DNA of 64,000 nt from positions 30,153 through 94,152 of the forward strand of contig CALRBE010000003.1 in the NCBI GenBank assembly GCA_943354005.1, in the 5' to 3' direction. Within the stretch, counting starts at the first letter, position 1. Each line of letters begins with the position of its first letter. Of the stretch, positions 1 to 64,000 are shown piece by piece. The notes below the pieces were generated by a model that ran no database searches, was not told where the DNA came from, and was given only the letters and a program-made list of their open reading frames with translations. This stretch comes from an uncultured Candidatus Saccharimonas sp. GTDB taxonomy: Bacteria; Patescibacteriota; Saccharimonadia; Saccharimonadales; AWTP1-31. A program made the translations under genes and the position numbers.

Positions 1-417
1 GAACTAAGTGCAGAAGCGTTGGACTTACATTATTTTATAAACTTACGGGCAGTAACTTTAATGTGTTCTGAGTTTGTAAAAGGTCACCAGAATGGGAAGC
101 AAGGCAATATAGTAAATGTAACTTCAGGGCAATCCATAAGTGCCATGAATGTAGACAAGATTCCTTATACAGTTACAAAAGCTGGTTTAGAAATGTTGGC
201 AATACAACTTGCACCAGGAATAATTAACCTGGGGATAACTATTAATGCCGTTGATCCAGGCCCGACAGATACCGGCTGGATGAGTGATGAAGTCAAGAAA
301 GAGATTCAAAAGAATTCCATAGTTAATAAACCAGAAGAAGTAGCAACCGCAATAGCAGCCTTGTTGCTTGACACGGGCAAGAATACGACAGGCCAAGTAA
401 TCCACGTTGGAAGATGA
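1..417 (+). CDS. short-chain dehydrogenase/reductase (SDR), C-terminal part; 5' end lies outside the window
   Basis: Frame is open from nt 1. The translation carries an SDR catalytic-region pattern (YTVTKAGLEMLAIQLA...NAVDPGPTDT). Confidence 0.7.
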   Translation, partial: ELSAEALDLHYFINLRAVTLMCSEFVKGHQNGKQGNIVNVTSGQSISAMNVDKIPYTVTKAGLEMLAIQLAPGIINLGITINAVDPGPTDTGWMSDEVKKEIQKNSIVNKPEEVATAIAALLLDTGKNTTGQVIHVGR

Positions 418-602
418 GAGTTTTAGTTTGATACTCAGACTATAAGTAAGGGAAAGATTATTCACTAAATGGTTTAATCATTGGTATAATCCGCACAAGG
501 GTTTACCACCTTACCATCTACAATTTCTAGACCAAGATTTACTAGTTTTGTACACATTAATACTATCGACCCCTGTAAAGTGTTCCGCCTGTGGGGGACC
601 GT

Positions 603-614
603 CCTAGCCATGAT
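603..614. repeat. 12-bp direct repeat CCTAGCCATGAT, left copy, flanking the RelE/Phd cassette
   Basis: An identical 12-mer recurs at 1356-1367, immediately after the tRNA-like 3' fragment. Confidence 0.5.
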
Positions 615-631
615 AATAATCAACTTCAGAA

Positions 632-895
632 CTATTTTTTATACACGTCCTTGCGATGCTTGATACTCACAACTTCAAGTGTTTCATCATGAACATCAAA
701 TAAGATCCGGTAATGTCCAATCCTAAAACGGAATGTCCCAATACTAGAACTAATTAACTGTCGAGCAAATAGCAAAGGATCGTCCTGCTTCAGAAAATAA
801 TCTAGTTTCTTGGCAATTCGATTTTTAGTAACCCCATCCAATTTATCTATATCTTTTCTGGCGCTCCGTGCAACTACCAGGCGATATTTGTTCAT
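632..895 (-). CDS. type II toxin, RelE/ParE family
   Basis: 87 aa. The C-terminal block GHYRILFDVHDETLEVVSIKHRKDVY is the classic RelE/ParE core. It overlaps the upstream antitoxin by ATGA. Confidence 0.7.
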   Translation of the reverse strand: MNKYRLVVARSARKDIDKLDGVTKNRIAKKLDYFLKQDDPLLFARQLISSSIGTFRFRIGHYRILFDVHDETLEVVSIKHRKDVYKK

Positions 896-1152
896 TACAG
901 AACATCCCCAAAAACCTCGTCAAAAGTATAAGTTTCACCACGCTTAATTTCTTCACGGGCTGAGGCAATAGACTTAATATAATCGGTATCTTGAAGCAAT
1001 AGTAGGTCCTCAAGGATTTCATCATCAATAATAACTTTACCAGTTAACTTGCCGCGACTTTTTATAAATAAGATGTCTTCTCTGCCGAGTCCCTTAATAG
1101 TAGCAGATAGATTATTGCGTAGATCGGTGGTATCGATTGTTTTAGTGCTCAT
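895..1152 (-). CDS. type II antitoxin, Phd/YefM family
   Basis: 85 aa. The architecture is Phd/YefM-like (N-terminal TIDTTDLRNNLSATIK; EDLLLLQDTDYIKSIASAREEIKRGETYTFDEVFG). It is translationally coupled to the RelE-like gene. Confidence 0.65.
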   Translation of the reverse strand: MSTKTIDTTDLRNNLSATIKGLGREDILFIKSRGKLTGKVIIDDEILEDLLLLQDTDYIKSIASAREEIKRGETYTFDEVFGDVL

Positions 1153-1330
1153 TGTGATTGTCCCTTCTAGGTTACACTGTTATTGTACACTGTGTTGTAC
1201 ATTTAAGTCAATAGTACGAACCCCTCATACTTAATCAGTCGATTCAAGGCCTGCGCCTTTTAAATTTAGATACTAACGATCCTAATTTAGATAGCCCAAT
1301 TAATTGAAAAGGCACTCTGTTCTGTTCCCA

Positions 1331-1363
1331 GGATCGGGGGTTCGAATCCCTCCGCCCTAGCCA
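1331..1363 (+). other. orphan tRNA 3'-half-like fragment (T-arm GGGGG-TTCGAAT-CCCTC plus 7-nt acceptor 3' strand, discriminator and CCA); no matching 5' half
   Basis: Canonical GGTTCGAATCC T-loop followed by CGCCCTA-G-CCA. The complementary 5' acceptor strand (TAGGGCG) is absent from the upstream 300 nt. The fragment's 3' end overlaps the right copy of the 12-bp repeat (1356-1367). Confidence 0.45.
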
Positions 1364-1454
1364 TGATTGACTTTATTAGTAATCAATACGAGGTTCTGTT
1401 GCTATTATGGTATTAGGGCATACAATACACATGCCCACATAATAAAGGCTTCGC

Positions 1455-2105
1455 ATGAATGACGATAAATCACAGAACCAAAACCAAAATGATCAAATAC
1501 ATACAAGTCCCGCTGCAAGGCCGCAGCATTTAGAACCAAAGCATGCTGAGATTAAGACAAGTAAAGGCTCTTTTTTAAAAAATAAGAAAGTCTTTATTGG
1601 TATTGCTTTAGCATTAGTGATTATTGGAGTAAGTACTTTCTTAAATCGTAACCCTGCAAAGTCGGACGCTAAACCTCTAGTAAACTATATTCTTAGTATT
1701 GGTGGACGTGAAATATGTAGTGAAGACAATAACGCCAAGGGTTTTCTAAATGCTGCGAGTGGGCCGTGGTTTATGGGCTACTATTACATACCTCAGCGTA
1801 AAAATATTGCTAATGAACTAAAAGAACAACTTAGAAAACAATCGATAGATATAATTTCAACACAAGATTTTAAGGCAAAACTAGGTGAAGATGGTCATGG
1901 CTTTCAGCTAAGACCAACCGATTCCGAGAACAAGAAACTAAATGAATATTACATTTACAAGTCAGACAAAGAGTATGCTGAGGTTAACCTAATAAACGAC
2001 GGGGCACCATTCTTGCGCTGTGCTTACGGCACTAGAAGCTATGAGCCTAAAGCAGGGGATGGCTACACGGTTATTGAGTTTACTTGGACTAAGTGGGGTA
2101 AATAA
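1455..2105 (+). CDS. hypothetical membrane-anchored protein (N-terminal TM helix, extracytoplasmic domain)
   Basis: 216-aa ORF with a hydrophobic segment FIGIALALVIIGVSTFL after a polar N-terminus. AAAGG lies upstream of the ATG. Confidence 0.5.
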   Translation: MNDDKSQNQNQNDQIHTSPAARPQHLEPKHAEIKTSKGSFLKNKKVFIGIALALVIIGVSTFLNRNPAKSDAKPLVNYILSIGGREICSEDNNAKGFLNAASGPWFMGYYYIPQRKNIANELKEQLRKQSIDIISTQDFKAKLGEDGHGFQLRPTDSENKKLNEYYIYKSDKEYAEVNLINDGAPFLRCAYGTRSYEPKAGDGYTVIEFTWTKWGK

Positions 2106-2205
2106 CCTGATAAATGCTATCCTTCAAAGCATAGTAATTTTTTTGTTTATTTAACTGTATTAATGTGCCGCTCATATATTAAACCTCGCGTGCTACACTC
2201 AACTT

Positions 2206-2841
2206 ATGAGAATTACATTTCCAGTAGAGTCGCAAACCTACACGGAGTATTGCGTATACTGCCATTCTCGTGACACATTACGAGCTGTTAGAGGAAAAGA
2301 TGGCCTGCAGTATGAATGTTCAAAGTGCAATAAGACTGCATCTCGCGCGATCATAATGGATCCAGATCTTAAGTGGAGCATAGATAGCGACAAAGAATAC
2401 GTGCATGAGTCTGTTGGTGTCTTTATTTTTAATGATCAGAAAGAATTCCTGATGTTTAAATTAAACAAGTATCCTTTTGGTGCCACAATTCCAGCTGGGC
2501 ATGTCGATAGAGATGAAGATCCAGAAAAAGCAATTCTTAGAGAAGTCGCAGAAGAGGTTCAGCTTCCAATTAAGAAGCTTACTGCTGTAGCAACCGTATC
2601 AATAGATAAAGACGGATGCAGAAGAGGCTCGGACCGTCATAATTGGACTATATACTGTGCAATTGTCGCCAGCACGCAAAAACCGATCGTCGATGAGAAA
2701 GAAGGTTCATCGCCCGAGTGGATATCACTTGAAGACGCACGGAAAAGAACAAATTGTTTTGCTATAGACTATATTTTGAAGAATTACTTCAATGAGATCA
2801 TATCGTATTCAAGTAACAAGATGCCTCCATCTAGTGATTAG
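2206..2841 (+). CDS. NUDIX hydrolase with N-terminal zinc-ribbon (NudC-like architecture)
   Basis: Nudix box GHVDRDEDPEKAILREVAEEVQL. The N-terminus has CVYC...C..C cysteine pairs. Confidence 0.7.
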   Translation: MRITFPVESQTYTEYCVYCHSRDTLRAVRGKDGLQYECSKCNKTASRAIIMDPDLKWSIDSDKEYVHESVGVFIFNDQKEFLMFKLNKYPFGATIPAGHVDRDEDPEKAILREVAEEVQLPIKKLTAVATVSIDKDGCRRGSDRHNWTIYCAIVASTQKPIVDEKEGSSPEWISLEDARKRTNCFAIDYILKNYFNEIISYSSNKMPPSSD

Positions 2842-2911
2842 TCTATAGGGACAAATACACTTTTAAACCTATCGCAGAGATACTATCAGATCTTATTGTA
2901 TTAAACTCTTT

Positions 2912-3679
2912 TTGTACTACAATACGAGTATGAAAAGAAAAGTGGGCATAGCAATCATCATGCTAATTAGCATTGGTGTTATATGGGCGCCAAAAGCATT
3001 TGCTGACTTACCACCTCAAGAGTGCGACTTTAATGAATCATCTCAGGAGTGTTATAACGCACGGGAGAAAGATAATTTCTGTAGCATAATTAGGGGTAAT
3101 CCGTCTGCTGCGACTGAAGAAGATCGTAAAGCACAGGAAGCACGGAGCCAGGATCCATATTGTGGAGGCTCCGGAGTAGCGCTAGATAGTTTCTGTCGGA
3201 TAAAAAGGAGTAATCCTGAACTGTATAGCGAGCAAGATTATAAAGCACAATACGAACGTAACGATGATCCACGCTGTAGAGTCTCAGGAAACGTCTTTGA
3301 TCTATATGGTATATTTAAACAATCTTGGTTCTACGTCAATCTGTTACTGACACTTATTATCGAATTAATTATCGTATTGTTCTTAATAAGGCCAATGTCA
3401 AGACGTAAAGTAATGACCGTTATTCTGGTCAACGTCGCAAGCTATGTACCGTTTATCATTCTTTTGACTATAATCGTTAACTATCTCAGTCGAGCTGGTT
3501 TTGCTGGCTTGTATTGGCCAACCGTTATTATTGGAGAAGTAGGAGTAATTATCTTTGAAGCTTTGATATTCAAAAAAGTACTAAAGCTAAAAACTAAAAA
3601 AGCTTTCGCTGTATCAATTATTGCGAATACATTGAGTGTCGCCGTTGGCTATTTCATTCGCGTCATCTATTTAAGTTAG
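2912..3679 (+). CDS. hypothetical membrane protein: signal peptide, Cys-containing tandem repeat domain, C-terminal multi-TM region
   Basis: N-terminal hydrophobic leader. Two ~38-aa repeats (NPSAATEEDRKAQEARSQDPYCGGSG / NPELYSEQDYKAQYERNDDPRCRVSG). Four or five C-terminal hydrophobic helices. Confidence 0.5.
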   Translation: MYYNTSMKRKVGIAIIMLISIGVIWAPKAFADLPPQECDFNESSQECYNAREKDNFCSIIRGNPSAATEEDRKAQEARSQDPYCGGSGVALDSFCRIKRSNPELYSEQDYKAQYERNDDPRCRVSGNVFDLYGIFKQSWFYVNLLLTLIIELIIVLFLIRPMSRRKVMTVILVNVASYVPFIILLTIIVNYLSRAGFAGLYWPTVIIGEVGVIIFEALIFKKVLKLKTKKAFAVSIIANTLSVAVGYFIRVIYLS

Positions 3680-3705
3680 GGGATTATGGATAGCTACCAA
3701 TCTCT

Positions 3706-4503
3706 ATGAAGTTAGTAAATAGCAGAAAGATGCTCGTGATTCTTGGCGTAGCTGCCATCCTTGTGGGATTACTAATTGCAATGTTCTATGTTGTCAGAAG
3801 AAACAATGTAGATATTGTAGATGCCCGCATGGCTCGCCTTATAGCATCATCGGGATCAGTTACAGACAAGCGAAGTCTTTCAGATCAGGTGCATAAAATT
3901 GGTCACGAGATTGGGGAATCAGACAATAGTGGTTCGCTAGATTCAGCGCTAAAAAAATGTGGAGATCCAGATTTTATTAAAGGTGGCTGCTTGCACGGCG
4001 TTGTCATGGGGCTTGAGCACCATTACACCAAAGAACAACTAGCTAAAAAATGTACAGAAAAAACTTTGTCAGATTTGCGGTTTAATAAAAACTGCGCGCA
4101 TGCAATTGGCCATATTCTATTTACTGAGCAAGATCAGCTAAATTCGTACCTCACATCATGCGATAGTCTTTTTTCAGTTGATTTGCGTAATGCTTGTTAC
4201 AGCGGAGTATTTATGGAATATATGTTAGCTTCTCACAGTATTGCAATGGGAGAGCCTAAAACAATCTTGAGAATACCAGACTGCAAAAAAGTTTCAGAAA
4301 GCTACACTATGATCTGTGCAGGATCAATTGGGAGCTACACGCAATATTACCCAAATGATTCACTTGAAAAAACAGTTAGTCTCTGTCAAGAATTGCAAAC
4401 CCAAGAACAACAGCAATACTGCTTTGACTCAGCCCGAGATCGCCTAAGATTGGCTTCCCAGGAGACGCAGTCAGCATTCTGCCGACTAATAACCTGTCAG
4501 TAA
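3706..4503 (+). CDS. hypothetical Cys-rich extracytoplasmic protein with N-terminal TM anchor
   Basis: 265 aa. TM segment LVILGVAAILVGLLIAMFYVV. About 14 Cys residues are spread through the soluble domain. Confidence 0.5.
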   Translation: MKLVNSRKMLVILGVAAILVGLLIAMFYVVRRNNVDIVDARMARLIASSGSVTDKRSLSDQVHKIGHEIGESDNSGSLDSALKKCGDPDFIKGGCLHGVVMGLEHHYTKEQLAKKCTEKTLSDLRFNKNCAHAIGHILFTEQDQLNSYLTSCDSLFSVDLRNACYSGVFMEYMLASHSIAMGEPKTILRIPDCKKVSESYTMICAGSIGSYTQYYPNDSLEKTVSLCQELQTQEQQQYCFDSARDRLRLASQETQSAFCRLITCQ

Positions 4504-4660
4504 TCTAGATTAGTATACTGGCGCTTAATTTATCCTCGGGTGTGTCAATATTTTAGATTTATGGAGCCTAAGTATATGCTAATGTTTATGTCATAGATAA
4601 GTCTATTGGTATACTAACCAATATAAATATTAAATAGTATGAATCTAAGGAGTTTTTACA

Positions 4661-4957
4661 ATGAACAATGAACAACAACAGCCAACTAAGATAGAACAGC
4701 CAAAGGCTGCTCCGAATACACCAGTAACTGGGCAGCAGAACCCGAGCGTTGAGCCTCCAATCTATAGAAGGTGGTTATACTTTGCACTTATTGCACTATT
4801 TGTACCCTTTGGACTCTTTTTTTGCTGGTACCTGGTATTTTCAGGAAATATTTATTATAAAAAAGCAGGAGTCTATATTCCACGCGATAAGAACCCAGTT
4901 ATAATCCTTTTGGCTGTTACTACATTTCTAGTTATTGCAGGTTTTACTAGTCTCTAA
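4661..4957 (+). CDS. small membrane protein (two TM helices)
   Basis: 98 aa. AAGGAG RBS sits 8 nt upstream of the ATG. Two hydrophobic helices. Confidence 0.45.
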   Translation: MNNEQQQPTKIEQPKAAPNTPVTGQQNPSVEPPIYRRWLYFALIALFVPFGLFFCWYLVFSGNIYYKKAGVYIPRDKNPVIILLAVTTFLVIAGFTSL

Positions 4958-5061
4958 TAAATAAAATATACCAAAGTATTCATACTAAAAGTTTGATTAC
5001 AAAAACATTTAGTCTCTAATAATATGCCTAGTATTAAATTATTAATACGCTTGTGCTTTAG

Positions 5062-5769
5062 GTGTTTTACGTCCATAGTATAGTGAAGCGAGGAAAAGCA
5101 TTGTATTACATTGACAGAACAGATTTGGGCAAAAAGATGGCCCTAAGAATTGGTGCACTTGGGAGCGTCCAACCTATAATTATTTGTCTTAATGAATCCG
5201 CCTTAAGCACATCGATTGCCCTTGCAAGTGAGCTTCGGGGGTGGATCTTTCCATTGATATCGGAAAATATACAGCTAGCTTCAGATGATAGAATTATTGG
5301 AGTAATAGATTCTGAGGGTCAATATACAGTTAATCCTCAGTTATCTTCATTTGAGCTGGAAGACATAATGTCAGAATATCACGGTATGGTTGATGATAAG
5401 AAAAGAGAAGCATTTAGTAAGATAAACAGGTTGGATAACTCTTACGCTAAAATAGATCCAAATATACTTAATGGCAGGCTAGTTATTTTGTGTGGAGATA
5501 TCGTTAGAAATCAACTACAAATTGGAGCGGTAAGAACATTATTGAAGCCTCACACACCAATTGATATCATCGGCGTTGCTGGAAACATTGACGTTAATGC
5601 AGCCGATTATCTAAGGCTTACTGCCAACAAGACTGAGATGTTCGACGTTATGACTTCAATGTTCGAGGATGACCATTATTTTGAAAAAAATGACGGTTAC
5701 ACGACTGAACAGAGGCATAATATAGCCGTTAATATTTCACAGTTCTGGAAACCAGCAACAAGTAAATAA
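5062..5769 (+). CDS. hypothetical protein, weak phosphoribosyltransferase-like motif
   Basis: 235-aa ORF. Hydrophobic stretch-GD-IV (RLVILCGDIVRNQ) is reminiscent of a PRTase PRPP loop but degenerate. Confidence 0.35.
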   Translation: MFYVHSIVKRGKALYYIDRTDLGKKMALRIGALGSVQPIIICLNESALSTSIALASELRGWIFPLISENIQLASDDRIIGVIDSEGQYTVNPQLSSFELEDIMSEYHGMVDDKKREAFSKINRLDNSYAKIDPNILNGRLVILCGDIVRNQLQIGAVRTLLKPHTPIDIIGVAGNIDVNAADYLRLTANKTEMFDVMTSMFEDDHYFEKNDGYTTEQRHNIAVNISQFWKPATSK

Positions 5770-5791
5770 TAGATACAATGAGGAGATTAAA

Positions 5792-6880
5792 TTGCAACCA
5801 ACACAGAATCCACCAACAACAGTAGCCCCAGGAGTAGCCACTCCAGCGACAGTAACCCAGCCAGGTAGTGCAGGTCAAAAAACATACCAAAGTGGCCTTA
5901 CCGCAGAAGAGCTTGCAAAAAGTAAAAATATTTTAGATACAATTACAGCTTCATATAAGAAAAGAATTGTCGGTCAAGAGAACCTAAAGATCTCCCTACT
6001 TGTTGGCTTACTGACAAGTGGACATGTTCTGATTGAAAGTGTTCCTGGACTGGCAAAGACAACTGCAGCGGCAACTTTAGCGGCAGTCGTACAGGGAAGT
6101 TTCCACAGAATACAGTGTACGCCCGACCTACTACCAAGCGATATCATTGGAACTCAAATATACGACTACACCAATGCAACGTTTAAAACTCAGTTAGGGC
6201 CAGTGCATGCCAATTTCGTACTACTAGATGAGATTAACCGTTCTAGTGCAAAAACACAGAGTGCTATGCTCGAAGCTATGCAAGAGAGGCAAACAACGAT
6301 TGGCGGCACTAAACATCCGCTTCCTACACCTTTCTTAGTATTAGCTACACAAAACCCAATAGAAGAAGAGGGGACATATATACTTCCAGAAGCGCAAATG
6401 GATAGATTCCTACTTAAAGAAATCATCGATTATCCTAATGCAGCCGAAGAACTAGAGATATTAAATAGGTTTGAGTCCGGCATGCTAACCCAAGAATCAC
6501 TAGAAAAGCTCACTGCAGTAACCCTCGAGGACGTAAAATATATGCAGCAATGTACCGAGAAGGTATATCTAGATGAATCTATCAAGAAATATATTGTTGC
6601 AGTTGTAGGGGCGACACGTGAACCAGGAAAGTACATCAGTGCTGATCAGGCCAAATATGTGCAGTTCGGATCAAGCCCACGTGCTAGCCTAGCCTTCATG
6701 CAAGTGTCTAGAGCCCTGGCTTTTCTAAATAACAGAGGCTACGTCATTCCTGAAGATGTTAAGGCTTTAAGATATAGTGTTCTGCGACATAGAATCAAAC
6801 TAAACTTTGAAGCAGTTGCTGATCAGATACACCCAGAAACAATTATTGACGCCATATTCAGCGCGATTCAAACCCCATAA
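5792..6880 (+). CDS. MoxR-family AAA+ ATPase (Bat-operon ATPase) with Pro/Thr-rich N-terminal extension
   Basis: Walker A GLAKTT, Walker B VLLDEINR and sensor region LVLATQNP are present. About 45 N-terminal residues are low-complexity P/T/A/V. Confidence 0.85.
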   Translation: MQPTQNPPTTVAPGVATPATVTQPGSAGQKTYQSGLTAEELAKSKNILDTITASYKKRIVGQENLKISLLVGLLTSGHVLIESVPGLAKTTAAATLAAVVQGSFHRIQCTPDLLPSDIIGTQIYDYTNATFKTQLGPVHANFVLLDEINRSSAKTQSAMLEAMQERQTTIGGTKHPLPTPFLVLATQNPIEEEGTYILPEAQMDRFLLKEIIDYPNAAEELEILNRFESGMLTQESLEKLTAVTLEDVKYMQQCTEKVYLDESIKKYIVAVVGATREPGKYISADQAKYVQFGSSPRASLAFMQVSRALAFLNNRGYVIPEDVKALRYSVLRHRIKLNFEAVADQIHPETIIDAIFSAIQTP

Positions 6881-6888
6881 GGAATACC

Positions 6889-7776
6889 TTGGCTAGCCTA
6901 CTAAAAAAAGTAAAAAGTAAAATGACAATCTACGCTCATCAAAAAGTAAGGGGCTTATTAGAGGGCGAGTACGGTTCCGTATTTAAAGGTCGTAGCATGG
7001 ATTTTGATGACTTACGTGAATATATCTTAGGAGATGACGTTAAGGATATAGACTGGAAAGCTACTGCGCGAAGTGGACAGACCTTAATTAGACGTTATGT
7101 TGCTATTCGAAAACATAATATATTACTCGTAGTAAACACCGGGAGAGCAATGAAAGCTGTCTCGCCGTCGTTAGAAGATAAGATGGATATTTCTGTTATG
7201 GTAGCAGGTGTAATGGGCTACTTAGCGCAAAAGCACAGTGATCTAGTAGCTTTGGTTGCTGGCGATCAAGATGGAGTACACTACATGCCATTGACTGAAC
7301 GTAATGTGCAGCTAGAACAAATGCTTCAGTATATAAATAATCGGGCTAAGCATGATGGGCCAAAAAGCAATACGCCTAGAGTTTTTGAATATATTGCCCG
7401 AAATATTAGGCGTAAAATGATTATTATAGTGATTGGCGATACAGAGCTAATTGACGACGAGCAAATTACTTTATTAAAAAGGCTAAGAGCACAACACGAA
7501 ATACTTTATGTAAGCATCGAGGATCTATCACCTACTGAGCAATCCCACTTAGATTCAGACATATACGATATTCAGGAACCAGTTGTTCTGACGCATTTTA
7601 TAAGATCTAATAAATCTTTAGCCAAGGAGCTAGATGAGGCCTACAATAAACGAAAACTTAGCAACGAAAAGAGTCTTCAAAGAATTGGAATTAATAGCAT
7701 AGTAATTTCTAGTGAAAAAGAAGTTATTACAGGACTTTTTAAACTTTTAGAGAAACAACGCCATGCAAAAAAATGA
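6889..7776 (+). CDS. DUF58-family protein (MoxR partner)
   Basis: Hallmark motif YILGDDVKDIDWKATARSGQTLIRRY. Lies directly downstream of MoxR. Confidence 0.8.
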   Translation: MASLLKKVKSKMTIYAHQKVRGLLEGEYGSVFKGRSMDFDDLREYILGDDVKDIDWKATARSGQTLIRRYVAIRKHNILLVVNTGRAMKAVSPSLEDKMDISVMVAGVMGYLAQKHSDLVALVAGDQDGVHYMPLTERNVQLEQMLQYINNRAKHDGPKSNTPRVFEYIARNIRRKMIIIVIGDTELIDDEQITLLKRLRAQHEILYVSIEDLSPTEQSHLDSDIYDIQEPVVLTHFIRSNKSLAKELDEAYNKRKLSNEKSLQRIGINSIVISSEKEVITGLFKLLEKQRHAKK

Positions 7777-8242
7777 CCTACTATCACCATCGGTTCAATA
7801 TAATATAATCTGGTTTATTATTGGTGCCGTATTACTTTTACTTATAATTGTTTTATACACGTATATATTCTGGACTACTAGAAAAAAGAAGATCCGTACA
7901 TTAGCCACACTGCCCGTTATCACTCAAGTCCATGTTTCAATTGATGCGCTTCGTGAAAAGTACCTAAAAATTATTACTACAATTGAATTCCAATATCAAA
8001 ATAAAGAAATAGACTTGCGACAATTACATTTACTCTTAAGCACAACTGTTCGTTTATTTGTTTACGAGGTAAAGGGTATATCCGTCCATAAGCTTACTCT
8101 TACTGAGATTAAGAATGCTGATCTAGTCAAGCTTTATGACGTAATTGTTAAGTACTATCCTTTAGAGTTCGATTCTCTACAGAATGGGGATGCTAATAAC
8201 TCTGTTGCGCTAGCTAAAGGAATGGTACAACAATGGTCTTAA
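7763..8242 (+). CDS. small TM protein of Bat operon (DUF4381-like position)
   Basis: 159 aa with one N-terminal TM helix. Overlaps both neighbours, suggesting translational coupling. Confidence 0.5.
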   Translation: MQKNDLLSPSVQYNIIWFIIGAVLLLLIIVLYTYIFWTTRKKKIRTLATLPVITQVHVSIDALREKYLKIITTIEFQYQNKEIDLRQLHLLLSTTVRLFVYEVKGISVHKLTLTEIKNADLVKLYDVIVKYYPLEFDSLQNGDANNSVALAKGMVQQWS

Positions 8243-9222
8243 GATCTCCATGGATGCTAATAGTCTGGCTCTTTATATTTTTGCTTTATTTTAGATACTA
8301 CAAAAAACGCAAGAAAAGTACCGGTAGTAAAAAACCTGTTGCTAATAGTAAATACATGACAGAACTTGAATCCTATAAAAAAGCGCTTAAAAAGTATACT
8401 TTATTAATAAGATTAATGGCTTTGTTTCTAGCATTTATATTTTTACTGATAATTATTTTAAGCGTAAGACCAGCAGTTAAAACAATTGAACGACCGGATC
8501 TAACTAATCGAGATATCATCCTGTGCCTAGATGTTTCGGGTTCAATGAGAGAGACAGATGCTAAAGTCGTAGAGAATTTTGCGGAACTAGCAAAAGGATT
8601 TAAGGGTGAACGTATTGGAATGGTAATATTTGATAGTACGGCAGCAACACTGTTCCCATTAACTAATGATTACAACTATGTTATTGATATACTAAATAAA
8701 ACTAAAGCTGCTTTTAATAGTGAAAATTATAGTGAATCCAATTATGATCTATTCACTGGAACTAATGAAGGGGAAGGCTCATCTTTAATCGGAGATGGGC
8801 TTGCATCATGTGTCCTACGTTTCGATAAATTGGGCACAAAGCGATCACGTTCAGTAATTCTAGCTACAGATAACTACGCAAATGGCGCTCAGATTGTAGA
8901 TTTAAAGCAGGCCGGTGCACTAGCAAAAAAGAATGATGTACGAGTTTACGGATTAAACCCCGATGATAGGAACGACGGAGATTATAAAGATAAAAATTCA
9001 ATAGAATTCCGAGAAGTAGTTCTTGGCACAAACGGTGACTATTATAAATTTGAAAGTCCCGGCTCAATACCAGGAATTATTAGTAAAGTATCTCAGCAGG
9101 AAGCAACACGGTTTAAGGGCAGTCCGGTGTTAGTAACCTCTGATAAACCCCAGCTAATCATCTTAATTATTGTTTTTAGTACTGTAATTCTACTATTCAT
9201 CGTATGGAGGCTAGGCATATGA
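8233..9222 (+). CDS. VWA-domain protein, BatA-like (N- and C-terminal TM helices)
   Basis: MIDAS motif LCLDVSGSM. TM helices at both ends. Confidence 0.75.
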   Translation: MVLRSPWMLIVWLFIFLLYFRYYKKRKKSTGSKKPVANSKYMTELESYKKALKKYTLLIRLMALFLAFIFLLIIILSVRPAVKTIERPDLTNRDIILCLDVSGSMRETDAKVVENFAELAKGFKGERIGMVIFDSTAATLFPLTNDYNYVIDILNKTKAAFNSENYSESNYDLFTGTNEGEGSSLIGDGLASCVLRFDKLGTKRSRSVILATDNYANGAQIVDLKQAGALAKKNDVRVYGLNPDDRNDGDYKDKNSIEFREVVLGTNGDYYKFESPGSIPGIISKVSQQEATRFKGSPVLVTSDKPQLIILIIVFSTVILLFIVWRLGI

Positions 9223-10223
9223 TACTTAAACCGATACTAAATCCAATCATATTACTGGTACTATTCTCGTTAATTGGCATAGGTATGGCTATAATTACCT
9301 TACGTCAACCAAAAATATATCGAAATAAATGGCTAATAAGATGTGCCATGGTATTTATATTACTGGTACTTTGCTTTAGGCCTTCTTTAGCTGGAGGGAT
9401 TAGCGAGGGAGGAATTACTAACCTAGATGTAACGTACTTGGTCGACACTACGAGCTCCATGGCTGCAGAAGATTTTGACGGAAATAAGACTCGATTAAGC
9501 GGCGTAGCCAAAGACATAGAAAACATAACAGAGAATCTTGTAGGTGCAAGATTCTCACTTATTTATTTTACTTCGAAGGGTTACTTAGCTTTACCATATA
9601 CTACAGATACTAATGCCGTTGACAGTCAAGCGAAAACACTGAATCAAGAAATTACTTTTTACGCAAAAGGAAGCAGTATCGATGCTCCAATTGACTTAGT
9701 GAAGCAGCAGCTAATTGAAGCAGAAAAAAATAGTCCTGAAAGATCAAGAACTATTATATATTTTGGCGACGGTGAGCAAACAGTAAATTCTAAGCCTAAA
9801 TCATTTGAACCATTGAAAAACTATATAGATGGAGGGCTTGTTCTAGGATACGGTACAGCCGCAGGCGGCAGAATGAAAGAATACAATGATTTCTCAACCG
9901 ACGAAGAGATTAAGTACATTGTAGATTATGGCCAGAGAATAAATCCACCTCCTGATGCGATTTCTAAAATTGATGAAAAAAATCTTAAAAATATTGCCAC
10001 TCAGTTGGGTGCAAAATATGAACAACGCTCAAAGAATACAGATACGGCATCACTTGTAAAAGCACTAAATACCGCCAAGCTAACTAAAAAGGCTAAAGAT
10101 GTTGCCGGATCAACTGATTTATACTGGATAATAATCATGCCTTTAGGACTTCTATTGCTCTTCGAAGCCAATCGAATTTTAAAATTATATTCTGAGATAA
10201 AGACAGGTAAAAAACATGAATGA
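9204..10223 (+). CDS. VWA-domain protein, BatB-like
   Basis: MIDAS-like motif YLVDTTSSM. Two N-terminal TM helices and one C-terminal TM helix. Confidence 0.7.
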   Translation: MEARHMILKPILNPIILLVLFSLIGIGMAIITLRQPKIYRNKWLIRCAMVFILLVLCFRPSLAGGISEGGITNLDVTYLVDTTSSMAAEDFDGNKTRLSGVAKDIENITENLVGARFSLIYFTSKGYLALPYTTDTNAVDSQAKTLNQEITFYAKGSSIDAPIDLVKQQLIEAEKNSPERSRTIIYFGDGEQTVNSKPKSFEPLKNYIDGGLVLGYGTAAGGRMKEYNDFSTDEEIKYIVDYGQRINPPPDAISKIDEKNLKNIATQLGAKYEQRSKNTDTASLVKALNTAKLTKKAKDVAGSTDLYWIIIMPLGLLLLFEANRILKLYSEIKTGKKHE

Positions 10224-10962
10224 TAACAAACCTTACGATTTAGAAAAATTAAATCCCGATAAATTAAGGCTAAAGAAACGCCATATTTTATTTAAAAGAT
10301 TCTTCGTGGCGACTATAATCATTGCAGTTATATCACTTAAACTAATGTCACTTTCTATACTAACAGGTGGTGCAATCTCATCATTAAAAGCAAACAATCC
10401 GGGCCAGGCAATTCAAAGGCTTTTACCCTTAAATATACTCAATATAATAGAAACATATAAGTTATATTTTAATAAGGGCAATGCGCTATTCATAAAAGGT
10501 GACTATCCTAATGCTGAAAAAAATTATAGAGAAGCTCAAAAATCAGCACCTAAAGAATTCCTATGTCAGATTACATTTAACTTGATACTTTCTATTGAAG
10601 CTCAGGCCGATAAAGCAGTTGAAGACAAGGATTATGATAAGGCCGTAGATAGATATGAAGAGATTATAGCCATAGTAAAGAACACTAAGTGCGGATTCAC
10701 AACATCAGAAAAATCAGCTGAAGAAAAAATGAAAAACTCAGCTAAGGAAGGTAAAGAAAAATCAGACAAGGCTAAACAAGATAGAAATGGTGAAAAGCAA
10801 AAAGTTAAACCGGACGAACAAAAGGATGAAGAGAATAAACCACCGACCGATGAACAACAAAAAAAACTAGATGAAAACAATCAAAAAAGTAATAAAAAAA
10901 GACAGGAAAATGAACAAGATAGAAGTTACAGTGAACGTGAATACGATGCAAAGAACTGGTAA
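10216..10962 (+). CDS. TPR-repeat protein, BatC-like, with Lys/Glu-rich low-complexity C-terminus
   Basis: TM anchor. TPR-like helices (YFNKGNALFIKGDYPNAEKNYREAQ). C-terminus is an EKS/KQ/DE-rich repeat. Confidence 0.55.
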   Translation: MNDNKPYDLEKLNPDKLRLKKRHILFKRFFVATIIIAVISLKLMSLSILTGGAISSLKANNPGQAIQRLLPLNILNIIETYKLYFNKGNALFIKGDYPNAEKNYREAQKSAPKEFLCQITFNLILSIEAQADKAVEDKDYDKAVDRYEEIIAIVKNTKCGFTTSEKSAEEKMKNSAKEGKEKSDKAKQDRNGEKQKVKPDEQKDEENKPPTDEQQKKLDENNQKSNKKRQENEQDRSYSEREYDAKNW

Positions 10963-11025
10963 TCATATTACTTTGATTTAATATTAAAAGATAAAAGAAT
11001 GCGAAACTATTAAAGAGAAAAATAC

Positions 11026-11676
11026 ATGACCCCAAAAAATGATTACTTTGCAGATCGACTACTCGTGAAACTTGATAAAGCAGATCCAGTCTACGCAGCT
11101 TTTGAAGCACAAGATATTTCAAGAGACGTAGGGTTTGATTTTGACAGTTTCCAAGATGTCATACCGAGAGCTTTAGATGAAATTCGTGAGACGAAAGAAG
11201 CCTATCTTGAAAAAGGTCCGGATGCTAAGGAACATTTTGGAGACGAAATTGCAGATATAATGTTTTCAATTATTAACTTAGCAAGACATGCAGGGATAAG
11301 AGACCTGCAAACTATAAAATCACAAATTGAAAAAGTCTCTCGAGATGATACAAAAGATCTAGATGCTATAACAATGATTAATGGTATAGGTACACTCATT
11401 GAAGAAGCTTCTGTAGTAGCATCTGAAAATCCTGAAGATACTAAGAAGGCTGCACAAGAGTTATTTAAAAAAGGAATGCGAGATTGTATTATTCTAGCCC
11501 AAAACAATGACTTTAATCCTGAAGATATACTAAGAGAAAACGTAAGAAAATATCTAATCCGTTGCCAAGCTATTGAAAAGTTAGCATTGAACGACAATAA
11601 GTCGTGGAATGACCTCGCTAGAAACAATGAAATTGTAAAGTACTGGAAAAAAGCAAAGACAATTACTAATAATTAA
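11026..11676 (+). CDS. MazG-like nucleotide pyrophosphohydrolase (putative)
   Basis: EHFGDEIADIMFSIINLARHAGI resembles the MazG EExGDxLxxxxxLA metal-binding helix. Confidence 0.45.
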   Translation: MTPKNDYFADRLLVKLDKADPVYAAFEAQDISRDVGFDFDSFQDVIPRALDEIRETKEAYLEKGPDAKEHFGDEIADIMFSIINLARHAGIRDLQTIKSQIEKVSRDDTKDLDAITMINGIGTLIEEASVVASENPEDTKKAAQELFKKGMRDCIILAQNNDFNPEDILRENVRKYLIRCQAIEKLALNDNKSWNDLARNNEIVKYWKKAKTITNN

Positions 11677-11707
11677 ACTTTAGTCAAAAAAGTGTAATCA
11701 TGATTGA

Positions 11708-11734
11708 TTGACATATAGTATATATTGTTATAAT
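11708..11734 (+). promoter_or_regulatory. sigma70-like promoter (TTGACA-15nt-TATAAT) upstream of the 11763 gene
   Basis: Perfect -35 hexamer at 11708-11713 and perfect -10 hexamer at 11729-11734, in an AT-rich intergenic region. Confidence 0.35.
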
Positions 11735-11762
11735 ATATACGTTAACTAGAGACTTAATATAT

Positions 11763-12497
11763 ATGGCCATTATTCACCCCACATTTGAACAAGTAGCAAA
11801 GCAAAACTATGCATTTGCTTCTGCATGCAGTGAGATGTTTAATACTCCGTCTTATACCTTCGCACAACCCAGCGACGTATATATTAATGATGAAAATAAA
11901 GGTTTTCCGCCAGAACCAAGTGAGATTCTTTCAGTAGTAGGATCATATATCGAGACTAACACTTCTACAGGTAAACCTGCAGTACGCACACAATACGTAG
12001 GCCTTACAGATAATCAACTTCCGGGTGAGATTGTTGGTGAGATCTATGGTAATTACATTGGATCACTTCAAGATAGTTTCAATTCATTACATCAGGGGAT
12101 GCTGAAAAGTGTTCCTGAGCTTGGCGAGGGATTACCTGGCATACGAGATTACTGTGTCAGATCTACAATCCGTGCAGAAGGTAGTTTAGTTGCAGCACAT
12201 CTAATAGCGCGAACTGTTAATGAAGGTAACTTAATCCAAGCGGTAGCATATCCTAAACTAATAGATAACGATATAGGCTTCGATGTACGAAACTATACAG
12301 TAAATATACTTCCAGACATTAATGCGCTGAGAACCAAAGTCGAGCAAAACGCCAGTGAAGAAGAGTTACAACAGGGTGACGACATAATACAATCTATTCT
12401 AAGAATGGACGGACGAATGAGAATAATGGGAACTATGGCAGCAGCTTCTGTACTTCCGGTAGCCACTACTTTCAAAGCTGCTATGAGCCAAAACTAA
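11763..12497 (+). CDS. hypothetical protein
   Basis: 244-aa ORF downstream of a consensus-like promoter. No recognisable motif. Confidence 0.45.
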   Translation: MAIIHPTFEQVAKQNYAFASACSEMFNTPSYTFAQPSDVYINDENKGFPPEPSEILSVVGSYIETNTSTGKPAVRTQYVGLTDNQLPGEIVGEIYGNYIGSLQDSFNSLHQGMLKSVPELGEGLPGIRDYCVRSTIRAEGSLVAAHLIARTVNEGNLIQAVAYPKLIDNDIGFDVRNYTVNILPDINALRTKVEQNASEEELQQGDDIIQSILRMDGRMRIMGTMAAASVLPVATTFKAAMSQN

Positions 12498-12576
12498 GCG
12501 GCTCCTGATTTTTATTTCCTTGAACCATAAGCAATAAGGCGTATAGTTAACTATTATAACTATAGGGAACACTCGT

Positions 12577-13257
12577 ATGGAAAAACCAGAAGAGCTAAAA
12601 GATCAACAAGAGCAACGACAAAAACCTAAATCAAATAAAAAAGATGCTGACCAAACTAAGAAAAAGGTATCCCTAATTCTTATCATTGTATTACTAATGG
12701 CGCTTTCAGCAGGTATAGTCTACTTCTGGAAAGACTCAAAAGCTAAAGATATAACTAAGAAAAAAGACGCTGAAATATCTAGCCTACAAAAAACTAAAGA
12801 CGATCTACAGAAACAACTCGATGAAAAAAACAAAACCTCTGAAACTAAAACAACTCCCGTAACATGCACCCCGAAGGCTCCAAGCGCCGATACTCTTACT
12901 AACATTAGGGAATCTATAACTTCACGTAATACTGCCGCCCTAGAAGGCTATATGGCCCCTACAGTAAAGGTTATTATCGCTGCTTCAGGTGGAGTCGGAG
13001 ATAGAACCCCAACTCAAGCGGTCAGTGATATAACAAGTTATATTTCTAGCTCAACAGACCCTTGGAACTTTGCTCTAGCTAAAACAGTGACCGACAATTA
13101 CGCTAAGGGTAATTACGCTCAATACTTCCCAAGTATTGCTGTAATAGGTAAATCAGCTAACGGTATCGTTATATCATTCTCCTTCGACTGTAACGGTAAA
13201 ATAAATACTGTCTTCATGGCCATTAAAGATTCTCTTTTGGATAATTTAGACACCTAA
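12577..13257 (+). CDS. hypothetical membrane-anchored protein with Lys-rich N-terminus and coiled-coil segment
   Basis: Polar K/Q-rich N-terminus, a TM helix LILIIVLLMALSAGIVYFW, then a coiled-coil-like segment KDAEISSLQKTKDDLQKQLDEK. Confidence 0.45.
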   Translation: MEKPEELKDQQEQRQKPKSNKKDADQTKKKVSLILIIVLLMALSAGIVYFWKDSKAKDITKKKDAEISSLQKTKDDLQKQLDEKNKTSETKTTPVTCTPKAPSADTLTNIRESITSRNTAALEGYMAPTVKVIIAASGGVGDRTPTQAVSDITSYISSSTDPWNFALAKTVTDNYAKGNYAQYFPSIAVIGKSANGIVISFSFDCNGKINTVFMAIKDSLLDNLDT

Positions 13258-13293
13258 ATTGCGCCTATTACTCGAATATGTAATACTTTATTC

Positions 13294-13764
13294 ATGTCTG
13301 ATGTTTACGTATATACTATATTCACGCTTGATTTTATATTAAATAATAAATCTTACGAAACAGGACAAAAAGTCCTCTTAATCGTATTGCTGTCTACTTT
13401 TGTTATCCTATTATTCACATACATTATTTGTTATACATATAACACCTGGCAACTCTTCAAAAAAGCACGTATGCACGGCTGGGCCGCAATAATTCCAATC
13501 TATAATTCAGTTGTATTCGCACGAATTGCTCAAAAGAATATCCTTCTAGGACTGGTTCTTGCAATAACTTCAATCCAACCACAAAGTAGCAGCTTATTCG
13601 CTAATCCAATAGCAATTATATCACTCTTGCTTTTTGTATATATATTCATGGGCTTTATTAAGCAATATAAAACTCCAAAGTATTTTTGGACATTTGCCAT
13701 TCTATTTCCATTTATAGCAATAAAAAAAATTAATTCCGTTGAATATATAAAAGAAATAAAATAA
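13294..13764 (+). CDS. hypothetical integral membrane protein
   Basis: 156 aa with 3-4 hydrophobic helices. Confidence 0.4.
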   Translation: MSDVYVYTIFTLDFILNNKSYETGQKVLLIVLLSTFVILLFTYIICYTYNTWQLFKKARMHGWAAIIPIYNSVVFARIAQKNILLGLVLAITSIQPQSSSLFANPIAIISLLLFVYIFMGFIKQYKTPKYFWTFAILFPFIAIKKINSVEYIKEIK

Positions 13765-13824
13765 TAATTTAGGAACACCAATAGTATTGCCCTTACAACA
13801 ACCTTGTTGTATAGTATATAGAAT

Positions 13825-14331
13825 ATGAAAAATATCCTTAACTCAAAAATATACGGCGATCCTCTATTCATGGATGCTATGTCCGGCGAGTTCACTTCGC
13901 ATACCGACCCTAAAATAGAGCGCACTCTTGGAAGACTTATTGTAGAGATATTCAATAAAGGCGAACAGGTCGCTACTTCTGCAGAAGATGAAACACTTGT
14001 TGGTAGTGCTGGTATTATCCATACAGTATCACTTCAACCTGAATGGGCTAATGGAATTGTTGCCAAGACTGTACTTAGGTCTAATAAGCACAGTCCTGCC
14101 TTTCAAGAGATAGCCGGTATAGCTCTTGCAGGACCAAAAAGATCTCTTTCCGTTGCTCTACTAAACGAAGATGCTGTTAACTATGGTTCAAACATCATTG
14201 CAGTATCTGCACAGGAAACAGGTAGCTCACTAAACTATATTCTAGAAAATGGCAGTCATAGTATTAATGAGGTACGTAGTATTGTTACTACTCAAGTTAG
14301 TGACTTCTTTAATATAGACGAGATTAAATAA
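13825..14331 (+). CDS. hypothetical protein
   Basis: 168-aa ORF. No motif recognised. Confidence 0.45.
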   Translation: MKNILNSKIYGDPLFMDAMSGEFTSHTDPKIERTLGRLIVEIFNKGEQVATSAEDETLVGSAGIIHTVSLQPEWANGIVAKTVLRSNKHSPAFQEIAGIALAGPKRSLSVALLNEDAVNYGSNIIAVSAQETGSSLNYILENGSHSINEVRSIVTTQVSDFFNIDEIK

Positions 14332-14358
14332 AGCCTTAACGGGATTTAACAAAACAAT

Positions 14359-14679
14359 ATGAATAGTCCAGAAAACCCATACAGACAAATGGATGAGACT
14401 GTAGTTAATACAGAATCCGTTAAAGAATCACTAGATATCCTAAAAGATCAGTTACTTCACGTAGCTACACTCCAAGCGATTGAATCATATATTATCAATA
14501 GAACAGATCTCGAATTACTAGGAGATAATGCAGTAATTGATGCTTTTGAGATACAACAAGATATTTCAGAAGGAAAGACAAAGCTAGACAATATACTAGC
14601 AGATGCATTAGGCGTCATGGGCATCGTATTCTTAGAACACCTAACAGAACGATTAGATAATCTACCCGCTGATAACTAA
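14359..14679 (+). CDS. hypothetical acidic protein
   Basis: 106-aa ORF. Confidence 0.4.
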   Translation: MNSPENPYRQMDETVVNTESVKESLDILKDQLLHVATLQAIESYIINRTDLELLGDNAVIDAFEIQQDISEGKTKLDNILADALGVMGIVFLEHLTERLDNLPADN

Positions 14680-15131
14680 ACTTGTCTAGACATAAGCCTG
14701 CGTTGCATAAGTGCATACAAGCTATAACAAAAGAAGATTCCGAGTAAACCTGCAATAGAATCAATAAAGACATCCCGCAGTTCACTACTTCTTCCAATTA
14801 CAAACTTCTGGTGAAATTCATCCGAAATAGCATATAAAAATACAAAGAGCAGGGAATAGAGTGTTCTTCTACGTTCACTAAGCTTAAATTCTCTACTTAA
14901 GCTATATACCATAATGCCTAATATGAAATAAAGAAACATGTGAGCAGACTTACGCACAAGGAATGTTGCAATTCCTTGCGACGCAGGTACATACGCTTCA
15001 ATAGGCTCAACAAATATCCTACTTAACGATGAAGAGTCCTGAGCTACCTGATTTGAAAATATAAAGATAGCTACTAACCATATTACTAATGAGATAATTT
15101 TAACTAATCGTAATATGTTTATATTTTTCAT
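14676..15131 (-). CDS. VanZ-family membrane protein
   Basis: RKSAHMFLYFILG...DEFHQKFVIGRSSELRDVFIDSIAGLLG matches the VanZ signature. Overlaps the flippase gene by ATGA. Confidence 0.65.
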   Translation of the reverse strand: MKNINILRLVKIISLVIWLVAIFIFSNQVAQDSSSLSRIFVEPIEAYVPASQGIATFLVRKSAHMFLYFILGIMVYSLSREFKLSERRRTLYSLLFVFLYAISDEFHQKFVIGRSSELRDVFIDSIAGLLGIFFCYSLYALMQRRLMSRQV

Positions 15132-16660
15132 GATACTTTCTTAGATAATACACGGGTCGTTTTGAGTATAAGCTCCCGGTAATAAGATAACTCTTCACTA
15201 TTTCGATATATCAGATAAAGTAGAGCATTAGGTAATGCTATGCAGATGACTGTATTAAATATAAATTTGTATAAATTGTTGCTAATTGGCACTGTTCGAG
15301 ATAGGGCAAATGTCGCAGCAGATATGAAGAATACGATCACGAGCTTTGAAAAGAAATCATAATAATACTGCTTATTACTCATCTTAAATAATGGCTTGTT
15401 AACAAATTTAGGATAGCTATACAAGTGCAGGATAAGTGTACTACAAGCTGTACCCAAAAATACCCCCGCTAGGCCAAATACTTTTAAAAACGCAATCGAA
15501 AAGATTAAGTTAGCAATTGATTCAATCACTGGTACGAACCTATCTTCATGGAATATTCCCCCAGCCTCTTTGAAGCTATTTACAGATGAGCGCATTAACA
15601 TCATGTATAGATTTAAACTAATGGCGACCAATACGCCAATTGGAAGCAAGAACTGCGAACCAAGCCAAAGTGTTATGAAGCTATTCATAATAACTAGTAG
15701 AGATGTAGTAGCGAAACAAGCCATCCAGAAATTTCCAAAGCGGATCTTTTTGTATACTTCAAATGATTTACCGTCTTTAACGCTAACCAACAAGTTGCCT
15801 ATACTAGCTGTCACTGCGGTAAATGCTTGGTTTATTAGCATGATAATAGCAGTTGTTACGAGGAGATAGTTACTGTATAGACCGACTGTAGTGATACCGA
15901 AAAATAAAGAGATAATAATATTATCCGTACCCAGAACTACATAGCCTGCTACTTTGTGATAAGAGAGCCCTCGCACTTTTTTATAAATGTCAGACTTAGT
16001 GGCTGAGTCAAGCGCAAGTACTTCCTTTTCTTTTAAGTATGGGTATTTTTTGTTTGTAATTATTGTTAGGACTATATTCTCCGCTAATCTCATCGCAATC
16101 TTGAGTACGAGGTATAGGTAAAAGTTACCAGTAATTAATAGTGCTGATATTTGTAATGCATTTAAAGAGATAAGGTATCCAAGGTGTACGGTACTAATTA
16201 TGTGGTTATTCTGTTCGACGTAGAGTACGGCTCTCTTATATGTAAGTAGGTACGAAAAAAAAACGTCTAGAAGAAACAGAAGATAGATTATGTATATACT
16301 CTCAGCGATATTCGTTTCACCTACAATTGAACTTAGAAGAGGAATGACTAATATACCTAGTGAGAAAACGGCGAGGGCGATGAGCCTATAGCATTTTTTA
16401 TAGAAATTAACTATAGATTGAACTTTCACCGTATCTTTTTCTGAAATAGGTTTGTATAAGTGAAAATATATTGCTGACCCGAGGCCCAGCTCAACAAGTG
16501 CAAGCATCGATACAATACTAGTAAACAATCCATTAATACCTAGATACTCAGTACCCAAAGTGCCAATAAAGACACTTTGGGCAATAAGCCCAATAAAGAT
16601 TGTTGCAATGCTCATTAAAAATGCAATCAAGGTATTGCGGATCGAATTTTTTGTACGCAC
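15128..16660 (-). CDS. wzx: polysaccharide/O-unit flippase, Wzx (MOP superfamily)
   Basis: 510 aa, about 12-14 TM helices. The N-terminal region is typical of oligosaccharide flippases. Confidence 0.75.
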   Translation of the reverse strand: MRTKNSIRNTLIAFLMSIATIFIGLIAQSVFIGTLGTEYLGINGLFTSIVSMLALVELGLGSAIYFHLYKPISEKDTVKVQSIVNFYKKCYRLIALAVFSLGILVIPLLSSIVGETNIAESIYIIYLLFLLDVFFSYLLTYKRAVLYVEQNNHIISTVHLGYLISLNALQISALLITGNFYLYLVLKIAMRLAENIVLTIITNKKYPYLKEKEVLALDSATKSDIYKKVRGLSYHKVAGYVVLGTDNIIISLFFGITTVGLYSNYLLVTTAIIMLINQAFTAVTASIGNLLVSVKDGKSFEVYKKIRFGNFWMACFATTSLLVIMNSFITLWLGSQFLLPIGVLVAISLNLYMMLMRSSVNSFKEAGGIFHEDRFVPVIESIANLIFSIAFLKVFGLAGVFLGTACSTLILHLYSYPKFVNKPLFKMSNKQYYYDFFSKLVIVFFISAATFALSRTVPISNNLYKFIFNTVICIALPNALLYLIYRNSEELSYYRELILKTTRVLSKKVS

Positions 16661-16709
16661 TAAATTTTACCTTTGTACTTAATTTTATAAATATAGATAC
16701 TCAACATGA

Positions 16710-17885
16710 TTATTTGGTTCTCCTAGATGCAGTATTCTTATCAATCAATATAGCATCGAGCGACCTAAAAGCTTTTTGCCAGCTTAGTTGTTTTGAAAGA
16801 ATTATTGATTTATTACTTTTTTCATCCCATCTATTCTTTTTTGTAAATATACCAACCTTTTTAGCAAAGTCATTAACGTCATCATAGTATATAGTAGCGT
16901 CATCGAGTAATTTATCGCGTCGCCAACTAGGTGATATGACAGGTAAGCCAAACGACATGTATTCTAGCTGTTTTGAAGAAAAACTGTTTTTACGTAGCGG
17001 ATCCTTACTAATAGTAATCAGCCCAAACTGATAATCTTGCATGATATCTTTTGTAGGAGCATAGCCTTTATAATTTATTCCGTATGATATTGGAGGCTTA
17101 GGACCACCAAAAACATCAATATTTTTATTACTTCGGCATAGTTCACCCAACAGACTAAGATTTACCCAGCTCCCCTTAAGAAGCCCCATAAATATAATTT
17201 TAGGCTCGGCATTATATTTTGCCTTGAACGATTTCTGATTTACGCCATATGACATATCTATGAAGTTAGCGCCATTATATTTGTGAGCTTTTACGTATTC
17301 GGCATAAGTATGCCAGTGAAACGAGATATGGTCTGCGCGAGAATACATTTTAACTTCATATTTTTTATACTTTCTGTAAGTTTTATTAGTGATTAGTCCT
17401 CCATAATATTTTTCTTCAGCTTGCGGTGAAGGTAGGTCAAGAATCTGTATATCCGCGACGCGTTTATGTTCTAAAAATGCAATATCTGAGTTATTTTCAC
17501 ATATTATAATGTCTGGTCTTTTGATACATAACAAGTCATGTACGATTTTACCCCTTAAATACAGAATTTTCATCAAAAACATAGAATTAGTATGGCGAGA
17601 TATTTTGTTTCCAGTAAATCTATTGAAGAGCGAACTTGCTACTTCAAGTACGTACAAAATAAATTTACGTGGCGAAGTACCCGGAAATGCAATTCCAATA
17701 CCATTTGACGAGAATCTGCTTAGATACCTTGTCGATACTAGCTCAGTATATATACCCTTACTGGTGAAATACGCTTCTAATTCCTTAGGTTTTACGGAAT
17801 TTGCAAATGCATCAATACTGCATAGTATAACAACTTTATTAATTGAATAATTATCTTTCATTCCATCTCTTTCTATTTTTACCAC
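16710..17885 (-). CDS. putative glycosyltransferase (GT1-fold, GT4-like C-terminal motif)
   Basis: QLEYMSFGLPVISP resembles the E-x7-E / FGLPxLEAM-GxPVI region of GT4 enzymes. Sits inside the polysaccharide cluster. Confidence 0.45.
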   Translation of the reverse strand: MVKIERDGMKDNYSINKVVILCSIDAFANSVKPKELEAYFTSKGIYTELVSTRYLSRFSSNGIGIAFPGTSPRKFILYVLEVASSLFNRFTGNKISRHTNSMFLMKILYLRGKIVHDLLCIKRPDIIICENNSDIAFLEHKRVADIQILDLPSPQAEEKYYGGLITNKTYRKYKKYEVKMYSRADHISFHWHTYAEYVKAHKYNGANFIDMSYGVNQKSFKAKYNAEPKIIFMGLLKGSWVNLSLLGELCRSNKNIDVFGGPKPPISYGINYKGYAPTKDIMQDYQFGLITISKDPLRKNSFSSKQLEYMSFGLPVISPSWRRDKLLDDATIYYDDVNDFAKKVGIFTKKNRWDEKSNKSIILSKQLSWQKAFRSLDAILIDKNTASRRTK

Positions 17886-18988
17886 TTTATACTCATGCTA
17901 GTAAGGGTGTACTCGGAAACTCCTAGCCACTCGGGTTTAAGGTATAGTTGCGCAAAAGAAATAATTAATAACGCGAACATAATTATTAATCTCAAGCTGC
18001 GTATATAAGGAGTCCTGGGGGTGTGCTTAAAGAAATCTGGTATTCCGGTTACGCTATACATTAAATACAAATTCGATATTCTACTTATTGAGTTTACCTT
18101 TACTGCAACAGCGCTAAACACTGTACTCAATAGTAAAATTTTTATATAAAATGATTTAAGAATATTATCTTTTTCAAAGTATGTAATATTGTTTAAGCGA
18201 TAGATCGTAAAGAGTAAAACAGTAATCATTAAAATTATAAGAAATGTAATTACACTACCTATACTAAAGCTATTCAATCTATCGACGTAGAAATAATACC
18301 TAGCGTTTGAACCGGCTAGCCCATAGATTATGTTATTTATCAATAAAAGTAAGGTTATCGTAGCTAGTGCGCTAACGGTCATATTGTGTTTAGATACTTT
18401 CTTGCCGTAAAGAAAATATGGTACTAGCATGAGTAGACTAGATTGATGAATTAACGTAGCTAATAATACCAGTGCTATGTATTTAATTAATTTTCTTTCT
18501 AATATATAACCGAAGCCCCAGGCTAGTACACCCATTGCGAGTGACTGCCTAAATGTATTCATTGTTCCAAAAAAGAATAATGAAATAAAAATTATCATAC
18601 TAAATAAATAGTCTGAGGAATATTTTTTTATAAATCTATAAAAAGAATAGTAAACAAACCCATACGATATTAAAAAATATGTTGTGAAAGACGAGAATAA
18701 ACTACCTATCGAATAAGTGTAGAAGGTAAACCCATTCTCAAAACCATTGACACTAAACAAGTTGACAATACTAACGCCATTGAGAGTTTTAATACCTTCT
18801 TCTTGAAGCAGTCTAAAAAACTGATAATAAGGAACTGTGTCTGCCCCAACGGTTAGCCCACGCAGGCTAGCAATTAACCATAGTATTATAAACGAGATAA
18901 AAAGAGCCGTAACATTAAGTTTTCTATACTTTTTAGTAGAAATCAGCAGTGCAGATATTACCAAAATAGTTACATAATATATAACCAT
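17879..18988 (-). CDS. EpsG/Wzy-like polysaccharide polymerase (multi-TM)
   Basis: 369 aa, about 10 TM helices. N-terminal LRGLTVGADTVPYYQFF resembles the EpsG family start. Confidence 0.5.
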   Translation of the reverse strand: MVIYYVTILVISALLISTKKYRKLNVTALFISFIILWLIASLRGLTVGADTVPYYQFFRLLQEEGIKTLNGVSIVNLFSVNGFENGFTFYTYSIGSLFSSFTTYFLISYGFVYYSFYRFIKKYSSDYLFSMIIFISLFFFGTMNTFRQSLAMGVLAWGFGYILERKLIKYIALVLLATLIHQSSLLMLVPYFLYGKKVSKHNMTVSALATITLLLLINNIIYGLAGSNARYYFYVDRLNSFSIGSVITFLIILMITVLLFTIYRLNNITYFEKDNILKSFYIKILLLSTVFSAVAVKVNSISRISNLYLMYSVTGIPDFFKHTPRTPYIRSLRLIIMFALLIISFAQLYLKPEWLGVSEYTLTSMSIKW

Positions 18989-18992
18989 AGTA

Positions 18993-20102
18993 TTAGACCT
19001 TTAGGCACCTTCTGTACTCATCAGTAGTTCTTTTGCTTATATAATCCCAGTTATGGTGTTTGCTGATATACAATCTGGAATTTTCTGACATCTTTTTAAG
19101 TACATTTTTATTTATACTTAGGTCGAGAATAACTTTTGCTATGACTACTGGATCATCTGATACCGCAAAACCCAATTTGCTTTTTGATATAGCTTCTTTC
19201 ATTGAAGTTCCTTCTGTAGCAATTGTAGGTATACCAAAACTCATAGCTTCTAGCATGCCCATTGGCTGACCTTCACTGCGCGACAACTGAACAAAACAGT
19301 CATGTTTAAGGAGTAATTGTATTTTGTCGTTACCAAAAACCGCTTCTTGAAGCTTAACTATTTTATCTAGTTCATACTTACGTATTGATTCTTGGATTAT
19401 AGATTTATTATTATCAAAGTCTGTGCCTGATATTGAAAATGTGATGTTACAGTCGTTCGTTTTGTTTTTTATAATACGAGCCACTTCTATTAATCTATCT
19501 AGTCCTTTTTGATTAATATCAAGCCTGCCAACATATACTAATTTTAGATCATCATTATTGAAGTTTGACTTTACTTCTTTAGGTAAAGCCATGCCGTTGC
19601 TAGAAACAAACGAGCTAGTGCTCCATTTAGCAGAGCTCTTTTTTTCGAATTCTGATAGATAATGTATGGCTTCTGAGCCTTTAATGAATCTATTAAATAA
19701 CAAAATGTTAGCAACTTGCTTTTTGTGTTTTTTAGAATATTGGGCTACATCAGTAAGAGATGAATGCGGGACTATAATATATGGGATCCCCCTTTTTTTT
19801 AGTTGTTTGCTTATTGTTATAAATACCGGCCAGTATACTTCGTGAAAAACTACAAGACTTGGGCTATTATGTGGTTCGGGTAATTTTGACACATTAGTAC
19901 CAAACCTTTGAATTGTATACACAGGATATTTTTCCTTCGACTCAGACGGGATATATTCATTTATGTTTAAAAGAGCAACATTTGCATACTTTGATTGGCC
20001 CTCTAGGTGCTTTGGCACAACAACACAAACTCCATTAAATTTTTGATCACGAATATTACCAACATGTACTATATTTAATTTTTTGTTATTTGTTTTGGAC
20101 AT
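18993..20102 (-). CDS. glycosyltransferase family 4 (GT-B)
   Basis: SEGQPMGMLEAMSFGIPTIATEG matches the EGFG..LEAMA.G.PVIAT motif. Confidence 0.8.
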   Translation of the reverse strand: MSKTNNKKLNIVHVGNIRDQKFNGVCVVVPKHLEGQSKYANVALLNINEYIPSESKEKYPVYTIQRFGTNVSKLPEPHNSPSLVVFHEVYWPVFITISKQLKKRGIPYIIVPHSSLTDVAQYSKKHKKQVANILLFNRFIKGSEAIHYLSEFEKKSSAKWSTSSFVSSNGMALPKEVKSNFNNDDLKLVYVGRLDINQKGLDRLIEVARIIKNKTNDCNITFSISGTDFDNNKSIIQESIRKYELDKIVKLQEAVFGNDKIQLLLKHDCFVQLSRSEGQPMGMLEAMSFGIPTIATEGTSMKEAISKSKLGFAVSDDPVVIAKVILDLSINKNVLKKMSENSRLYISKHHNWDYISKRTTDEYRRCLKV

Positions 20103-20103
20103 T

Positions 20104-20874
20104 TTACGCCCTCCTTAATATGGCATTAACTAAGTACCATGAAAAATTGTAAGTAGAAGATATGAATCTTAATTTCTCGATATCTCTATATAAATTCCAA
20201 GTTCTCTTTAACGCTGTAAGTTTATTAGCAGACAACGATTCTGCTGTACGACGATAATACGAAAATATCTCATTCAGACCATTAGCATTATCAATTGTCT
20301 TGAGAATCTTCCACCAAGTTGCAGTGTCCTGACCTCTCTTGATTAAAGGCATGTGAATTGTGTCCTTCTCTAATATATGAGTATCTAGCATGACAGTAGA
20401 GGTCCAGATCGTAGTATTCTTTAGTGCTTGTTTATACGTAATTGTTTCTGGCACGTGGACCTTCTTGCCATTTGGTTTACCATTTTCGTCTGCAAACTCA
20501 TATCCAGTAAAAGAGAAGGCTGCATTTTTTTCTTGCATGAATGCAACCTGAAGTTCTAGCTTATTCTTAACCCATAGATCATCTGCATCTAGAAATGCTA
20601 GGTAGCGGCCTTTTGCATTATCGATCCCAGTATTGCGTGCAATCGCCGCACCTGAATTTTCAGACAACATGAAAAACTTGATGCGTTTATCTTTTTTCAG
20701 ATACTTCTGAATAATTAGTACACTATCGTCGGACGAACAATCGTCGACTAGAAGCAGTTCCCAGTTTTGATATGTCTGGTTTTGTACAGTCTGGATAGTA
20801 TCATCCATGAAGCGAGCTGCGTTATATACAGGCACGACAATACTAACAAGAGGTTGTTTGCTTTCTTTTGCCAT
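20104..20874 (-). CDS. glycosyltransferase family 2
   Basis: LVSIVVPVYNAARFMDDTIQTVQNQTYQNWELLLVDDCSSDDS is a GT2 N-terminal signature including the DxD region. Confidence 0.85.
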   Translation of the reverse strand: MAKESKQPLVSIVVPVYNAARFMDDTIQTVQNQTYQNWELLLVDDCSSDDSVLIIQKYLKKDKRIKFFMLSENSGAAIARNTGIDNAKGRYLAFLDADDLWVKNKLELQVAFMQEKNAAFSFTGYEFADENGKPNGKKVHVPETITYKQALKNTTIWTSTVMLDTHILEKDTIHMPLIKRGQDTATWWKILKTIDNANGLNEIFSYYRRTAESLSANKLTALKRTWNLYRDIEKLRFISSTYNFSWYLVNAILRRA

Positions 20875-20878
20875 CCTA

Positions 20879-21490
20879 TTATCCTCGCTGATCCTTCAGG
20901 AGACTTAGTTCAGTATGGATACCGTGCTTCTCAATCTCACGACTACCTTTAGCTACAATTGCTTTGAACGTTAAGAATACTATCTTTGCATCTTCACGAG
21001 GCGAGATACGGTTAACGTATCCAAGATCGTAATCAATCTTTTTATAAATTGAAAGGCTATTTCTGCCATGTACCTGAGCTAGGCCAGTCATACCAGGAAG
21101 TACATCAACGCGGTGGCGTTGTTCTTTAGTCATAAACTCATAGTATTCAGGTATCCAGGGACGTGGTCCTATGAATGACATCTCACCCTTTACGATATTG
21201 ATAAGCTGCGGAATCTCATCCACTGACAGTGCGCGAACATACTTACCGACTGTAGTCAGTTGATTACCTTTAGTAATATCTCGTACATCGTTATTGTGTG
21301 TCATTGTACGAAACTTATAGATCTTAAAGTTCACGCCTCTAATCCCGGTGCGTTCTTGTCGAAACAGTACTGGGCCTTTGCTTGATAACTTGATCAGAAG
21401 GGCAGTGAACAGTGTAAGCGGTAGCGTAAGCACTATGACTGCTACTGCGAGCGTTATATCAAGTGGTCTTTTGACATAACGCTTATACAC
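20879..21490 (-). CDS. undecaprenyl-phosphate sugar phosphotransferase (bacterial sugar transferase, PglC/WcaJ C-terminal type)
   Basis: KRPLDITLAVAVIVLTLPL...GPVLFRQERTGIRGVNFKIYKFRTM is the conserved core of priming hexose-1-phosphate transferases. Confidence 0.85.
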   Translation of the reverse strand: MYKRYVKRPLDITLAVAVIVLTLPLTLFTALLIKLSSKGPVLFRQERTGIRGVNFKIYKFRTMTHNNDVRDITKGNQLTTVGKYVRALSVDEIPQLINIVKGEMSFIGPRPWIPEYYEFMTKEQRHRVDVLPGMTGLAQVHGRNSLSIYKKIDYDLGYVNRISPREDAKIVFLTFKAIVAKGSREIEKHGIHTELSLLKDQRG

Positions 21491-21495
21491 TTTAT

Positions 21496-22359
21496 CTACC
21501 TAGTGTTCTTTTTATCTTTTTCTTGGGTAGGAAGAATCGATTTAGCACGCTTAGATATGTAGCTGCCAAATGAATTAGTCTTCTTAGCCTTCTTGTCTAC
21601 GAAAGTACGGCCTGTAACCCATTTCTTGTCAGCAATGTTATTTGCTGCACGAGTTGTAGCTACAACTTGTGGTGCTGCTGCCTTAACTGTCTTTTTCTTT
21701 GCAGGTGCAGCTTTCTTTGTAGTTTTCTTGACTGGAGTAGCTTTTTTTACTGTCTTTTTCTTTGCAGTCTTCTTTGGTTTAGGGTTGTTTAAGCGGTAAT
21801 CGTAAAGGAAGAATAGACCTATGATAGAACCCATGAATCCAACCATGCTTGCAAGAATAAGTTGTAATCCAGTGCGTACGTTATACGGAGTAGAGCTATA
21901 GCTTGCTGTGTCTACAATCTTAATGTTTTCTTTGTTGTAGAGATTCTTAATTTCAGTTTTAAAAGTACTGATGATACCGTTAGTTACTTTTTCACTATCT
22001 TGAGGACTCTTAGTAGTTACATTAAGCTTAATAACTTGTGTATCTTTACTTGTAGTTGTATCTACAGAACCGGCAAGTGATTCGTAGCTTAGATTAATGT
22101 TATTAGAAGTAATAACATTTTCTAGAACTCTACGAGACTTAATAATTTCACTATAGTTATTGATAAGGGTAGCTGTACTAGCCGCATCTTTTACATCTGT
22201 ATTAATAACAAGAAGTGTTGCAGTACTCTTATACATTGGTACCTGAATGAAGTTGTTATATATAACTCCAGCTGACAGCCCAATGACTGTAGCAATTACT
22301 ATTACAAACCAATTCTTGGCGTAAAATTTTAACAGATGATATAAATTAATTTCTTGCAC
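21496..22359 (-). CDS. Wzz-like chain-length determinant / polysaccharide co-polymerase with lysine-rich C-terminal tail
   Basis: N-terminal TM, periplasmic-type domain and second TM. Then a tail KPKKTAKKKTVKKATPVKKTTKKAAPAKKKTVKAAAP resembling histone-H1 AKP repeats. Confidence 0.55.
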   Translation of the reverse strand: MQEINLYHLLKFYAKNWFVIVIATVIGLSAGVIYNNFIQVPMYKSTATLLVINTDVKDAASTATLINNYSEIIKSRRVLENVITSNNINLSYESLAGSVDTTTSKDTQVIKLNVTTKSPQDSEKVTNGIISTFKTEIKNLYNKENIKIVDTASYSSTPYNVRTGLQLILASMVGFMGSIIGLFFLYDYRLNNPKPKKTAKKKTVKKATPVKKTTKKAAPAKKKTVKAAAPQVVATTRAANNIADKKWVTGRTFVDKKAKKTNSFGSYISKRAKSILPTQEKDKKNTR

Positions 22360-22491
22360 AAATAGATCCTTACTTAAATCTCGACTATTTGTGTATTATA
22401 TTAACACTTATTTGCTTAAATGTAAACTAATCATCATCTTACGTGTTTATGAAATCATCTAAAGCCAAACGCATTATATTTTGATCAACTT

Positions 22492-23223
22492 TTATTGAGT
22501 CTTATTATTCTTGGTGGACTTGTATCTAAGAGTATCAGTACTTATATTTGAATTGATGCAACTCAGTAGAGCACTTTTGATTATTTCTGGCTCAAAATAA
22601 ATACTAGTAGTTTTTTTGAGTTCTCGTTTAAGGATCTTCGTTACATCTTCACAGTACAATAACTTTGCCATATTATTTGGCGAAAGTGCAATTGACCTTT
22701 GCCAATAAAGTTCATGAGCATCTTTCATGACAGATTTTTTGGTAAACAATACTAGTATTTCTGCAAAATCTTTCATCATTTTAGGGCTAGCATCTGTAAA
22801 TTCAATTGTGATCACTTTTTCAGTTCTGATTGGTTTCTCAAACATTACCCTATAAAATTGAAAAGATTTACCATTCGTAAGGATGATCCAGTCAATACCT
22901 TCATTTGTTGCATACGCCAAACTCTGACGCAAATGCCTCTCATTTAAGTCTAATTCGATTGACTTGACTTCAATTACAAATTGCTTTTTTCGTTTTAGCT
23001 GGATTACGTAATCTGCGTATTCTCCCCGTATATTGTACTCAGTCTTTATGTCATCAAGCTCTTTGTATCCTAAAACTTCTGTCAAAAATGAATTAATCAT
23101 TATTCGCGTAGCAGATTCATCTAAGTCACTAAACTGTTTTTTGATATATTTTTTCTTATATAATTTTAGCGCTTCAAGACACTTGTTTGTTTGAGTTAAT
23201 GTAGCCATGCCAATATTCTCCAA
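22492..23223 (-). CDS. HsdR-N-like (PD-(D/E)xK nuclease fold) standalone protein
   Basis: ESATRIMINSFLTEVLGY...GEYADYVI...FVIEVKS follows the type I R-subunit N-terminal nuclease-domain pattern (D...EVK). Confidence 0.5.
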   Translation of the reverse strand: MENIGMATLTQTNKCLEALKLYKKKYIKKQFSDLDESATRIMINSFLTEVLGYKELDDIKTEYNIRGEYADYVIQLKRKKQFVIEVKSIELDLNERHLRQSLAYATNEGIDWIILTNGKSFQFYRVMFEKPIRTEKVITIEFTDASPKMMKDFAEILVLFTKKSVMKDAHELYWQRSIALSPNNMAKLLYCEDVTKILKRELKKTTSIYFEPEIIKSALLSCINSNISTDTLRYKSTKNNKTQ

Positions 23224-23292
23224 TAGGTGTTAGATAATTCTATGGGCAATTATACACCTTATCCGGTATTAAACACTTACAGATCACATAAG

Positions 23293-23511
23293 CTATGAGA
23301 AAGAAGGGAATATTTTTTTGGACGTATTACATATTACTCGTACAGGATTATGGTATAGGCCTGCCTCATATTTTAACTTCTGCTTGATGCGCGTAGGTCG
23401 GGTAACTGCCTGAAATTGGCTTAAGCCGATTGAGCGCTTTGCCTGACGCTTAACCCGTGTGTACCCACTTAAGGTCCGGATAGATGGCTTACGATATCTA
23501 AATAGTTTCAT
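23293..23511 (-). CDS. small highly basic ORF (uncertain)
   Basis: 72 aa, about 25% K/R. No motif recognised. May be non-coding. Confidence 0.2.
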   Translation of the reverse strand: MKLFRYRKPSIRTLSGYTRVKRQAKRSIGLSQFQAVTRPTRIKQKLKYEAGLYHNPVRVICNTSKKIFPSFS

Positions 23512-23573
23512 ATAAGTAATAATACAGCATCTAATAGGATATTAACTTTGAGATTAAATGCTATTATTAAGCT

Positions 23574-24197
23574 ATGAAAATATGCGTCTTTGGTGCTAAT
23601 GGAAAAACAGGTAAACAAGTTGTCGACCAAGCCCTTCAGCAAGGAATATCAGTAGTTGCGTGCGATCTTTCTGACAGCAACATTAAAAGCTCAGATCCAA
23701 AGTTACAATTCATGCAAGGAGATGTGTTAGATCTTGCATACGTAAAACATGCTGTAGAGGGCTGTGACGCCGTTATCAGTGTACTAGGGGTAAAGATAGG
23801 CAATAGTAAACCAATCGTGTCTGAGGGCAACGATACAATAGTGAAGGCCATGAAAGATCTAAAGATAAAACGACTTATAACTCAGTCAGCATTCGGAGCC
23901 AAAGAATCATGGAAGTCACTACCATTTCTATATAAACTTATTCATAAATTAATTTTAGGCCCTGTTGCTAAAGATAAGAATCGTATGGAAGACATTGTTA
24001 GCGCATCTAATTTAGATTGGACTATCATCCGGCCAATCCGTCTCACTAACGGTCAGATGACAGGAAGATACAAAGCTGGCAAACAAGTATCCTTTGGTAT
24101 GAACCCTTACGTTTCAAGAGCTGACGTTGCTGATTTTATCTTGCGCGATATTTCAGACGATGAATATATTAAAAGTGCTGTTACTATTACCCTATAA
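23574..24197 (+). CDS. NAD(P)H-binding oxidoreductase (NmrA/BVR-B-like, SDR fold)
   Basis: MKICVFGANGKTGKQVV Rossmann motif. Size is 207 aa. Confidence 0.75.
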   Translation: MKICVFGANGKTGKQVVDQALQQGISVVACDLSDSNIKSSDPKLQFMQGDVLDLAYVKHAVEGCDAVISVLGVKIGNSKPIVSEGNDTIVKAMKDLKIKRLITQSAFGAKESWKSLPFLYKLIHKLILGPVAKDKNRMEDIVSASNLDWTIIRPIRLTNGQMTGRYKAGKQVSFGMNPYVSRADVADFILRDISDDEYIKSAVTITL

Positions 24198-24325
24198 GGA
24201 GATCAGATGAAAGAAACAAAAGTTGAGAAGGTTGAGAGAGAAATAAAACAAATTGGGCTAGATATTGTAATCGGGCTTATTATATTTTCGCTATTGTTCG
24301 GGTTCGCACTTGGTGTGATCAGTAA

Positions 24326-24727
24326 CTAGACGGTGTAACTAAGAGACTGTGTTTTTGGAATACGTGCAGGCTTTGCTGAAGTTTCTTTTGGTGTTTTATT
24401 GATACTCCGTAGGTCTACCATTGGCATTATTCTATATGATTCCAAAGCTTGGTCACGCTTGGCAATTTCAGTAAATAAGTCCCTAATTTCATCCCATTCA
24501 GCATAGTATTTATCTATGTCTTTGCGCTCTTGCTTGGCTGCAAAGCTAGCAATCATATATGCCGGTACACAGACAACTAAGAATGTTGCGGCTAGGCCCA
24601 TGAACGGAGCTAGTAAAATAATTAGGGAAGTAAGAATCAGATAACATGGCCAAAGACGCAGGTCACTGTATCCGACTTTAGTCGTATCTACCTTTGTTAA
24701 ATTTTGAATTTCTCTGTTGTTACCCAT
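24326..24727 (-). CDS. small membrane protein
   Basis: 133 aa with two adjacent hydrophobic helices. Confidence 0.4.
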   Translation of the reverse strand: MGNNREIQNLTKVDTTKVGYSDLRLWPCYLILTSLIILLAPFMGLAATFLVVCVPAYMIASFAAKQERKDIDKYYAEWDEIRDLFTEIAKRDQALESYRIMPMVDLRSINKTPKETSAKPARIPKTQSLSYTV

Positions 24728-24792
24728 AATGCTTATACTGTATCACAAGAAGCAATAGCGTGATTGGCAAATAGATGATATTACAACACTGA

Positions 24793-25338
24793 TTAATAGT
24801 TCGGTATACTAGCGATTAGCTCTAAGAGCTCCTGAGCTTCGCCCTCAGTAACGTTTTCATAGCGGTTAATTACCCTCGCTTCGTCGCGCGTTAGTTCAAT
24901 AGGATTGGGCAATGCTTCAGCGATCTCTTCTTCCGACATTTCTCCATCGAAAAGCTGATCACATTGAACCGTAACGGTAAATGTACCCCATGGATCTAGA
25001 ACGTAGAGTTTATCGAGATACATTGAGATTTCGTTGATGCCAATTATTACTTCGCCAATTGAAACACAATAATCTCGGCCTTGTCTATCTCCACGACTAT
25101 CGAAACTTTCTTTTGTTCTTATAGATACTTCTCGAAAATCGTCCAAGACACATTCAAAACCGTCTGATCCATCTATACTTATTTCAAGCTCGCCAAATTC
25201 AATCGGGCCTAATAGCTGATCTACATAACCAGAAAAACGGATCTTAGACTCAAGGGACACAGGAGTACCCAGATCCATATCCTGGAAATTGTTTGGAGTG
25301 TTTTCTCCATCTGGAGATTTGTTATAGAAATTAGACAT
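24793..25338 (-). CDS. hypothetical acidic protein
   Basis: 181-aa ORF. No motif recognised. Confidence 0.4.
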   Translation of the reverse strand: MSNFYNKSPDGENTPNNFQDMDLGTPVSLESKIRFSGYVDQLLGPIEFGELEISIDGSDGFECVLDDFREVSIRTKESFDSRGDRQGRDYCVSIGEVIIGINEISMYLDKLYVLDPWGTFTVTVQCDQLFDGEMSEEEIAEALPNPIELTRDEARVINRYENVTEGEAQELLELIASIPNY

Positions 25339-25492
25339 ATATTTACTTAATTAGTCGTTTAAAATAAACGCTGCACACTCATTTAATACGTAATATTATA
25401 TCATAAAAACTATAGCTAGGCAATATTAGAAAAAAAATATACTCTAGCTTATCCAATCACTCGAAGACAATTTAGTTTTTAGTTGTGGGTAT

Positions 25493-26041
25493 CTATTTTT
25501 TACTTTTAGTTTTTTTAACAGATGATTTTTCACCTGAGCCAGTGTAGTAGGATCGAATTTGGAACAAGAAGAATAGACCAATAATTGTACCGATTAGTGT
25601 CCCAACAAGGCTCATGACACTTCCATAGTCAGTAAATGCATTTACAACGCCATAGGCTAGATTAAGTAGTGCTGCGTAAAAAAGTAGGTTCCAACCGCTC
25701 TTTTTCTTTGCTTTTGTACCCGGATACGCTGCGATGTAAAGCACAGCTGTGGCTGCTGAAACAATTAAGCTTACCCAGATGAGCATTGAAAGCCTGTTAG
25801 GAATAGTTTCCTTACCGCCGTAGATTGCTGAGACAGTGTTTACATTATCAATTATACGAGTGGTAGTATTTGCCCAACTCCACAAGCTAAGCGTTGCAAT
25901 CAGCGAGAGGACACCAAGTACTAGGTTAACGATTGGTAAGTATTTTACGATAAACTTTTTAACGTTTTCAGGCAATTGTACAGGAGCATTCTTAGTAAAT
26001 GCTGGTACCAGCTTATCTTCTAATGTTTTTAAAGGGCCCAT
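25493..26041 (-). CDS. hypothetical integral membrane protein with Lys-rich C-terminus
   Basis: Four hydrophobic helices. Ends in SSVKKTKSKK. Confidence 0.45.
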   Translation of the reverse strand: MGPLKTLEDKLVPAFTKNAPVQLPENVKKFIVKYLPIVNLVLGVLSLIATLSLWSWANTTTRIIDNVNTVSAIYGGKETIPNRLSMLIWVSLIVSAATAVLYIAAYPGTKAKKKSGWNLLFYAALLNLAYGVVNAFTDYGSVMSLVGTLIGTIIGLFFLFQIRSYYTGSGEKSSVKKTKSKK

Positions 26042-26150
26042 TTATATTCTCCTTATAATAACTTTTTATAACTTAAGAATATTACTATCTATAGTATTTT
26101 GCAATTACTATTTGTCTGACTAAGGATGACTCGCTACACTAATAATTAAT

Positions 26151-29100
26151 ATGGGGACTTACGAACAATTCTACGCCGAACTAAACGAGCGCCAACGTGA
26201 AGCTGTCGATACTATAGACGGTCCCGTTCTGGTTATTGCTGGCCCGGGAACTGGTAAAACACAGCTGCTCAGCATGAGAGTAGCTAATATACTTAGAAAA
26301 ACCGATACCAGCCCTAACAGTATTCTTTGTTTAACTTTCACCAACAAAGCAGCTGTTAATATGAAGGACCGTTTAATACGACTTACTGGTGGTGAGGCCC
26401 GCGACGTCATGGTCAAAACCTTCCATAGTTTTGCAACTGAACTCATGAACACTCATCCAGACTACTTTTGGAATGGGGCAAAGTTATCAACTGCTCCAGA
26501 CGCTGTTCAAATCGAGATAATTCAATCAATTCTTAGCGCATTGCCCCTAGATAATCCACTGGCTCTTAAGTTCGCCGGAACATTCACTGCCGGCAGAGAT
26601 GTTAAAGAGGCGCTAAAACATGTCAAAGAGGCTGGATTAACACCCGACAAACTACAAGCTATAATTGAAGCCAATATACGCTATATTGATCTCATTGAAG
26701 ATGATTTAGTTTCAATTCTATCGAAACCACTTAGTGCCAAACGGCTGCCAGAAATTCGAGATGCTGTACATGCATTACCTAATCAGGGTGTCAGCGGGAA
26801 GATGCTACCACTTAAAGATCTAGGACTCTTCATGAAAGAGAGTCTTGATTTTGCTATATCGCAGGATGAAGGCACCAACAAGTCTACGAATACCGGCGAA
26901 TGGAAAAAGCGCTTTATCCAAAATGTTGAAAAAGTAAAAGCCATGCACAAAGAGCGTGATCGCAATGCTTGGTGGCTGGCACTCGTTGACGTTTACTCAA
27001 GCTACCGGACGGCACTGCATGAGCGTGGGCACTATGATTATTCGGACATGATCGTAGAAGTTATTACACAGTTACAAAATCATGCTTCGATGCGGGCTGA
27101 TGTTCAAGAGCAGTTTCAATATGTACTAATCGATGAGTTTCAGGATTCTAATGCGGCTCAGCTACAGCTGGCACACCTAATATCTGATCACCATGCCAAT
27201 GAGGGTAGTCCAAACCTTATGGCAGTTGGTGATGATGACCAATCTATCTACAAGTTCAACGGTGCCGAACTAAACAACATGATGTCCTTTGAAACAAGTT
27301 ATCCAACCACTAAACGTATCGTACTTGAAGACAACTACCGCTCTAGCCAAGACGTGCTTGATGCTGCGAGCAAAGTTATTACACTAGCCAACGACCGTCT
27401 TGTGCTTAGAGATAAGACAATGAGCAAAAATCTCAAAGCCCTTAATCCGCCCCTCACAAAAAGTACACTAGTACACCACAGTTATCCGACGCAAGAGCAT
27501 GAACTAAGTGGGGTCGCTCGACTTGTTGCCCAAGAATATCGATCGGGTGTTCATGACATAGCTATCCTAGCTAGAGGACATAGTAGCCTAGAAAGACTCT
27601 CAAGTATTTTATTAAGTCTTAATATTCCGATTCAGTACGAAAGACAGAATAATATTTTAGATAGTCCGGTAATAATACAAATTCACGCAATTACTTCACT
27701 AATCGTAGCAATTCAAGAAGGTGAATCGCGCAAGGTTACAGCGTTACTATCTAAAACACTTCGGGCACCAATGTGGAACCTTGAACCCAAGGTACTATGG
27801 GATCTTGCAGTTGCTAACCAGCGTGGAGCAAGCTGGCTAGATGGCATGCTAAAATCTTCGAGTCCTGAACTAAAAGAAATTGCTAACTGGCTCCTTTGGT
27901 TATCCTCCTTGTCCATGAATGAATCACTGCTCGTAACTACTGAGCACGTCATTGGACTTGCATCTAGCGAACAATACACTAGCCCCGTAAAGGCATACTT
28001 CATGCATAGCGAGTCAAAGGACAGTGATTACATGCAAGGCCTCTCAGCACTCCGTAAACTTCTTGGAATGGTACACGAGTTTTCGCGAACATCCAGCGGC
28101 ACGCTTAAAGATTTTGTAACTTTCATTCAGCTACTAATAGACACGAACGAAGTTGTTGCCGATGAATCTAATTTTGTGAGTGGAGATAATGCCGTACAGC
28201 TAATGACAGTTCATAAATCAAAAGGTCTTGAGTTTGAATCAGTCTATATTGTTGATGCTATTGATAAAAAGTGGCGACCAAAAAACAAAGGTCGTAAAGC
28301 ACCAATTAACGTGCCACTTAAACCAGAAGGCGATGATGGAGATGACTATGTCCGTCTGATGTACGTTGCAGCAACTCGAGCCAAACGTAATGTAATTGCT
28401 GCAAGCTTTAGGGAAGATATTAACGGAGCAGATGAACTAGTATCGCCACTTATTCATGAAGCCCTATCTCTTAAAGTTCATGAGCGGGATGATCTAGAGC
28501 CGGCAATTTCAGTGCTCGAAGAAAACCTTACCTGGCCACACCTTAATGATACGGATGAAAAGCGAATACTAAGAGATGCTCTTGAATCCTACGCAATTAG
28601 CGCTACTGCAGTTCTTGATTTCCTAGACGTCAGCAATGGTGGTCCAGAAAGATTCTTCGAAAGGCACCTACTAAGATTGCCTACTGTAACAACAACTAGT
28701 ATGGCCTTCGGAACTGCGATACACTCAGCCCTTGAGTATGCTCAAATTGCTACCAATACTGATTCGCTTTCATCAAAGAAAGTATTTGCAGCCTACGAAA
28801 AAGCTTTAATAGATCAGCAGCTATCGCCAACCGACGAACAACGATATCTTGAGCATGGAAGGTTATTACTCGATAAGCTATTAACTAGTGAAACGTTTTG
28901 GATAGGGAAGGGTGGAATTCCTGAACAAAAAATGCATGACATAGCCATAGGGCCGGCCCGCCTGAAAGGAACAATCGACCGTATCGATATATCTAAAGAT
29001 CATCTTACAATTGTTGATTACAAAACTGGTCTACCTCTAAATAGCTTTACCACTAACGATAAAGCGAAACAGCTTAAAGCCTGGAGACATCGCACTCAGC

Positions 29101-29363
29101 TTATCTTCTATGCACTTCTCGTGAAACACAGTCCCCGCTTTAAGTCCGCAGACATTAGAGGTCAAATGTGGTATGTTGAAGCATCCAGCGCCAAAGAACT
29201 AATTCGTGAGTATATTCCAACAGATACTGAAATAGATTATATGGAAAAGATCATATCGGCCATGTGGAAGAGTATTATGAATCTATCTTTTCCAGATACA
29301 ACTGGATATAGCCAAGACTACGCTGGTGTCTGCGATTTCCAAGCCGATCTTCTAAGTTCGTAA
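26151..29363 (+). CDS. UvrD/PcrA-like SF1 helicase fused to C-terminal RecB-family PD-(D/E)xK nuclease (AddA/RecB-like)
   Basis: N-terminal LVIAGPGTGKTQLL (Walker A) and helicase motifs. The C-terminus carries GTIDRID...IVDYKTG, a RecB nuclease motif. Total 1070 aa. Confidence 0.8.
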   Translation: MGTYEQFYAELNERQREAVDTIDGPVLVIAGPGTGKTQLLSMRVANILRKTDTSPNSILCLTFTNKAAVNMKDRLIRLTGGEARDVMVKTFHSFATELMNTHPDYFWNGAKLSTAPDAVQIEIIQSILSALPLDNPLALKFAGTFTAGRDVKEALKHVKEAGLTPDKLQAIIEANIRYIDLIEDDLVSILSKPLSAKRLPEIRDAVHALPNQGVSGKMLPLKDLGLFMKESLDFAISQDEGTNKSTNTGEWKKRFIQNVEKVKAMHKERDRNAWWLALVDVYSSYRTALHERGHYDYSDMIVEVITQLQNHASMRADVQEQFQYVLIDEFQDSNAAQLQLAHLISDHHANEGSPNLMAVGDDDQSIYKFNGAELNNMMSFETSYPTTKRIVLEDNYRSSQDVLDAASKVITLANDRLVLRDKTMSKNLKALNPPLTKSTLVHHSYPTQEHELSGVARLVAQEYRSGVHDIAILARGHSSLERLSSILLSLNIPIQYERQNNILDSPVIIQIHAITSLIVAIQEGESRKVTALLSKTLRAPMWNLEPKVLWDLAVANQRGASWLDGMLKSSSPELKEIANWLLWLSSLSMNESLLVTTEHVIGLASSEQYTSPVKAYFMHSESKDSDYMQGLSALRKLLGMVHEFSRTSSGTLKDFVTFIQLLIDTNEVVADESNFVSGDNAVQLMTVHKSKGLEFESVYIVDAIDKKWRPKNKGRKAPINVPLKPEGDDGDDYVRLMYVAATRAKRNVIAASFREDINGADELVSPLIHEALSLKVHERDDLEPAISVLEENLTWPHLNDTDEKRILRDALESYAISATAVLDFLDVSNGGPERFFERHLLRLPTVTTTSMAFGTAIHSALEYAQIATNTDSLSSKKVFAAYEKALIDQQLSPTDEQRYLEHGRLLLDKLLTSETFWIGKGGIPEQKMHDIAIGPARLKGTIDRIDISKDHLTIVDYKTGLPLNSFTTNDKAKQLKAWRHRTQLIFYALLVKHSPRFKSADIRGQMWYVEASSAKELIREYIPTDTEIDYMEKIISAMWKSIMNLSFPDTTGYSQDYAGVCDFQADLLSS

Positions 29364-29392
29364 AACAAAAAACCCCCTGGAAGACCAGGGGG
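29362..29392 (-). terminator. rho-independent terminator downstream of aquaporin gene (stem CCCCCTGG/CCAGGGGG, U-tract on minus strand)
   Basis: Perfect 8-bp GC-rich inverted repeat with a 4-nt loop, flanked by an A-run on the + strand (a U-run for the minus transcript). Confidence 0.6.
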
Positions 29393-29417
29393 CACAAACA
29401 ATAATTGTTATTATTAA

Positions 29418-30068
29418 TTATTTTTTTGTTTTCTTAGCCTTAGACTTAGGTACAGCTATGTCAGTGAATAGTAACATGTACATGTTCATTCCAAGTATTG
29501 ATCCAATCACAGGACCAGCTGCGTATGCCCAGTTGAATGAGTTAAGTCCAATTGCAACTGCAGGGTTTAGAATAGCGTTAGATGCTAGAGAGGCAACTAC
29601 GATACCGACAGTAAGTGATCCACCGACAGCAAACGCTAGCTTTCCACCTTCAAATTTACGATACACTGCATTTGCGACACCGAAGCCGAAGACAAGAGCA
29701 CCAATCGCTTCTGACAGTAGTACTTTCCATTCGAACTTACCGGCAATATTTTCAATAGGTTGTCCTACAAGATACTTAATTAGGTATAGTGCTGCAACAC
29801 CGCCAAGGACCTGAGCGACTACATACATAACAGCTCTTGCAGTGCTTATCTTTTTAATTGACCAAAGACCTAAAGTGATCGCAGGGTTAACGTGTGCACC
29901 AGTTTTTGGGCCAATTGAGAGAACAAGACCACCTACAGTTAGACCTGCTGCAATTGCTGCAAATAGCGGGAATGATGTTCGTGCGACCATGGCATATACT
30001 GCAGTCACCAGGATCATAACACCAAAAGCTTCAGCAATGGCAATAGTTACTTTTTGTTTATCTAACAT
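29418..30068 (-). CDS. MIP-family channel (aquaporin/glycerol facilitator)
   Basis: GAHVNPAITLG NPA box. 216 aa, six TM helices. C-terminal KSKAKKTKK tail. Confidence 0.85.
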   Translation of the reverse strand: MLDKQKVTIAIAEAFGVMILVTAVYAMVARTSFPLFAAIAAGLTVGGLVLSIGPKTGAHVNPAITLGLWSIKKISTARAVMYVVAQVLGGVAALYLIKYLVGQPIENIAGKFEWKVLLSEAIGALVFGFGVANAVYRKFEGGKLAFAVGGSLTVGIVVASLASNAILNPAVAIGLNSFNWAYAAGPVIGSILGMNMYMLLFTDIAVPKSKAKKTKK

Positions 30069-30144
30069 TTATATTCTCCTTATTTTGTTTATATCTAAAA
30101 CAATACTACTGGTTATAGAAATATGCAACAGTAGTCAGCAGTAA

Positions 30145-31113
30145 TTAGGCCGCGGCAGAGACAACAAATACAGGGAGGTCGCCCTTAGTAAGTGTTCCTG
30201 CTGTCGCAAGGGTATAGACTACCATGCTTATTAGAGCTTGTTTTTGTTCATCTTCGCTTTCCGGATAGAGACGTTCTGCTACTGTAGCTAGTCGAGGTAC
30301 ATCAACTCCAAAAACCTGTGCCTGTTCACTACTAATACTTCGGATGTGTTGCTGGTTTACTGTATAGCCAGGGACAGTATTTAGTACTATCGCAACTTCT
30401 TGATGAGCTCCAGTGAGTTCTTTGACTATTTTACCGTCTTCGATAATTTCTTCCATAACTCCAGAGCCCTTGTAGGCATCCTCATGATGATTCTGATGGT
30501 AACTCTTAAAGTTATCAATAACTTCCTGAACACCTTCATCATCACCAAGAATTAGTGCAGCGGCACCCTTAATCTTGTCTTCAAAAACTCCAACGTTTTC
30601 AATAATGCGTGGCGCTTTATCAATTGCCCCACAGCCACAGTTGTCACCTGAAGCATGATCATCTGTGTGTGCACCGAATGGTAGGTCATGCTTCGCAAGA
30701 TCACCAATTGCTGTTGAGAATAAATCTTGGAGATCATTGTCTTTACTTTTACCCTGGCCAACAAGCGCTGCTACTGCCATTGTTGCTCCGCCGCCAAATA
30801 TCTTTGCACGATGCAAGGATCGCTCTCGAACTTTAGTGCCTTCATAGATACTAGCTACTTCGCGGCCATCACCGCAGCCATCGTCATCGACTTGTCGTCC
30901 TTCTTTATCTTCGTCAATTTTAACAAGAATTTCTTCTGAATCTATAGCGGCTAAAACATCTTTAAGTACGTCTGTATCAACTTCGGCAGATGATATTGTG
31001 CCTTCTCCAAAGCCTAATCCTTCTTCAGCAATACAATTTACTTCAATATTCTGCACTATAATATCCTCTCCTTTTTTAATATCATGACTCATTGATAACT
31101 CTTTTTTTTCCAT
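30145..31113 (-). CDS. hypothetical acidic metal-binding-motif protein (CxDxR-like and HxxGDNCGCG motifs)
   Basis: DDDGCGDGR and HTDDHASGDNCGCGAID resemble the Cys/His zinc-ligand motifs of beta-carbonic anhydrases. Length (322 aa) and remainder are atypical. Confidence 0.4.
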   Translation of the reverse strand: MEKKELSMSHDIKKGEDIIVQNIEVNCIAEEGLGFGEGTISSAEVDTDVLKDVLAAIDSEEILVKIDEDKEGRQVDDDGCGDGREVASIYEGTKVRERSLHRAKIFGGGATMAVAALVGQGKSKDNDLQDLFSTAIGDLAKHDLPFGAHTDDHASGDNCGCGAIDKAPRIIENVGVFEDKIKGAAALILGDDEGVQEVIDNFKSYHQNHHEDAYKGSGVMEEIIEDGKIVKELTGAHQEVAIVLNTVPGYTVNQQHIRSISSEQAQVFGVDVPRLATVAERLYPESEDEQKQALISMVVYTLATAGTLTKGDLPVFVVSAAA

Positions 31114-31225
31114 TCAGCTCCCGATGATGCTTCATTTAAATTTTTGAAAATACTAAAAAAGTATACTCTTAGGAATAGGGAAGGTCAACAGGATTATGAT
31201 ATAATTTATACGGAGTTACAAACTT

Positions 31226-31552
31226 ATGACAGAACCGTCTAAATACGAGAAAATAATTGATTCACTACCGTACGATAAATTATTGATTGTTCATAATGAA
31301 GGTTCTCGAATGATGATTAATGCCTACTTACGTGATTTACGACCAAAAGTTCATGAAAGTGAACGTCGACTTACGACTTTTATATACAACGATCGAATCC
31401 CTCTTCTAGATCAAGACAATTCTGGACATAATTTTCATCTTACGGACCATGAGCTTAAAGCATGTATTGCTGCCGGGGTTATAGCCGGAATTACCAGCAC
31501 AGTTGAATGGGTCGGTGAAGCACTCTTACAAGAGCTACCTGGCGAAAACTAG
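31226..31552 (+). CDS. hypothetical protein
   Basis: 108-aa ORF in the gap between divergent genes. Confidence 0.4.
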   Translation: MTEPSKYEKIIDSLPYDKLLIVHNEGSRMMINAYLRDLRPKVHESERRLTTFIYNDRIPLLDQDNSGHNFHLTDHELKACIAAGVIAGITSTVEWVGEALLQELPGEN

Positions 31553-31554
31553 GT

Positions 31555-31979
31555 TTAGGATCGTTTACGGCGACGTAGTTCAGAAACGCGGAGTCGTATT
31601 GCTTGGCGATCTACTAAAGATTGAGCATGTTCTAAAGAGACGTCATCTTTTGCTTGGCCACGCAGATGTTTAGCAGCATCATGAGCTTTCTTTGTTTCTT
31701 GCTCATTAATTTCACTTTCGCTATCTGCTTCATCTACAAGTACCCGCACAATGTTGTGAGATATTTCAATGACACCACCGTTTGTAGCATAGTGTTCCAT
31801 TCGGGTGTCCGGATCACCCGCTTTACGCCTTACTGAGATAACTCCAGGGCTGGCTAGACTGATTAGTGGCATATGATTCAAGAACACAGCTATAGAGCCG
31901 TCAGGAGTCGGTAGTACGACCTCAAAGACGTTATCACTAACTTTAGTTCCGCTCAATGTCACTAGATCAAATCTTATCA

Positions 31980-31980
<1 letters not shown>
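31555..31980 (-). CDS. atpC: F1 ATP synthase epsilon subunit
   Basis: Last gene of the atp operon. Beta-sandwich N-terminus followed by a helical C-terminus, 141 aa. Confidence 0.85.
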
Positions 31981-33383
<1,403 letters not shown>

Positions 33384-33444
33384 TTAGTGGGTGGGGTGGT
33401 TATCTGTAATTCATGTTTCATATCTACGAAACGACGTTTTCTTA

Positions 33445-34311
33445 TCATTGTATGGCCTCCGCACCACCAGTAATTTCAGCCAGCTCTTGGGTAATTGCTG
33501 CTTGGCGGGCTGTATTAAAGGCAAGGGTAAGGTCGTCAATTAGGTCACTGGCATTATCGGTTGCGCTCTTCATAGCCATCATGCGCATAGACTGCTCACT
33601 AGCACTAGACTCCATGAAGGCCTGAGCAATTTGGGATTCAATTAATCTTTCAGTGACTGACTCGAGAACTTTCTTAGGAGATGGCTCAAAGACAGCGTCA
33701 CTAATGGATTCCTTAACATCATCTATTACGACTGCAGCCGGTAAAACTTGTTCCGTAGTTACTTCCTGCACAATACTAGATTTGTAATCAGTATAGGTAA
33801 CGCTAACTAGGTCAACGTCTTTAGTCTTAAAGGTAGATAGGACCTCATCAAGGATAGGACGGATTGTTTGAGTAGTTGGTTGCTCCGGAAAATCTTCATA
33901 GGCAGAAACGACTTCCACACCCTTGAATCGAATAATAAACTTAGCGCCTTGTTTACCGATAACAATAACTTTACTAGTAATGCCATTTTCCTTATCAGAA
34001 ATAAGTTCTTTAGTAATTTGTCGAAGAACATTACTATTGTAAGCTCCGGCTAATCCTCGGTTACTAGTAATGACAACGTGTAGTCGAGCTTTTACTTCAC
34101 GCTCGACGTATAAAGGATGCTTAGATACATCTGTTAATTCACGAAGTCTAGCTAAAATCTCTCGGGCTAAGTTTCGGTAGTCCCGACTCTTAACAGCCAG
34201 CTCTTGAGCACGACGCATTTTACTAGCGCTAACAAGTTCCATAGCTTTGGTTATCTGCTTGGTGTTCTTAACGCTTCCGATGCGTGCTTTAAGTTGCTGA
34301 CTGCTGGCCAT
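33445..34311 (-). CDS. atpG: F1 ATP synthase gamma subunit
   Basis: 288 aa. Conserved N- and C-terminal helices (MASSQQLKARIGSVKNTKQITKAMELVSASKMRRAQ). Confidence 0.9.
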   Translation of the reverse strand: MASSQQLKARIGSVKNTKQITKAMELVSASKMRRAQELAVKSRDYRNLAREILARLRELTDVSKHPLYVEREVKARLHVVITSNRGLAGAYNSNVLRQITKELISDKENGITSKVIVIGKQGAKFIIRFKGVEVVSAYEDFPEQPTTQTIRPILDEVLSTFKTKDVDLVSVTYTDYKSSIVQEVTTEQVLPAAVVIDDVKESISDAVFEPSPKKVLESVTERLIESQIAQAFMESSASEQSMRMMAMKSATDNASDLIDDLTLAFNTARQAAITQELAEITGGAEAIQ

Positions 34312-34313
34312 GT

Positions 34314-35843
34314 TTAGCTTTCCTTCAATCCTGTCACTGCATCATGTGCAACACTTAAGATAATCTTCTTGGTAGCGTCAGTTGGCTTGTCACCCTTATT
34401 GAGTTCATCCATAGCTTTTTTGTGATGCACACTAAGTCCGTTAAGTAGTGAATCTTGGGCTGATTTAATTTTTGTCACAGCAATACCGTCGAAGGCTCCT
34501 TCTGTTGCTGCAAAGAGAAGGGCAGTCTGTTCCCAGACACCTAGCGGGCTATATTGCGATTGCTTCAATAGCTCAGTTAATCTTTGGCCACGTTCGATCT
34601 TCTGTTTTGTTTCAGGATCAAGATCTGTACTGAACTGAGCGAAGGCTGCAAGTTCACGGAACTGAGCAAGGTCGAGTCTTAGACTTCCAGCAACGCTCTT
34701 AACTGCCTTGGTTTGTGCCGCTCCACCAACACGTGAAACAGATAGACCGACAGATACAGCTGGTCGAATACCTTGGTAGAACAAGTTTGTTTCCATGAAA
34801 ATCTGACCGTCCGTAATAGAAATAACGTTAGTAGGGATATAGGCGCTAATATCACCAGCCTGAGTTTCAATGATAGGAAGTGCAGTAAGACTACCGCCAC
34901 CTTTTTCATCGCTCATTTTAGCGGCACGTTCGAGTAACCTAGAGTGAAGGTAGAAAACATCACCTGGATAAGCTTCTCGTCCTGGTGGGCGTCGGAGAAG
35001 TAGTGACATCTGGCGATATGCAACGGCGTGTTTAGTAAGGTCATCGAAAGTAATGAGTGCATGCTGACCATTATCTCGGAAATACTCACCAATTGCTGCA
35101 CCGGCATATGGAGCTAAGTACTGCAAGCTGGCAGGATCTGATGCGCTAGTTGCAACCACAATAGTTTGGTCCATGACACCTTCACGCTTCAATCGTTCAA
35201 TTATACGTGCGACTTTACTTAGTTTCTGGCCAATAGCTACATATATATTAATAACACCAGTTTTTTGACGATGCTGGTTAATCATAGTATCGATAGCGAT
35301 TGCAGTTTTACCAGTCTGACGGTCACCAATGATTAACTCACGCTGGCCACGTCCAATAGGTACCATAGCGTCGATAGCTATAAGACCTGTCATTAGTGGT
35401 TCATTAACACTTTTTCGATCAAGTACGCCAGGAGCAGTTTGTTCGATTAAGCCTTTATGGCTAGTCTTGATTGGACCTTTATCGTCTAGTGGGTTTCCGA
35501 GTGGATCAACAACTCGTCCAATTAGTTCAGGTCCTACTGGAATCTGGAGAACTTGTCCAGTTAGCTTAACTCGCATGCCGGCTCGAACCTTGACGTCTTC
35601 ACCCATTAGCACTGCACCGATTTCACCTTCCATAAGGTTTAGTGCGAATGCTGGTACTGCACCATCTTCAGTTTCAATCTCAAGCATTTCATTATAGCCA
35701 CATTTTTGTAGGCCATAAATCCAAGCGATACCATCACCAATTCGTGTAACAATTCCAACGCTTTCAATATCCGGACTTGTTTTCAAGTCAGCTATTGCTT
35801 GTCTTATATCGTTGGATAGTTCTTTAATACTAATTTCTGCCAT
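34314..35843 (-). CDS. atpA: F1 ATP synthase alpha subunit
   Basis: [19 protein letters not shown]-loop region. 509 aa. Confidence 0.95.
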
Positions 35844-35858
35844 GTCTATTATCTCCTC

Positions 35859-36254
35859 TTACGCAGCACTGCCTTTTAGTCGTTGTAATTGCCGGCGTAC
35901 GGTCAAATCTAAACGATGTTCTGCTGTTTCACAGCGCACACCGCCAATTACATCTGGGTTTATTGTTTCTTCGAGATGAATATGTTTCGCATCACTTTGA
36001 TTACGGAACATATCGCTAATCTCTTCCTTGATTGCTGCACTCAAATCATGAGCTGACGTAACATGAACATAGAGCGTGTCATCCTGAACTAGTAATTGCT
36101 TCTCAATATCACGAATGATTGCACCAACGTCGTTCATGCGTCGTTCATCGATAAGGTACGAAGCCAGGGAAGCACTTACTCGAGCAATTGAGCGGCCAGC
36201 CTTAAGCTCACTAACTACAGCACGAGCGACAGTCTTGTTTGACTGCTTACTCAT
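35859..36254 (-). CDS. atpH: F1 ATP synthase delta (OSCP) subunit, short form
   Basis: Lies between atpF and atpA. At 131 aa it is shorter than typical (~180 aa). Confidence 0.65.
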   Translation of the reverse strand: MSKQSNKTVARAVVSELKAGRSIARVSASLASYLIDERRMNDVGAIIRDIEKQLLVQDDTLYVHVTSAHDLSAAIKEEISDMFRNQSDAKHIHLEETINPDVIGGVRCETAEHRLDLTVRRQLQRLKGSAA

Positions 36255-36787
36255 GCTCGTACCTTTGCTAGTGCACGCTGAATCAGGCTGGCATCTTTGG
36301 TCTTATCGAGCTTCTCTTGAATGATTATTTCAGTAGCTTCACTAACAAGAGTCAGCATTTCAGCTTGTAATTCTTGTCTAGCTGTCTGCATCTCACGTTC
36401 AATACGTAATGATGCATCCTTAAGCATACCGTCAATTTTTAGCGTCGCAGTATCTTCACCGGCTTTAATAATTCCACCGGCTTCTTGATGTGCTTCAGCA
36501 ATAATCTTTTCAGCTTCAACTCGGGCAGACTGTTGCATTTTCTTCAGCGAATCATCAAACTTGGACTTTTCGTCTTCCATCTCAATACCAAGCTCAACAC
36601 CCTTATCAATAGTTTGACGACGCTTTTCGAGCGTATCAACAATACCTTTGAGTGCGAACTTCTTGATAATCAAGAATAGAATTAGAAAGGTTCCAGCTTG
36701 CAGCAAAATAGCCTTGGGGTCTATACCAAGTACTGCGATGCCTTCTTTTTGTTCACTTGCGAAGAGCAAGATTAGGGGATTACCCAT
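36251..36787 (-). CDS. atpF: Fo ATP synthase subunit b
   Basis: N-terminal TM helix followed by a long charged helix rich in E/K/A/Q. Confidence 0.8.
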   Translation of the reverse strand: MGNPLILLFASEQKEGIAVLGIDPKAILLQAGTFLILFLIIKKFALKGIVDTLEKRRQTIDKGVELGIEMEDEKSKFDDSLKKMQQSARVEAEKIIAEAHQEAGGIIKAGEDTATLKIDGMLKDASLRIEREMQTARQELQAEMLTLVSEATEIIIQEKLDKTKDASLIQRALAKVRA

Positions 36788-36874
36788 ATATCGTCTCCTG
36801 ATTTTGTATTAGATCTACCATATGTACTACTCTCTGTAGCAAGTAATTGCTACAGAATTCTTTTTTTCAACTAC

Positions 36875-37141
36875 TTATTTAATAATAATTGCGCCCAAGA
36901 ATGCGAGCAGTGCTGTAACTTCGATCATAGCCGCGATGATAACGATCTGACCTGAGGCTTTTCCAGCTTCTGGGTTACGACCAATAGCATTCATATATGC
37001 GTTTCCGACCATACCTAGGCCAATTGCTGCGCCCAAGAATGCGATACCAAGCATGAATGCTTTTGCTGCAACTGGGTTCCATCCACCACGTACAGCTACT
37101 TCTACTGTTTCAGCGGCAAATCTTGTTATTGTTGGATTCAT
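36875..37141 (-). CDS. atpE: Fo ATP synthase subunit c
   Basis: 88 aa, two TM helices. Conserved carboxylate in IAAMIEVTALLAFLGA. Confidence 0.85.
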   Translation of the reverse strand: MNPTITRFAAETVEVAVRGGWNPVAAKAFMLGIAFLGAAIGLGMVGNAYMNAIGRNPEAGKASGQIVIIAAMIEVTALLAFLGAIIIK

Positions 37142-37196
37142 TTCTTTCTCCCTTTATTTACTTTTCCAAGCGTATTGTATACGACTTGTTCTTAAT

Positions 37197-38066
37197 TTAA
37201 TGTATAACATCACCCTCGAAGCGAGCCACAACTGGATCAACTTCGTGAGCTGTATGTTCATCATCATGGCCGTGCGATATAGCCAAGCCTAAGTATGTAG
37301 CGCAGAGCACTGTAAATACATAGGCCTGAATACAGGCGACCAAGATTTCGAACATCGCAATTGGTAAAATAGTGAACGACTGAAAATCTTTACCAATAAA
37401 GGCAAAGACTGCGATCAAGATTTCACCGACAACGGTGTTCAAAAACAAACGTAAACTTAAACTAATCAAACGGGTTAACTCACCAAATACTTCTAGCAAT
37501 CCAATAAACATATTAATTGGATTGAGAGGCTTATCTGTAAAGTAGTGCTTAAAATGGCCAGATGCACCTGATTCCTTAATGGAAAGAATCTGTAACGTAA
37601 TAATAGCAATAATACTCATCGCAATTGTGCCGTTTAAGTCAGCGGTGAATGCTCGTAGTAGTGGGAAAGTTCCCTCGGCAGTTGTCGCTGTGATACCAGG
37701 ACCAACCCATGGCATGATACCCATAATATTTATAAATATAATGAAAATGAAAAAGGTACCAAAGATTGGTGCGTACTTAGCAGCTTTCTTGCGGCTACCA
37801 AGTGGGCCTTCAATAAGTCCCATCACAAATTCCATTATCATTTCAAAGAACTGTGTAATACCAGCTCGTGCTTTTAGGCGCATATGCTTTCGTGCGAATA
37901 TACTGGCTGATAGCAATAAGAATACGCATATCAGGCCGTAGATCAATGAGTTGGTTATATTAAAACCACCGACGGTTAATACAACCTCCGGAGCTAATGC
38001 AATATGTGGTTCATCTCCGCCACTTGCAAGTAATGTCAGGGCGTTTAACATGCTACCTCTTGGCAC
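37197..38066 (-). CDS. atpB: Fo ATP synthase subunit a
   Basis: 289 aa multi-TM. Conserved Arg helix region LSLRLFLNTVVGE. Confidence 0.85.
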   Translation of the reverse strand: MPRGSMLNALTLLASGGDEPHIALAPEVVLTVGGFNITNSLIYGLICVFLLLSASIFARKHMRLKARAGITQFFEMIMEFVMGLIEGPLGSRKKAAKYAPIFGTFFIFIIFINIMGIMPWVGPGITATTAEGTFPLLRAFTADLNGTIAMSIIAIITLQILSIKESGASGHFKHYFTDKPLNPINMFIGLLEVFGELTRLISLSLRLFLNTVVGEILIAVFAFIGKDFQSFTILPIAMFEILVACIQAYVFTVLCATYLGLAISHGHDDEHTAHEVDPVVARFEGDVIH

Positions 38067-38220
38067 ACGGTAGTTGTCGTCATTGAAATGGCGGCATTTT
38101 TCTTCATCTTTAATAAAGTATAACAGGTGTCGCTACTCTGTTGCAACAGCTTTTTGCATAAAGTCAAAAGTACTGTTTTGCAGCAATTCAATTCATGACA
38201 AAATGGTGTACAATATTAAT

Positions 38221-38451
38221 ATGATTACGCTTTATACATCACCCGGTTGTGCATACTGCCATATGGCCAGAGAATACCTAAAATCTAAGAAGCAGAAATT
38301 TAAAGAATACGATATTAGTGATAATCCAAAAGCCTACAAATGGGTCATGGACCACGTACAACAGGCTGCGACTCCAGTTATAGATATCAAAGGTACAATT
38401 ATCCTTGGCTTTAACCGTGAACAGATAGATCTTGCGCTAAGATCCAAGTAG
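38221..38451 (+). CDS. glutaredoxin-like protein (NrdH/YruB-like, CxxC)
   Basis: MITLYTSPGCAYCHMAREYL carries a thioredoxin-fold CxxC. The ORF begins at 38074, but the conserved domain starts at Met 38221, and an extended -10-like TGtACAAT lies just upstream. Confidence 0.6.
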   Translation: MITLYTSPGCAYCHMAREYLKSKKQKFKEYDISDNPKAYKWVMDHVQQAATPVIDIKGTIILGFNREQIDLALRSK

Positions 38452-38534
38452 ACGCTACACCTAGTGTTCTTTATTTACATTTTGACACTATATGTGTAAC
38501 ATATAAGTAGTATTAAACGACTGCGAGGTTCAAA

Positions 38535-39053
38535 ATGCACGATTCAAATATCGAGAGTAACCCTGCCTTTCAGCCTTATGAACCCTCTACGCCACAACCA
38601 GACTATCCTCAAATACCTGAACTCCTGAAGTTACATGAACGAGAACTTTTCGGTGCACCAGGAGTTGGTGTCTTTGATCCAGTAGCATCTACCAGACATT
38701 CCCGCCTTGATGGCCTCCTTGGAGTTCTTGGAACTTTTGAGCAGTACCAAGAGTTCAATGACATGCCTCATGATAAGTTTCAAAAACTAAAGTTTAAAAT
38801 GAATAGCAAAATGCGGCTAAACGGCCAGTCGACAACAATTAGTGAAATACTTGATGGGGGCCATGAAGCATTTATGGAAATATACGAAGCGAAAGTTATG
38901 GAAAATGATCCACTAGCGCAGACACTCTATGAAATAAAGTGCCACGAACCTCCACTCAAAGAAAAAGCGTTTGAAGAGCTTATGGACGATGCCATCATCG
39001 TATTTGCTAAAGACTCACTGCAACGCATTGTTACTGAAACTACAAAACACTAA
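38535..39053 (+). CDS. hypothetical protein
   Basis: 172-aa ORF. No motif recognised. Confidence 0.4.
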   Translation: MHDSNIESNPAFQPYEPSTPQPDYPQIPELLKLHERELFGAPGVGVFDPVASTRHSRLDGLLGVLGTFEQYQEFNDMPHDKFQKLKFKMNSKMRLNGQSTTISEILDGGHEAFMEIYEAKVMENDPLAQTLYEIKCHEPPLKEKAFEELMDDAIIVFAKDSLQRIVTETTKH

Positions 39054-39588
39054 ACGTATATTCCCAACCAGGCTGCCAGGCTTGTGTCTTGCGCCAGTCA
39101 GTTTCAATAGACTGCTTCCATGTCTTACGATTAAGCAGCACCTCTAAAGCCAGTTGCGGTGCCTGATGGGCAACAATAGCGATATGACCATTAGGATACT
39201 TTTTTACTGCATCATTTAAAAAGTCTTTGATGCGTAACTCAACGTCCAGATAGCTTTCGCCATCAGGGTAGGGTATGTCAATGTATTCCTGTTCACGGCC
39301 TTTTTTAAAATCTAATGCTGGCGTACCGTCAAAAGATCCGTAATTGCATTCGCGAAGTCTTTGATCAGCATTTTTAGAAATATGTTTACCAAAAAATATA
39401 TCGGCTGATTCAATTGCTCGCTTCAAATCTGATGTGTAGATAGCATCGAAGGTTCTATGTTTGATGCGTTCATGAAGATCTTCTGCACGCCGTATACCTT
39501 CAGCCGACAATGAACTGTCTAGCCATCCGGTTGCAATACCGTTTTCATTATCTTTTGTAATGCTATGAGAAAAATATGTAATCTTCAT
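39040..39588 (-). CDS. histidine phosphatase superfamily protein (phosphoglycerate mutase-like), atypical SHS instead of RHG
   Basis: KITYFSHSITKDNENGIATGWLDSSLSAEGIRRAEDL follows the branch-1 histidine phosphatase N-terminal layout. Confidence 0.55.
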   Translation of the reverse strand: MKITYFSHSITKDNENGIATGWLDSSLSAEGIRRAEDLHERIKHRTFDAIYTSDLKRAIESADIFFGKHISKNADQRLRECNYGSFDGTPALDFKKGREQEYIDIPYPDGESYLDVELRIKDFLNDAVKKYPNGHIAIVAHQAPQLALEVLLNRKTWKQSIETDWRKTQAWQPGWEYTFSVL

Positions 39589-39693
39589 GACAGAATAGTA
39601 TCAAAAATATTATCAATCGATGTGAATATTGAACATTGGCGCGAGTATTGTTAGAGTAATCCAAAAAATAATAAATAGGATATACTAAAATAT

Positions 39694-40263
39694 ATGAGCT
39701 TTGAAGATTACAAAACAAAAGAATCCGTTGTCATTGTCTATACAGGCGAAAGTAAGGGAAAAACAAGCGCCAGCCTAGGCCTATTAGTCCGTGCATTAGG
39801 TAATCGTTGGAACGTAGCCTTTATTCAATTTATTAAATACTGGGGTGTTGGAGAGCATGTTTTTATTCGCGACATTATGCCGTTATATAAAGACCAGATC
39901 CATTTTCATAAAGGTGGTAAGGGCTTTTATAAGGCAGGGGACTTAAGTCCGCAGCACATTTCAGAAGATCAGCATAAAAAAGCTGCTCAGGAAACCTACG
40001 ACGAAGCATTACGTTCAGCAACTAGCGGAAACTACGACCTTGTAATCTGCGACGAAATAAACAATGCAGTGCATGACGGACTCGTTAGCGAAGCACAGCT
40101 TAAGAAACTTATTACAAGTCGCCATAAGAAAACCAGTCTCTGCATGACAGGACGCGATTTTCCTGAAAAGCTATTACCACTTGTAGACATTGCGACTAAT
40201 ATGACAAAGATTAAACACCACTTTGATGATAAGTTTCTGGCCAATCCTGGCATAGATTACTAA
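39694..40263 (+). CDS. CobA/CobO/BtuR-family P-loop protein (ATP:corrinoid adenosyltransferase-like)
   Basis: YTGESKGKTSASLGLLVRALG...AFIQFIKYWGVGE...LVICDEINNA matches the CobA family layout (GKGKTTAA ... QFxKG ... DE). Confidence 0.55.
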   Translation: MSFEDYKTKESVVIVYTGESKGKTSASLGLLVRALGNRWNVAFIQFIKYWGVGEHVFIRDIMPLYKDQIHFHKGGKGFYKAGDLSPQHISEDQHKKAAQETYDEALRSATSGNYDLVICDEINNAVHDGLVSEAQLKKLITSRHKKTSLCMTGRDFPEKLLPLVDIATNMTKIKHHFDDKFLANPGIDY

Positions 40264-40267
40264 TGGT

Positions 40268-40786
40268 ATGATGACACAAAAACCTACACTGTACCTAATG
40301 CTCGGCCATCCTGGTGCAGGCAAAACTACAGCTGCAAAACTGATAGCTAAACAAAGACACGCTTTACACATATGGGCTGACGAGCATCGCCGAACACATT
40401 ATCCGGAACCGCATTACAGTGAAGAAGAGAACCAAAAACTATATCTTAAATTAAACAGTCAGGCAGAGATATCCCTTAAGTCTGGTCAGAGTGTAGTCTA
40501 CGACACTGCCTTCAACCACTACGCCGACAGAAAAAAACTACGCTCAATAGCCAAAGAAGCAGGGGCCGATACCATAATAATTTGGGTACAGACTCCGCTA
40601 GACATATCTAAACATCGGGCATTAAACGCCGATCTACATACAGAGACGCGTATTCTTGGAAGCATGACAGGTCAAAATTTCGTCAGGCTTTCTGACAAGC
40701 TAGAAGAGCCTAAGGAATCTGAAAATACTATTACACTAGATGGCACTAAGCTAAGTGAACCATATATTGAACAGAAGTTAGCTTAG
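40268..40786 (+). CDS. P-loop NTPase/kinase (AAA_33-like)
   Basis: LMLGHPGAGKTTAAKLIA Walker A. 172 aa. Confidence 0.6.
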   Translation: MMTQKPTLYLMLGHPGAGKTTAAKLIAKQRHALHIWADEHRRTHYPEPHYSEEENQKLYLKLNSQAEISLKSGQSVVYDTAFNHYADRKKLRSIAKEAGADTIIIWVQTPLDISKHRALNADLHTETRILGSMTGQNFVRLSDKLEEPKESENTITLDGTKLSEPYIEQKLA

Positions 40787-41719
40787 CCAGCTGTCTTGCT
40801 TGCCTAAAGCTGTTACAAAAGCATCCAATGGCCACATTAGAAAACTTGCTATATAAAAGAGCGCAATTATGGGCCAGCCAATTGCAAACAACAAGAACCG
40901 TTTTAAGCCATAATAATCAAGCTGCATTGTCTTGAATGAACCTCGTTGTCGATGATAACTCCGTGTTTCATTGCGAAGCCGTGAATAGTATATAAGTTTT
41001 GGGAAATAGTGTTGCGCTTGGCTGTAACTCGTAAAGAACATCGTTTTACTATTCACCAATTTCTTATCATGCGAATGAAGGAGCAGGGAAATGTCTTGAT
41101 CCTCATGTACAACAGTCGCATCCTTGCAGACATCTTTTTTAATATCCTGCCAAGCCGTTGCTCGAACTGCCATATTGGCACCCCATAGTAATGGAACCCC
41201 GTAATATACATGCGACCAAATGAAATAGAGCTGACTCCAGATCATTGTCATGGGCCAACGAATACGAGGAAGCAATAGACTGTAGCTAGGCCCAGTTGCA
41301 CCCGCAACACTATTATCTTTGAATATCACTTTCACGTTATTTACCCATTCGGGGTTAATTATGCTGTCGGCATCTATACGCCCTAAAATATCGCTCTTTG
41401 CAACAGAAAAACCACGGTCTCGAGCAAATATCAGACCCTGTTTTTTTTCGTGAACTACACGAACGAACGGATACGAGCTAGCGATTACTACTGAGTTATC
41501 ACTAGAGTTATTGTCGACAACAATTACCTCATCGGGCATTTCATCTTGAGCCGCTATAGCGTCAAGACAAAAATTTAATCGATGCGCCTCATTATAAACT
41601 GGTATAATGATTGAAAGTGTTAATGCTTTTTTCATAAGGAAGCTGTATAAATAATAGCAAATGACAAAGAAAACCAAAGTACAAAAAGAAACAAAGAAAT
41701 CTCTTGCCGAAGAACGCAA
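40778..41719 (-). CDS. glycosyltransferase family 2 with TM segments
   Basis: LSIIIPVYNEAHRLNFCLDAIAAQDEMPDEVIVVDNNSSDNS. Confidence 0.75.
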   Translation of the reverse strand: MRSSARDFFVSFCTLVFFVICYYLYSFLMKKALTLSIIIPVYNEAHRLNFCLDAIAAQDEMPDEVIVVDNNSSDNSVVIASSYPFVRVVHEKKQGLIFARDRGFSVAKSDILGRIDADSIINPEWVNNVKVIFKDNSVAGATGPSYSLLLPRIRWPMTMIWSQLYFIWSHVYYGVPLLWGANMAVRATAWQDIKKDVCKDATVVHEDQDISLLLHSHDKKLVNSKTMFFTSYSQAQHYFPKLIYYSRLRNETRSYHRQRGSFKTMQLDYYGLKRFLLFAIGWPIIALFYIASFLMWPLDAFVTALGKQDSWLS

Positions 41720-42857
41720 GCTAATTAATAGTCGATGGGGAGCAAAAGAAAAACGATTCTATACCCGTTGGGCTAATCATCTTCGTCTCGAAAAACCACG
41801 CTATTGGTTTAAGGAAAGATCCATCTTTCAGAAGATCATGCTCATATTTCTTTCAATACTGATTTTTTTGGTTGGCTGCATGTATGGTATCGCTCAGTGG
41901 TACATAGCGAGCACTAAATCTCAAGAGTTTAAATTTGGTGCTACTTTCATACCAAGCTATGCCCGTTACTTCGGATTAGAGCCTAAGGATACTCTGCAGG
42001 CCATGATAGATGAGCTTGGGATTCGACACTATCGTTTCGTAAGTTATTGGGATGAGATCGAAAAGACTCCTGGTGTATACGATTTTAAAGAACTTGATTG
42101 GCAATTTGAAAAAGCCCGCGCTTCTAACTCCACCGTCACATTAGCAATTGGCCTTAGACAACCAAGATGGCCGGAATGTCATATGCCAACATGGGCATCA
42201 TCTCAGCCTAAGGATGTTTGGTATCCACAACTTAAGACTTTCATGACCAAAGTTATTGAGAGATACAAAGATGTGCCATTCCTGGAAAGCTACCAACTAG
42301 AAAATGAGTTTTTCTTAGATGTCTTTGGTATTTGCCCAGACTTCAGTAGAGATAGGCTGATAGATGAATATAACTTAGTGAAGTCACTTGATCCTAACCG
42401 AACACTTATTATTAGCCGTAGCAATAATGCGCTAGGACTACCTGTAGGCAAACCACGTCCGGATAAATTTGGTATATCAGTATATAAGCGGGTATGGGAT
42501 AGGACAGTTACAAAACGCTACTTTGAATATCCATTCCCAGCCTGGTTCTATGGTTTCTTAGCAGGTGCAGGCAAGATTGTGACAGGCAAGGACATGATAA
42601 TCCATGAGCTCCAAGCAGAGCCATGGGGCCCTGATTTAGGCATACCGGAAATGAGCATTGAGGAACAGAACAAGTCATTGGATGCACGTCGCCTGACGGA
42701 TCGTATTGCATACGGCAAAGCGACTGGCATGCGAGAAGTAGACCTCTGGGGCGTGGAAATGTGGTACTGGCGTAAGGTTAAACTCAATGATCCAAGTCTC
42801 TGGGAAGCAGGGAAGAAAGCTATAGATGACCAACAGTGTCGGGCATGCTACGAGTAG
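41661..42857 (+). CDS. membrane-anchored TIM-barrel glycoside hydrolase-like protein
   Basis: N-terminal TM helix. The Trp/Tyr-rich ...YQLENEF region resembles a clan GH-A catalytic strand. Confidence 0.4.
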   Translation: MTKKTKVQKETKKSLAEERKLINSRWGAKEKRFYTRWANHLRLEKPRYWFKERSIFQKIMLIFLSILIFLVGCMYGIAQWYIASTKSQEFKFGATFIPSYARYFGLEPKDTLQAMIDELGIRHYRFVSYWDEIEKTPGVYDFKELDWQFEKARASNSTVTLAIGLRQPRWPECHMPTWASSQPKDVWYPQLKTFMTKVIERYKDVPFLESYQLENEFFLDVFGICPDFSRDRLIDEYNLVKSLDPNRTLIISRSNNALGLPVGKPRPDKFGISVYKRVWDRTVTKRYFEYPFPAWFYGFLAGAGKIVTGKDMIIHELQAEPWGPDLGIPEMSIEEQNKSLDARRLTDRIAYGKATGMREVDLWGVEMWYWRKVKLNDPSLWEAGKKAIDDQQCRACYE

Positions 42858-42878
42858 CCACTCCACCGATACTCTCTT

Positions 42879-43367
42879 TTGCGGTACAATAGCTACATTG
42901 TGAAGAAGAAAAATACACAACCAAAGCTGATTTCCAACCGACGCGCTCGTCATGACTATGAAATTGACGATACACTTCTTGTTGGCATGCAGCTTACTGG
43001 AGCCGAGACTAAAGCACTGCGCCACGGGCACGGACAGCTTCGTGGTGCCTATATTACGGTAAAAGACGACGAACTATACTTACTTAATGCTACTATCTCA
43101 AGCTTGCCCGGAGTATCGATTCCTGAAGCAGAACAGACTAGAACACGAAAGCTTCTTGCAAAACGCAGCGAAATTAATAAACTTATTGCGCTTAAACAAC
43201 AGGGCAACGCAATAGTGCCGCTAGCAATACTAACTGGTAATCGCTACATAAAACTACGTATTGCAGCTGGACGAGGAAAGAAACAGTACGATAAACGCCA
43301 AACACTCAAAGCTAGAGATCAAAACAGGGAAGCTAACGCAGCGATTAAAGATAAGGTACGCTCATGA
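42879..43367 (+). CDS. smpB: SsrA-binding protein SmpB
   Basis: ISNRRARHDYEIDDTLLVGMQLTGAETKALRHG...LYLLNATIS is the canonical SmpB core. Confidence 0.85.
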   Translation: MRYNSYIVKKKNTQPKLISNRRARHDYEIDDTLLVGMQLTGAETKALRHGHGQLRGAYITVKDDELYLLNATISSLPGVSIPEAEQTRTRKLLAKRSEINKLIALKQQGNAIVPLAILTGNRYIKLRIAAGRGKKQYDKRQTLKARDQNREANAAIKDKVRS

Positions 43368-43870
43368 GTGAAGATGCAATAGTTCATATTTTTAACGAAG
43401 ATAATGTCAAAATAGGCGAGATTCCACGTAAGGATCTCACAATCGAGCATAAATGGCGGATTATTTGCGTATGGATTGAAAATGACAAAGGCGAAACCTT
43501 GCTACAGCAGCGATCACTAAAGAAAACACATGGCCCTGGTCTCTGGACGGTCGCAGTTGAAGGAACAGTTGAAAATGACGATTCATTTGAGGAGACAGCA
43601 AGAAGAGAAATCGAAGAAGAAATTGGACTTAAAGAATTTACAATGACAACAGCAAAACGTATTAGCTTTGAAGCCGCAACTGGCTGGAGAGATGCCCAAG
43701 GATATATCGTCCGATGTAACTGGCCAATAGAAAAATTTACTGTTCAAGCTAGTGAAGTCGAGAAGTTGCAATGGAAGAACAAAAAAGATGTTATTCGTGA
43801 AATGAAGGCTCAAGATCCTAAGTATCCAAAACAAGCCCCAATCTGGCTTGAAATGTTTGACCTTGTCTAG
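43364..43870 (+). CDS. NUDIX hydrolase
   Basis: Nudix box GTVENDDSFEETARREIEEEIGL. Confidence 0.75.
   Translation: MSEDAIVHIFNEDNVKIGEIPRKDLTIEHKWRIICVWIENDKGETLLQQRSLKKTHGPGLWTVAVEGTVENDDSFEETARREIEEEIGLKEFTMTTAKRISFEAATGWRDAQGYIVRCNWPIEKFTVQASEVEKLQWKNKKDVIREMKAQDPKYPKQAPIWLEMFDLV
43840..43870. repeat. 31-bp direct repeat, copy 1 (3' end of NUDIX gene including its stop)
   Basis: AATCTGGCTTGAAATGTTTGACCTTGTCTAG. An identical copy lies at 44762-44792, and flanking similarity extends the match to about 55 bp. Confidence 0.8.
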
Positions 43871-43906
43871 CGGACTGTTTTTCTAGTTATATTGCCCCTG
43901 GAGTAT

Positions 43907-44500
43907 TTAAGCCAAATCACTACTAAGATACTTCTTAAGCAAAGAAAAGGGATCAACGTCTTCAATTGATTTTAGGTATTCTTTCCACTCTTTATCATCT
44001 AGTTCAGCAAGGCTTTTATTTGGAAAGGTTGGATGGCCATATACATATAGTAAATCCGTCCACCCATGAAGATTTGTACCTTTTGGTTTATTAGTTATAA
44101 ATCCAACCTCGTTGGCAACTAGTACTTTATCCTTTTTGCCATCATAGTAAGCAACCGCGTATGAAAAGATAGCTCTTCGATCTTTTTCGTCTGCCATAAG
44201 CTTTATAAGTCCCTTATAGCTAAAACTATCAAGCAGTAATTTCACAAATGGCCCTGGAAAGCCATTAAGTGCAGGTATAAAAAAGCCTCTATCATCGACA
44301 ATGATTTTTTTATTTGGAAATGCTTTTTTTGCTTGAGCTAGTTTATATTTTGCGACAGCTTCTATACTTAATTCACGCCCCTCATCAAAGTCGTAAATCT
44401 GTTGCTTCAGAGTAATGCCGATTGAGCCCAACTGTTTTTTAAGACTCTCATATTTCTTTTTATTTGATGTAATAAAATATATATCTTGCGCCTGTTTCAT
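43907..44500 (-). CDS. Ham1/ITPase-family non-canonical purine NTP pyrophosphatase, divergent paralog A
   Basis: FITSNKKK (vs ATGNxGK) and DDRGFFIPALNGFPGPFVK (vs DDSGL.VDALNGAPGVYSAR) match the ITPase/RdgB core. Confidence 0.65.
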   Translation of the reverse strand: MKQAQDIYFITSNKKKYESLKKQLGSIGITLKQQIYDFDEGRELSIEAVAKYKLAQAKKAFPNKKIIVDDRGFFIPALNGFPGPFVKLLLDSFSYKGLIKLMADEKDRRAIFSYAVAYYDGKKDKVLVANEVGFITNKPKGTNLHGWTDLLYVYGHPTFPNKSLAELDDKEWKEYLKSIEDVDPFSLLKKYLSSDLA

Positions 44501-44761
44501 CTAATAATCTCCTTAATAAGTATATCCTCGTCCCAAATACCCCTTACTTTACGTCTAAGGTATAAGTAATATATTTTTAATGTAGAGTCGTAGACTTTAG
44601 TATCAATATCAGGGTTATTCACTTTAACTCCATACATTAAGATAAATATCATATTGAATACGAATATGCAATTCTATAAAAGTTAACTGCAATTGGTCAA
44701 TACAAAAGACGTTATTAGGTTAATGATAACTAAAGACCTAGTATTTCCAAAAGCAAGTAAC

Positions 44762-44792
44762 AATCTGGCTTGAAATGTTTGACCTTGTCTAG
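44762..44792. repeat. 31-bp direct repeat, copy 2
   Basis: Identical to 43840-43870. It preserves the reading frame of the last 13 codons of the NUDIX gene but has upstream stops, so it is a non-functional gene-end copy. Confidence 0.8.
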
Positions 44793-44834
44793 TGGGCTGT
44801 TTTTAGATATAATTTGACAGTTGTAGAACAATAT

Positions 44835-44909
44835 TCGGGAGTAGCTCAATGGTGGAGCAAGAAGCTGTTAACTTCGAGGTTGCCGGTTCGAGTCCGGCCT
44901 CCCGAGCCA
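44835..44909 (+). tRNA. tRNA-Asn (anticodon GTT)
   Basis: Cloverleaf: acceptor TCGGGAG/CTCCCGA, D-stem GCTC/GAGC, anticodon loop CTGTTAA (U33, GUU, A37), T-arm GCCGG-TTCGAGT-CCGGC, discriminator G, encoded CCA. Confidence 0.9.
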
Positions 44910-44914
44910 ATCAT

Positions 44915-44940
44915 AAGCACTTTTTAGGAAGTGCTTTTTT
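44915..44940 (+). terminator. rho-independent terminator after tRNA-Asn
   Basis: AAGCAC-loop-GTGCTT hairpin followed by TTTTTT. Confidence 0.5.
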
Positions 44941-44992
44941 CAATAGAATATAAATAATATACATATGAGTAAACTATATTTAAGAAATCTTT

Positions 44993-45832
44993 ATGGAAAG
45001 ATCTGAAATAATTATCCCTGTTTTTAATGGCGAGCGACATCTGGGCAGTCTACTGGAATCATTATCGCATCAGACTATAGAACAATACTCGGTAACGATC
45101 GCGGACAATGGATCAACTGACGGGTCGATTGCGGTCGCAGAAAGTTTTAGGGATATATTCGAGCTAAAAATTATTGATGCATCTCGCAAGCAGGGCAAGG
45201 CTGTTGCACTCAACGAAGCCGTAATAAAATCCTCTGCTCAAAAATTGATCTTTGTTGATCAAGACGATATGGTTAACACTTCATACGTTGAATCCATGGC
45301 TGAAGCCATCGCGCAAAATCCTTTAGTGGCATCAACTATGGACGGAGAATTGTTAAACAAGAAGTTCGAGGTAGCACCACGGATTATTACCCGCGATCAA
45401 AGACTAGGGCATTTTGCCATTACGACCGTCTCGGGTGGAACAATGGGCATGACTAGAAAGGCTTTTGAGCACATAGGCGGTTTTAATGAGGACTTTAATT
45501 ATTCAACTAATGATGCAGAATTTTGCCAACGAGCTTACGCAAAGGGTTATGATTTTAAGCTTGTCTATGATGCAACCTTGTTTTACCGATTGCGCGATAC
45601 TCTTATTGGTAATTTACAGCAGGGCATAGGATATGGCATAGGAAACTACCAACTTGCTAAAATTCACCCGGAAATGCGAGGCGACCAAGCTACATCTAGA
45701 CAACTGCTTCAGGAAACAATCGCACTAGCTGGAAACTTTATAGCTAATAAATCTAATAGGGCGCGTAACTCTCATCTTATTGGAAAAAATGTCGGGCAAA
45801 TGCAAGAAAAGTTACGAACTTTTCTTTACTAA
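44993..45832 (+). CDS. glycosyltransferase family 2
   Basis: IIIPVFNGERHLGSLLESLSHQT...ADNGSTDGS and a DQDD motif. Confidence 0.7.
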   Translation: MERSEIIIPVFNGERHLGSLLESLSHQTIEQYSVTIADNGSTDGSIAVAESFRDIFELKIIDASRKQGKAVALNEAVIKSSAQKLIFVDQDDMVNTSYVESMAEAIAQNPLVASTMDGELLNKKFEVAPRIITRDQRLGHFAITTVSGGTMGMTRKAFEHIGGFNEDFNYSTNDAEFCQRAYAKGYDFKLVYDATLFYRLRDTLIGNLQQGIGYGIGNYQLAKIHPEMRGDQATSRQLLQETIALAGNFIANKSNRARNSHLIGKNVGQMQEKLRTFLY

Positions 45833-46222
45833 ATAATTAAATACATCTACGTAGTAGGGGTCCATCGAGCTGTCTATTCCCCGAATAATTATTTCTTCTA
45901 CGCTAAGCCACTCATAGCCTTGATGTTCCCAGCTTAAGCGTACCGCTAAATCATTTTCACTAACATTCGCGTTAAAAAGTACGTGATTTACATTAGGGTA
46001 ATTTATTTCAAAAGCCTCACTTGTTTGACTGCTCGTAATTACGATGCCTGTTTCTTCTTGAATCTCACGGATAATTGCATCTTTAATTTGCTCTCCCTCT
46101 TCGACTTCACCACCCGGAAGGTCTAAGTGTCCAGGAAAATGTGGATGTGTCTTACCCCTATATAGCAAAAGTAGCTTTCCGTCTAAATTACGGACTAAGG
46201 CCTTAGCAACGATCTTCTTCAT
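45812..46222 (-). CDS. NUDIX hydrolase
   Basis: Nudix box GGEVEEGEQIKDAIIREIQEETGI. 136 aa. Confidence 0.75.
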   Translation of the reverse strand: MKKIVAKALVRNLDGKLLLLYRGKTHPHFPGHLDLPGGEVEEGEQIKDAIIREIQEETGIVITSSQTSEAFEINYPNVNHVLFNANVSENDLAVRLSWEHQGYEWLSVEEIIIRGIDSSMDPYYVDVFNYLVKKSS

Positions 46223-46275
46223 CTAACCAGTTTAGCATCCTTGCTAAATATATAGAAGTATGATAAAAATACCTT

Positions 46276-46917
46276 ATGAATTCAACAGAGGTGAAGTCAT
46301 TTTTCGAGTATGACGTAGAAAGTCGTATAATTAAATCTGATAAACTATCATGCAACATCGACGAAGCATTAAAAAGAGTCCAAGCATGGAAAAAAAATGG
46401 TTTTACAATAGTCTTTACTTCGGGGGTCTTCGACATTCTTACACTAAATCACCTACTGGGATTGTATCACTACAGAATGCTGGGTGGAGATAAAACTAAG
46501 CTTGTAGTATCCATAGATACCGATGAACGTGTTAAATCATCAAAAGCTTTCAATACTTCTAAGGGCGGGTCAGTTAAACCAATCTTGTCTTGGGATAACC
46601 GAGCACTGATGATTGCGAAGCAAGCCACTAACGAGAGTAACATACTAGTAGACCTAATTCTTCAGCACGGAAGTGACACCTGCAGAGGTGTATGTCCGCA
46701 TGACGATAACGTAAGTATTGCAGAAAATTTACAACCAGACTTAGTAGTAGTTAACAGTAAGAGTCGGGATACTATTTCGAAGCTAGAACAAAGTACTATA
46801 ATTTCAAGTAATAATATACTAATTATTCAAGAAGAAGAATTAGCATATGAAGATGAACTACTTGGTGGCAAAATCAGTAATGCCAAAATTATAAATAGGA
46901 TAAAAAATGGAAACTAA
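46276..46917 (+). CDS. cytidylyltransferase-like (HIGH-nucleotidyltransferase fold) protein with degenerate HxGH motif, paralog 1
   Basis: TSGVFDILTLNHLLGL aligns to the G-x-FD-x-x-H-x-GH motif with H replaced by T and G by N. The C-terminus LLGGKISNAKIINRIKNG resembles the ISST-x-I-x-RI motif of TagD/RfaE-type enzymes. Confidence 0.4.
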   Translation: MNSTEVKSFFEYDVESRIIKSDKLSCNIDEALKRVQAWKKNGFTIVFTSGVFDILTLNHLLGLYHYRMLGGDKTKLVVSIDTDERVKSSKAFNTSKGGSVKPILSWDNRALMIAKQATNESNILVDLILQHGSDTCRGVCPHDDNVSIAENLQPDLVVVNSKSRDTISKLEQSTIISSNNILIIQEEELAYEDELLGGKISNAKIINRIKNGN

Positions 46918-47617
46918 CGCAGAGTTAACAAATAACTTTATTAATCAGTCTATAAATAACCGTATCGTCAATTGGACTGGTGAAGATAAGTGTACTGCAG
47001 AAGCTACGAGTACACTTGTAGATACTTGGCATCGAACTGGAAGCTTTGTTGTGGCAAATGCTGGCGGCTATGACTCTATGGGCCTTAATCACCTGAGAGG
47101 CCTAATGCAAGCACGAATTATTGGTGCGATACACCTGTTAGGTGGCGAGGGGAGTGTAAACGATATTTATGAACTTGCAAGTTCAGAAGATATTCGACTG
47201 CTTATTTCACTAGATACAAACGATGCACTTGAAGAGAACAAATCATATAAAGCAAACGGTGCCTACTCTGTTCGGCCTTTACTCGATTGGGATACTAGAG
47301 CGCGCACCCTCGCACTTCAAGGATTTGGAGGCGGTCGTGAATTAGTAGACTTCATAACTAAGCATGGTCCACTTGCATGTAGCGTTTGCGTAGCGGAAAG
47401 TTGCAATCACTCAAGTAAAACATTCAATATTGCCGATAGTGGAGCAGATCTAATTGTATTGAAGGATATTAATACTGACCAATTAGCTAACTATCCAAAC
47501 ACTTCGTTTCATGTGATAGAAGAGACAGAGGGAGCCTTCCATGACAAATTACTCGGTGGGCAAATCAGTACCTCAGCACTTGTTCGGCGCATAATTCAAA
47601 AAGATAAAAAAATATGA
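46907..47617 (+). CDS. cytidylyltransferase-like protein with degenerate HxGH motif, paralog 2
   Basis: NAGGYDSMGLNHLRGL and C-terminal LLGGQISTSALVRRI are co-linear with the upstream gene (tandem duplication). The two genes overlap by 11 nt. Confidence 0.4.
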   Translation: METNAELTNNFINQSINNRIVNWTGEDKCTAEATSTLVDTWHRTGSFVVANAGGYDSMGLNHLRGLMQARIIGAIHLLGGEGSVNDIYELASSEDIRLLISLDTNDALEENKSYKANGAYSVRPLLDWDTRARTLALQGFGGGRELVDFITKHGPLACSVCVAESCNHSSKTFNIADSGADLIVLKDINTDQLANYPNTSFHVIEETEGAFHDKLLGGQISTSALVRRIIQKDKKI

Positions 47618-48597
47618 GTAGGCCGCTAGTTTCAATTCTTATTCCAGTTACAAAAAATGAAGCAGATTGTTTACCGGCAACACTTCATTCAGTCAGGGAG
47701 GATATAAAAAATTTTGGTAAAAAGTCAGAGATTATAGTCATCGCAAATAACTGTAAGGGAACAAGTGATCTGGTTGCAGAGGATGTATTCGGGAGTGAAG
47801 ATTTCAAAGATGATATGGCAGTTGGCAAAGTGATACATTGCGACACACCAGGTAAGATGTTTGCAGTCAACAAGGGCATCGATATTGCCGAGGGCAAGTA
47901 CCTAATCCTTATTGACGGCGATTTACTAATGGATCCGGGTTCAATCGCTTGGACGGTTGACGCGATAGATAAACCCGACGTCACGGTTGTAAGTATGCAT
48001 CACGTGCCAATTGAAGGTACGTTGCCGGAAGATGCAGATCTCGCTCGCGTAATAATGATGAACTCCTACCGTCGCCATTCTTTCCCAGAAAAGTACTGGC
48101 TACACGGCGCATATTTAGGATGGTCAAGCAGCTTCATGATTGAGGGTGAAACCCTTCGATTTCCTGCAGGTGCTCGTGTTCATGAGGATAATTGGTTAAC
48201 TGCAATTATTGCTAGAGATTACGGCTTTCATACAATACGAGTTACAAAGAACTATATGGCTCGTTTTATACCTCCGCAAACCTGGGAGGATTACTACCGT
48301 CAACAGTGGAGATATCAGTTTGCGCACAAAGACCTTGAGGAAAGTTTTCCAGAACTTGCTGAATTTATACCTACAATACGTCGGTGGACAAACAATAAAT
48401 ATCCAGAAGATTGGATCGACAGAGAATGGCGTGAAAAGTGTATCTTTGAGGGTATTGATTTTGATGAGTTTATTAGTATATATAATAAAGTACTCGCTAA
48501 AGTCCGCACGGGTCGTCAAGAGTCACGTGAGTTGCTTGATAAAAACGGAGTTTGGAAACAGCAAATTACAACCAAGCATGATAGGCGAAATGAATAA
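47614..48597 (+). CDS. glycosyltransferase family 2-like protein
   Basis: VSILIPVTKNEADCLPATLHSV... and a DGDLLMD (DxD) motif. Start overlaps the previous gene (ATGA). Confidence 0.6.
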   Translation: MSRPLVSILIPVTKNEADCLPATLHSVREDIKNFGKKSEIIVIANNCKGTSDLVAEDVFGSEDFKDDMAVGKVIHCDTPGKMFAVNKGIDIAEGKYLILIDGDLLMDPGSIAWTVDAIDKPDVTVVSMHHVPIEGTLPEDADLARVIMMNSYRRHSFPEKYWLHGAYLGWSSSFMIEGETLRFPAGARVHEDNWLTAIIARDYGFHTIRVTKNYMARFIPPQTWEDYYRQQWRYQFAHKDLEESFPELAEFIPTIRRWTNNKYPEDWIDREWREKCIFEGIDFDEFISIYNKVLAKVRTGRQESRELLDKNGVWKQQITTKHDRRNE

Positions 48598-48653
48598 CCA
48601 ATAGAGTCAATCCTAAAGATTTAATTCATTAATAGCCATAATGCTGCCGATTA

Positions 48654-48669
48654 GAGTCCGGCCTCCCGA
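48654..48669 (+). repeat. direct repeat of tRNA-Asn 3' end (putative att-type repeat)
   Basis: GAGTCCGGCCTCCCGA is identical to tRNA-Asn positions 44890-44905. It is followed by a hairpin plus T-tract, like the tRNA terminator. Confidence 0.6.
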
Positions 48670-48711
48670 TCCAAAATGATTTTGCTTAATGAACTTCGTT
48701 AGAAGTTATTT

Positions 48712-49329
48712 TTGTTTGATATAGTTATAACCATGAATATAGAAGAACAACAGCTATTAGATAAGTTAAGGTTGGCAGTAAAAGAGCGTTCCGACGATGA
48801 TAATTTCGTTCATCATAAATGGTTTATAAAATACCACTTGGAAATAGTAGAAAACATTGCCACCGAACTTTGTGAGAAATATTTGGATGCCAATAGATTC
48901 AAAGTATTGGTATTGACGTGGTTGCATGACTACGAAAAGATTATAGACTTTGACAACCAATATAATACAGAGCTTGAAGCGACTAAAGATCTTATGCGAA
49001 TGATTGGATTTAAGTCTGATTTTATTGAAGAAATAGCTATTGATCTCAATACGTATAATGCTAAAGAAAATCTACAAGTCGCATCGATAGAAATCCAAAT
49101 CGTTTCCTCGTCTGATGCTGCATCACATTCTGTCGGGCCGTTCGTGTGCCTTTATTGGTATGAAAATCCAACGCTTAGTGTTGATGAGCTTATGGCAGCC
49201 AACATTCGAAAAATTTCAGTTGATTGGGAAAAGAAAATTACGCTACCTGAAGTAAAAGAAGCGTTTGCAAAATACCGTGCCTTTAATTTGCAAGTTGCTG
49301 GTCAGCTTCCAGAAAAATACCTTATTTAA
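48712..49329 (+). CDS. HD-domain phosphohydrolase-like protein
   Basis: FVHHKW...H...LTWLHDYEKI fits an H...HD pattern. Confidence 0.4.
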   Translation: MFDIVITMNIEEQQLLDKLRLAVKERSDDDNFVHHKWFIKYHLEIVENIATELCEKYLDANRFKVLVLTWLHDYEKIIDFDNQYNTELEATKDLMRMIGFKSDFIEEIAIDLNTYNAKENLQVASIEIQIVSSSDAASHSVGPFVCLYWYENPTLSVDELMAANIRKISVDWEKKITLPEVKEAFAKYRAFNLQVAGQLPEKYLI

Positions 49330-49332
49330 TAT

Positions 49333-49479
49333 TCAAACAGCCAAAACATCCATAATTGTTTGTAGCTTTTGTTTATCAAAGTCTATACTTGCAGTTCGCA
49401 ACTCGTCAATAACTTTAGCGACTTTCTCGATAACCCAGATTTTTGTGTGAATATCGCCAACTGCCAATACTTTTCCCAT
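49333..49479 (-). CDS. small ORF (48 aa) with strong RBS; N-terminal segment duplicated as a remnant at 53425-53475
   Basis: Minus-strand ATG at 49479 is preceded by TAGGAGA. Protein is MGKVLAVGDIHTKIWVIEKVAKVIDELRTASIDFDKQKLQTIMDVLAV. Segment TKIWVIEKVAKVIDE recurs as TKTWIIDKVAKLIKD (no start codon) at 53425-53475. Confidence 0.3.
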   Translation of the reverse strand: MGKVLAVGDIHTKIWVIEKVAKVIDELRTASIDFDKQKLQTIMDVLAV

Positions 49480-49513
49480 ATCTTCAGTATCTCCTATAAA
49501 AGTTTAGCTATAC

Positions 49514-49711
49514 TTACCGAGTAATCTTTCGTATACGCTCTCGTATCGACTCTTGATACAGGACAGGATTTTGCATTTGGTGATATGCGCGAACGGCGAT
49601 AACCTCAAAACGATCATCATCAACGAGATAAATAACTGCGACTTTATGATTTTTCTTCTTAATCTTACGCACATCTGGGTCATCCTTAAACACAGAGTTA
49701 GATCGTGGCAA
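49514..49711 (-). pseudogene. RelE/ParE-family toxin C-terminal fragment (probable remnant)
   Basis: HKVAVIYLVDDDRFEVIAVRAYHQ matches the RelE/ParE core (xRIIYxVDDExxxVxILRIxHR). The ORF is only 65 aa and lacks the N-terminal half. No antitoxin lies upstream. Confidence 0.4.
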
Positions 49712-49732
49712 GTTTTGCAGGCTTGCTATAGT

Positions 49733-50482
49733 CTACATATCTGTTTCGTTCAACGCGTCTTGTATAACAACATTAGGGTTGAACTCATAATCTATTCCAC
49801 GGATTAGAACCGCTGGTTTGTTGGTGCCACGTTGCCCCATGATTAATGCAGCTGATGCTGCAACCATGTCGCACAAAGTCTCTTCAGCAACTTGTGTTTT
49901 ACCTTCATCGGATATAGACTCAGTTACTCTAAGTGGAGGTACACCATATACGCCAATTGCTAATTGTGTAGCGCCTTTTTTGTCTTCACGGCCATCACTA
50001 TCAGTAATGATTATGCCCACATTGATTCCTGTAGTTTCTAGGATTCTTTGGCCTATTCGCTTGGCACTTTCATCGGAATTTTCTGGTAACAATATGACAG
50101 TCTCGGCACTCATCTTATCTACGCCCGCGCTAGTAAGTCGCAAGCCGTTAGGCAACCAACCAGCAATATAATTACCCTGAATCTCCAATCTACTTCCATC
50201 AGGCTTACCGGTCTCATCAATCATGAGCTGTAAAGTACGTACGTCTTTACGTGGTACTCGTTCGTGTATTTGTTTAGCAATTTCTCCCGCATCAACATCT
50301 ACCAAATTAATTTGTCTTTGCTCAGCAATTGACACTGCTTTTGAGGCAACACAAATGATGTCATTTTCTTCCAATATAATGCCGGCTGATTTAATTGCAG
50401 TTAAGAGGATGTCTCCGATTTCTTGTCCAGACTCAATGTAGGGTATGTTTGGTAATGTTTCTACGGTTATACGGTCGCTCAT
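49733..50482 (-). CDS. CofE-family gamma-glutamyl ligase-like protein (F420-0:L-glutamate ligase homolog)
   Basis: Co-linear with CofE: LPENSDESAKRIGQRILETTGINVGIIITDSDGR and KPAVLIRGI match the family blocks LPENPDESA...GVIITDTNGR...PAVVVRG. Confidence 0.75.
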   Translation of the reverse strand: MSDRITVETLPNIPYIESGQEIGDILLTAIKSAGIILEENDIICVASKAVSIAEQRQINLVDVDAGEIAKQIHERVPRKDVRTLQLMIDETGKPDGSRLEIQGNYIAGWLPNGLRLTSAGVDKMSAETVILLPENSDESAKRIGQRILETTGINVGIIITDSDGREDKKGATQLAIGVYGVPPLRVTESISDEGKTQVAEETLCDMVAASAALIMGQRGTNKPAVLIRGIDYEFNPNVVIQDALNETDM

Positions 50483-50712
50483 AAGTTAACTCCTTGTTTA
50501 CTTAATAATAGTCGAGTTCTCATGATTGCGCGAGAGGACATCTTGAACTTATTATCTTTAGCATAAGTTTCAACCGTGACTAATGAATCGTTTTGGAAGT
50601 ATTTAAAAATCCTGTTGAGGATAGTATCGTAACCTACTTCTCCTTCTGTTACAGGTACGTATTCCTTTTGTCCGTTTGAGAATACATAGTGTTTTTTTGA
50701 TATACTTAACTT

Positions 50713-51255
50713 ATGAAAATATACTTTATAACTGGAAATGCCAGAAAAGTTGGCGAGGCGAAGCTTGCTTGTGAGCTCGCAGGAATAGAAATAGTTCAAC
50801 AGCAAGTAGAAATTGATGAAATCCAATCGACAGTTCCTCACGCTATATCTATTGATAAAGCCGAGAAAGCATACAATTTAATCAAGAAACCTCTGGTTGT
50901 AACGGACACCTTTTGGAGAATACCGGCACTTAATGGTTTCCCCGGAGCATACATGAAAGATATCGCTAACTGGTTTAGTAGTGAAGATTTCCTTTCACTT
51001 ATGGAAATGAAAGAAAACAGACAGATATTCTTTAGTGAGAATATTACTTATAAAGATACTGAAACCATTAAGCAATTCTCGCAGGAATATGAGGGAATTA
51101 TTGTCACAGAGCCTAGAGGAACGGGAAATAGTATAGAAAATGTTGCCCAATTCGAAGGATTCACCCTGGGTGAGAGACGTGAACAAGGTGGATACAGCCA
51201 TAAGCCTGAAGATTATGTTTGGAATGATTTCGTAAAATGGATTAACAAAAAGTAA
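50713..51255 (+). CDS. Ham1/ITPase-family NTP pyrophosphatase, divergent paralog B
   Basis: MKIYFITGNARK, TDTFWRIPALNGFPGAYMK and EPRGTGNS match the ITPase core. It shares the ALNGFPG(P/A)(F/Y)(V/M)K variant with paralog A. Confidence 0.65.
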   Translation: MKIYFITGNARKVGEAKLACELAGIEIVQQQVEIDEIQSTVPHAISIDKAEKAYNLIKKPLVVTDTFWRIPALNGFPGAYMKDIANWFSSEDFLSLMEMKENRQIFFSENITYKDTETIKQFSQEYEGIIVTEPRGTGNSIENVAQFEGFTLGERREQGGYSHKPEDYVWNDFVKWINKK

Positions 51256-51410
51256 TCGAATCAGTTCAAGCTATATTTTCTTAATTTAAAGCAATCTATT
51301 TTATCAATCTCATAGATTACAGTTCACAATGTTTTGCTAACGCGAGATAAGGCTAGAACTAAGATTAACAGAGTAGAAATACCTCAGTTTTTTTGGGTTA
51401 TACTGTAGAT

Positions 51411-52151
51411 ATGAAACTATACCTATCATCCTATCGTCTAGGGAACTTCAGTGAAGAACTTATTAAGCTAGTTGGTATACCGCAGGCAAAAGTTGCCATC
51501 ATATCTAACGCCGTTGATTGGTCTACGGATACTAAGAGAATCGAGGAAAGCATTAATAGTGAATTCAAAGATATGAAAAGTCTTGGATTTAAACCGACCC
51601 TACTGGACCTAAGAGATTATTTTGATAAACCTGGTCTTACAGAATATCTCAGCGGATTTGATATGGTCTGGGTAAGGGGCGGTAATGCATTTATCTTAGT
51701 TAAGGCGATGAAGCAAAGCGGATTTGATGATGTTATAGAGAAGCTTATAAAACCTGGAAAGTTAGTATACGCAGGTTATAGTGCTGCCTTTTGTGCAGTC
51801 AGTCCGTCTCTGAGAGGCGTCGAGTTAGTTGATGATGTAAATGCTAAAGCTAAGGGTTATAAAGATTTTGATGTCTGGGAAGGTTACGGCCTAATAGACT
51901 TTTATCCAATCGTCCACTTTAGATCAGATCACCCTGAGTCCGCAGACGTCGAAAAAGTATATGATTACGTTAAGGGTAAGGGTATGAAGCTTAAGACGTT
52001 TAGTGACGGTGATGCTTACATCGTTAATGGGGATTCTGAAAAAGTATTTTCCCGAAATATACCTCACACTTCCATCTCTACAGAGAGCCAAGCTAAAATA
52101 CTATGGGCGTTAGTAGTTATAGCCTCCTCAATCGTGGCGAGCCAGGCATAA
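51411..52151 (+). CDS. peptidase S51 family (PepE/cyanophycinase-like, class I glutamine amidotransferase fold)
   Basis: VWVRGGNAFIL...AGYSAAFCA matches the S51 GGNTF and nucleophile-Ser region. Start chosen at the Met preceding KLYLSSY. Confidence 0.6.
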   Translation: MKLYLSSYRLGNFSEELIKLVGIPQAKVAIISNAVDWSTDTKRIEESINSEFKDMKSLGFKPTLLDLRDYFDKPGLTEYLSGFDMVWVRGGNAFILVKAMKQSGFDDVIEKLIKPGKLVYAGYSAAFCAVSPSLRGVELVDDVNAKAKGYKDFDVWEGYGLIDFYPIVHFRSDHPESADVEKVYDYVKGKGMKLKTFSDGDAYIVNGDSEKVFSRNIPHTSISTESQAKILWALVVIASSIVASQA

Positions 52152-52178
52152 GCACTTTGTGAAAGCAAAGTGTTTTTG
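52152..52178 (+). terminator. rho-independent terminator after S51 peptidase gene
   Basis: GCACTTTG-GAAAG-CAAAGTG hairpin followed by TTTTT. Confidence 0.55.
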
Positions 52179-52197
52179 TTTGTGAGACAATGAATCT

Positions 52198-52569
52198 ATG
52201 CAAGTTTTAGGAATCGCACTATCTTTGTTTCTTCTGTTTTTTGCAGTATTCCAATTACTTTTGGTTATGGGAGCACCTTACGGCGAAGCTGCTTGGGGAG
52301 GACGGCAAGGAAAAATATTGCCTAGAAACTATCGCATCGCAAGTATATTCTCTTGCTTGTTCTTTATCTTTTCTATCCTGGTAGTCCTATCAGCAACAGG
52401 GATAATTGATTTGTTTAGTTCGTCATTTGTAGACGGCTACATGTGGTTTCTTACAGTATATTCAGGTTTGGGAATTATTATGAATGCAATCTCTAGGAGC
52501 AAAATAGAAAGATATTGGGCACCAGTTATAGCTGTGATGTTTATTCTGTGCCTTATGATAGTGCTGTAA
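52198..52569 (+). CDS. small integral membrane protein
   Basis: 123 aa with four hydrophobic helices. Confidence 0.45.
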   Translation: MQVLGIALSLFLLFFAVFQLLLVMGAPYGEAAWGGRQGKILPRNYRIASIFSCLFFIFSILVVLSATGIIDLFSSSFVDGYMWFLTVYSGLGIIMNAISRSKIERYWAPVIAVMFILCLMIVL

Positions 52570-52723
52570 TTATTTAACTGGCATCATGTCCACAACTGCG
52601 AGCCAAGCAGGAATAGACTAAGTCAGAAATGTTATTTCAGTTCTATATTATTTGTATGCCCTGAATAGTACTGAAACTAAATATATTACCTATTTACAGA
52701 TAAAGTACGCTACTATTAGTATT

Positions 52724-53413
52724 ATGAAATCAGTTGGAGTTATTGGCGGTCTAGGACCAGAAACAACCGCAGAGTTTTATCTGGAAGTTATTTTTAACTG
52801 TCAAAAGCAGAACTCTACTCAGCGACCACTGGTTGTAGTGTCTAGTGTTCCGCTATTGTTCGAAATAGAACGAAATCTTATTGAAAGTAATACCGGCAAG
52901 GAACGATATATCCCCTTTTTGACCACTGAAGCGCAGAGACTAGAGAAATCTGGCGTAGACTTTATTGTCATGCCATGCAATTCTCTGCACGTTTTTATTG
53001 ATGACATTCGTAAATCCGTAAATATTCCTGTCTTGAGCATAGTCGAAGAAACCGTAAAGTATCTAAAAGAAAAGGGACTCTCAAAAGTTGGTATAATATC
53101 TACCTCAGCAACAATCGCTAATCAAGTCTATGAATCAAAGCTTTTAGAGGCTGAAATTAAGTTCGTAACACCCGACAATCTACAAAAAGCAAAGATGGAT
53201 AAAATTATTCAACGCTTGATAGAGGGCCAGCACCTAAATAAAGATAGGGAAGCTATTATGGAAATCGCTCACGACCTTGCGACCCAAGGCGTTGACTGCA
53301 TTGCTTTAGCTTGTACTGACTTACAGTTACTATTGCCGAGCAGTGAAGAAGTTCCAGTATTCGATACTATGAAAATTCTTGCCAATGCAACGGTTCGAGA
53401 TATTTTGACCTAA
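52724..53413 (+). CDS. Asp/Glu/hydantoin racemase family protein (aspartate racemase-like)
   Basis: MKSVGVIGGLGPETTAEFY N-terminal motif and a later ...CTDL...-type cysteine region (ALACTDLQLL). Confidence 0.75.
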   Translation: MKSVGVIGGLGPETTAEFYLEVIFNCQKQNSTQRPLVVVSSVPLLFEIERNLIESNTGKERYIPFLTTEAQRLEKSGVDFIVMPCNSLHVFIDDIRKSVNIPVLSIVEETVKYLKEKGLSKVGIISTSATIANQVYESKLLEAEIKFVTPDNLQKAKMDKIIQRLIEGQHLNKDREAIMEIAHDLATQGVDCIALACTDLQLLLPSSEEVPVFDTMKILANATVRDILT

Positions 53414-53526
53414 CATTTGGCAGCCTAATTGTCTTTAATAAGTTTGGCGACTTTATCAATAATCCATGTTTTTGTTATAAACTAACTATGCATGATTAAT
53501 GTATTAAAACGTAAGCAAGAGTAACA

Positions 53527-54018
53527 ATGAACAAAAAAACACTAGTAATCGTAAGTATCGTTGTCGGAATATTTTTAGTTGGTGCAGGCGCATTAGCCTA
53601 TACAAGTGATCAAAATAAGAAAAAAGATGCTGCAAAAGGTGAAATGATGAAAAATGGTGAAGTGGCCATCGTAGAGAATGATGATATGGCCAAAGAAGGC
53701 GATGTCACTATGATCAAAGGCAGCTTTACAGATTATGACGTTGCTAAGTTAGCTAATGCTGAAAAAGGTGATGTTGTCTTATACTTTAGTGCTCCTTGGT
53801 GCCCAACTTGCCAAGAAGCAAACAAAAACTTTAATGCTTCGAGCGCCCCGGATGGCTTAACATTACTCAAAGTAGACTACGACAGCTCAACAGATCTTAA
53901 GAGAAAGTACGGTGTGACCTATCAGCACTCTTTTGTCCAAGTAGACAAAGATGGAAAATTGCTCAAAAAATGGAACGGCTCAAATACCTACGATCAGCTA
54001 AAAGCAGAAATTATATAG
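53527..54018 (+). CDS. membrane-anchored thioredoxin-like protein
   Basis: N-terminal TM helix. WCPTC active site in YFSAPWCPTCQ. Confidence 0.8.
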   Translation: MNKKTLVIVSIVVGIFLVGAGALAYTSDQNKKKDAAKGEMMKNGEVAIVENDDMAKEGDVTMIKGSFTDYDVAKLANAEKGDVVLYFSAPWCPTCQEANKNFNASSAPDGLTLLKVDYDSSTDLKRKYGVTYQHSFVQVDKDGKLLKKWNGSNTYDQLKAEII

Positions 54019-54052
54019 TCGATATAATCAATTTGGGGGGTAAACAAACAAT

Positions 54053-54802
54053 ATGCTACTACTGATAACATCATTCCTAGCTGGTATTCTGACAGTCTTC
54101 GCACCATGTGTCTTGATACTATTGCCAGTCATTGTTGGTAGCTCGCTTGCTACAGATGAGGATGAAGAAATTGATAAGAAAAAGCCCTACATAATTTCTT
54201 TTAGCTTGGGGGTATCTGTTCTATTGTTTACTCTACTGCTAAAAGCGAGCACAGCATTAATAAGTATCGATCCGCAAGTCTGGAAGATAATATCTGGCGG
54301 TATCGTTATTCTGTTAGGTTTAAGTCTGCTATTTCCAATGATGTGGGCCCGATTAAGTGTCATGGTTGGTCTAGAAAAAAAATCAAATACACTTCTTTCG
54401 AAAGCCTCAAAGAAATCTGGTATTGGCGGGTACATCCTCACTGGTGCGGCACTTGGTCCAGTATTTTCAGCCTGTAGCCCAGTCTATTTTTTAATCCTAG
54501 CAACGGTATTACCGGTCAATTTTGGGCTTGGATTAGTATATATGACTCTCTATGCAGCGGGATTAACCTTAGCTTTATTAGCCATTGCTCTAGCGGGTCG
54601 TAGATTAACAAAACGGATGAACTGGAGTGCTAAGCCCAATGGCTGGTTTCGCAGGTCGCTAGCAGTCCTACTTATATTGGTTGGGTTAGCTGTAATTACT
54701 GGCGTCGATAAAACAGTCCAGACTTGGATACTTACTAACTCGCCAATTAACAGCACTCAACTTGAAGAAAAGCTCATACCAAGCAGCGATACAAAACAAT
54801 AA
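54053..54802 (+). CDS. ccdA: CcdA/DsbD-transmembrane-domain family thiol-disulfide transporter
   Basis: Six TM helices. Conserved Cys positioned in TM1 (FAPCVLILLP) and TM4 (FSACSPVYF). Confidence 0.65.
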   Translation: MLLLITSFLAGILTVFAPCVLILLPVIVGSSLATDEDEEIDKKKPYIISFSLGVSVLLFTLLLKASTALISIDPQVWKIISGGIVILLGLSLLFPMMWARLSVMVGLEKKSNTLLSKASKKSGIGGYILTGAALGPVFSACSPVYFLILATVLPVNFGLGLVYMTLYAAGLTLALLAIALAGRRLTKRMNWSAKPNGWFRRSLAVLLILVGLAVITGVDKTVQTWILTNSPINSTQLEEKLIPSSDTKQ

Positions 54803-54886
54803 ATGAGCTGTCGTAAAAAATTATATTGGTAATTATCTGAGCTGAATACTACTAAAATAATATAGAGTGCGATATTATAAACAGTA

Positions 54887-55813
54887 ATGAAGTACGCAAT
54901 AGACGCCCAGAAACTTACTAAAAAGTTTAAAAATAATATAGCAGTTAATGGAATTGATTTAAAAGTTGCAGAGGGCAGTATCTACGGGTTTCTTGGACCA
55001 AATGGTGCCGGTAAATCAACTACAGTTAAGATGCTGATCACTTTGCAGACGCCAACAACAGGTGATGCAAAAATACTAGGAAAAAGCATTACAAAAGATG
55101 CCGACGATGTCCGACTAACTATTGGCGCCGCCCTCCAGGAAGCATCTTTAGATAATATGCAGACCGGTAGAGAGTTATTGCGAACTCAGGGGGCACTATA
55201 CGGATTGAGCTCAGCGGAAATTAATAGCAGAATTTCAGAACTGGAGAGTTTAATAGATATAGGTTCGGCACTTGACGATTTGATCAAGACATACTCAGGA
55301 GGCATGAAGCGACGGGTTGATTTGGCTGCAGCATTAATTCACAACCCTTCAGTGCTATTTTTAGACGAACCTACAAATGGTTTAGATCCTGCAAGTAGAA
55401 ACAAAATTTGGACAGAGATTAAAAAACTAAATTCAGATTTCGGAATGACTATTTTTTTAACTACCCAATACTTAGAAGAAGCCGATGAACTTGCAGATAT
55501 AATCGGAATTATCAATAATGGCAAAATTGTTGCAGAAGATTCACCAGCAAACTTAAAGATGCAAATAGGTAGTGACGTAATAATAATTGAACTAAAATCG
55601 GTGCTTAAGGATGTAAAAAAACTAGAAAAAATTTCTGGTGTTACTTCTGTCAAATCACAAGGTAATTCACTATCGATCTATGCAAAAAATGGTGGTGCCG
55701 TTATTTCTAGCGTTGTCAGTACCTTGCATGATTTGAATGCAACTATAGTGAACGTAGAAATCAGAAAACCAACACTTGATGATGTATTTTTGAAGGTCAC
55801 AGGGGAGGCATAA
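54887..55813 (+). CDS. ABC transporter ATP-binding protein
   Basis: Walker A GPNGAGKST, signature YSGGMKRR, Walker B LFLDEPT. Confidence 0.85.
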   Translation: MKYAIDAQKLTKKFKNNIAVNGIDLKVAEGSIYGFLGPNGAGKSTTVKMLITLQTPTTGDAKILGKSITKDADDVRLTIGAALQEASLDNMQTGRELLRTQGALYGLSSAEINSRISELESLIDIGSALDDLIKTYSGGMKRRVDLAAALIHNPSVLFLDEPTNGLDPASRNKIWTEIKKLNSDFGMTIFLTTQYLEEADELADIIGIINNGKIVAEDSPANLKMQIGSDVIIIELKSVLKDVKKLEKISGVTSVKSQGNSLSIYAKNGGAVISSVVSTLHDLNATIVNVEIRKPTLDDVFLKVTGEA

Positions 55814-55818
55814 GTAAC

Positions 55819-56607
55819 ATGAAAGATACACATATTACTGCATCATCGGCTAGTTTTTTTAAAGACTTAAAAACAGTAGCAAAGCGTGCGATTCGACTTG
55901 CGGGTCGCGAACCAGAAACACTAATACCGGCTATTATAATTCCATTGTTTTTCTTTATAGTTAATGTTGGAGCACTCAGTGATATATCTAATTTTGCAGG
56001 AGTAGACGACTACAAAGCATTCCAGTTACCAGTAGCGATTGTATTCGCTGTAACAGGCATTTCTAGAGCATCATCCTTAGTTTCAGATATCCAGAGTGGC
56101 TACTTTGACCGCCTTTTAATTTCTCCTGTCAGTAGACATGCACTCTTACTCGGCCTAATGGTTGCTGACATGTTGGTCGTGATTCTTCTAAGTATACCGG
56201 TAATAATACTTGGACTAGTCTTAGGTGTCAGTTTTGCATCTGGTGTACTAGGTATGCTGGTGTTTATATTACTTGCTGCTCTTTGGGGATTAGCGTTCAC
56301 TGGATTCCCATATGCTATCGCACTTAAAACGGGAAACCCTGGAGCCGTTAACTCGTCGTTTCTATTATTCTTTCCATTTGCGTTTTTGACCACAACATTC
56401 TTACCTAAAGAAGCCTTGACTGGTTGGCTTGCAACTGTTGCTACTTATAATCCAGTTACATACCTTTTAGAGGGATTACGTTCGCTTACGACTACCGGAT
56501 GGGTATTAGAAGACCTACTGCCAGCTATAGCTGCTATAGCTGCTGTTGGCTTATTGTCTCAGATACTTGCATTCAAAACCTTAAAAAGCCGTACCGCACG
56601 CAAGTAA
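55819..56607 (+). CDS. ABC-2 type transporter permease
   Basis: 262 aa with six TM helices. Directly downstream of the ABC ATPase. Confidence 0.7.
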   Translation: MKDTHITASSASFFKDLKTVAKRAIRLAGREPETLIPAIIIPLFFFIVNVGALSDISNFAGVDDYKAFQLPVAIVFAVTGISRASSLVSDIQSGYFDRLLISPVSRHALLLGLMVADMLVVILLSIPVIILGLVLGVSFASGVLGMLVFILLAALWGLAFTGFPYAIALKTGNPGAVNSSFLLFFPFAFLTTTFLPKEALTGWLATVATYNPVTYLLEGLRSLTTTGWVLEDLLPAIAAIAAVGLLSQILAFKTLKSRTARK

Positions 56608-56673
56608 AGATTGACCGCGTGAATATAATCACAAGGTTAAACATTATGTTGAAAAGCATGTATTATTAGATTA

Positions 56674-59172
56674 ATGTTTTGGTACAAAGAAAGTATTGAA
56701 GAAGTATTTACTACGCTTAGTGCGTCTCAAGATGGGTTAAGTACATCTGAAGCAGCTAAACGCATTATTAAATATGGCGAGAATAGGTTAGAGTTTCGCT
56801 CCAAGCCGATTTGGAAAATAATATTAGAACCATTTTCCAATATTTTTGTAATTGTTTTACTAGTAGCTACGGTTATTAGCTTGCTAAGCAACGAGATCGT
56901 AGATGCGACAATTATTAGTTCAATTATTCTAATTAACGCAATTATTTTTTATACACAGCAATATACTACATCTCGAGTTTTAAGAAACCTCAAGAATCAA
57001 ACTATACAAAAAAATACAGTACTGCGAAATGGGGCCTTTGTTAAGGTTAGCTCGATCCTACTGGTACCTGGAGATATTATTCAGCTGCAGGAAGGAGAAC
57101 GAGTTCCAGCAGATGCAAGAATTATCAAAGCTGAAGCCCTAGAGGTTAATGAATCCTCTTTGACTGGAGAGTCCATACCGGTATATAAAAGACCGGGTCA
57201 TTTTGAAGATAATAAAGCAATATTTGAACGCACAAATCTACTGTTCCAAGGCACTTATATTGTAGCCGGATCTGCAGAAGCAATAATTGTCGCAACAGCA
57301 AATAGTACCGAGTTCGGTAAAATTGCAGCCCTTTCGGTTCAAGAAAAATCGAAAAGTCCACTTGAGGAAAAAGTTAATAAGCTGATCAGTTTTATAATTA
57401 AAGTTATTGGTGTTGTTGCAGTCATAGTCTTTACACTTGCAGTAATAAGAGATATTCCATCAGGAGAAGCACTTCGTTTTGCCCTATCACTAACAGTGTC
57501 AGCCGTACCAGAAGGATTACCTATAGCATTAACTGTGATAATTGTTCTTGGCATGCGTCGGCTAGCTCGAAAAAAAGCGCTTGTTAGAAATTTTCAGGCA
57601 ATAGAAGACATTGGACTTGTGACCACAATTGCAACAGATAAAACAGGAACCCTGACTAAAAATCATTTATCAATTGCCGAATACTGGTCTCCTAATCAAT
57701 CGATTAAACTTGAGGAAATGGCTGGTAAAACAATTGATATGACCCAATCCCACCATGACCCGCTTGATATAGCAATATCCGAATCATCTAAATATAAGTC
57801 TGTTGTTTCAAAATACTATCCATTTGATATGAGTCTACGCATGAGCGGAGCATACGTTGCAGATGAAAAATACATTTATATCAAAGGAGCTCCCGAGCAT
57901 ATACTTAAAAATTCTAAAGTATCTGCTACCGATAAAGCTAAGGCTGAATCAAAAATGCACGAGCTAGCAGCTGAAGGCTACAGGGTTATTGCAATTGCTC
58001 GCTATAAAACTACAATTGTCCCTGATTCATTAAAAAAAATAACCATGCAGCATACAGAGTTTCTAGGGTTTATTAGTCTTGCAGATGAACTCAGAAATGA
58101 AGCCGCTCCAGCTGTGCGCTTAGCTCATGAAGCCGGCATAAAGGTACTGCTCATATCAGGTGATCATTACGAAACTGCATACAACATTGCAAAAAAGGTA
58201 GGTATCGCCCAGCACCCAGATCAAGTAATCTCTGGTGAAAATCTTCCGAATGACCATCGGGTTCTTGCTCAAACCGTAGCAACAAAAACGGTCTTTGCAC
58301 GCATTTTACCTGAAGACAAATTTAGAATATTACAAGCCTTGAAGCAGACTGAAATAACTGCAATGACAGGTGACGGTGTTAATGACGTCCCAGCAATCAA
58401 CAATGCCCATGTTGGTATTGCAATGGGTTCAGGGAGTGATATAGCCCGCGATGCAAGTGGCATAGTGTTACTTAATGATAACTTTGCGACAATCGTTACT
58501 GCTATAGCTGAAAGTAGAAAAATTTTCGGTAATATCAAAAAAATGCTTTTCTATCTATTATCTACTTCGCTTGGGGAAGTCATGACAATGATTGGGGCAC
58601 TACTTTTTGGTCTGCCGTTACCTGTAACTGCAATACAGATTTTATGGATCAACCTTGTGACTGATACGGCGATGGTTATTCCACTTGGTCTTGAGCCCGA
58701 AGAAAAAGATATCATGCAGCGACCCCCAAGAAGAGTAAAAGACCCTATACTTCAAAAAGTTCTCATTACACGCATGATTGCTGTGGCTAGCGCTATGGCA
58801 GTAGTAACATTGATTACCGTCTACATACTCTCTAATCGGGGCTACTCAACGGAATACATTCAAACGATTACATTTACTGCACTCATAGCAGCTCAATGGA
58901 TGAATGCCTTTAACGCACGTAGTGAATCAGAGTCATCATTGAAACGATTAGCCGTATTTAATCCCGGTATGTTGATTGGTTTAACAATTGGCTTTAGCTT
59001 GCAGATGCTCGTACTTTTTGGGCCATTAGGAAGCTACTTCAATATTCAAAAAGTTCCATTAATGTCTCTTCTGGTACCGTCAATTATAATGGTACTCGTA
59101 GTGTTTAGCGTATCGGAGATACATAAGCTAATCACAAACAAAAGTACTGATATAAAAACGGCGCCACGGTAA
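56674..59172 (+). CDS. P-type cation-transporting ATPase (type II, Ca2+/Mg2+-like)
   Basis: DKTGTLT phosphorylation motif, TGES actuator motif (SLTGES), MTGDGVNDVPA hinge. 832 aa. Confidence 0.9.
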   Translation: MFWYKESIEEVFTTLSASQDGLSTSEAAKRIIKYGENRLEFRSKPIWKIILEPFSNIFVIVLLVATVISLLSNEIVDATIISSIILINAIIFYTQQYTTSRVLRNLKNQTIQKNTVLRNGAFVKVSSILLVPGDIIQLQEGERVPADARIIKAEALEVNESSLTGESIPVYKRPGHFEDNKAIFERTNLLFQGTYIVAGSAEAIIVATANSTEFGKIAALSVQEKSKSPLEEKVNKLISFIIKVIGVVAVIVFTLAVIRDIPSGEALRFALSLTVSAVPEGLPIALTVIIVLGMRRLARKKALVRNFQAIEDIGLVTTIATDKTGTLTKNHLSIAEYWSPNQSIKLEEMAGKTIDMTQSHHDPLDIAISESSKYKSVVSKYYPFDMSLRMSGAYVADEKYIYIKGAPEHILKNSKVSATDKAKAESKMHELAAEGYRVIAIARYKTTIVPDSLKKITMQHTEFLGFISLADELRNEAAPAVRLAHEAGIKVLLISGDHYETAYNIAKKVGIAQHPDQVISGENLPNDHRVLAQTVATKTVFARILPEDKFRILQALKQTEITAMTGDGVNDVPAINNAHVGIAMGSGSDIARDASGIVLLNDNFATIVTAIAESRKIFGNIKKMLFYLLSTSLGEVMTMIGALLFGLPLPVTAIQILWINLVTDTAMVIPLGLEPEEKDIMQRPPRRVKDPILQKVLITRMIAVASAMAVVTLITVYILSNRGYSTEYIQTITFTALIAAQWMNAFNARSESESSLKRLAVFNPGMLIGLTIGFSLQMLVLFGPLGSYFNIQKVPLMSLLVPSIIMVLVVFSVSEIHKLITNKSTDIKTAPR

Positions 59173-59230
59173 TCTAATTTATTCTTTCTCAATTGCACGG
59201 ACGCCGTGGTAATCGGCTGTAGGGGAGTGC

Positions 59231-59611
59231 TTACGAAATTTCACTATACATGCACAAAATATAGCCATCAGGGTCTTGTATCGTGAATTCTCTATACCCC
59301 CAAGGGTAGTCTTTAGGGCTAGAAAGTGCCCGTATATCCTTCTGAGTAATCTGATCATAAAAAGTATCAACATCAGTAACATTAATCTGTAAATACGAGC
59401 CTACACCTTTTGAGGAAGCATTACTGTGTAGTTTGTATTCTTCCGTTACCACCTTGTCTATGCTAAGTAATTCAACCCAGAAATTCTGTAATCCAATAGT
59501 GATCGCAACATCAGGCACTGATTTAACTACTGTGAAACCTAAATCAGCATAAAACTTAGCAGAGCGTTCAATGTCTTTTACGAGCAATATAATTCCAGCT
59601 ACTTTTTCCAT
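59231..59611 (-). CDS. VOC-family (glyoxalase/bleomycin resistance) protein
   Basis: MEKVAGIILLVKDIERSAKFYADLGFTVV beta-alpha-beta-beta-beta start. 126 aa. Confidence 0.6.
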   Translation of the reverse strand: MEKVAGIILLVKDIERSAKFYADLGFTVVKSVPDVAITIGLQNFWVELLSIDKVVTEEYKLHSNASSKGVGSYLQINVTDVDTFYDQITQKDIRALSSPKDYPWGYREFTIQDPDGYILCMYSEIS

Positions 59612-59664
59612 AGCTTTATTTTACTACATGATTTGAATTAATAGCTCATACGTTTTACTATGTA

Positions 59665-59928
59665 TTATTTAGCACTCTTACGATGGGGACATCCAGACCA
59701 GCAACATGGTCTTCTCTTACCGGCTAGAAGTGCAGTAACCGTTCGCTGAATATGATTACTCCTAGTTTCAGGCCTCTTATTAGTGACTACCCAACAAATC
59801 CATTCATTACGTGCAAGGGGAGTTAGGTCTTCCCATCTTTCAATTACTGATTCGTCTTTTTTAAGTGCACCAAGTAAATCTTCAGGAATTGTGTGTACTG
59901 CTCCCTGGGATATTTTTTGTGTTTGCAT
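59665..59928 (-). CDS. YdeI/OmpD-associated family protein (putative)
   Basis: RWEDLTPLARNEWICWVVTNKRPETRSNHIQRTVTALLAGKR resembles the YdeI C-terminal pattern. Confidence 0.4.
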   Translation of the reverse strand: MQTQKISQGAVHTIPEDLLGALKKDESVIERWEDLTPLARNEWICWVVTNKRPETRSNHIQRTVTALLAGKRRPCCWSGCPHRKSAK

Positions 59929-59966
59929 ATTTATTATTTTAGATCAGCTAACTGACTTATACTACT

Positions 59967-60401
59967 CTAACTTTTTTTAGATTTAGAACAAACATTACAG
60001 AATCCATCAATTTCGAATTGGTGATGTCTTGGCGTGAAACTAAACTTATCGGTAACTGATTTTATAAATTCATTAATGTGCTGTTCGTCTTCAATATCAA
60101 TAACTTTGCCACAACTAAGACAGCTAAGGTGGTGATGGTGATCCATAAAGTTATCTGATAATTCAAGTTTATATTTCCATCCAACATAGATACGATTAAC
60201 AATACCTAGTTTTTCGAATAAATCTATGTTGCGATACATTGTTACACGATCGACCTTATCCTGTGACTTTGCGATTAATGTTGCCATGGATTGAGGTTCT
60301 GGGCTTAACAGTGCGGAAAAGGTATTCTCACGAGCTTTAGTAAGTTTATAGCCTTTATCAGATAAAATATTTTTCAAACTCTGAATATTAGTGACTTTCA
60401 T
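59967..60401 (-). CDS. Fur-family transcriptional regulator (Fur/Zur/PerR)
   Basis: Winged-helix N-terminus. HHHH...C..C...C..C metal sites (DHHHHLSCLSCGKV...CNVC). Confidence 0.8.
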   Translation of the reverse strand: MKVTNIQSLKNILSDKGYKLTKARENTFSALLSPEPQSMATLIAKSQDKVDRVTMYRNIDLFEKLGIVNRIYVGWKYKLELSDNFMDHHHHLSCLSCGKVIDIEDEQHINEFIKSVTDKFSFTPRHHQFEIDGFCNVCSKSKKS

Positions 60402-60421
60402 GTTTCAATTATACATCTAAA

Positions 60422-60436
60422 TGCAACAAAGTTGCA
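60422..60436. promoter_or_regulatory. perfect 6-3-6 palindrome TGCAAC-AAA-GTTGCA in the divergent fur / 60467 intergenic region (candidate operator)
   Basis: Inverted repeat seen directly. Located 31 nt upstream of the 60467 ATG and 21 nt upstream of the fur start on the other strand. Confidence 0.35.
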
Positions 60437-60466
60437 ATTACAAACCCATTATTTTAGTATTGAACT

Positions 60467-61309
60467 ATGTCTGAAATACTAACTCAATCAAAAGCCGAAG
60501 ATGCTATCTCAATAACACAAGACTTTCTACAAGAAGAACGTGGTGCTTATATTGATGGTGATTTCGCCAGCTTTCAAGTTGCTGAACGAATCACATCTAT
60601 TGGCGGTAGGGCTGAAACAGTGCTCACTAATACTCCACACCCTAGTCTAGAAGGACTTTACGTACCATTAAGTAAACATAACTCAGATACCTATGATGAG
60701 GCCGTTGCAGTTCTACCTGGCCACATGGTACTTGTACCATCAGCACTAGTTGAAAAAGGCACCTCATTTTTATACCCAGCAGCTGTAAGCGAAGATGGTT
60801 TAAAAACACAAACGATTCGACTTCATGTGCTCAAACAACCCTATAATCAAAAGATACAATATGGAGCGGCAATGATATTATCTGCCGCAGGCCAATCGGA
60901 GACTAAGGGAGTAGGGGTCCATGGCAAAAAAAGCAACGACGGCATCGAAGCCGAGCATTTCGCAACGCTTCTTGCCGCTGGAAGCGATAAGACAGTACAA
61001 GAAGCCTGGAAAGCTGGAGTTCATATAAACCACGCCTGGAGAGAGAAAGACTCTAATTCTGTAATAACTGAAGTATCTAGCAGGCTCTTCGGTAAGGATA
61101 TTCCTCAAGATACCATTACCCTCACAAAACATCAGATAGAAAGCGGTAGAGCTATGCTTTTATGGCATGAGGGTATGCGAAACGAAGCAGGGGATCCAGA
61201 AACTGCCACCCAAGCAAAAGCTCTTGTCGTGATTCAAAGTTTAGGGTTTGAAGCTTTACGAGCAAGTAGCCCTGACAGTATTGATAATGTTAAGGCACTA
61301 ATATCATGA
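60467..61309 (+). CDS. hypothetical protein (divergent from Fur-family regulator)
   Basis: 280-aa ORF. Overlaps the next gene by ATGA. Confidence 0.45.
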   Translation: MSEILTQSKAEDAISITQDFLQEERGAYIDGDFASFQVAERITSIGGRAETVLTNTPHPSLEGLYVPLSKHNSDTYDEAVAVLPGHMVLVPSALVEKGTSFLYPAAVSEDGLKTQTIRLHVLKQPYNQKIQYGAAMILSAAGQSETKGVGVHGKKSNDGIEAEHFATLLAAGSDKTVQEAWKAGVHINHAWREKDSNSVITEVSSRLFGKDIPQDTITLTKHQIESGRAMLLWHEGMRNEAGDPETATQAKALVVIQSLGFEALRASSPDSIDNVKALIS

Positions 61310-61755
61310 ACACTTTAGAACTTGAAAAACGTCCTGAGGCATCTGTTGAAGAAAATGCTATATTTGGTATGGAGTTTGATTTTGATCTCAACGCAGCCTT
61401 TCAGGGTGCAATATCCGGGGTCGCTAGCGACGCCGAACTTGCACTAGATGAAAAGGTCCGGCGGATGGAGGTCATAATAAATGAAGGAAATAGTGAAACA
61501 TACAGGGATTTTATTGACTTCAGGCAAATAGCTTCTCAAATGCAAATGATTTGCAGCCATGATCATGCACTAGGTCAAATGATGAACGCAAATGATTCTC
61601 TATCTTCTATTTTAGGAAAACATGATGATAATGATGGCCATAACCACAGCAGCCACTCACACGATGAAGATGACGATGACGAGGACGACAGTGACAAAAA
61701 GAAGAAAAGTAAATCACTAAAAAAACGTGGCTGGTTCAGCTATTTCTCTAAATAA
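61306..61755 (+). CDS. hypothetical protein with His/Asp-rich low-complexity region and basic amphipathic C-terminus
   Basis: HDDNDGHNHSSHSHDEDDDDEDDSDKKKKSKSLKKRGWFSYFSK. Confidence 0.45.
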   Translation: MNTLELEKRPEASVEENAIFGMEFDFDLNAAFQGAISGVASDAELALDEKVRRMEVIINEGNSETYRDFIDFRQIASQMQMICSHDHALGQMMNANDSLSSILGKHDDNDGHNHSSHSHDEDDDDEDDSDKKKKSKSLKKRGWFSYFSK

Positions 61756-61804
61756 TTATATAAACATCTTGGGCGAGTAAGGCCATATAGACTCGAGTAG
61801 TTTT

Positions 61805-62485
61805 TTGCTATATCATAAGCGTATTGTAAGAGAAAAAAAGATGCCAAAACAAATAGATAACAAAGAAAAATCTGGTAACAATAAACTGCCGATGAGTACG
61901 GCTAAAAAAGCTGCCATAGCTGTTCTTGCTGGAGCAGCCGTAGTGACTGGTTTTAATATGACCAATAAAGATCCAATTGAAGTACCTGAAAGAGCAGATG
62001 CAAAAACAGAATATGTCGCTCAAGGGTCTGAAGTAGAAATTCCTGGTCTTGAAAAAGGTGATACAGTTCAAATTTTTAAAGGTAATTTCATCCTAGATAT
62101 TGGGAAGGGTAATGTACGAAGTGGCCCATCGGTATATAATGACGCCCGTAATGGCGAAGACAACATTGTTAATTTCGATGGAGTTTTAGACAATAAGATT
62201 GAGCTACAAAATCCAATACTCTATGGAGAGTCAGAGCAAGGTTCAGAAAATCCAAATGGTCGCATTTTAATGTCCACTGTTAATGGTAAGACCATATACA
62301 TATTTGTGGATGCGGTTATAAAAGCAGGAGGAATTCTTGATGCTCAAACGGGTGAGCAAGCATCTTTCGATTCTACTGTCAGTGCTACGATAGATTCAAT
62401 AAGAGCAGACGGCGTGGTTGCTGGATTAGAGGACAACGAAACTATAAGTATAGCGTCTACGCATACTCTCCAAGCCCAGGAGTAA
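61805..62485 (+). CDS. hypothetical secreted/membrane-anchored protein (alternative start at 61841)
   Basis: TM/signal segment AIAVLAGAAVVTGF. A terminator follows the gene. Confidence 0.45.
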   Translation: MLYHKRIVREKKMPKQIDNKEKSGNNKLPMSTAKKAAIAVLAGAAVVTGFNMTNKDPIEVPERADAKTEYVAQGSEVEIPGLEKGDTVQIFKGNFILDIGKGNVRSGPSVYNDARNGEDNIVNFDGVLDNKIELQNPILYGESEQGSENPNGRILMSTVNGKTIYIFVDAVIKAGGILDAQTGEQASFDSTVSATIDSIRADGVVAGLEDNETISIASTHTLQAQE

Positions 62486-62501
62486 AAATTTTAAGATTTT
62501 T

Positions 62502-62531
62502 AAAAAAGCCTCTTTTGAAAGAGGCTTTTTT
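62502..62531. terminator. bidirectional rho-independent terminator (AAAAAGCCTCTTT-TGA-AAGAGGCTTTTT)
   Basis: Perfect ~11-bp inverted repeat flanked by an A-run and a T-run. Sits between convergent genes. Confidence 0.65.
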
Positions 62532-62554
62532 AAAAATGACCGTGCAGCTTGAAA

Positions 62555-62959
62555 CTATTTCTTATCGAAATATGCATCTGCTTTAGATGTGTGGAGCAAG
62601 AAGAGGACAAGTCCACCGAATGTTGCACCCATAACTGAAGTAGCTAGTTGGCTTCCACTGAGTACGATTGCACCCCAGATACCAAATGCAAGGTTACCGG
62701 CTGCAAAGATGCTATATAGTAAACGTACGCCTTTTGAACCGTTATATAGCGCATTCGCTAGAAGAAGTTGGATAACTCCTACGATTAGAACCATGACAGC
62801 AATACTAGTTAGCTCTGTGCGTGTGTAGTCTGTTTTAATTTGATATGAAAGACTGTTTCGCTCAAGCAATGTGAATATTGATGTAGCAATAGAACTTAGT
62901 CCTGATAGCGCGCCTAATGCAGCTACAGTAACGATTGATGATGGTACTTTATTAGCCAT
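62555..62959 (-). CDS. small integral membrane protein
   Basis: 134 aa with four TM helices. Confidence 0.5.
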   Translation of the reverse strand: MANKVPSSIVTVAALGALSGLSSIATSIFTLLERNSLSYQIKTDYTRTELTSIAVMVLIVGVIQLLLANALYNGSKGVRLLYSIFAAGNLAFGIWGAIVLSGSQLATSVMGATFGGLVLFLLHTSKADAYFDKK

Positions 62960-63027
62960 AATATTATTGATCCTATATTAATTATTAATACCTATATAAT
63001 ACACTTCTTAAACTGAAATATGTACTT

Positions 63028-63759
63028 TTAATTTCGTGATGCGAAGAGTAAACGAAGAATTGAGATATATAGCCAGATGAGCGTAACCATCAGACCAAAT
63101 GCTGCGAACCATTCAAACTCTTTTGGTAGCTCTTTTTTAGCTCCTTCATCTATGAAGTTAAAGTCTAGTAATAAGTTAAACGCCGCAATTAAAACTATGA
63201 CGCCTGCAATAACAACTCCAGATGTGCCAATCGTAAGTGAAGCATAAATGCTTGGACTAAATATACCAATTATCCAGGTTAGCAAGTAAAATACCAATAC
63301 ACCTACCGTAGCAATCAAAATAACTGAGCGTAATTTTTCAGTTACCTTAATTAAACCGGACTTATACAGAAATAGCATGGCCATTGTGACACCAATCGTC
63401 AACATAACAGCCTGCACGACAATACCTTGGTACTGATCGTTGAAAATATACGAAATACCACCGAGTACGATACCTTCTAGGGCTGCGTACACAGTAGTTA
63501 ACGTAGGGTTAGGCCCCTTGAAGATTATTACCAAACCAATGATGAAGGCTAAAATCATAGAGCCAATTACTAAACTAGCTCCTGAAGCTGGGTTATTGCT
63601 TGTTATGCCCCAAGATACGGCACCAAAAACCAAGAGTACGGCTAGCAGAAAAGATGTTTTTTGTAATGAGCCGTTAACGGTCATTGTTCCATTTGATTTA
63701 ACATTTTCTCTAACTCTAGCAATGTTAGCTTTCGAAAATACAGGATTTGATGATGCCAC
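63028..63759 (-). CDS. Bax-inhibitor-1/YccA-like seven-TM protein (putative)
   Basis: 243 aa. N-terminal NPVF...polar stretch followed by seven hydrophobic helices; topology and size are typical of the BI-1 family. Confidence 0.45.
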   Translation of the reverse strand: MASSNPVFSKANIARVRENVKSNGTMTVNGSLQKTSFLLAVLLVFGAVSWGITSNNPASGASLVIGSMILAFIIGLVIIFKGPNPTLTTVYAALEGIVLGGISYIFNDQYQGIVVQAVMLTIGVTMAMLFLYKSGLIKVTEKLRSVILIATVGVLVFYLLTWIIGIFSPSIYASLTIGTSGVVIAGVIVLIAAFNLLLDFNFIDEGAKKELPKEFEWFAAFGLMVTLIWLYISILRLLFASRN

Positions 63760-64000
63760 TTATATACTCCTTATTAATTACTTATTATTATAGCAAAATA
63801 CTCAGCCAAGTATCATAAATCTACAGCTATTTAATGAGAGGGCCTTAGTTAGTCGTAACTATAATGATATAATTGACTGCACTAAAGTATTTTTATAACA
63901 GATTGAGAAAAGCTTAATCATGATTGACTTTTACACTAAAATAGTATAGAATATGCAAAATGGAAAATATACCTCCGCCACAGGAACAAGCCCACGATTA

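Follow-up and report, generated by a model that had tools for sequence, protein, structure and literature searches.

At the left end of a 64-kb window (the whole stretch of DNA that was analysed, 64,000 nucleotides, from a Candidatus Saccharimonas-like host), a toxin-antitoxin (TA) operon lies between two copies of a 12-bp repeat, and the right-hand copy runs into a tRNA-like sequence that has only its 3' part. This raises the question of how such an arrangement arose and whether it marks a mobile element. The explanation regarded here as probable is an att-flanked, recombinase-less islet in a tRNA-Gln plasticity zone, which would be either a remnant or a cis-mobilisable unit. Probably, the island measures 1,763 bp, consists of two units and sits at the 3' end of a tRNA-Gln(UUG) gene, with positions 586-1367 as its outer, tRNA-distal unit. 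What a preliminary description of this DNA had called an orphan tRNA half is an attachment-site scar, a structure of a familiar kind.

Organisation of the locus

The features on which the argument rests are as follows (no strand is given for 418-585 and 615-631).

1-417, plus strand: 3' part of an SDR gene whose start lies left of the window (Pfam adh_short_C2 and adh_short)
418-585: non-coding tail of the SDR unit, with no credible ORF or family match, kept with the SDR unit in contigs L118 and L139
586-614, plus strand: decayed att scar ending the SDR unit, GTGGGGGA-CCGTCCTAGCCA followed by TGAT; the junction is also found in L118 and L139
615-631: left end of the TA unit, AATAATCAACTTCAG..., from the junction listings
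632-895, minus strand: toxin gene, RelE/ParE superfamily, 87 aa (Pfam PF05016 and PDB matches)
895-1152, minus strand: antitoxin gene, Phd/YefM-like, 85 aa (position, size, weak PF02604 match and homologues)
1153-1213, minus strand: putative TA promoter/operator (consensus scan and sequence)
1235-1308, plus strand: small-ORF remnant (...NQSIQGLRLLNLDTNDPNLDSPIN, then stop), the 3' end of a 68-aa ORF (by comparison with unit 1 of contig L068 and with L118)
1309-1363, plus strand: pseudo-tRNA, the 3' 55 nt of a CUG-type tRNA-Gln (alignment, negative ARAGORN result and folding)
1334-1367, plus strand: block identical to the tRNA-Gln(UUG) 3' end (1334-1363; blastn, 30/30) plus TGAT, holding the right repeat

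An exact look-up of the 216-aa protein encoded at 1455-2105 led to two informative contigs, L112 and L113. The first is identical to the window along 12,105 nt (window position = L112 position - 8546) and extends leftward, where an intact tRNA-Gln(UUG) gene was found at L112 8072-8146, equivalent to window -474 to -400. The last 30 nt of this resident gene are identical to window 1334-1363 in the blastn alignment, and an intact partner tRNA, such as the preliminary description had proposed to look for in the genome, is situated just left of the window. The fragment has no 5' half of its own, as had been stated, but the word orphan no longer applies, the intact gene being 1.76 kb upstream and outside the window. 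The order in L112 is tRNA-Gln, full SDR gene, decayed repeat, TA pair and pseudo-tRNA, which corresponds to an island made of an SDR unit of ~1,010 bp, ending in the 586-614 scar, and a TA unit of 753 bp (615-1363), ending in the pseudo-tRNA. The only genes of the island are those for the SDR, the toxin and the antitoxin; the units are att-flanked and hold no recombination or transfer genes.

The SDR gene, of 250 aa at full length on L112, is the cargo of the tRNA-proximal unit and is missing from L113. The possibility that it is a conserved neighbour of tRNA-Gln was rejected: only 8 homologues were found at E <= 1e-30, and the best of them, ~63% identical, lies in an unrelated context with no tRNA nearby. 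The scar that ends this unit is a tRNA-Gln 3' end minus its T-loop, aligning over the T-stem and the acceptor end with an 11-nt gap, and it includes the left repeat. Both repeat copies had been described as bounding the TA cassette; both are indeed there, but the left one is the scar of the SDR unit rather than a second end belonging to the TA insertion itself. In every contig the TA unit starts with (TGAT)AATAATC directly after ...CCTAGCCA(TGAT), which has a tRNA-type CCA.

On the other side, 133 nt located right of the TA promoter (1235-1367) represent the end part of a small-ORF unit. In relatives the intact small-ORF unit has the 68-aa ORF preceding the pseudo-tRNA, and L118 keeps 84 bp more of it. 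The 753-bp TA unit would therefore be a fusion product, formed by a deletion that joined a RelE/Phd module with its own promoter/operator to the tail of the small-ORF unit. The block at 1334-1367 is at the same time where the TA unit meets the flank that, in an empty-site strain, comes immediately after the tRNA.

The window contains the repeat itself, CCTAGCCATGAT, at 603-614 and 1356-1367 only, precisely where it had been reported and with no third copy, so that it is not a common 12-mer there. The right copy overlaps the tRNA-like 3' end, again as reported: it lies inside the 1334-1367 block, in which the CCA ends at 1363. A repeat finder extended the pair to 16 nt, CCG[T/C]CCTAGCCATGAT, with 15/16 positions identical (599-614 and 1352-1367). 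By itself, the 12-mer pair carries little weight: exact 12-mer direct repeats <=1 kb apart number ~20 pairs in the window, and ~7 repeated 12-mers are expected in it by Markov simulation. The repeat owes its significance entirely to its position at a tRNA 3' end and to the comparative data. A reading in which the pair is coincidental and the tRNA-like stretch an unrelated pseudogene draws on this fairly high frequency of 12-mer direct repeats within 1 kb, yet it has hardly any credibility left, because it is already contradicted by the alignment of both copies to the tRNA-Gln 3' end, by junction sequences that recur at homologous positions in >10 independent contigs, and by an empty site that stops exactly at the repeat (both described below). 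Elsewhere in the window, candidate att cores appeared only as 3-mismatch matches at 6676 and 27335, both inside coding sequence (the latter in a helicase-like gene) and both attributed to chance; blastn-short returned no more tRNA-Gln-like pieces from the window.

The tRNA-Gln fragment

The tRNA-like sequence had been described as 33 nt long, with a T-arm, an acceptor 3' strand and CCA. These elements are present, while the length was underestimated: the fragment is collinear with tRNA-Gln from position 20 (AAGGCA) through the CCA, that is, over 55 nt reaching back to window position 1309. It comprises the D-stem 3' strand, the anticodon arm, a GATC variable loop, the T-arm, the acceptor 3' strand, G73 and CCA. 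The best preserved part, 1336-1363, consists of the T-arm GGGGG/TTCGAAT/CCCTC with one G-T pair, as in the genuine tRNA, followed by CGCCCTA, the discriminator G and CCA. A scan of bacterial genomes, one per species, with the 22-mer GGTTCGAATCCCYCCGYCCTAG gave 111 stretches, almost all from Saccharibacteria, and in nearly every scanned stretch the 22-mer was the 3' end of a tRNA-Gln, mostly UUG and in a few cases CUG. As the 22-mer has this identity in ~110 Saccharibacteria genomes, the window is assigned to a Saccharibacterium and the fragment is derived from tRNA-Gln. The only tRNA that ARAGORN found in the window, a tRNA-Asn at 44835-44909, was discarded as a parent because its 3' end differs.

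Within the tRNA-Gln family, the fragment has a TTCTG.. anticodon loop and the 4-nt GATC variable loop, as in the CUG-type genes of L023 and L065, and not the CATTC of the UUG type. Given this CUG type with its GATC variable loop, the fragment most likely arrived with the inserted DNA and is not a displaced piece of the resident gene; it would represent the element-borne arm of an att site that once matched a tRNA-Gln(CUG) gene. Scans for this arm with GCCCAATTAATTRAAAAGGCAC found none in the viral collection, and the one match in the JGI metagenomes was rejected as chance, lying in an unrelated coding region.

The pseudo-tRNA is a gene fragment and not a gene. A complete tRNA or tmRNA across 1150-1366, which the preliminary description had named as a result that would speak against its reading, was not predicted by ARAGORN, and the computed fold of the pseudo-tRNA contains no cloverleaf. 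Over the 19 nt that the 5' acceptor strand and D-arm would occupy, there is no significant similarity to tRNA-Gln, and a decayed 5' half upstream of 1309 was discarded on the same grounds. In the window copy, the anticodon arm reads CTCTG-TTCTGTT-CCCAG, with three substitutions that break the stem, whereas in relatives it is intact (CTGGG-TTCTGGT-CCCAG).

This perfectly paired CUG anticodon arm of the relatives, together with the perfect T-arm, acceptor 3' strand and encoded CCA, is what could suggest a functional unusual RNA, namely a split or permuted tRNA, a two-piece tmRNA or an intron-containing tRNA with its 5' part elsewhere. Such an RNA is nevertheless judged extremely improbable. ARAGORN, which also models permuted tmRNA, was negative; Rfam gave only a tmRNA match of 10.5 bits against a threshold of 47, limited to the T-arm, and no group I intron at the locus; and the end ...CCCTAGCCA (...TAGCCA), with G73 and without G3:U70, is unlike that of tmRNA. 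The acceptor complement TAGGGCG is not seen in the first 1.4 kb of the window, the nearest sequence being a TAGGGCA at ~1413, downstream. In addition to the broken stem and the fold without cloverleaf of the window copy, the element is duplicated or missing among close strains.

Empty site and rearranged arrays

A view of the history of the locus is offered by other strains. In L113, which belongs to another assembly and whose flanks are 98.4-98.7% identical to those of L112, the tRNA-Gln gene ending in ...CCCTAGCCA is joined directly to TGATTGACTTTATTAG/TGATTGACTTT, which is window 1364 onward. With a double slash marking a junction directly after ...CC(C/T)TAGCCA, the empty site reads tRNA-Gln//TGATTGAC. 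Relative to the L113 strain, the window genome thus carries an extra 1,763 bp (L112 8147-9909), extending from the CCA of the tRNA to the CCA of the pseudo-tRNA, by gain here or loss there. The comparison of the locus across relatives that had been recommended therefore yielded an empty site and, elsewhere, alternative arrays at the same tRNA. L113 and L123, below, are short metagenomic contigs (~3 kb), and formally they could be mis-joins across the 30-nt repeat.

The exact antitoxin was found on at least 23 contigs. In the same notation, the layouts are:

Window, L112 and L115: tRNA // SDR unit // TA unit // 216-aa gene
L118: tRNA // SDR // TA unit with 84 bp more of the small ORF // terminator and PGA_cap gene
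L139: tRNA // SDR // TA // 541-aa and 583-aa genes // decayed 44-nt UUG-type tRNA-Gln half // terminator and PGA_cap
L068/L114 and five others, left part: tRNA // 337-bp unit with the 68-aa ORF and the same pseudo-tRNA // TA and pseudo-tRNA //
L068/L114 and five others, right part: 540-aa ... 216-aa ... 442-aa genes // decayed half // PGA_cap gene
L123: tRNA // TA unit whose right arm differs (180 bp, ending in GCCCTAGCCA, 10-nt core) // small-ORF unit

All junctions fall directly after ...CCCTAGCCA or ...CCTAGCCA, three unit types begin exactly after the CCA, and the small-ORF unit can lie to the left of the TA unit (L068) or to its right (L123). The L112 and L114 copies of the TA unit share 98.2% identity (769 nt), compared with 92.3% for the left flank (5,382 nt) and 89.4% for the 216-aa gene; the difference between unit and flank (Fisher p = 8e-13) fits recent exchange.

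These changes in order and in presence or absence could also come from homologous recombination between the repeats, of 30-133 nt, or from exchange of flanking DNA between strains. On such a reading, the units are leftovers of one or more large prophages or islands that integrated long ago, and cassettes never moved, later variation being due to RecA-type recombination or to allelic replacement after DNA uptake, and the TA pair survived by being addictive. Several observations suit it: neither the units nor the window contain a recombinase, the att copies have decayed, the right arm of the TA unit is a small-ORF unit shortened by deletions that proceed stepwise from L118 to the window, and in L139 and L114 the zone is bounded by a decayed 44-nt half of the UUG type, as would be left by an old phage insertion; the repeats are moreover long enough for occasional homologous deletion. 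It is harder to reconcile with the position of the TA unit on either side of the small-ORF unit with both junctions exactly at ...CCCTAGCCA, with the L123 core of only 10 nt, which is too short for efficient homologous recombination, with the three unit types that start exactly after CCA, and with a TA unit far more similar between lineages than its flanks. This history is accordingly considered unlikely, although it is the most serious of the competing accounts, and the att-flanked islet is preferred.

The toxin-antitoxin operon

The identification of the RelE-like gene was borne out. Its product (632-895, minus strand) matches Pfam ParE_toxin (PF05016) with 33.5 bits, above the cutoff of 23, and its best solved-structure matches are the RelE homologues 2khe, Rv2866/3g5o_B and RelE3/3bpq_B; PADLOC returned only a weak match to a CARF_RelE domain. 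The Phd-like gene is also present, and its top Pfam match is PhdYeFM_antitox (PF02604, residues 4-71), but this match is weak, with 13.3 bits against a cutoff of 29.8 (E = 0.072). No PDB match was obtained for the antitoxin, and an NCBIfam profile search gave no match for either TA protein. The antitoxin has 138 homologues, 74-100% identical, nearly all of 85 aa, and a ParE_toxin gene accompanies every one; several of them, 74-84% identical, carry the JGI name PHD/YefM. The overlap of four nucleotides (ATGA) that had been described between the two genes was not found: the toxin ATG and the antitoxin TAA stop have the single base 895 in common (TAATG).

Ahead of the antitoxin, on the minus strand, a consensus scan identified a sigma-70-like promoter with a -35 element TTGACT (1211-1206), an 18-nt spacer and a -10 element TACAAT (1187-1182), and TGTACA / ACAGTGTA motifs are repeated in the promoter region. 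The DNA homology to TA copies in unrelated contexts spans 636-1213, covering the genes and the promoter/operator, and ends there. Homologous pairs, 74-92% identical, were found in the following unrelated settings:

L127: between holA and rpsT
L136: in an element with a large serine recombinase and Replic_Relax, adjoining a tRNA-Glu
L140: beside a phage-tail-like gene
L142: near a reverse transcriptase

None of these four sampled homologues carries tRNA-Gln-like ends. Since the homologues occur in unrelated contexts without such ends, the TA operon is a generally mobile module, and its association with att sequences is a property of the tRNA-Gln locus.

The operon resembles known RelE/ParE-Phd/YefM type II operons in having the antitoxin upstream, two overlapping genes of ~85 aa, palindromic operator motifs in the promoter, a toxin in PF05016 and homologues on mobile elements (L136, beside the serine recombinase). 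It differs from them in an antitoxin that falls under the Pfam threshold for Phd/YefM, and it is a candidate TA pair. As an addiction module, the pair would disfavour loss of the islet via recombination between the flanking repeats.

Candidate recombinases and proposed history

By ORF and Pfam analysis, no recombinase is encoded in the SDR or the TA unit, and tblastn with two tRNA-Gln-associated phage integrases found no relative in the 64-kb window. Such integrases exist in other genomes: in two viral contigs (L124 and L125) and a prophage of a MAG (L050, with terminase), a tyrosine integrase of 279-286 aa lies near a stretch of 33-44 nt that matches the 3' end of tRNA-Gln, which identifies tRNA-Gln as a phage attachment site in Saccharibacteria. 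The integrases of L124 and L050 match Pfam Phage_integrase with E = 1e-26 to 1e-28, and that of L125 (279 aa) was identified by eye only. The identity blocks of the phages start within the anticodon loop (44 nt), whereas the match to the tRNA at some unit ends covers 8-10 nt only, and on account of this difference the phage integrase family may not be the one responsible for the units.

The preferred history of the islet can be outlined as follows. Site-specific recombination within the terminal 8-30 nt of the tRNA would have brought in each unit, newer units entering beside the tRNA and pushing older ones outward, so that the SDR unit would have come between the tRNA and the TA unit. The recombinase may have been supplied in trans or may since have been lost, and Saccharibacteria phages with a tRNA-Gln end and a tyrosine integrase of ~280 aa would be plausible suppliers. 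In the window, the att copies appear to be decaying, with the T-loop deletion on the left and the broken anticodon stem on the right, and for this reason the units have probably become fixed or, at best, remain cis-mobilisable. Counting against this explanation are the missing recombinase, the 8-10 nt ends, the TA homologues that have no att sequence, and the fact that neither a circular form nor an excision junction of the units was observed. The initial proposal, a mobile TA module that integrated at or arrived with a tRNA-derived attachment sequence, nonetheless finds support in the intact tRNA, the empty site, the rearranged arrays and the CUG-type fragment.

A bolder version would make the tRNA-Gln 3' end an integron-like docking site, at which TA, SDR and small-ORF mini-cassettes, all lacking a recombinase and all with a tRNA-Gln-like core at their end, are cut out as small circles and put back in any order by a phage-type tyrosine integrase acting in trans. 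This version is rated as improbable. In a sub-variant, the CUG fragment may be the displaced rest of the original gene, an insertion having rewritten the anticodon of the resident tRNA-Gln from CUG to UUG. If the docking site were true, it would be a dedicated cassette-shuffling locus for the ultra-small CPR genomes.

Comparison with known systems and significance

Islands and prophages of the Islander type integrate at the 3' ends of tRNA and tmRNA genes, in the account given in PMC4383910. The islet shares with them an intact target tRNA at one end and a same-orientation 3'-end copy at the other (30/30 at 1334-1363), an empty site in a close relative (L113), accessory cargo and a TA module. 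It departs from the Islander definition in having no integrase gene inside the island, and from such islands in the tiny size of its units (753 and ~1,010 bp) and in a distal fragment that exceeds the identity block and belongs to another isoacceptor, CUG as against the resident UUG.

A further parallel is provided by units that are themselves devoid of recombinases. As described in PMC3146451, the tandem ssrA islands of Dehalococcoides include 15 without integration modules, which were proposed to be cis-mobilizable elements, and their recombinase is a serine integrase. The units of the present locus likewise follow one another behind a single small-RNA gene, and each has a 3'-end repeat as its boundary; some lack an integration module, and their content varies by strain. 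The differences from the ssrA islands lie in the target, tRNA-Gln, in the CPR host and in the sole candidate recombinases, which are phage tyrosine integrases. The CIMEs of Streptococcus ICESt1/3 are a related precedent for the stacking and strain variation, and like them the units are att-flanked without recombination or transfer genes; here, mobilisation in trans is at most indirectly indicated, by the permuted order, the empty site and the identity values. TA cassettes are also common in integron arrays. The islet resembles these in its promoter-poor or single-operon mini-cassettes that lack a recombinase and vary in order at one site, and differs from them in using a tRNA 3' end as its recurring site, in an array of no more than 2-3 units, and in that no IntI gene, attI or attC-type imperfect palindrome was noticed.

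The literature search found no account of such a tRNA-Gln islet for Saccharibacteria. The locus reveals no new mechanism. Saccharibacteria, with genomes of <1 Mb, retain a classic tRNA-linked plasticity zone, in which very small accessory units, an addiction module included, differ between strains that are ~98.5% identical. The role of tRNA-Gln as an attachment site of Saccharibacteria temperate phages helps in annotating prophages and islands of the CPR, and the same site could possibly be useful for integrative genetic tools in these bacteria, which are hard to manipulate.

Local sequence around the pseudo-tRNA

Between the promoter of the toxin-antitoxin (TA) pair and the pseudo-tRNA, the 3' part of a CUG-type tRNA-Gln, the small-ORF remnant contains a hairpin resembling a terminator (AAGGCCTGCGCCTT) and, after it, a T-rich run (window 1246-1259, plus strand). 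In relatives, the equivalent stretch is coding and belongs to the 68-aa ORF. The anticodon arm of the pseudo-tRNA (window 1315-1326) carries three clustered substitutions relative to all other copies, CTGGGTTCTGGT being replaced by CTCTGTTCTGTT, and outside these substitutions the 133-nt repeat is 97-100% conserved.

Related elements and tRNA-Gln ends on other contigs

A copy of the TA pair, 88% identical, is carried by an element on a Logan contig (L136, SRR16798010, 4001-7330). The serine recombinase of this element, 569 aa long, abuts a tRNA-Glu(TTC), and the element also carries Replic_Relax, DUF7249 and bAvd, a DGR-like accessory gene.

Three Saccharibacteria phage or prophage contigs encode integrases of 279-286 aa, each close to a copy of the tRNA-Gln 3' end (33-44 nt):

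L124 (IMGVR_UViG_3300037069_001238), 5065-6837: tyrosine integrase
L125 (IMGVR_UViG_3300001534_000076), 7-1059: putative tyrosine integrase
L050, 4642-6710: tyrosine integrase

An ORF for a LexA-like repressor is also present on L124. Two tRNA-Gln 3' end copies occur on CAZRWV010000001.1 and, because the sequence downstream of each differs, this contig may hold tandem elements.

In the sister-lineage contigs, a decayed 44-nt 3' half of a UUG-type tRNA-Gln (TTTAATACTGGAATTCGGGGATTCGAATTCCTACTTAGCCA; L139, about 1140-1200, minus strand; L114 and L119, 684-712) is followed by a terminator hairpin and then a PGA_cap gene, and it marks the distal boundary of the variable zone, 5-6 kb long, that lies downstream of tRNA-Gln. 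Neither this half nor the PGA_cap gene is present in the window.

The exact Saccharibacteria tRNA-Gln 3' 22-mer plus CCA was also found in a Limisphaerales MAG contig labelled Verrucomicrobiota (L003, JBKJKE010000049.1, 5297-5318), with no tRNA-Gln predicted at that position and a tRNA-Asn about 300 bp away; it could be left over from an att site, have arrived by transfer or reflect a binning error.

A repeat-bracketed gene near tRNA-Asn

Elsewhere in the window, a direct repeat of 55 nt, whose two copies share 89% identity at a spacing of 922, brackets a gene just upstream of tRNA-Asn:

43364-43870: NUDIX-like ORF, its 3' end forming the first repeat copy
43828-43882 and 44750-44804: repeat copies
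43907-44500, minus strand: 197-aa gene
44835-44909: tRNA-Asn

The arrangement resembles a further small insertion, its flank duplicated, next to a tRNA gene.

Follow-up and report, generated by a model that had tools for sequence, protein, structure and literature searches.

A small operon, probably inserted by a single crossover, separates a NUDIX gene from tRNA-Asn in an uncultured Saccharimonas

Campbell-type single-crossover integration and unequal crossing-over between direct repeats are both general forms of RecA-dependent recombination. Insertion at the 3′ end of a gene, with a displaced fragment of that gene left behind, is known from e14 and phage 21 in icd of Escherichia coli and from islands at tRNA and tmRNA genes, where the element supplies a new gene end and its own integrase. 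Integron cassettes are small (about 1-2.5 kb) and occupy a defined site. Decayed integrative elements that sit at gene 3′ ends, CIMEs (cis-mobilizable elements) among them, have been reviewed (PMC5704250). CIMEs are without integration and transfer genes, are bounded by direct repeats (attL and attR) that contain the target gene's 3′ terminus, and are accompanied by an empty site in relatives and by tandem arrangements at the same site.

The locus described here lies in a window of 64,000 nucleotides, the whole stretch of DNA that was analysed, from an uncultured Candidatus Saccharimonas sp. (contig CALRBE010000003.1 of assembly GCA_943354005.1). An operon unit flanked by direct repeats is found between a NUDIX hydrolase gene and the gene of tRNA-Asn (Table 1). 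The unit shares all the properties of CIMEs named above and fits their definition in form only; it differs from them in that neither an autonomous relative nor an integrase using its att is known or was detected in IMG/VR, phages, plasmids and the fetched loci, and in that the homeologous stretch shared by its arms extends beyond a short core to about 120 bp. With Campbell-type integration and unequal crossing-over it shares the topology, the occurrence of 0, 1 or 2 copies at an exact period of 2,479 bp and patches of conversion at the edges, whereas its identical core measures only 31-57 bp and no circular or tandem donor was found. As with e14, phage 21 and the islands, a duplicated gene end leaves an intact gene and a pseudo-fragment on the two sides of the insert, but here the end of the resident gene is still its own, it is the fragment on the tRNA side that has decayed, and there is no integrase. 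The unit resembles integron cassettes in size and in its defined site, but it has its own promoter and is oriented opposite to the flanking gene; no attC-like inverted repeat was detected in 43883-44761, and no IntI, attI or integrase among the neighbours. Of the features of a site-specific integrative element, the flanking repeats (attL/attR) and an empty attB are present, the latter as B-core-B' in a close relative (L011), and no integrase or recombinase gene was found in or beside the unit. Transposons and insertion sequences leave target-site duplications of 2-14 bp, against at least 118 bp here; no transposase was found, and the unit does not end in inverted repeats of 20 nt or longer.

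Table 1. Positions in the window of the genes, repeat parts and putative signals at the locus.
Feature	Position	Strand	Basis or remark
smpB, conserved left anchor	42879..43367	+	Pfam SmpB 5e-42; stop overlaps NUDIX start
Intact NUDIX hydrolase gene, 168 aa	43364..43870	+	Pfam NUDIX 2e-17
B arm, NUDIX codons about 135-158	43766..43839	+	Homologous to decayed P arm (blastn)
Left 31-bp repeat copy (NUDIX end and TAG)	43840..43870	+	Exact match
Repeat extension CGGACTGTTTTT	43871..43882	+	10/12 identical to right copy
P' spacer CTAGTTATATTGCCCC..., repeat to Ham1 stop	43883..43906	.	Unit-specific; missing from empty site
Ham1-A, Ham1/ITPase-family pyrophosphatase, 197 aa	43907..44500	-	Pfam Ham1p_like 2e-22
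51-aa in-frame fusion ORF	44497..44652	-	Compared with long-form L041
Deletion scar TTAATAA, 7-bp microhomology	44513..44519	.	Both ends in long-form L041
Operon promoter-like site TTGACC-18-TAGAAT	44671..44700	-	10/12; -35 within P arm; putative
P arm, frameshifted decayed NUDIX 3′ fragment, residues about 135-158	44687..44761	+	Sequence comparison
Right 31-bp repeat copy	44762..44792	+	Exact match
tRNA-Asn promoter-like site TTGTCT-17-TATAAT	44785..44813	+	10/12; putative
Repeat extension TGGGCTGTTTTT, B' type	44793..44804	+	Empty site has TGGGCTCTTTTT, one base different
tRNA-Asn (GTT), sole tRNA in window	44835..44909	+	ARAGORN; Rfam tRNA 64.5 bits
Terminator-like hairpin and T-run past tRNA-Asn	44915..44936	+	Sequence scan

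An earlier note on this DNA had described a 31-bp perfect direct repeat, the first copy of which is made of the final 10 codons and the TAG stop of the NUDIX gene, and both statements proved correct. The window contains the 31-mer (AATCTGGCTTGAAATGTTTGACCTTGTCTAG) at two places and no more; no third match was found there with up to three mismatches allowed, and 100 shuffles gave 0 matches, for a chance expectation of 0. The surrounding similarity that the note had seen is also present, but its estimate of about 55 bp was too short. A blastn comparison of 43766-43891 with 44687-44811 gave 100 identities over 128 positions, with indels, and the 31 bp are the core of a duplication of about 128 bp. 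The final ~118 bp of the NUDIX gene and 12 bp downstream of it are thus duplicated directly on both sides of the unit. In the right copy, NUDIX residues 135-168 could be read by tblastn, and since they fall in two frames, this copy is a NUDIX 3′ pseudogene fragment.

The layout of the window is B arm-core-P'[cargo]P arm-core-B'. The B arm differs by one base from the matching stretch of L011. The P arm evolves like neutral DNA, with a variable-site fraction of 0.28 over 44687-44751 among 11 right-copy haplotypes. The identical core spans 31-57 bp. Patches resembling gene conversion were observed at the edges of the repeat (GTAAC versus GCCCC on the left, and C, T or G after the TAG on the right), and in strains L001, L136 and L138 the left extension is identical to the right copy. 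An inverted repeat, CAAGCC-N7-GGCTTG, lies at the left edge of the core (43832-43850) and was flagged as terminator-like on the minus strand. A foreign origin of the P arm was considered from an ancestral 'WVN' codon state and rejected, as this state hinges on the placement of a gap (TGGCCAGTAC versus TGGAAGAAC on realignment). An internally deleted tRNA remnant in P' (CCTGGAGTATTTAAGCCAAATCA) was also rejected; the similarity was too weak, and AGCCAAATCA lies within the Ham1 coding sequence.

The flanking NUDIX gene matched its profile (PF00293) with 63.8 bits against a curated cut-off of 21.1, and its alignment comprised 27 homologues of 39-98% identity. The order smpB-NUDIX was kept in all relatives compared. 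Between the repeats, Ham1-A matched PF01725 over residues 7-171 with 80.3 bits (cut-off 22.5) and is predicted to be a Ham1/ITPase; 365 homologues were found. The dN/dS of Ham1-A between strains was 0.06-0.20, indicating purifying selection. Rfam detected the tRNA alone, with no riboswitch or other RNA within the unit.

In many strains of this species-level population of Candidatus Saccharimonas, the full unit between the NUDIX gene and tRNA-Asn is 2,479 bp long. This long form, present in at least 12 contigs, carries on the minus strand an operon for an SAM decarboxylase, a BpsA-like aminopropyltransferase, a P-loop kinase and the Ham1/ITPase, with the domains AdoMet_dc, BpsA_C, a Guanylate_kin-like P-loop kinase and Ham1, respectively. 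The window is without 1,546 bp of it (5614-7159 of the reverse complement of L041), which hold most of AdoMet_dc, all of BpsA_C and nearly all of the kinase. In the fusion ORF, the N-terminus of the SAM decarboxylase runs directly into the final 6 residues of the P-loop kinase. The stop of this ORF and the start of Ham1 overlap (ATGA), and the ORF is open in every short-form strain compared (the window, L001, L046, L049 and L051). The segment 44653-44686, which holds the -10 hexamer of the putative operon promoter, had a variable fraction of 0.06 among strains. The inserted unit was therefore a four-gene operon, not the single-gene cassette of the earlier note, and the Ham1-only state is its deletion derivative. 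The one minus-strand Ham1p_like ORF which that note placed between the repeats is there, but what it took for an AT-rich upstream region consists of the fusion ORF and the operon promoter region. The cargo is an ordinary housekeeping operon, and in most Saccharibacteria it occurs without flanking repeats.

An unoccupied site, in which the NUDIX gene is directly followed by tRNA-Asn, was found in the MAG contig L011 of a close relative, where the NUDIX gene, 45 bp and tRNA-Asn follow one another exactly. Its junction reads B arm, core and B', the left side matching the left repeat arm of the window and the right side the flank of the right copy. Since strain-specific SNPs occur on both sides, L011 is not a chimera. 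The empty site thus matches both flanks, in agreement with the earlier note, which had read the repeat as the trace left by an insertion at the NUDIX gene end. The NUDIX gene also directly precedes tRNA-Asn in five more distant lineages (L006, L007/8, L010, L013 and L015), and smpB-NUDIX-tRNA-Asn is the ancestral arrangement. L139, in which neither NUDIX nor the operon was called, appeared to be a second empty allele and was rejected, as its scaffold has a gap of 100 N at the locus.

The unit is present in 0 copies in L011, in 1 copy in many contigs and in 2 copies in L141. The tandem allele L141, known from one short-read scaffold, is 16.7 kb long without gaps, and its two units of exactly 2,479 bp differ from each other at 4 positions and meet at a P arm-core-P' junction. 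In a further allele, the intact NUDIX gene has been lost. Because related strains carry 0, 1 or 2 copies, we regard this as a real but fairly ordinary structural polymorphism. Among the assembled contigs, the P-core-P' junction was seen only inside L141, and no circular intermediate or non-chromosomal donor with this junction was seen. The Logan contigs L039, with a 29-nt terminal overlap, and L050, with the core at both ends, were rejected as circles, as de Bruijn assembly of any repeat-bounded segment gives the same result.

The dS among all alleles, the empty one included, was about 0.10-0.14, and the P and B arms are ~25-30% diverged. Either the P arm came already diverged, or the insertion is several-fold older than the coalescence of the alleles and L011 reflects a secondary loss. 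In all strains, smpB, NUDIX and Ham1 are 96-97% identical to the window, and genes further to the left are 83-93% identical. Because the locus is mosaic, the divergence of the flanks gives no reliable tree for gain versus loss.

The B-core-P'...P-core-B' layout is what results when the chromosome undergoes one crossover with a circular or tandem DNA carrying homology to the NUDIX end. We therefore consider a single-crossover (Campbell-type) insertion of the small operon between NUDIX and tRNA-Asn, by what is most likely homologous recombination, to be the probable origin of the locus. The host machinery for homologous recombination, rather than a dedicated integrase, would have acted on the identical core. 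Natural competence, with integration of DNA through homologous recombination, is established for Saccharibacteria (PMC10633639). The unit in the window later lost 1,546 bp, the break lying at the two TTAATAA microhomologies, and Ham1 now stands behind the fusion ORF. The earlier note had also considered site-specific recombination; this is not supported, as the unit has no recombinase and its homologous arms measure ~120 bp or more, and the 0/1/2-copy alleles and conversion patches fit homologous recombination.

The position of the putative tRNA-Asn promoter probably explains the need to duplicate the site as well as the lasting conservation of the core. A good match to a promoter for tRNA-Asn, absent from the earlier note, lies in the right copy of the repeat, with the -35 within the repeat and the tRNA start 21 nt past the -10; its putative function is judged from the consensus match, and in DNA as AT-rich as this such matches come up often (8 found versus 5.6 expected). 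At the equivalent place, lineages L006 and L007 have TTGTTT-18-TATAAT. Among the 11 right-copy haplotypes, the variable-site fraction falls from that of the P arm to 0.07 in the spacer, -10 and leader and to 0 in the tRNA. Since the -35 and the upstream part of this putative promoter sit in the last NUDIX codons, an insertion at this point would require the duplication. The left copy would complete the NUDIX protein, and the right, pseudogene copy would continue to drive tRNA-Asn, a single-copy gene. Gene conversion and selection acting on both copies may preserve the identity of the core, with decay confined to the remainder of the right copy. Once formed, the repeats would yield deletion (the empty allele) and tandem duplication through unequal crossing-over, and the locus shows the features of repeat-mediated copy-number variation: a constant period, direct repeats, and both deletion and tandem alleles.

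A more specific version of homologous insertion is tentative at best. The unit may be a recombinase-less cassette that travels from one Saccharibacteria strain to another: it would form a circle through its flanking repeats, be taken up by natural transformation and be integrated by RecA at a short 'portable homology' made of the gene end and the tRNA-Asn promoter. Another lineage has this operon beside tRNA-Asn as well, bounded there by a different repeat of 176 bp. A resemblance of the 176-bp repeat of L036 to the C-terminus of a large serine recombinase was considered, but Pfam did not support it (best E-value 0.018, with unrelated families), and no sequence similar to this repeat was present in the window.

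Rather unlikely, in our judgement, is a non-autonomous, CIME-like site-specific element, with the core at the NUDIX end as attB, the 31-57-bp identity as att core and a tyrosine or serine recombinase, encoded elsewhere in the genome or on a helper element, that would integrate the unit or excise it as a circle. The attL/attR/attB logic is clean, identity is confined to the core with differing arms, the tandem allele contains an attP-type junction, and the inverted repeat at the core's left edge is laid out like the core site of a tyrosine recombinase. Integrase-less segments are also bounded, through repeats of 30-31 nt, by the 3′ end of the neighbouring tRNA-Asn, as at classical integrase targets, and in a lineage of 78% identity the same operon is bounded by a different repeat abutting this 3′ end. 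However, no recombinase domain was found among the genes of the unit, its neighbours (NUDIX, smpB, GT2 and others) or the adjacent segments. The unit had no blastn match to phages and plasmids, and an exact scan of IMG/VR for the core found none, so that no autonomous relative with the same att was seen in these sets. Homology between the P and B arms continues for at least 75 bp past the core, which would be superfluous for a site-specific system, and the variable edges of identity resemble conversion tracts.

Still less probable is an origin without any horizontal insertion, by a local tandem duplication of the segment from the NUDIX 3′ end through tRNA-Asn to the operon followed by two deletions, which would give NUDIX-operon-pseudoNUDIX-tRNA-Asn, with L011 as a later deletion between the repeats. 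Its starting order would be smpB-NUDIX-tRNA-Asn and then the convergent operon, an order that persists without NUDIX in lineages L036 and L053, and lineages with 74-78% Ham1 identity have the operon, likewise oriented, immediately after tRNA-Asn. A long decay in place is compatible with how far the P arm has diverged, P' and B' are weakly similar (CTAGTTATATTG versus AGATATAATTTG), and the L011 NUDIX gene is no further from the filled alleles (dS 0.128) than these are from one another (0.10-0.12). Against this, three events are invoked where one is sufficient, no remnant of a first tRNA can be demonstrated by the left repeat, where just 24 bp separate it from the Ham1 stop, and the five lineages with NUDIX next to tRNA-Asn have unrelated genes downstream. 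It can be dismissed with near certainty that the repeat arose by chance or in assembly, or that it belongs to a dispersed intergenic family with no relation to the cargo, a case which the earlier note had named as fatal to its reading, because more than 20 independently assembled contigs from three sources (ENA, NCBI and JGI) share the repeat structure, the shuffles gave no match, only 2 copies occur in 64 kb, and the last 30 bases of the 31-mer have no exact match in IMG/VR or JGI metagenome contigs.

The locus presents a cleanly resolved change of gene content in an uncultivated, genome-reduced CPR bacterium. At one locus, closely related strains carry empty, single, tandem, internally deleted and target-gene-deleted alleles, and recombination at the 31-57-bp repeat together with two microhomology deletions can account for every one of these. 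No new kind of mobile element or enzyme is revealed. If the cassette reading were true, it could provide a general, integrase-free way of shuffling operons around tRNA-Asn in reduced genomes. The locus also offers a reason for the duplication of the target, namely that the end of a protein gene doubles as the putative promoter of an essential single-copy tRNA.

The 31-mer AATCTGGCTTGAAATGTTTGACCTTGTCTAG was found in exactly two copies in the 64-kb window; no further copy with up to 3 mismatches was present in the window, and 100 shuffles gave 0. These counts bore out the perfect direct repeat described in an earlier note, whose left copy corresponds to the final ten codons and stop of the NUDIX gene. 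The flanking similarity was also present and is longer than the earlier note had stated, the alignment covering 43766-43891 against 44687-44811 (100/128 identities, with indels). NUDIX residues 135-168 were readable within the right copy, split over two frames, and therefore the right copy is a decayed NUDIX 3' fragment.

Features of the NUDIX/tRNA-Asn locus in window coordinates
Feature	Position	Remarks
smpB	42879-43367	stop overlapped by NUDIX gene
NUDIX gene, 168 aa	43364-43870	
Terminator-like hairpin, CAAGCC-N7-GGCTTG + T-run	43850-43832	minus strand, left copy, downstream of Ham1
31-bp core, left copy	43840-43870	
Ham1p_like gene (Ham1-A), 197 aa	43907-44500	minus strand, between repeat copies; 2e-22
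51-aa ORF	44497-44652	stop overlaps Ham1 start (ATGA)
TTAATAA	44513-44519	single copy
Candidate operon promoter, TTGACC-18-TAGAAT	44700-44671	minus strand, -35 within P arm
31-bp core, right copy	44762-44792	
Candidate tRNA-Asn promoter, TTGTCT-17-TATAAT	44785-44813	10/12
tRNA-Asn(GTT)	44835-44909	start 42 nt past right copy; window's only tRNA

The gene order CobA, AAA_33 kinase, GT2, GH42-like gene, smpB, NUDIX was kept across the contigs with NUDIX homologues. An empty site, with NUDIX directly followed by tRNA-Asn, had been looked for in relatives (L-numbered contigs) and was found in L011 and five distant lineages. In the latter (L006, L007/8, L010, L013 and L015; NUDIX identity 45-59%), 57-103 nt separate the NUDIX stop from tRNA-Asn. 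L011, the MAG 'uncultured Candidatus Saccharimonas sp. RH-23may17-1275', is the closest relative in the genome collections (92.6% identity over 4.2 kb); here 45 nt lie between NUDIX and tRNA-Asn, and Ham1-A is absent. Aligned with the left copy, L011 differs by one base up to and through the core, and past the core it tracks the right-copy flank (TGGGCT.TTTTT AGATATAATTTGACAG, then the tRNA). With L011 written as B-core-B' (chromosomal-type flanks), the window reads B-core-P'[cargo]P-core-B', where P and P' are unit-type flanks. Private SNPs were found in L011 on either side of the core, which identifies L011 as a real haplotype rather than a chimeric path. Every filled allele reads B arm-core-(C/T/G)GG(A/G)CTGTTTTT-CTAGTTATATTG at the left copy and P arm-core-TGGGCTGTTTTT-AGATATAATTTG at the right copy.

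Many Ham1-A homologues at 96-100% identity were found from a single well-sampled population. In most of its strains a longer insert lies between the same repeats and encodes (Pfam) Ham1, a Guanylate_kin-like P-loop kinase, a BpsA_C-domain protein and AdoMet_dc (SAM decarboxylase). These genes are all on the minus strand and overlap as one operon, and the unit period, core to core, is 2,479-2,480 bp. Of this operon, 1,546 bp (5614-7159 of the reverse complement of the long-form contig L041) are absent from the window; in the long form this stretch is bordered on either side by TTAATAA, a motif present once in the window. Hence, the single-gene Ham1 cassette proposed earlier did not hold up, and the window's Ham1-only form is a deletion derivative of the four-gene unit. 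The deletion joined about 45 first codons of AdoMet_dc in frame with the kinase's six last, giving the 51-aa ORF, which was open in all five short-form strains compared (window, L001, L046, L049 and L051). Ham1-A is under purifying selection, with dN/dS of 0.06-0.20.

Further alleles were recovered. L051 and L052 (JGI Ga0209087_1000851 and Ga0114977_10006417) carry the short Ham1 unit and a NUDIX pseudo-fragment and have lost the intact NUDIX gene; the missing stretch (window 43391-43900, ~510 bp) lies between TAGTTcATATT and TAGTTATATT, so that smpB is directly followed by Ham1. L141 (ENA GROS21-1_SAMEA9561213 scaffold_2044; 16,732 bp, gap-free) contains two tandem four-gene units of exactly 2,479 bp each with 4 mismatches between them; its cores are at 7837, 10316 and 12795 (window orientation), the two units meet at a P arm-core-P' junction, and the outer flanks are normal on both sides. 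With L011 and the single-unit and short-form alleles, these show that the population holds 0, 1 or 2 unit copies and two microhomology deletions. The short-form junction was identical across backgrounds whose left flank differs by 0.5% to ~11%, and smpB, NUDIX and Ham1 were 96-97% identical to the window in all strains, L011 included. The locus is mosaic, and tree rooting cannot separate gain from loss. NUDIX was called as 123 aa in L131, L041 and L047, and the kinase was replaced by a 136-aa ORF in L137 and L144; such apparent frameshifts or truncations in some strains suggest relaxed selection on parts of the locus.

The perfect identity between the copies spans 31 bp in the window and is strain-dependent, reaching 42 bp in L001 and 45-57 bp in others. 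Beside the right core, the window and L049 have GCAAGTAAC, and other strains have GCAAGCCCC(G/A) or CAAGCCCCA; this three-base block change looks like conversion from the left copy. Over 11 distinct right-copy haplotypes, variable sites made up a fraction of 0.28 of the P arm and 0.15 of the 41-nt block with the core. The fraction fell to 0.07 for the spacer, -10 and leader and to 0.06 for the 34-nt stretch upstream of the operon, and was 0 for the tRNA. The changes in the 41-nt block all fall within the GCAAG.... patch, except one in L051.

A consensus scan gave both candidate promoters. The -35 of the candidate tRNA-Asn promoter is in the two last codons and stop of NUDIX and its -10 is in B', 21 nt before the tRNA; L006 and L007 have TTGTTT-18-TATAAT at the equivalent position. 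Since consensus matches are frequent in this DNA (8 found, 5.6 expected), the promoter and terminator assignments are putative. If DNA were inserted past the NUDIX stop and ahead of the tRNA, this essential single-copy tRNA would lose its -35 and the region upstream of it unless these were duplicated; with the duplication in place, the left copy would serve the NUDIX protein and the right copy the tRNA. We infer that this shared NUDIX end and tRNA-Asn promoter is the reason for the target duplication. Such a role of the right copy fits its abrupt transition between a P arm that decays freely and a block that is conserved.

The topology requires a single crossover, the donor being circular or tandem and bearing a homologue of the NUDIX end. 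We favour, as the probable account of the whole, insertion by the cell's homologous recombination machinery, because no recombinase genes were found in the unit and its neighbours, the arms share at least 75 bp of homeologous sequence past the core, and deletion, tandem duplication and conversion patches are expected by-products of direct-repeat recombination. The same account is supported by the natural competence of Saccharibacteria, in which acquired DNA is integrated through homologous recombination (PMC10633639). The main rival, a CIME-like element mobilised by an unlinked site-specific recombinase, is unlikely, though it would agree with the pattern of a core plus arms, with the core's inverted repeat and with the two different integrase-less segments that are bounded by 30-31-nt repeats of the tRNA-Asn 3' end. 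A purely local history of duplication and deletion is quite unlikely; for it speak the position of the operon just downstream of tRNA-Asn in lineages with 74-78% Ham1 identity, and a divergence between P and B arms (~25-30%) that exceeds the dS among all alleles (~0.10-0.14). From this excess, either the P arm was already diverged on arrival, or the event would be several times older than allele coalescence and L011 a precise secondary loss.

Repeats of the tRNA-Asn end were also observed downstream. A 30-nt copy of its 3' end (27/30) is located at 48645-48674, 3.7 kb downstream of the tRNA, and the segment 44910-48674 contains GT2, a second NUDIX gene (45812-46222, minus strand), two unknown ORFs and GT2, with no integrase; it resembles the classical signature of a tRNA island minus its recombinase. 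Window 44922-50679 (5.76 kb) is wholly absent from L011 (6636-6640), where tRNA-Asn is directly followed by Ham1 paralogue B (window 50713-51255) and an S51 peptidase. Long-form strains have another 2.3-kb segment at this place (7562-9897 of the L041 reverse complement; L042-L045, L134, L135, L142), with a perfect 31-nt copy of the tRNA-Asn 3' end as its boundary repeat. It encodes a 103-aa ORF, an HTH_17 (excisionase-like) protein, tyrosyl-tRNA synthetase and a 166-aa ORF, which places an essential-looking aaRS gene within a repeat-bounded segment. Window 52100-56636 (4.5 kb) is replaced in L011 by 8063-9916 (1.85 kb); a 21-mer at its left edge (52138-52158) matches the tRNA-Asn 3' end and terminator start at 19/21, about chance level alone. 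Window 1335-1364, in a 200-nt intergenic stretch, resembles a tRNA T-arm and acceptor 3' end (GGGGGTTCGAATCCCTCCGCCCTAGCCA), with no tRNA or tmRNA call by ARAGORN or Rfam; an att remnant is one possible reading, and a degraded tRNA/tmRNA end another.

Most Saccharibacteria lack a repeat flanking the Ham1-A homologue, whether or not the three upstream genes accompany it; one was found only in the lineages of the window and of L036. The latter (Ham1 identity 78%; also L037, L038 and L039) has the same four-gene operon between different 176-bp direct repeats (L036 2777-2952 and 5689-5864) that are 95% identical, the core being the same in both and the arm diverged; the right copy abuts the tRNA-Asn 3' end. 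In translation this repeat looks like part of a protein, ..LKLANNIEDLYLK..KKPFDL.., which Pfam did not recognize. A 2,941-bp Logan contig closes on itself via the 176-bp repeat, as assembly-graph behaviour can give. The window's unit has none of the defining features of transposons or integron cassettes. Among described categories it comes closest to decayed integrative elements (CIMEs; PMC5704250) and to ordinary copy-number variation mediated by repeats. The locus does not represent a new mechanism; it is a structural polymorphism of a CPR bacterium that could be resolved well, and a neat functional explanation can be put forward for the duplication.

Follow-up and report, generated by a model that had tools for sequence, protein, structure and literature searches.

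A small genomic islet without a recombinase gene of its own at the 3′ end of a tRNA-Asn gene in an uncultured Candidatus Saccharimonas sp.

Background

The high-pathogenicity island of Yersinia resides at asn tRNA genes and is bounded by a 17-bp repeat. In staphylococci, SCC elements and pseudo-SCC composite islands are found at the 3′ end of rlmH. Genomic islands integrated into tRNA genes (tDNA) have been catalogued by Islander (PMC4383910), and cis-mobilizable elements (CIMEs) were defined among streptococcal ICE families (PMC6323972).

Here we investigated a 64-kb stretch of DNA (the window) from an uncultured Candidatus Saccharimonas sp., in which five genes lie between a tRNA-Asn(GTT) gene and a partial copy of its 3′ end. 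As in tDNA islands, one end is formed by an intact, presumably regenerated tRNA and the other by a displaced piece of its 3′ part, which makes a direct repeat; the target is a tRNA-Asn gene, and the accessory cargo is absent from relatives, one of which (L088) offers an unoccupied site. In contrast to such islands, which carry an integrase that is usually of the tyrosine type, the islet has no integrase gene, measures only 3.7 kb with five genes, is native-like in composition and belongs to a CPR host. With CIMEs it shares flanking attL- and attR-like repeats and the lack of integration or transfer genes, and the site in relatives shows tandem arrays split by att remnants, as expected for accretion. 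However, no cognate ICE or integrase was identified, and the putative attR differs from attL at 4 of 31 positions.

The resemblance to SCC lies in arrays of small cassettes, many without a recombinase, that adjoin the 3′ end of a conserved gene and have short direct repeats between them, and in a large serine recombinase, weakly matching CcrB, CcrC and XisF, beside the same module in another genome (L092). Here, however, the target is a tRNA gene, and nothing ties this recombinase to the att sites. Like the minimal mobile elements of Neisseria, different whole-gene cassettes occupy the space between the same conserved flanking genes; those elements have no flanking direct repeats, whereas the present cassettes are bounded by a tRNA 3′ remnant and a terminator. 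Integron arrays are likewise made of small recombinase-free tandem cassettes with a recurring boundary sequence, but in our locus IntI and attC-type imperfect palindromes are lacking and each boundary carries its own terminator and a promoter-like TGnTATAnT. An integron cassette was rejected: no integrase was found in the five islet ORFs or among window ORFs of 150 aa or more, and the boundaries are tRNA 3′ fragments, not attC.

Results

ARAGORN called a single tRNA in the window, tRNA-Asn(GTT), which Rfam RF00005 matched at positions 44835-44906 with 64.5 bits. The initial annotation had noticed that 16 nt of its 3′ end, GAGTCCGGCCTCCCGA, recur downstream. With up to two mismatches permitted, this 16-mer has exactly two sites in the window, 44890-44905 and 48654-48669, so that the recurrence is confirmed as occurring once only. 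At the same tolerance it was matched in 0 of 100 dinucleotide-preserving shuffles of the window, and the chance expectation for a copy is 0. Nor is the 16-mer common elsewhere: seven matches in IMG/VR all lie within high-GC coding DNA and are chance hits. The similarity extends further, with 27 of 31 nt alike between 44879-44909 (GTTGCCGGTTCGAGTCCGGCCTCCCGAGCCA) and 48643-48673 (GCTGCCGATTAGAGTCCGGCCTCCCGATCCA). These 31 nt comprise the T-arm in full, the acceptor strand on the 3′ side, the discriminator and the CCA, and the match stops exactly at the CCA; neither ARAGORN nor Rfam called a tRNA at the downstream copy.

Each copy had also been described as followed by a hairpin and a T-tract, which holds well for the first and less so for the second. 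The hairpin behind the tRNA (44915-44936) has nine pairs and −9.6 kcal/mol (z −4.3). Its downstream counterpart (48692-48707) has 6 bp followed by ATTTTTG, and the 46 nt folded reach −7.7 kcal/mol (z −2.3). This hairpin fails the GC criterion of the terminator scanner, yet is aligned with stronger terminators of relatives at the same position. The duplicated boundary apparently takes in the terminator too, and would then measure 60-90 nt. All features are compiled in Table 1.

Table 1. Features of the islet and its surroundings in the window
Feature	Position	Strand	Evidence or remark
smpB, conserved left anchor, outside the islet	42879-43367	+	PF01668, recorded for the identical gene in L002
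Promoter-like site upstream of tRNA	44785-44813	+	TTGTCT-17-TATAAT, 10/12 matches, consensus match only
Intact tRNA-Asn(GTT), encoded CCA, attL side	44835-44909	+	ARAGORN; Rfam RF00005
Putative attL copy of repeat	44879-44909	+	Perfect 16-nt core 44890-44905
Intrinsic terminator after tRNA	44915-44941	+	Homologous to terminator 3′ of tRNA-Asn in L004
GT2a, GT2 family glycosyltransferase, 279 aa	44993-45832	+	PF00535, E 1.4e-21
NUDIX hydrolase, 136 aa	45812-46222	-	PF00293, E 5.9e-19
Cytidylyltransferase-superfamily paralog 1, 213 aa	46276-46917	+	rfaE_dom_II/HldE match; degenerate HxGH
Predicted cytidylyltransferase-fold paralog 2, 236 aa, rare family	46907-47617	+	AF2 model, Foldseek
GT2b, GT2 family glycosyltransferase, 327 aa	47614-48597	+	PF00535, E 4.6e-14
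Putative attR, partial copy of tRNA-Asn 3′ end	48643-48673	+	27/31 nt, perfect core 48654-48669
Weak hairpin and T-tract	48692-48714	+	Homologous to AAAGACTTC..GAAGTCTTTTTT terminator upstream of HD gene in relatives
HD-superfamily protein, 198 aa, conserved right anchor, outside the islet	48733-49329	+	Homologs with PF01966

The 3.7-kb cargo consists, in this order, of a GT2 gene, a NUDIX gene, a pair of divergent cytidylyltransferase-fold paralogs and another GT2 gene, and Pfam, paralog and fold results all match the gene content first proposed. The 213-aa and 236-aa proteins had no match in a Pfam search but are paralogs of each other (27% identity, E 5e-29). The former matches rfaE_dom_II/HldE with E 2e-7 to 9e-8, under the family cut-off. 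For the latter, an AF2 model (pLDDT 72, pTM 0.75) found CTP:phosphocholine cytidylyltransferase 3hl4 (E 8.5e-5) and HldC 5xf2 as best Foldseek matches, with probability 1.0 to CCT, HldC and ECT structures and a TM-score, normalised to the target, of at most 0.65. Both paralogs are hence predicted to adopt a cytidylyltransferase-like (Rossmann-like nucleotidyltransferase) fold. Their HxGH motifs are degenerate, reading FDILTLNH in the 213-aa and YDSMGLNH in the 236-aa protein, with the first histidine replaced and GH changed to NH in both, and therefore enzymatic activity is uncertain. N61 and H62 are invariant in the family. The family of the 236-aa protein is rare: only 24 clusters were counted in a set of 5.8e9 proteins, and 97 representatives in one of 1.84e9. 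At low resolution, the islet proteins would synthesise or modify a nucleotide-activated precursor and transfer it onto a cell-surface glycan or lipid carrier. A prophage or phage satellite was rejected, as the cargo comprises only GT2, NUDIX and nucleotidyltransferase-fold genes, without phage structural, replication or packaging genes.

The initial annotation had described the islet as decayed or integrase-less. The second part stands, since a domain search of the five islet proteins detected neither an integrase nor an excisionase. Nor did the search of all window ORFs of 150 aa or more reveal a recombinase domain. When the window and twelve other loci, either related or module-bearing, were scanned crudely with motifs and phmmer, the L092 recombinase was the sole find. 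Decay is doubtful because the intergenic spaces at the islet edges measure 83 and 45 bp and could not accommodate an integrase pseudogene; an islet that never had an integrase, or that relied on one acting in trans, is no less likely. The compositional skew that had been suggested as a check was not borne out, as GC content and tetranucleotide usage did not differ between islet and flanks.

The islet is missing from six related Saccharimonadales loci that have retained the tRNA flank, the HD-gene flank or both. Homology to them ends at the tRNA (44832-44910; 44940 in L004) and restarts at 48668-48720. On the right, the HD gene itself had no Pfam match in the window copy, while homologs of 46-49% identity carry PF01966; their alignment shows H27, H65-D66, D128 and H132 to be invariant, and an extended -10-like TGATATAGT lies 7 nt before its ATG. 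On the left, SmpB is encoded upstream of tRNA-Asn in L004, L087 and L088. The search for an empty site, also proposed at the outset, succeeded in L088, where SmpB, a 3D-domain gene and tRNA-Asn are followed after 94 bp by the HD gene, without cargo; this site resembles a hybrid of two boundary types. The other relatives have other cargo: DUF1398 and MFS genes with a degenerate remnant, AAATTCGAGACCGGTTAGTTGAGCCA, in L087, a CdiA_C-like fragment in L004, toxin and kinase cassettes delimited by two remnants in L086, single-gene cassettes delimited by two remnants in L084, and copper-resistance genes in L006. A restriction-like gene is also among these cassettes. L086 is the closest relative by its HD gene (88% protein and 86% nucleotide identity), and its cassettes are unrelated to those of the window. 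The cassettes are sometimes in tandem, with a degenerate tRNA 3′ remnant and a terminator between them; tandem remnants occur in L084, L086, L005 and L092. In L005, nested duplications of terminator and remnant look like unequal homologous exchange. The stretch from smpB to the tRNA differs among relatives as well, for which integration at the tRNA 3′ end cannot account.

The five-gene module recurs in L092/L093, where its proteins have 48-76% amino-acid identity to those of the window and where it is enclosed by the remnants GTGAGCCA and GGTTCTAGACCGACAAGCTGAGCCA, which are tRNA-Asn-like and each have a terminator. There it adjoins a defence cassette and, at the array end, the large serine recombinase, which has no homolog in the window. 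Identity to the L092 homologs is 48% for GT2a, which is inverted there, and 56% for the NUDIX protein (50% to that of L094), while GT2b shares 73-76% identity with its counterparts in the L092 and L094 modules. Between the window and L092 islets, the non-coding edges show no homology; given this and the inversion of GT2a, the two are not copies of one element. In L105 the module lies ~500 bp 3′ of tRNA-Gln, and in L094-L097 and L106 among housekeeping genes with no tRNA nearby. The flanks of the window islet hold distant GT2 and NUDIX paralogs (24-28% identity).

Direct repeats of tRNA 3′ ends are frequent among the CPR/DPANN loci that were fetched: 8 of 42 tRNAs have a downstream copy of their 3′ end, i.e. 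seven besides the present tRNA-Asn. The upstream control gave 0, barring one neighbouring paralogous tRNA-Ser gene. On a 37-kb phage contig, 41 nt in an intergenic position match the 3′ part of the L004/L087 tRNA-Asn exactly and are attP-like; no recombinase was found on this contig.

Discussion

We propose, with a probability of about 0.6, that positions ~44910-48673 are a small CIME-like genomic islet inserted at the tRNA-Asn(GTT) 3′ end via Campbell-type recombination. A circular DNA bearing a copy of the tRNA 3′ end together with a terminator would have recombined once with the chromosomal tDNA, regenerating the tRNA and displacing or duplicating its 3′ end. The recombinase would most likely be site-specific and encoded elsewhere on a co-resident or neighbouring element, and would have been either supplied in trans or lost. 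The islet would behave as a cis-mobilizable element in a tandem-accretion hotspot, where homologous recombination within the tRNA and HD flanks, both conserved, could also exchange cassettes among relatives after insertion. The geometry of integration into a tRNA 3′ end, which had been read from the repeat, is supported by the synteny breakpoints, the rare 16-mer and the L092/L093 module. We can only infer the catalytic step, because no recombinase was identified in the window, in the twelve loci besides that of L092 or on the phage contig.

It is less probable, though the most serious competitor, that homologous recombination moves the cassettes without any site-specific recombinase. A looped-out circle might enter by a RecA-dependent single crossover via the boundary module, composed of the tRNA 3′ end, AGCATAAGCAC, the terminator and the promoter; at 60-90 nt this module is long enough for such recombination, and it shares sequence beyond the tRNA. 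Alternatively, natural transformation, which has been used experimentally in the lineage of the islet host, might be followed by a double crossover within these two conserved flanks, tRNA and HD; this route compares with the Neisseria elements. The occurrence of a recombinase in no cassette but that of L092, the variability upstream of the tRNA, the nested duplications of L005 and the host-like composition, expected for exchange among relatives, fit such a scenario. However, the repeats do not start at arbitrary points but inside the tRNA, in the T-arm or anticodon loop, which is the hallmark of att sites used by integrases. In addition, the L092 array ends with a large serine recombinase, and the phage contig bears the attP-like 41-mer. 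Moreover, the single crossover still requires a circular donor with a tRNA fragment, and the double crossover makes no direct repeat.

We regard it as distinctly improbable that the five genes are ancestral at this place, the tRNA fragment having arisen by partial duplication on the spot or as the scar of an unrelated, older element, and that the relatives deleted or replaced them. The native-like composition, the paralogs in the flanks, the housekeeping context of the L094-L097 module and the hybrid boundary of L088, which could have been secondarily emptied, would agree with this. But those paralogs are only 24-28% identical, the six relatives each have different content and no subset of the module, even the closest of them has unrelated cassettes, and two other genomes have the module beside a different tDNA or tDNA remnants. 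A chance repeat without biological meaning, for which nothing but the shortness of the perfect 16-nt core speaks, is effectively refuted by the shuffles, by the 27/31-nt extension ending exactly at the CCA, by the coincidence of the repeat with the homology breakpoints against relatives and by the like geometry at seven other tRNAs, against a single neighbouring paralogous tRNA-Ser in the upstream control.

Beyond the insertion of this islet at tRNA-Asn, one can speculate that tRNA and tmRNA 3′ ends of Saccharimonadales are landing pads for arrays of recombinase-free cassettes of 1-5 genes, a joint reading that is unlikely to hold in all its parts. Each cassette may be bounded by a recurring module of ~90 nt made of a tRNA 3′ remnant, AGCATAAGCAC, a terminator and a TGnTATAnT promoter. 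Exchange may be effected by a dedicated recombinase elsewhere in the genome, in an integron-like or IMEX-like manner, or by host recombination, and the HD gene, often 3′ of the tDNA end, may be part of the system rather than a passive neighbour.

Conclusions

The islet is real and a fairly ordinary kind of mobile islet, with no recombinase of its own; its interest is moderate, chiefly since such islets are undescribed in CPR bacteria. The rare protein family with a degenerate cytidylyltransferase motif in its cargo merits biochemical study. CPR bacteria such as Saccharibacteria are ultra-small episymbionts with reduced genomes, whose cell surface mediates attachment to the host bacterium, and the gain and swapping of accessory genes among them are poorly documented. 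The locus provides a testable tDNA hotspot, at which surface-glycan, toxin, defence, transporter and metal-resistance cassettes, each without its own recombinase, interchange among close relatives. If the route via a trans-acting recombinase or via recombination only is true, it would account for accessory-gene flux in these bacteria and could give a natural landing site for the genetic engineering of Saccharibacteria.

Direct repeat and boundaries of the islet

The only tRNA gene in the window, tRNA-Asn(GTT) with encoded CCA, lies at the left end of a block of five tightly packed genes, from here: the islet (see table). The 16-mer GAGTCCGGCCTCCCGA from its 3′ end was found at two sites, 44890-44905 and 48654-48669, even with two mismatches allowed, whereas matches occurred in 0 of 100 shuffled sequences. 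This confirms the direct repeat reported in the initial annotation and extends it to 27 of 31 nt, a stretch that comprises the entire T-arm, the 3′ strand of the acceptor stem, the discriminator base and CCA. One mismatch falls on the discriminator (G in the tRNA, T in the second copy), and the remaining three are located 5′ of the core. No tRNA was called at the second site, and an Rfam search of the window matched the tRNA alone. With two copies in the window and 7 matches in IMG/VR, all by chance within high-GC coding DNA, the 16-mer is not a frequent sequence in these data. A hairpin with T-tract had been proposed to follow each copy, and both are present. The first is a strong terminator (−9.6 kcal/mol, z −4.3); the second, a weaker 6-bp hairpin followed by ATTTTTG (z −2.3), fails the GC rule of the scanner, yet is homologous to better terminators in relatives.

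Coordinates of the features in the window
Feature	Coordinates	Strand	Remarks
ParE toxin gene and small upstream ORF	632-1152	-
tRNA 3′-end-like fragment ATCGGGGGTTCGAATCCCTCCGCCCTAGCCA	1333-1363	+	T-arm, acceptor strand, GCCA
House-cleaning gene	2206-2841
Surface-polysaccharide locus (~14.6-22.4 kb)	14676-22359	-	VanZ, two unassigned large proteins, EpsG-like polymerase, GT4, GT2, priming sugar transferase, Wzz
NUDIX and HAM1, smpB-to-tRNA stretch	43364-44500		house-cleaning
tRNA-Asn(GTT)	44835-44909
First repeat copy	44879-44909		within tRNA
Terminator	44915-44936
GT2a	44993-45832
NUDIX	45812-46222	-	house-cleaning
213-aa protein	46276-46917		no Pfam match
236-aa protein	46907-47617		no Pfam match
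GT2b	47614-48597
Second repeat copy	48643-48673		partial
Extended -10-like TGATATAGT of HD gene	48717-48735
HD gene	48733-49329		house-cleaning
House-cleaning gene	50713-51255

Non-coding sequence at the islet edges is limited to 83 bp between the tRNA and GT2a and 45 bp between GT2b and the second 31-nt repeat copy. This leaves no space for a decayed integrase and makes the 'decayed' option of the earlier description doubtful. The cargo was correctly described as free of integrase and excisionase genes: neither the islet nor any window ORF of at least 150 aa yielded a recombinase, transposase or excisionase domain. The suggested compositional test yielded no signal. The GC content is 0.397 in the islet and 0.386 in the window, and the tetranucleotide distance is 0.153 compared to 0.171 ± 0.033 for all same-size segments, 65% of which deviate at least equally. 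This fits a same-clade donor or an old event.

The second tRNA 3′-end-like fragment in the window, ATCGGGGGTTCGAATCCCTCCGCCCTAGCCA, matched neither a tRNA nor an Rfam family. It adjoins a ParE toxin gene, whose small upstream ORF could encode an antitoxin, and may be the attR of another islet with its tRNA outside the window.

The same site in relatives

Identical contigs exist in MAG GCA_943358135.1 and in a Logan assembly. A Logan contig break near the tRNA was considered as a presence/absence polymorphism and rejected, since the gap (44791-44834) is located upstream of the tRNA and uninformative on the islet. To the left of the islet are smpB, NUDIX and HAM1 (minus strand); to its right follow a gene of the HD superfamily (its homologs carry PF01966, and H..HD..D is invariant), an F420-ligase-like gene and a second HAM1. 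Homologs of the right-flank HD protein are annotated as Candidatus Saccharimonadales.

Related loci were fetched with the HD protein as anchor; a metagenome scan with the same protein yielded two short loci only. In blastn comparisons of window positions 42800-51300 to six relatives, the homology stops at the tRNA (44832-44910; 44940 including the terminator in L004) and restarts at 48668-48720, while 44941-48667 had no match in any of the six. These breakpoints support the interpretation as a tRNA-anchored islet. The site is alternatively occupied, its content differing by relative, contrary to the uniform gene content that the initial annotation had named as a refutation, and the empty site to be looked for according to the initial annotation is represented by L088.

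Occupancy of the tRNA-HD site in related loci
Locus	HD identity	Content
L086	88%	kinase-like and CdiA_C toxin cassettes bounded by two remnants (degenerate tRNA 3′-end copies)
L004	82%	CdiA_C-like fragment of 84 codons
L087	79%	tRNA-Asn, DUF1398, MFS transporter, degenerate remnant AAATTCGAGACCGGTTAGTTGAGCCA, terminator
L088	79%	smpB, 3D-domain gene, tRNA-Asn, 94 bp, HD; without cargo
L084	76%	single-gene cassette bounded by two remnants, adjoining an Mrr-like gene (by eye)
L089	72%	tRNA-Gln, perfect 22-nt copy of its 3′ end 262 nt downstream, directly before HD
L006	58%	copper-resistance genes and AIR-synthase-like gene

The stretch between smpB and tRNA-Asn varies as well: the window has NUDIX and HAM1 there, L088 a 3D-domain gene and L087 a GT4 together with a 446-aa gene; in L004 it is empty. 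This variation is not accounted for by integration at the 3′ end of the tRNA. Moreover, there are two very different tRNA-Asn(GTT) alleles (window and L088 versus L004 and L087) despite similar divergence of the HD genes. Between the window and L088, the D-arm and anticodon arm are identical while the acceptor stem and T-arm carry compensatory changes, a pattern hinting that the tRNA gene may have been replaced in part or whole.

Nucleotide house-cleaning genes are unusually dense in the window (three NUDIX, two HAM1, one HD), which fits the nucleotide-scavenging lifestyle of CPR bacteria. The extended -10-like element TGATATAGT stops 7 nt ahead of the HD gene's ATG, and because of this spacing a leaderless mRNA is suggested; the same arrangement is kept in relatives and at other cassette starts. 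In 10 of ~88 loci with HD homologs (L004-L091), the 3′ end of a tRNA or tmRNA, or a remnant, lies on the same strand no more than 700 nt upstream of the HD gene, compared to 2.2 expected. The RNAs vary (Asn, Gln, Pro, Leu, Glu; tmRNA in L011). This association possibly reflects a hotspot effect, a functional tRNA link, or an HD gene that is the first gene of an older cassette.

Boundary units and tRNA 3′-end copies

Alignment of 13 junctions revealed a recurring boundary unit in which a tRNA 3′ end or remnant with terminal GCCA is followed by AGCATAAGCAC, the hairpin AAAGACTTC..GAAGTCTTTTTT, TTTG(C/A)TATA(C/G)T and the ATG of the next gene. The sequence CCA|A(G/T)CATAAGCA follows a tRNA-Asn end, tRNA-Gln end or remnant in the window, L004, L084 (twice), L086, L089 and L090. 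At tRNA-Lys in L005 there is a nested tandem array of single-gene cassettes that, on visual inspection of the sequence, look deaminase-like and kinase-like. Scanning 98 fetched CPR/DPANN loci with at most 4 mismatches in the last 22 nt, a same-strand downstream copy of the own 3′ end was detected for 8 of 42 tRNAs, which is not a genome-wide rate as the loci were HD-selected. The lone upstream control match was due to an adjacent tRNA-Ser paralog.

Non-coding inserts of 80-260 nt separate the tRNA from a perfect or near-perfect 3′-end copy in L005 (8291-9340), L013, L018, L024, L030 and L089. Those of L089, L005 and L024 have GAAGTTYCGGGG / GGGCCTGCGGWACGTAGG in common just 5′ of the remnant, with differing tRNAs (Gln, Lys, His). 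Rfam searches of nine related loci returned tRNAs and one tmRNA only, the inserts matching no known RNA family; they may represent miniature elements or the scars of deletions. In addition, a 30-nt arm, AGTTATAACTTC(C/A)TCTATCGT(TA/AG)TGAGCCAAG, is conserved 5′ of the remnant in L086 (~2722-2760) and L092 (~7625-7660), which have unrelated cargo. The shared arm AGTTATAACTTCMTCTATCGT had no match in IMG/VR.

Islet genes and the module in other genomes

With 27% identity (E 5e-29), the 213-aa and 236-aa proteins are paralogous to each other. The AlphaFold model of the 236-aa protein (pLDDT 72, pTM 0.75) resembles CTP:phosphocholine cytidylyltransferase, HldC and ECT structures (Foldseek E 8.5e-5, probability 1.0), and the 213-aa protein matches the HldE heptose-1-phosphate adenylyltransferase domain below the family cut-off (E 2e-7). 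The HxGH motif is degenerate in both, leaving their nucleotidyltransferase activity putative. Members of the 236-aa family are scarce, with 24 clusters among 5.8 billion proteins and 97 representatives in a set of 1.84 billion; tblastn against PLSDB plasmids gave no match, and sequence-profile searches of the PDB returned non-significant matches only, and none for the HD family. Because the cargo comprises two GT2 transferases, two proteins of nucleotidyltransferase fold and a NUDIX hydrolase, its family composition suggests that it may make or edit a nucleotide-activated precursor and transfer it to a surface polymer. The surface-polysaccharide locus in the window is a possible acceptor pathway.

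The five genes recur as a module in L092/L093, with amino acid identities of 48% (GT2a, inverted), 56% (NUDIX), 61% (213-aa), 64% (236-aa) and 76% (GT2b). The L092 module is bounded by GTGAGCCA plus terminator on the left and GGTTCTAGACCGACAAGCTGAGCCA plus terminator on the right. The GTGAGCCA remnant and its terminator divide it from a defence cassette (RloB, AAA_15, MutH-like, DNA methylase), a gene for a small HTH protein and that of a large serine recombinase, which is located at the contig end, has Resolvase, Recombinase and Zn_ribbon_recom domains and weakly matches XisF and CcrB/C. These genes lie within 1-1632 (minus strand) and 2424-7609. Recurrence beside tDNA ends extends to L105, where the module is located ~500 bp 3′ of tRNA-Gln(CTG); in L094-L097 and L106 its surroundings are housekeeping genes, and no tRNA is near. 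The window and L092 islets share no homology in their non-coding edges; therefore, the module is not a single conserved element but has been captured more than once.

Search for a recombinase and a phage copy of the tRNA end

Using the L092 serine recombinase as phmmer query, no homolog was found among all ORFs of the window and 12 loci, and a crude regular expression for tyrosine-recombinase box II matched nothing in the same ORFs. On the 36,998-bp IMG/VR phage contig IMGVR_UViG_3300033074_000763, 41 nt (7078-7118, minus strand) are identical to the L004/L087 tRNA-Asn in its 3′ part, from the anticodon loop through CCA, and a terminator is present as well. This copy, flanked by an SLT gene and by genes without known function, is not part of a full tRNA and is attP-like. 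TCCGG precedes it and could pair with the 3′ CCGGA, giving a mini tRNA-like element. No recombinase domain or integrase was detected on the whole reconstructed 37 kb, which lacks terminal repeats and may be incomplete.

Discussion

The islet is best described as a tDNA-anchored, integrase-less element resembling cis-mobilizable elements (CIMEs; PMC6323972), with the known geometry of islands (PMC4383910). This reading is supported, and it assigns the islet to a known kind. A circle carrying a tRNA 3′ fragment would recombine with the tDNA in a Campbell-type event; catalysis would be provided by a recombinase encoded elsewhere, resulting in CIME-like behaviour.

The main rival invokes RecA-dependent recombination via the boundary module of 60-90 nt, or an exchange of cassettes through their flanks after transformation. 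It draws on the length of the shared boundary, on the variable region upstream of the tRNA and on the lack of any recombinase; the start of the repeats within the tRNA and the attP-like site on a phage argue against it. That CPR bacteria have an integron-like or recombination-only system of cassettes at their tDNA ends appears unlikely. An SSV-type split integrase was rejected, the edge genes being intact GT2 genes.

Our literature searches uncovered no account of tRNA-bounded islets for either Saccharibacteria or Patescibacteria. As a tDNA-anchored, CIME-like islet, the locus documents a cassette hotspot in Saccharimonadales, together with a rare protein family.
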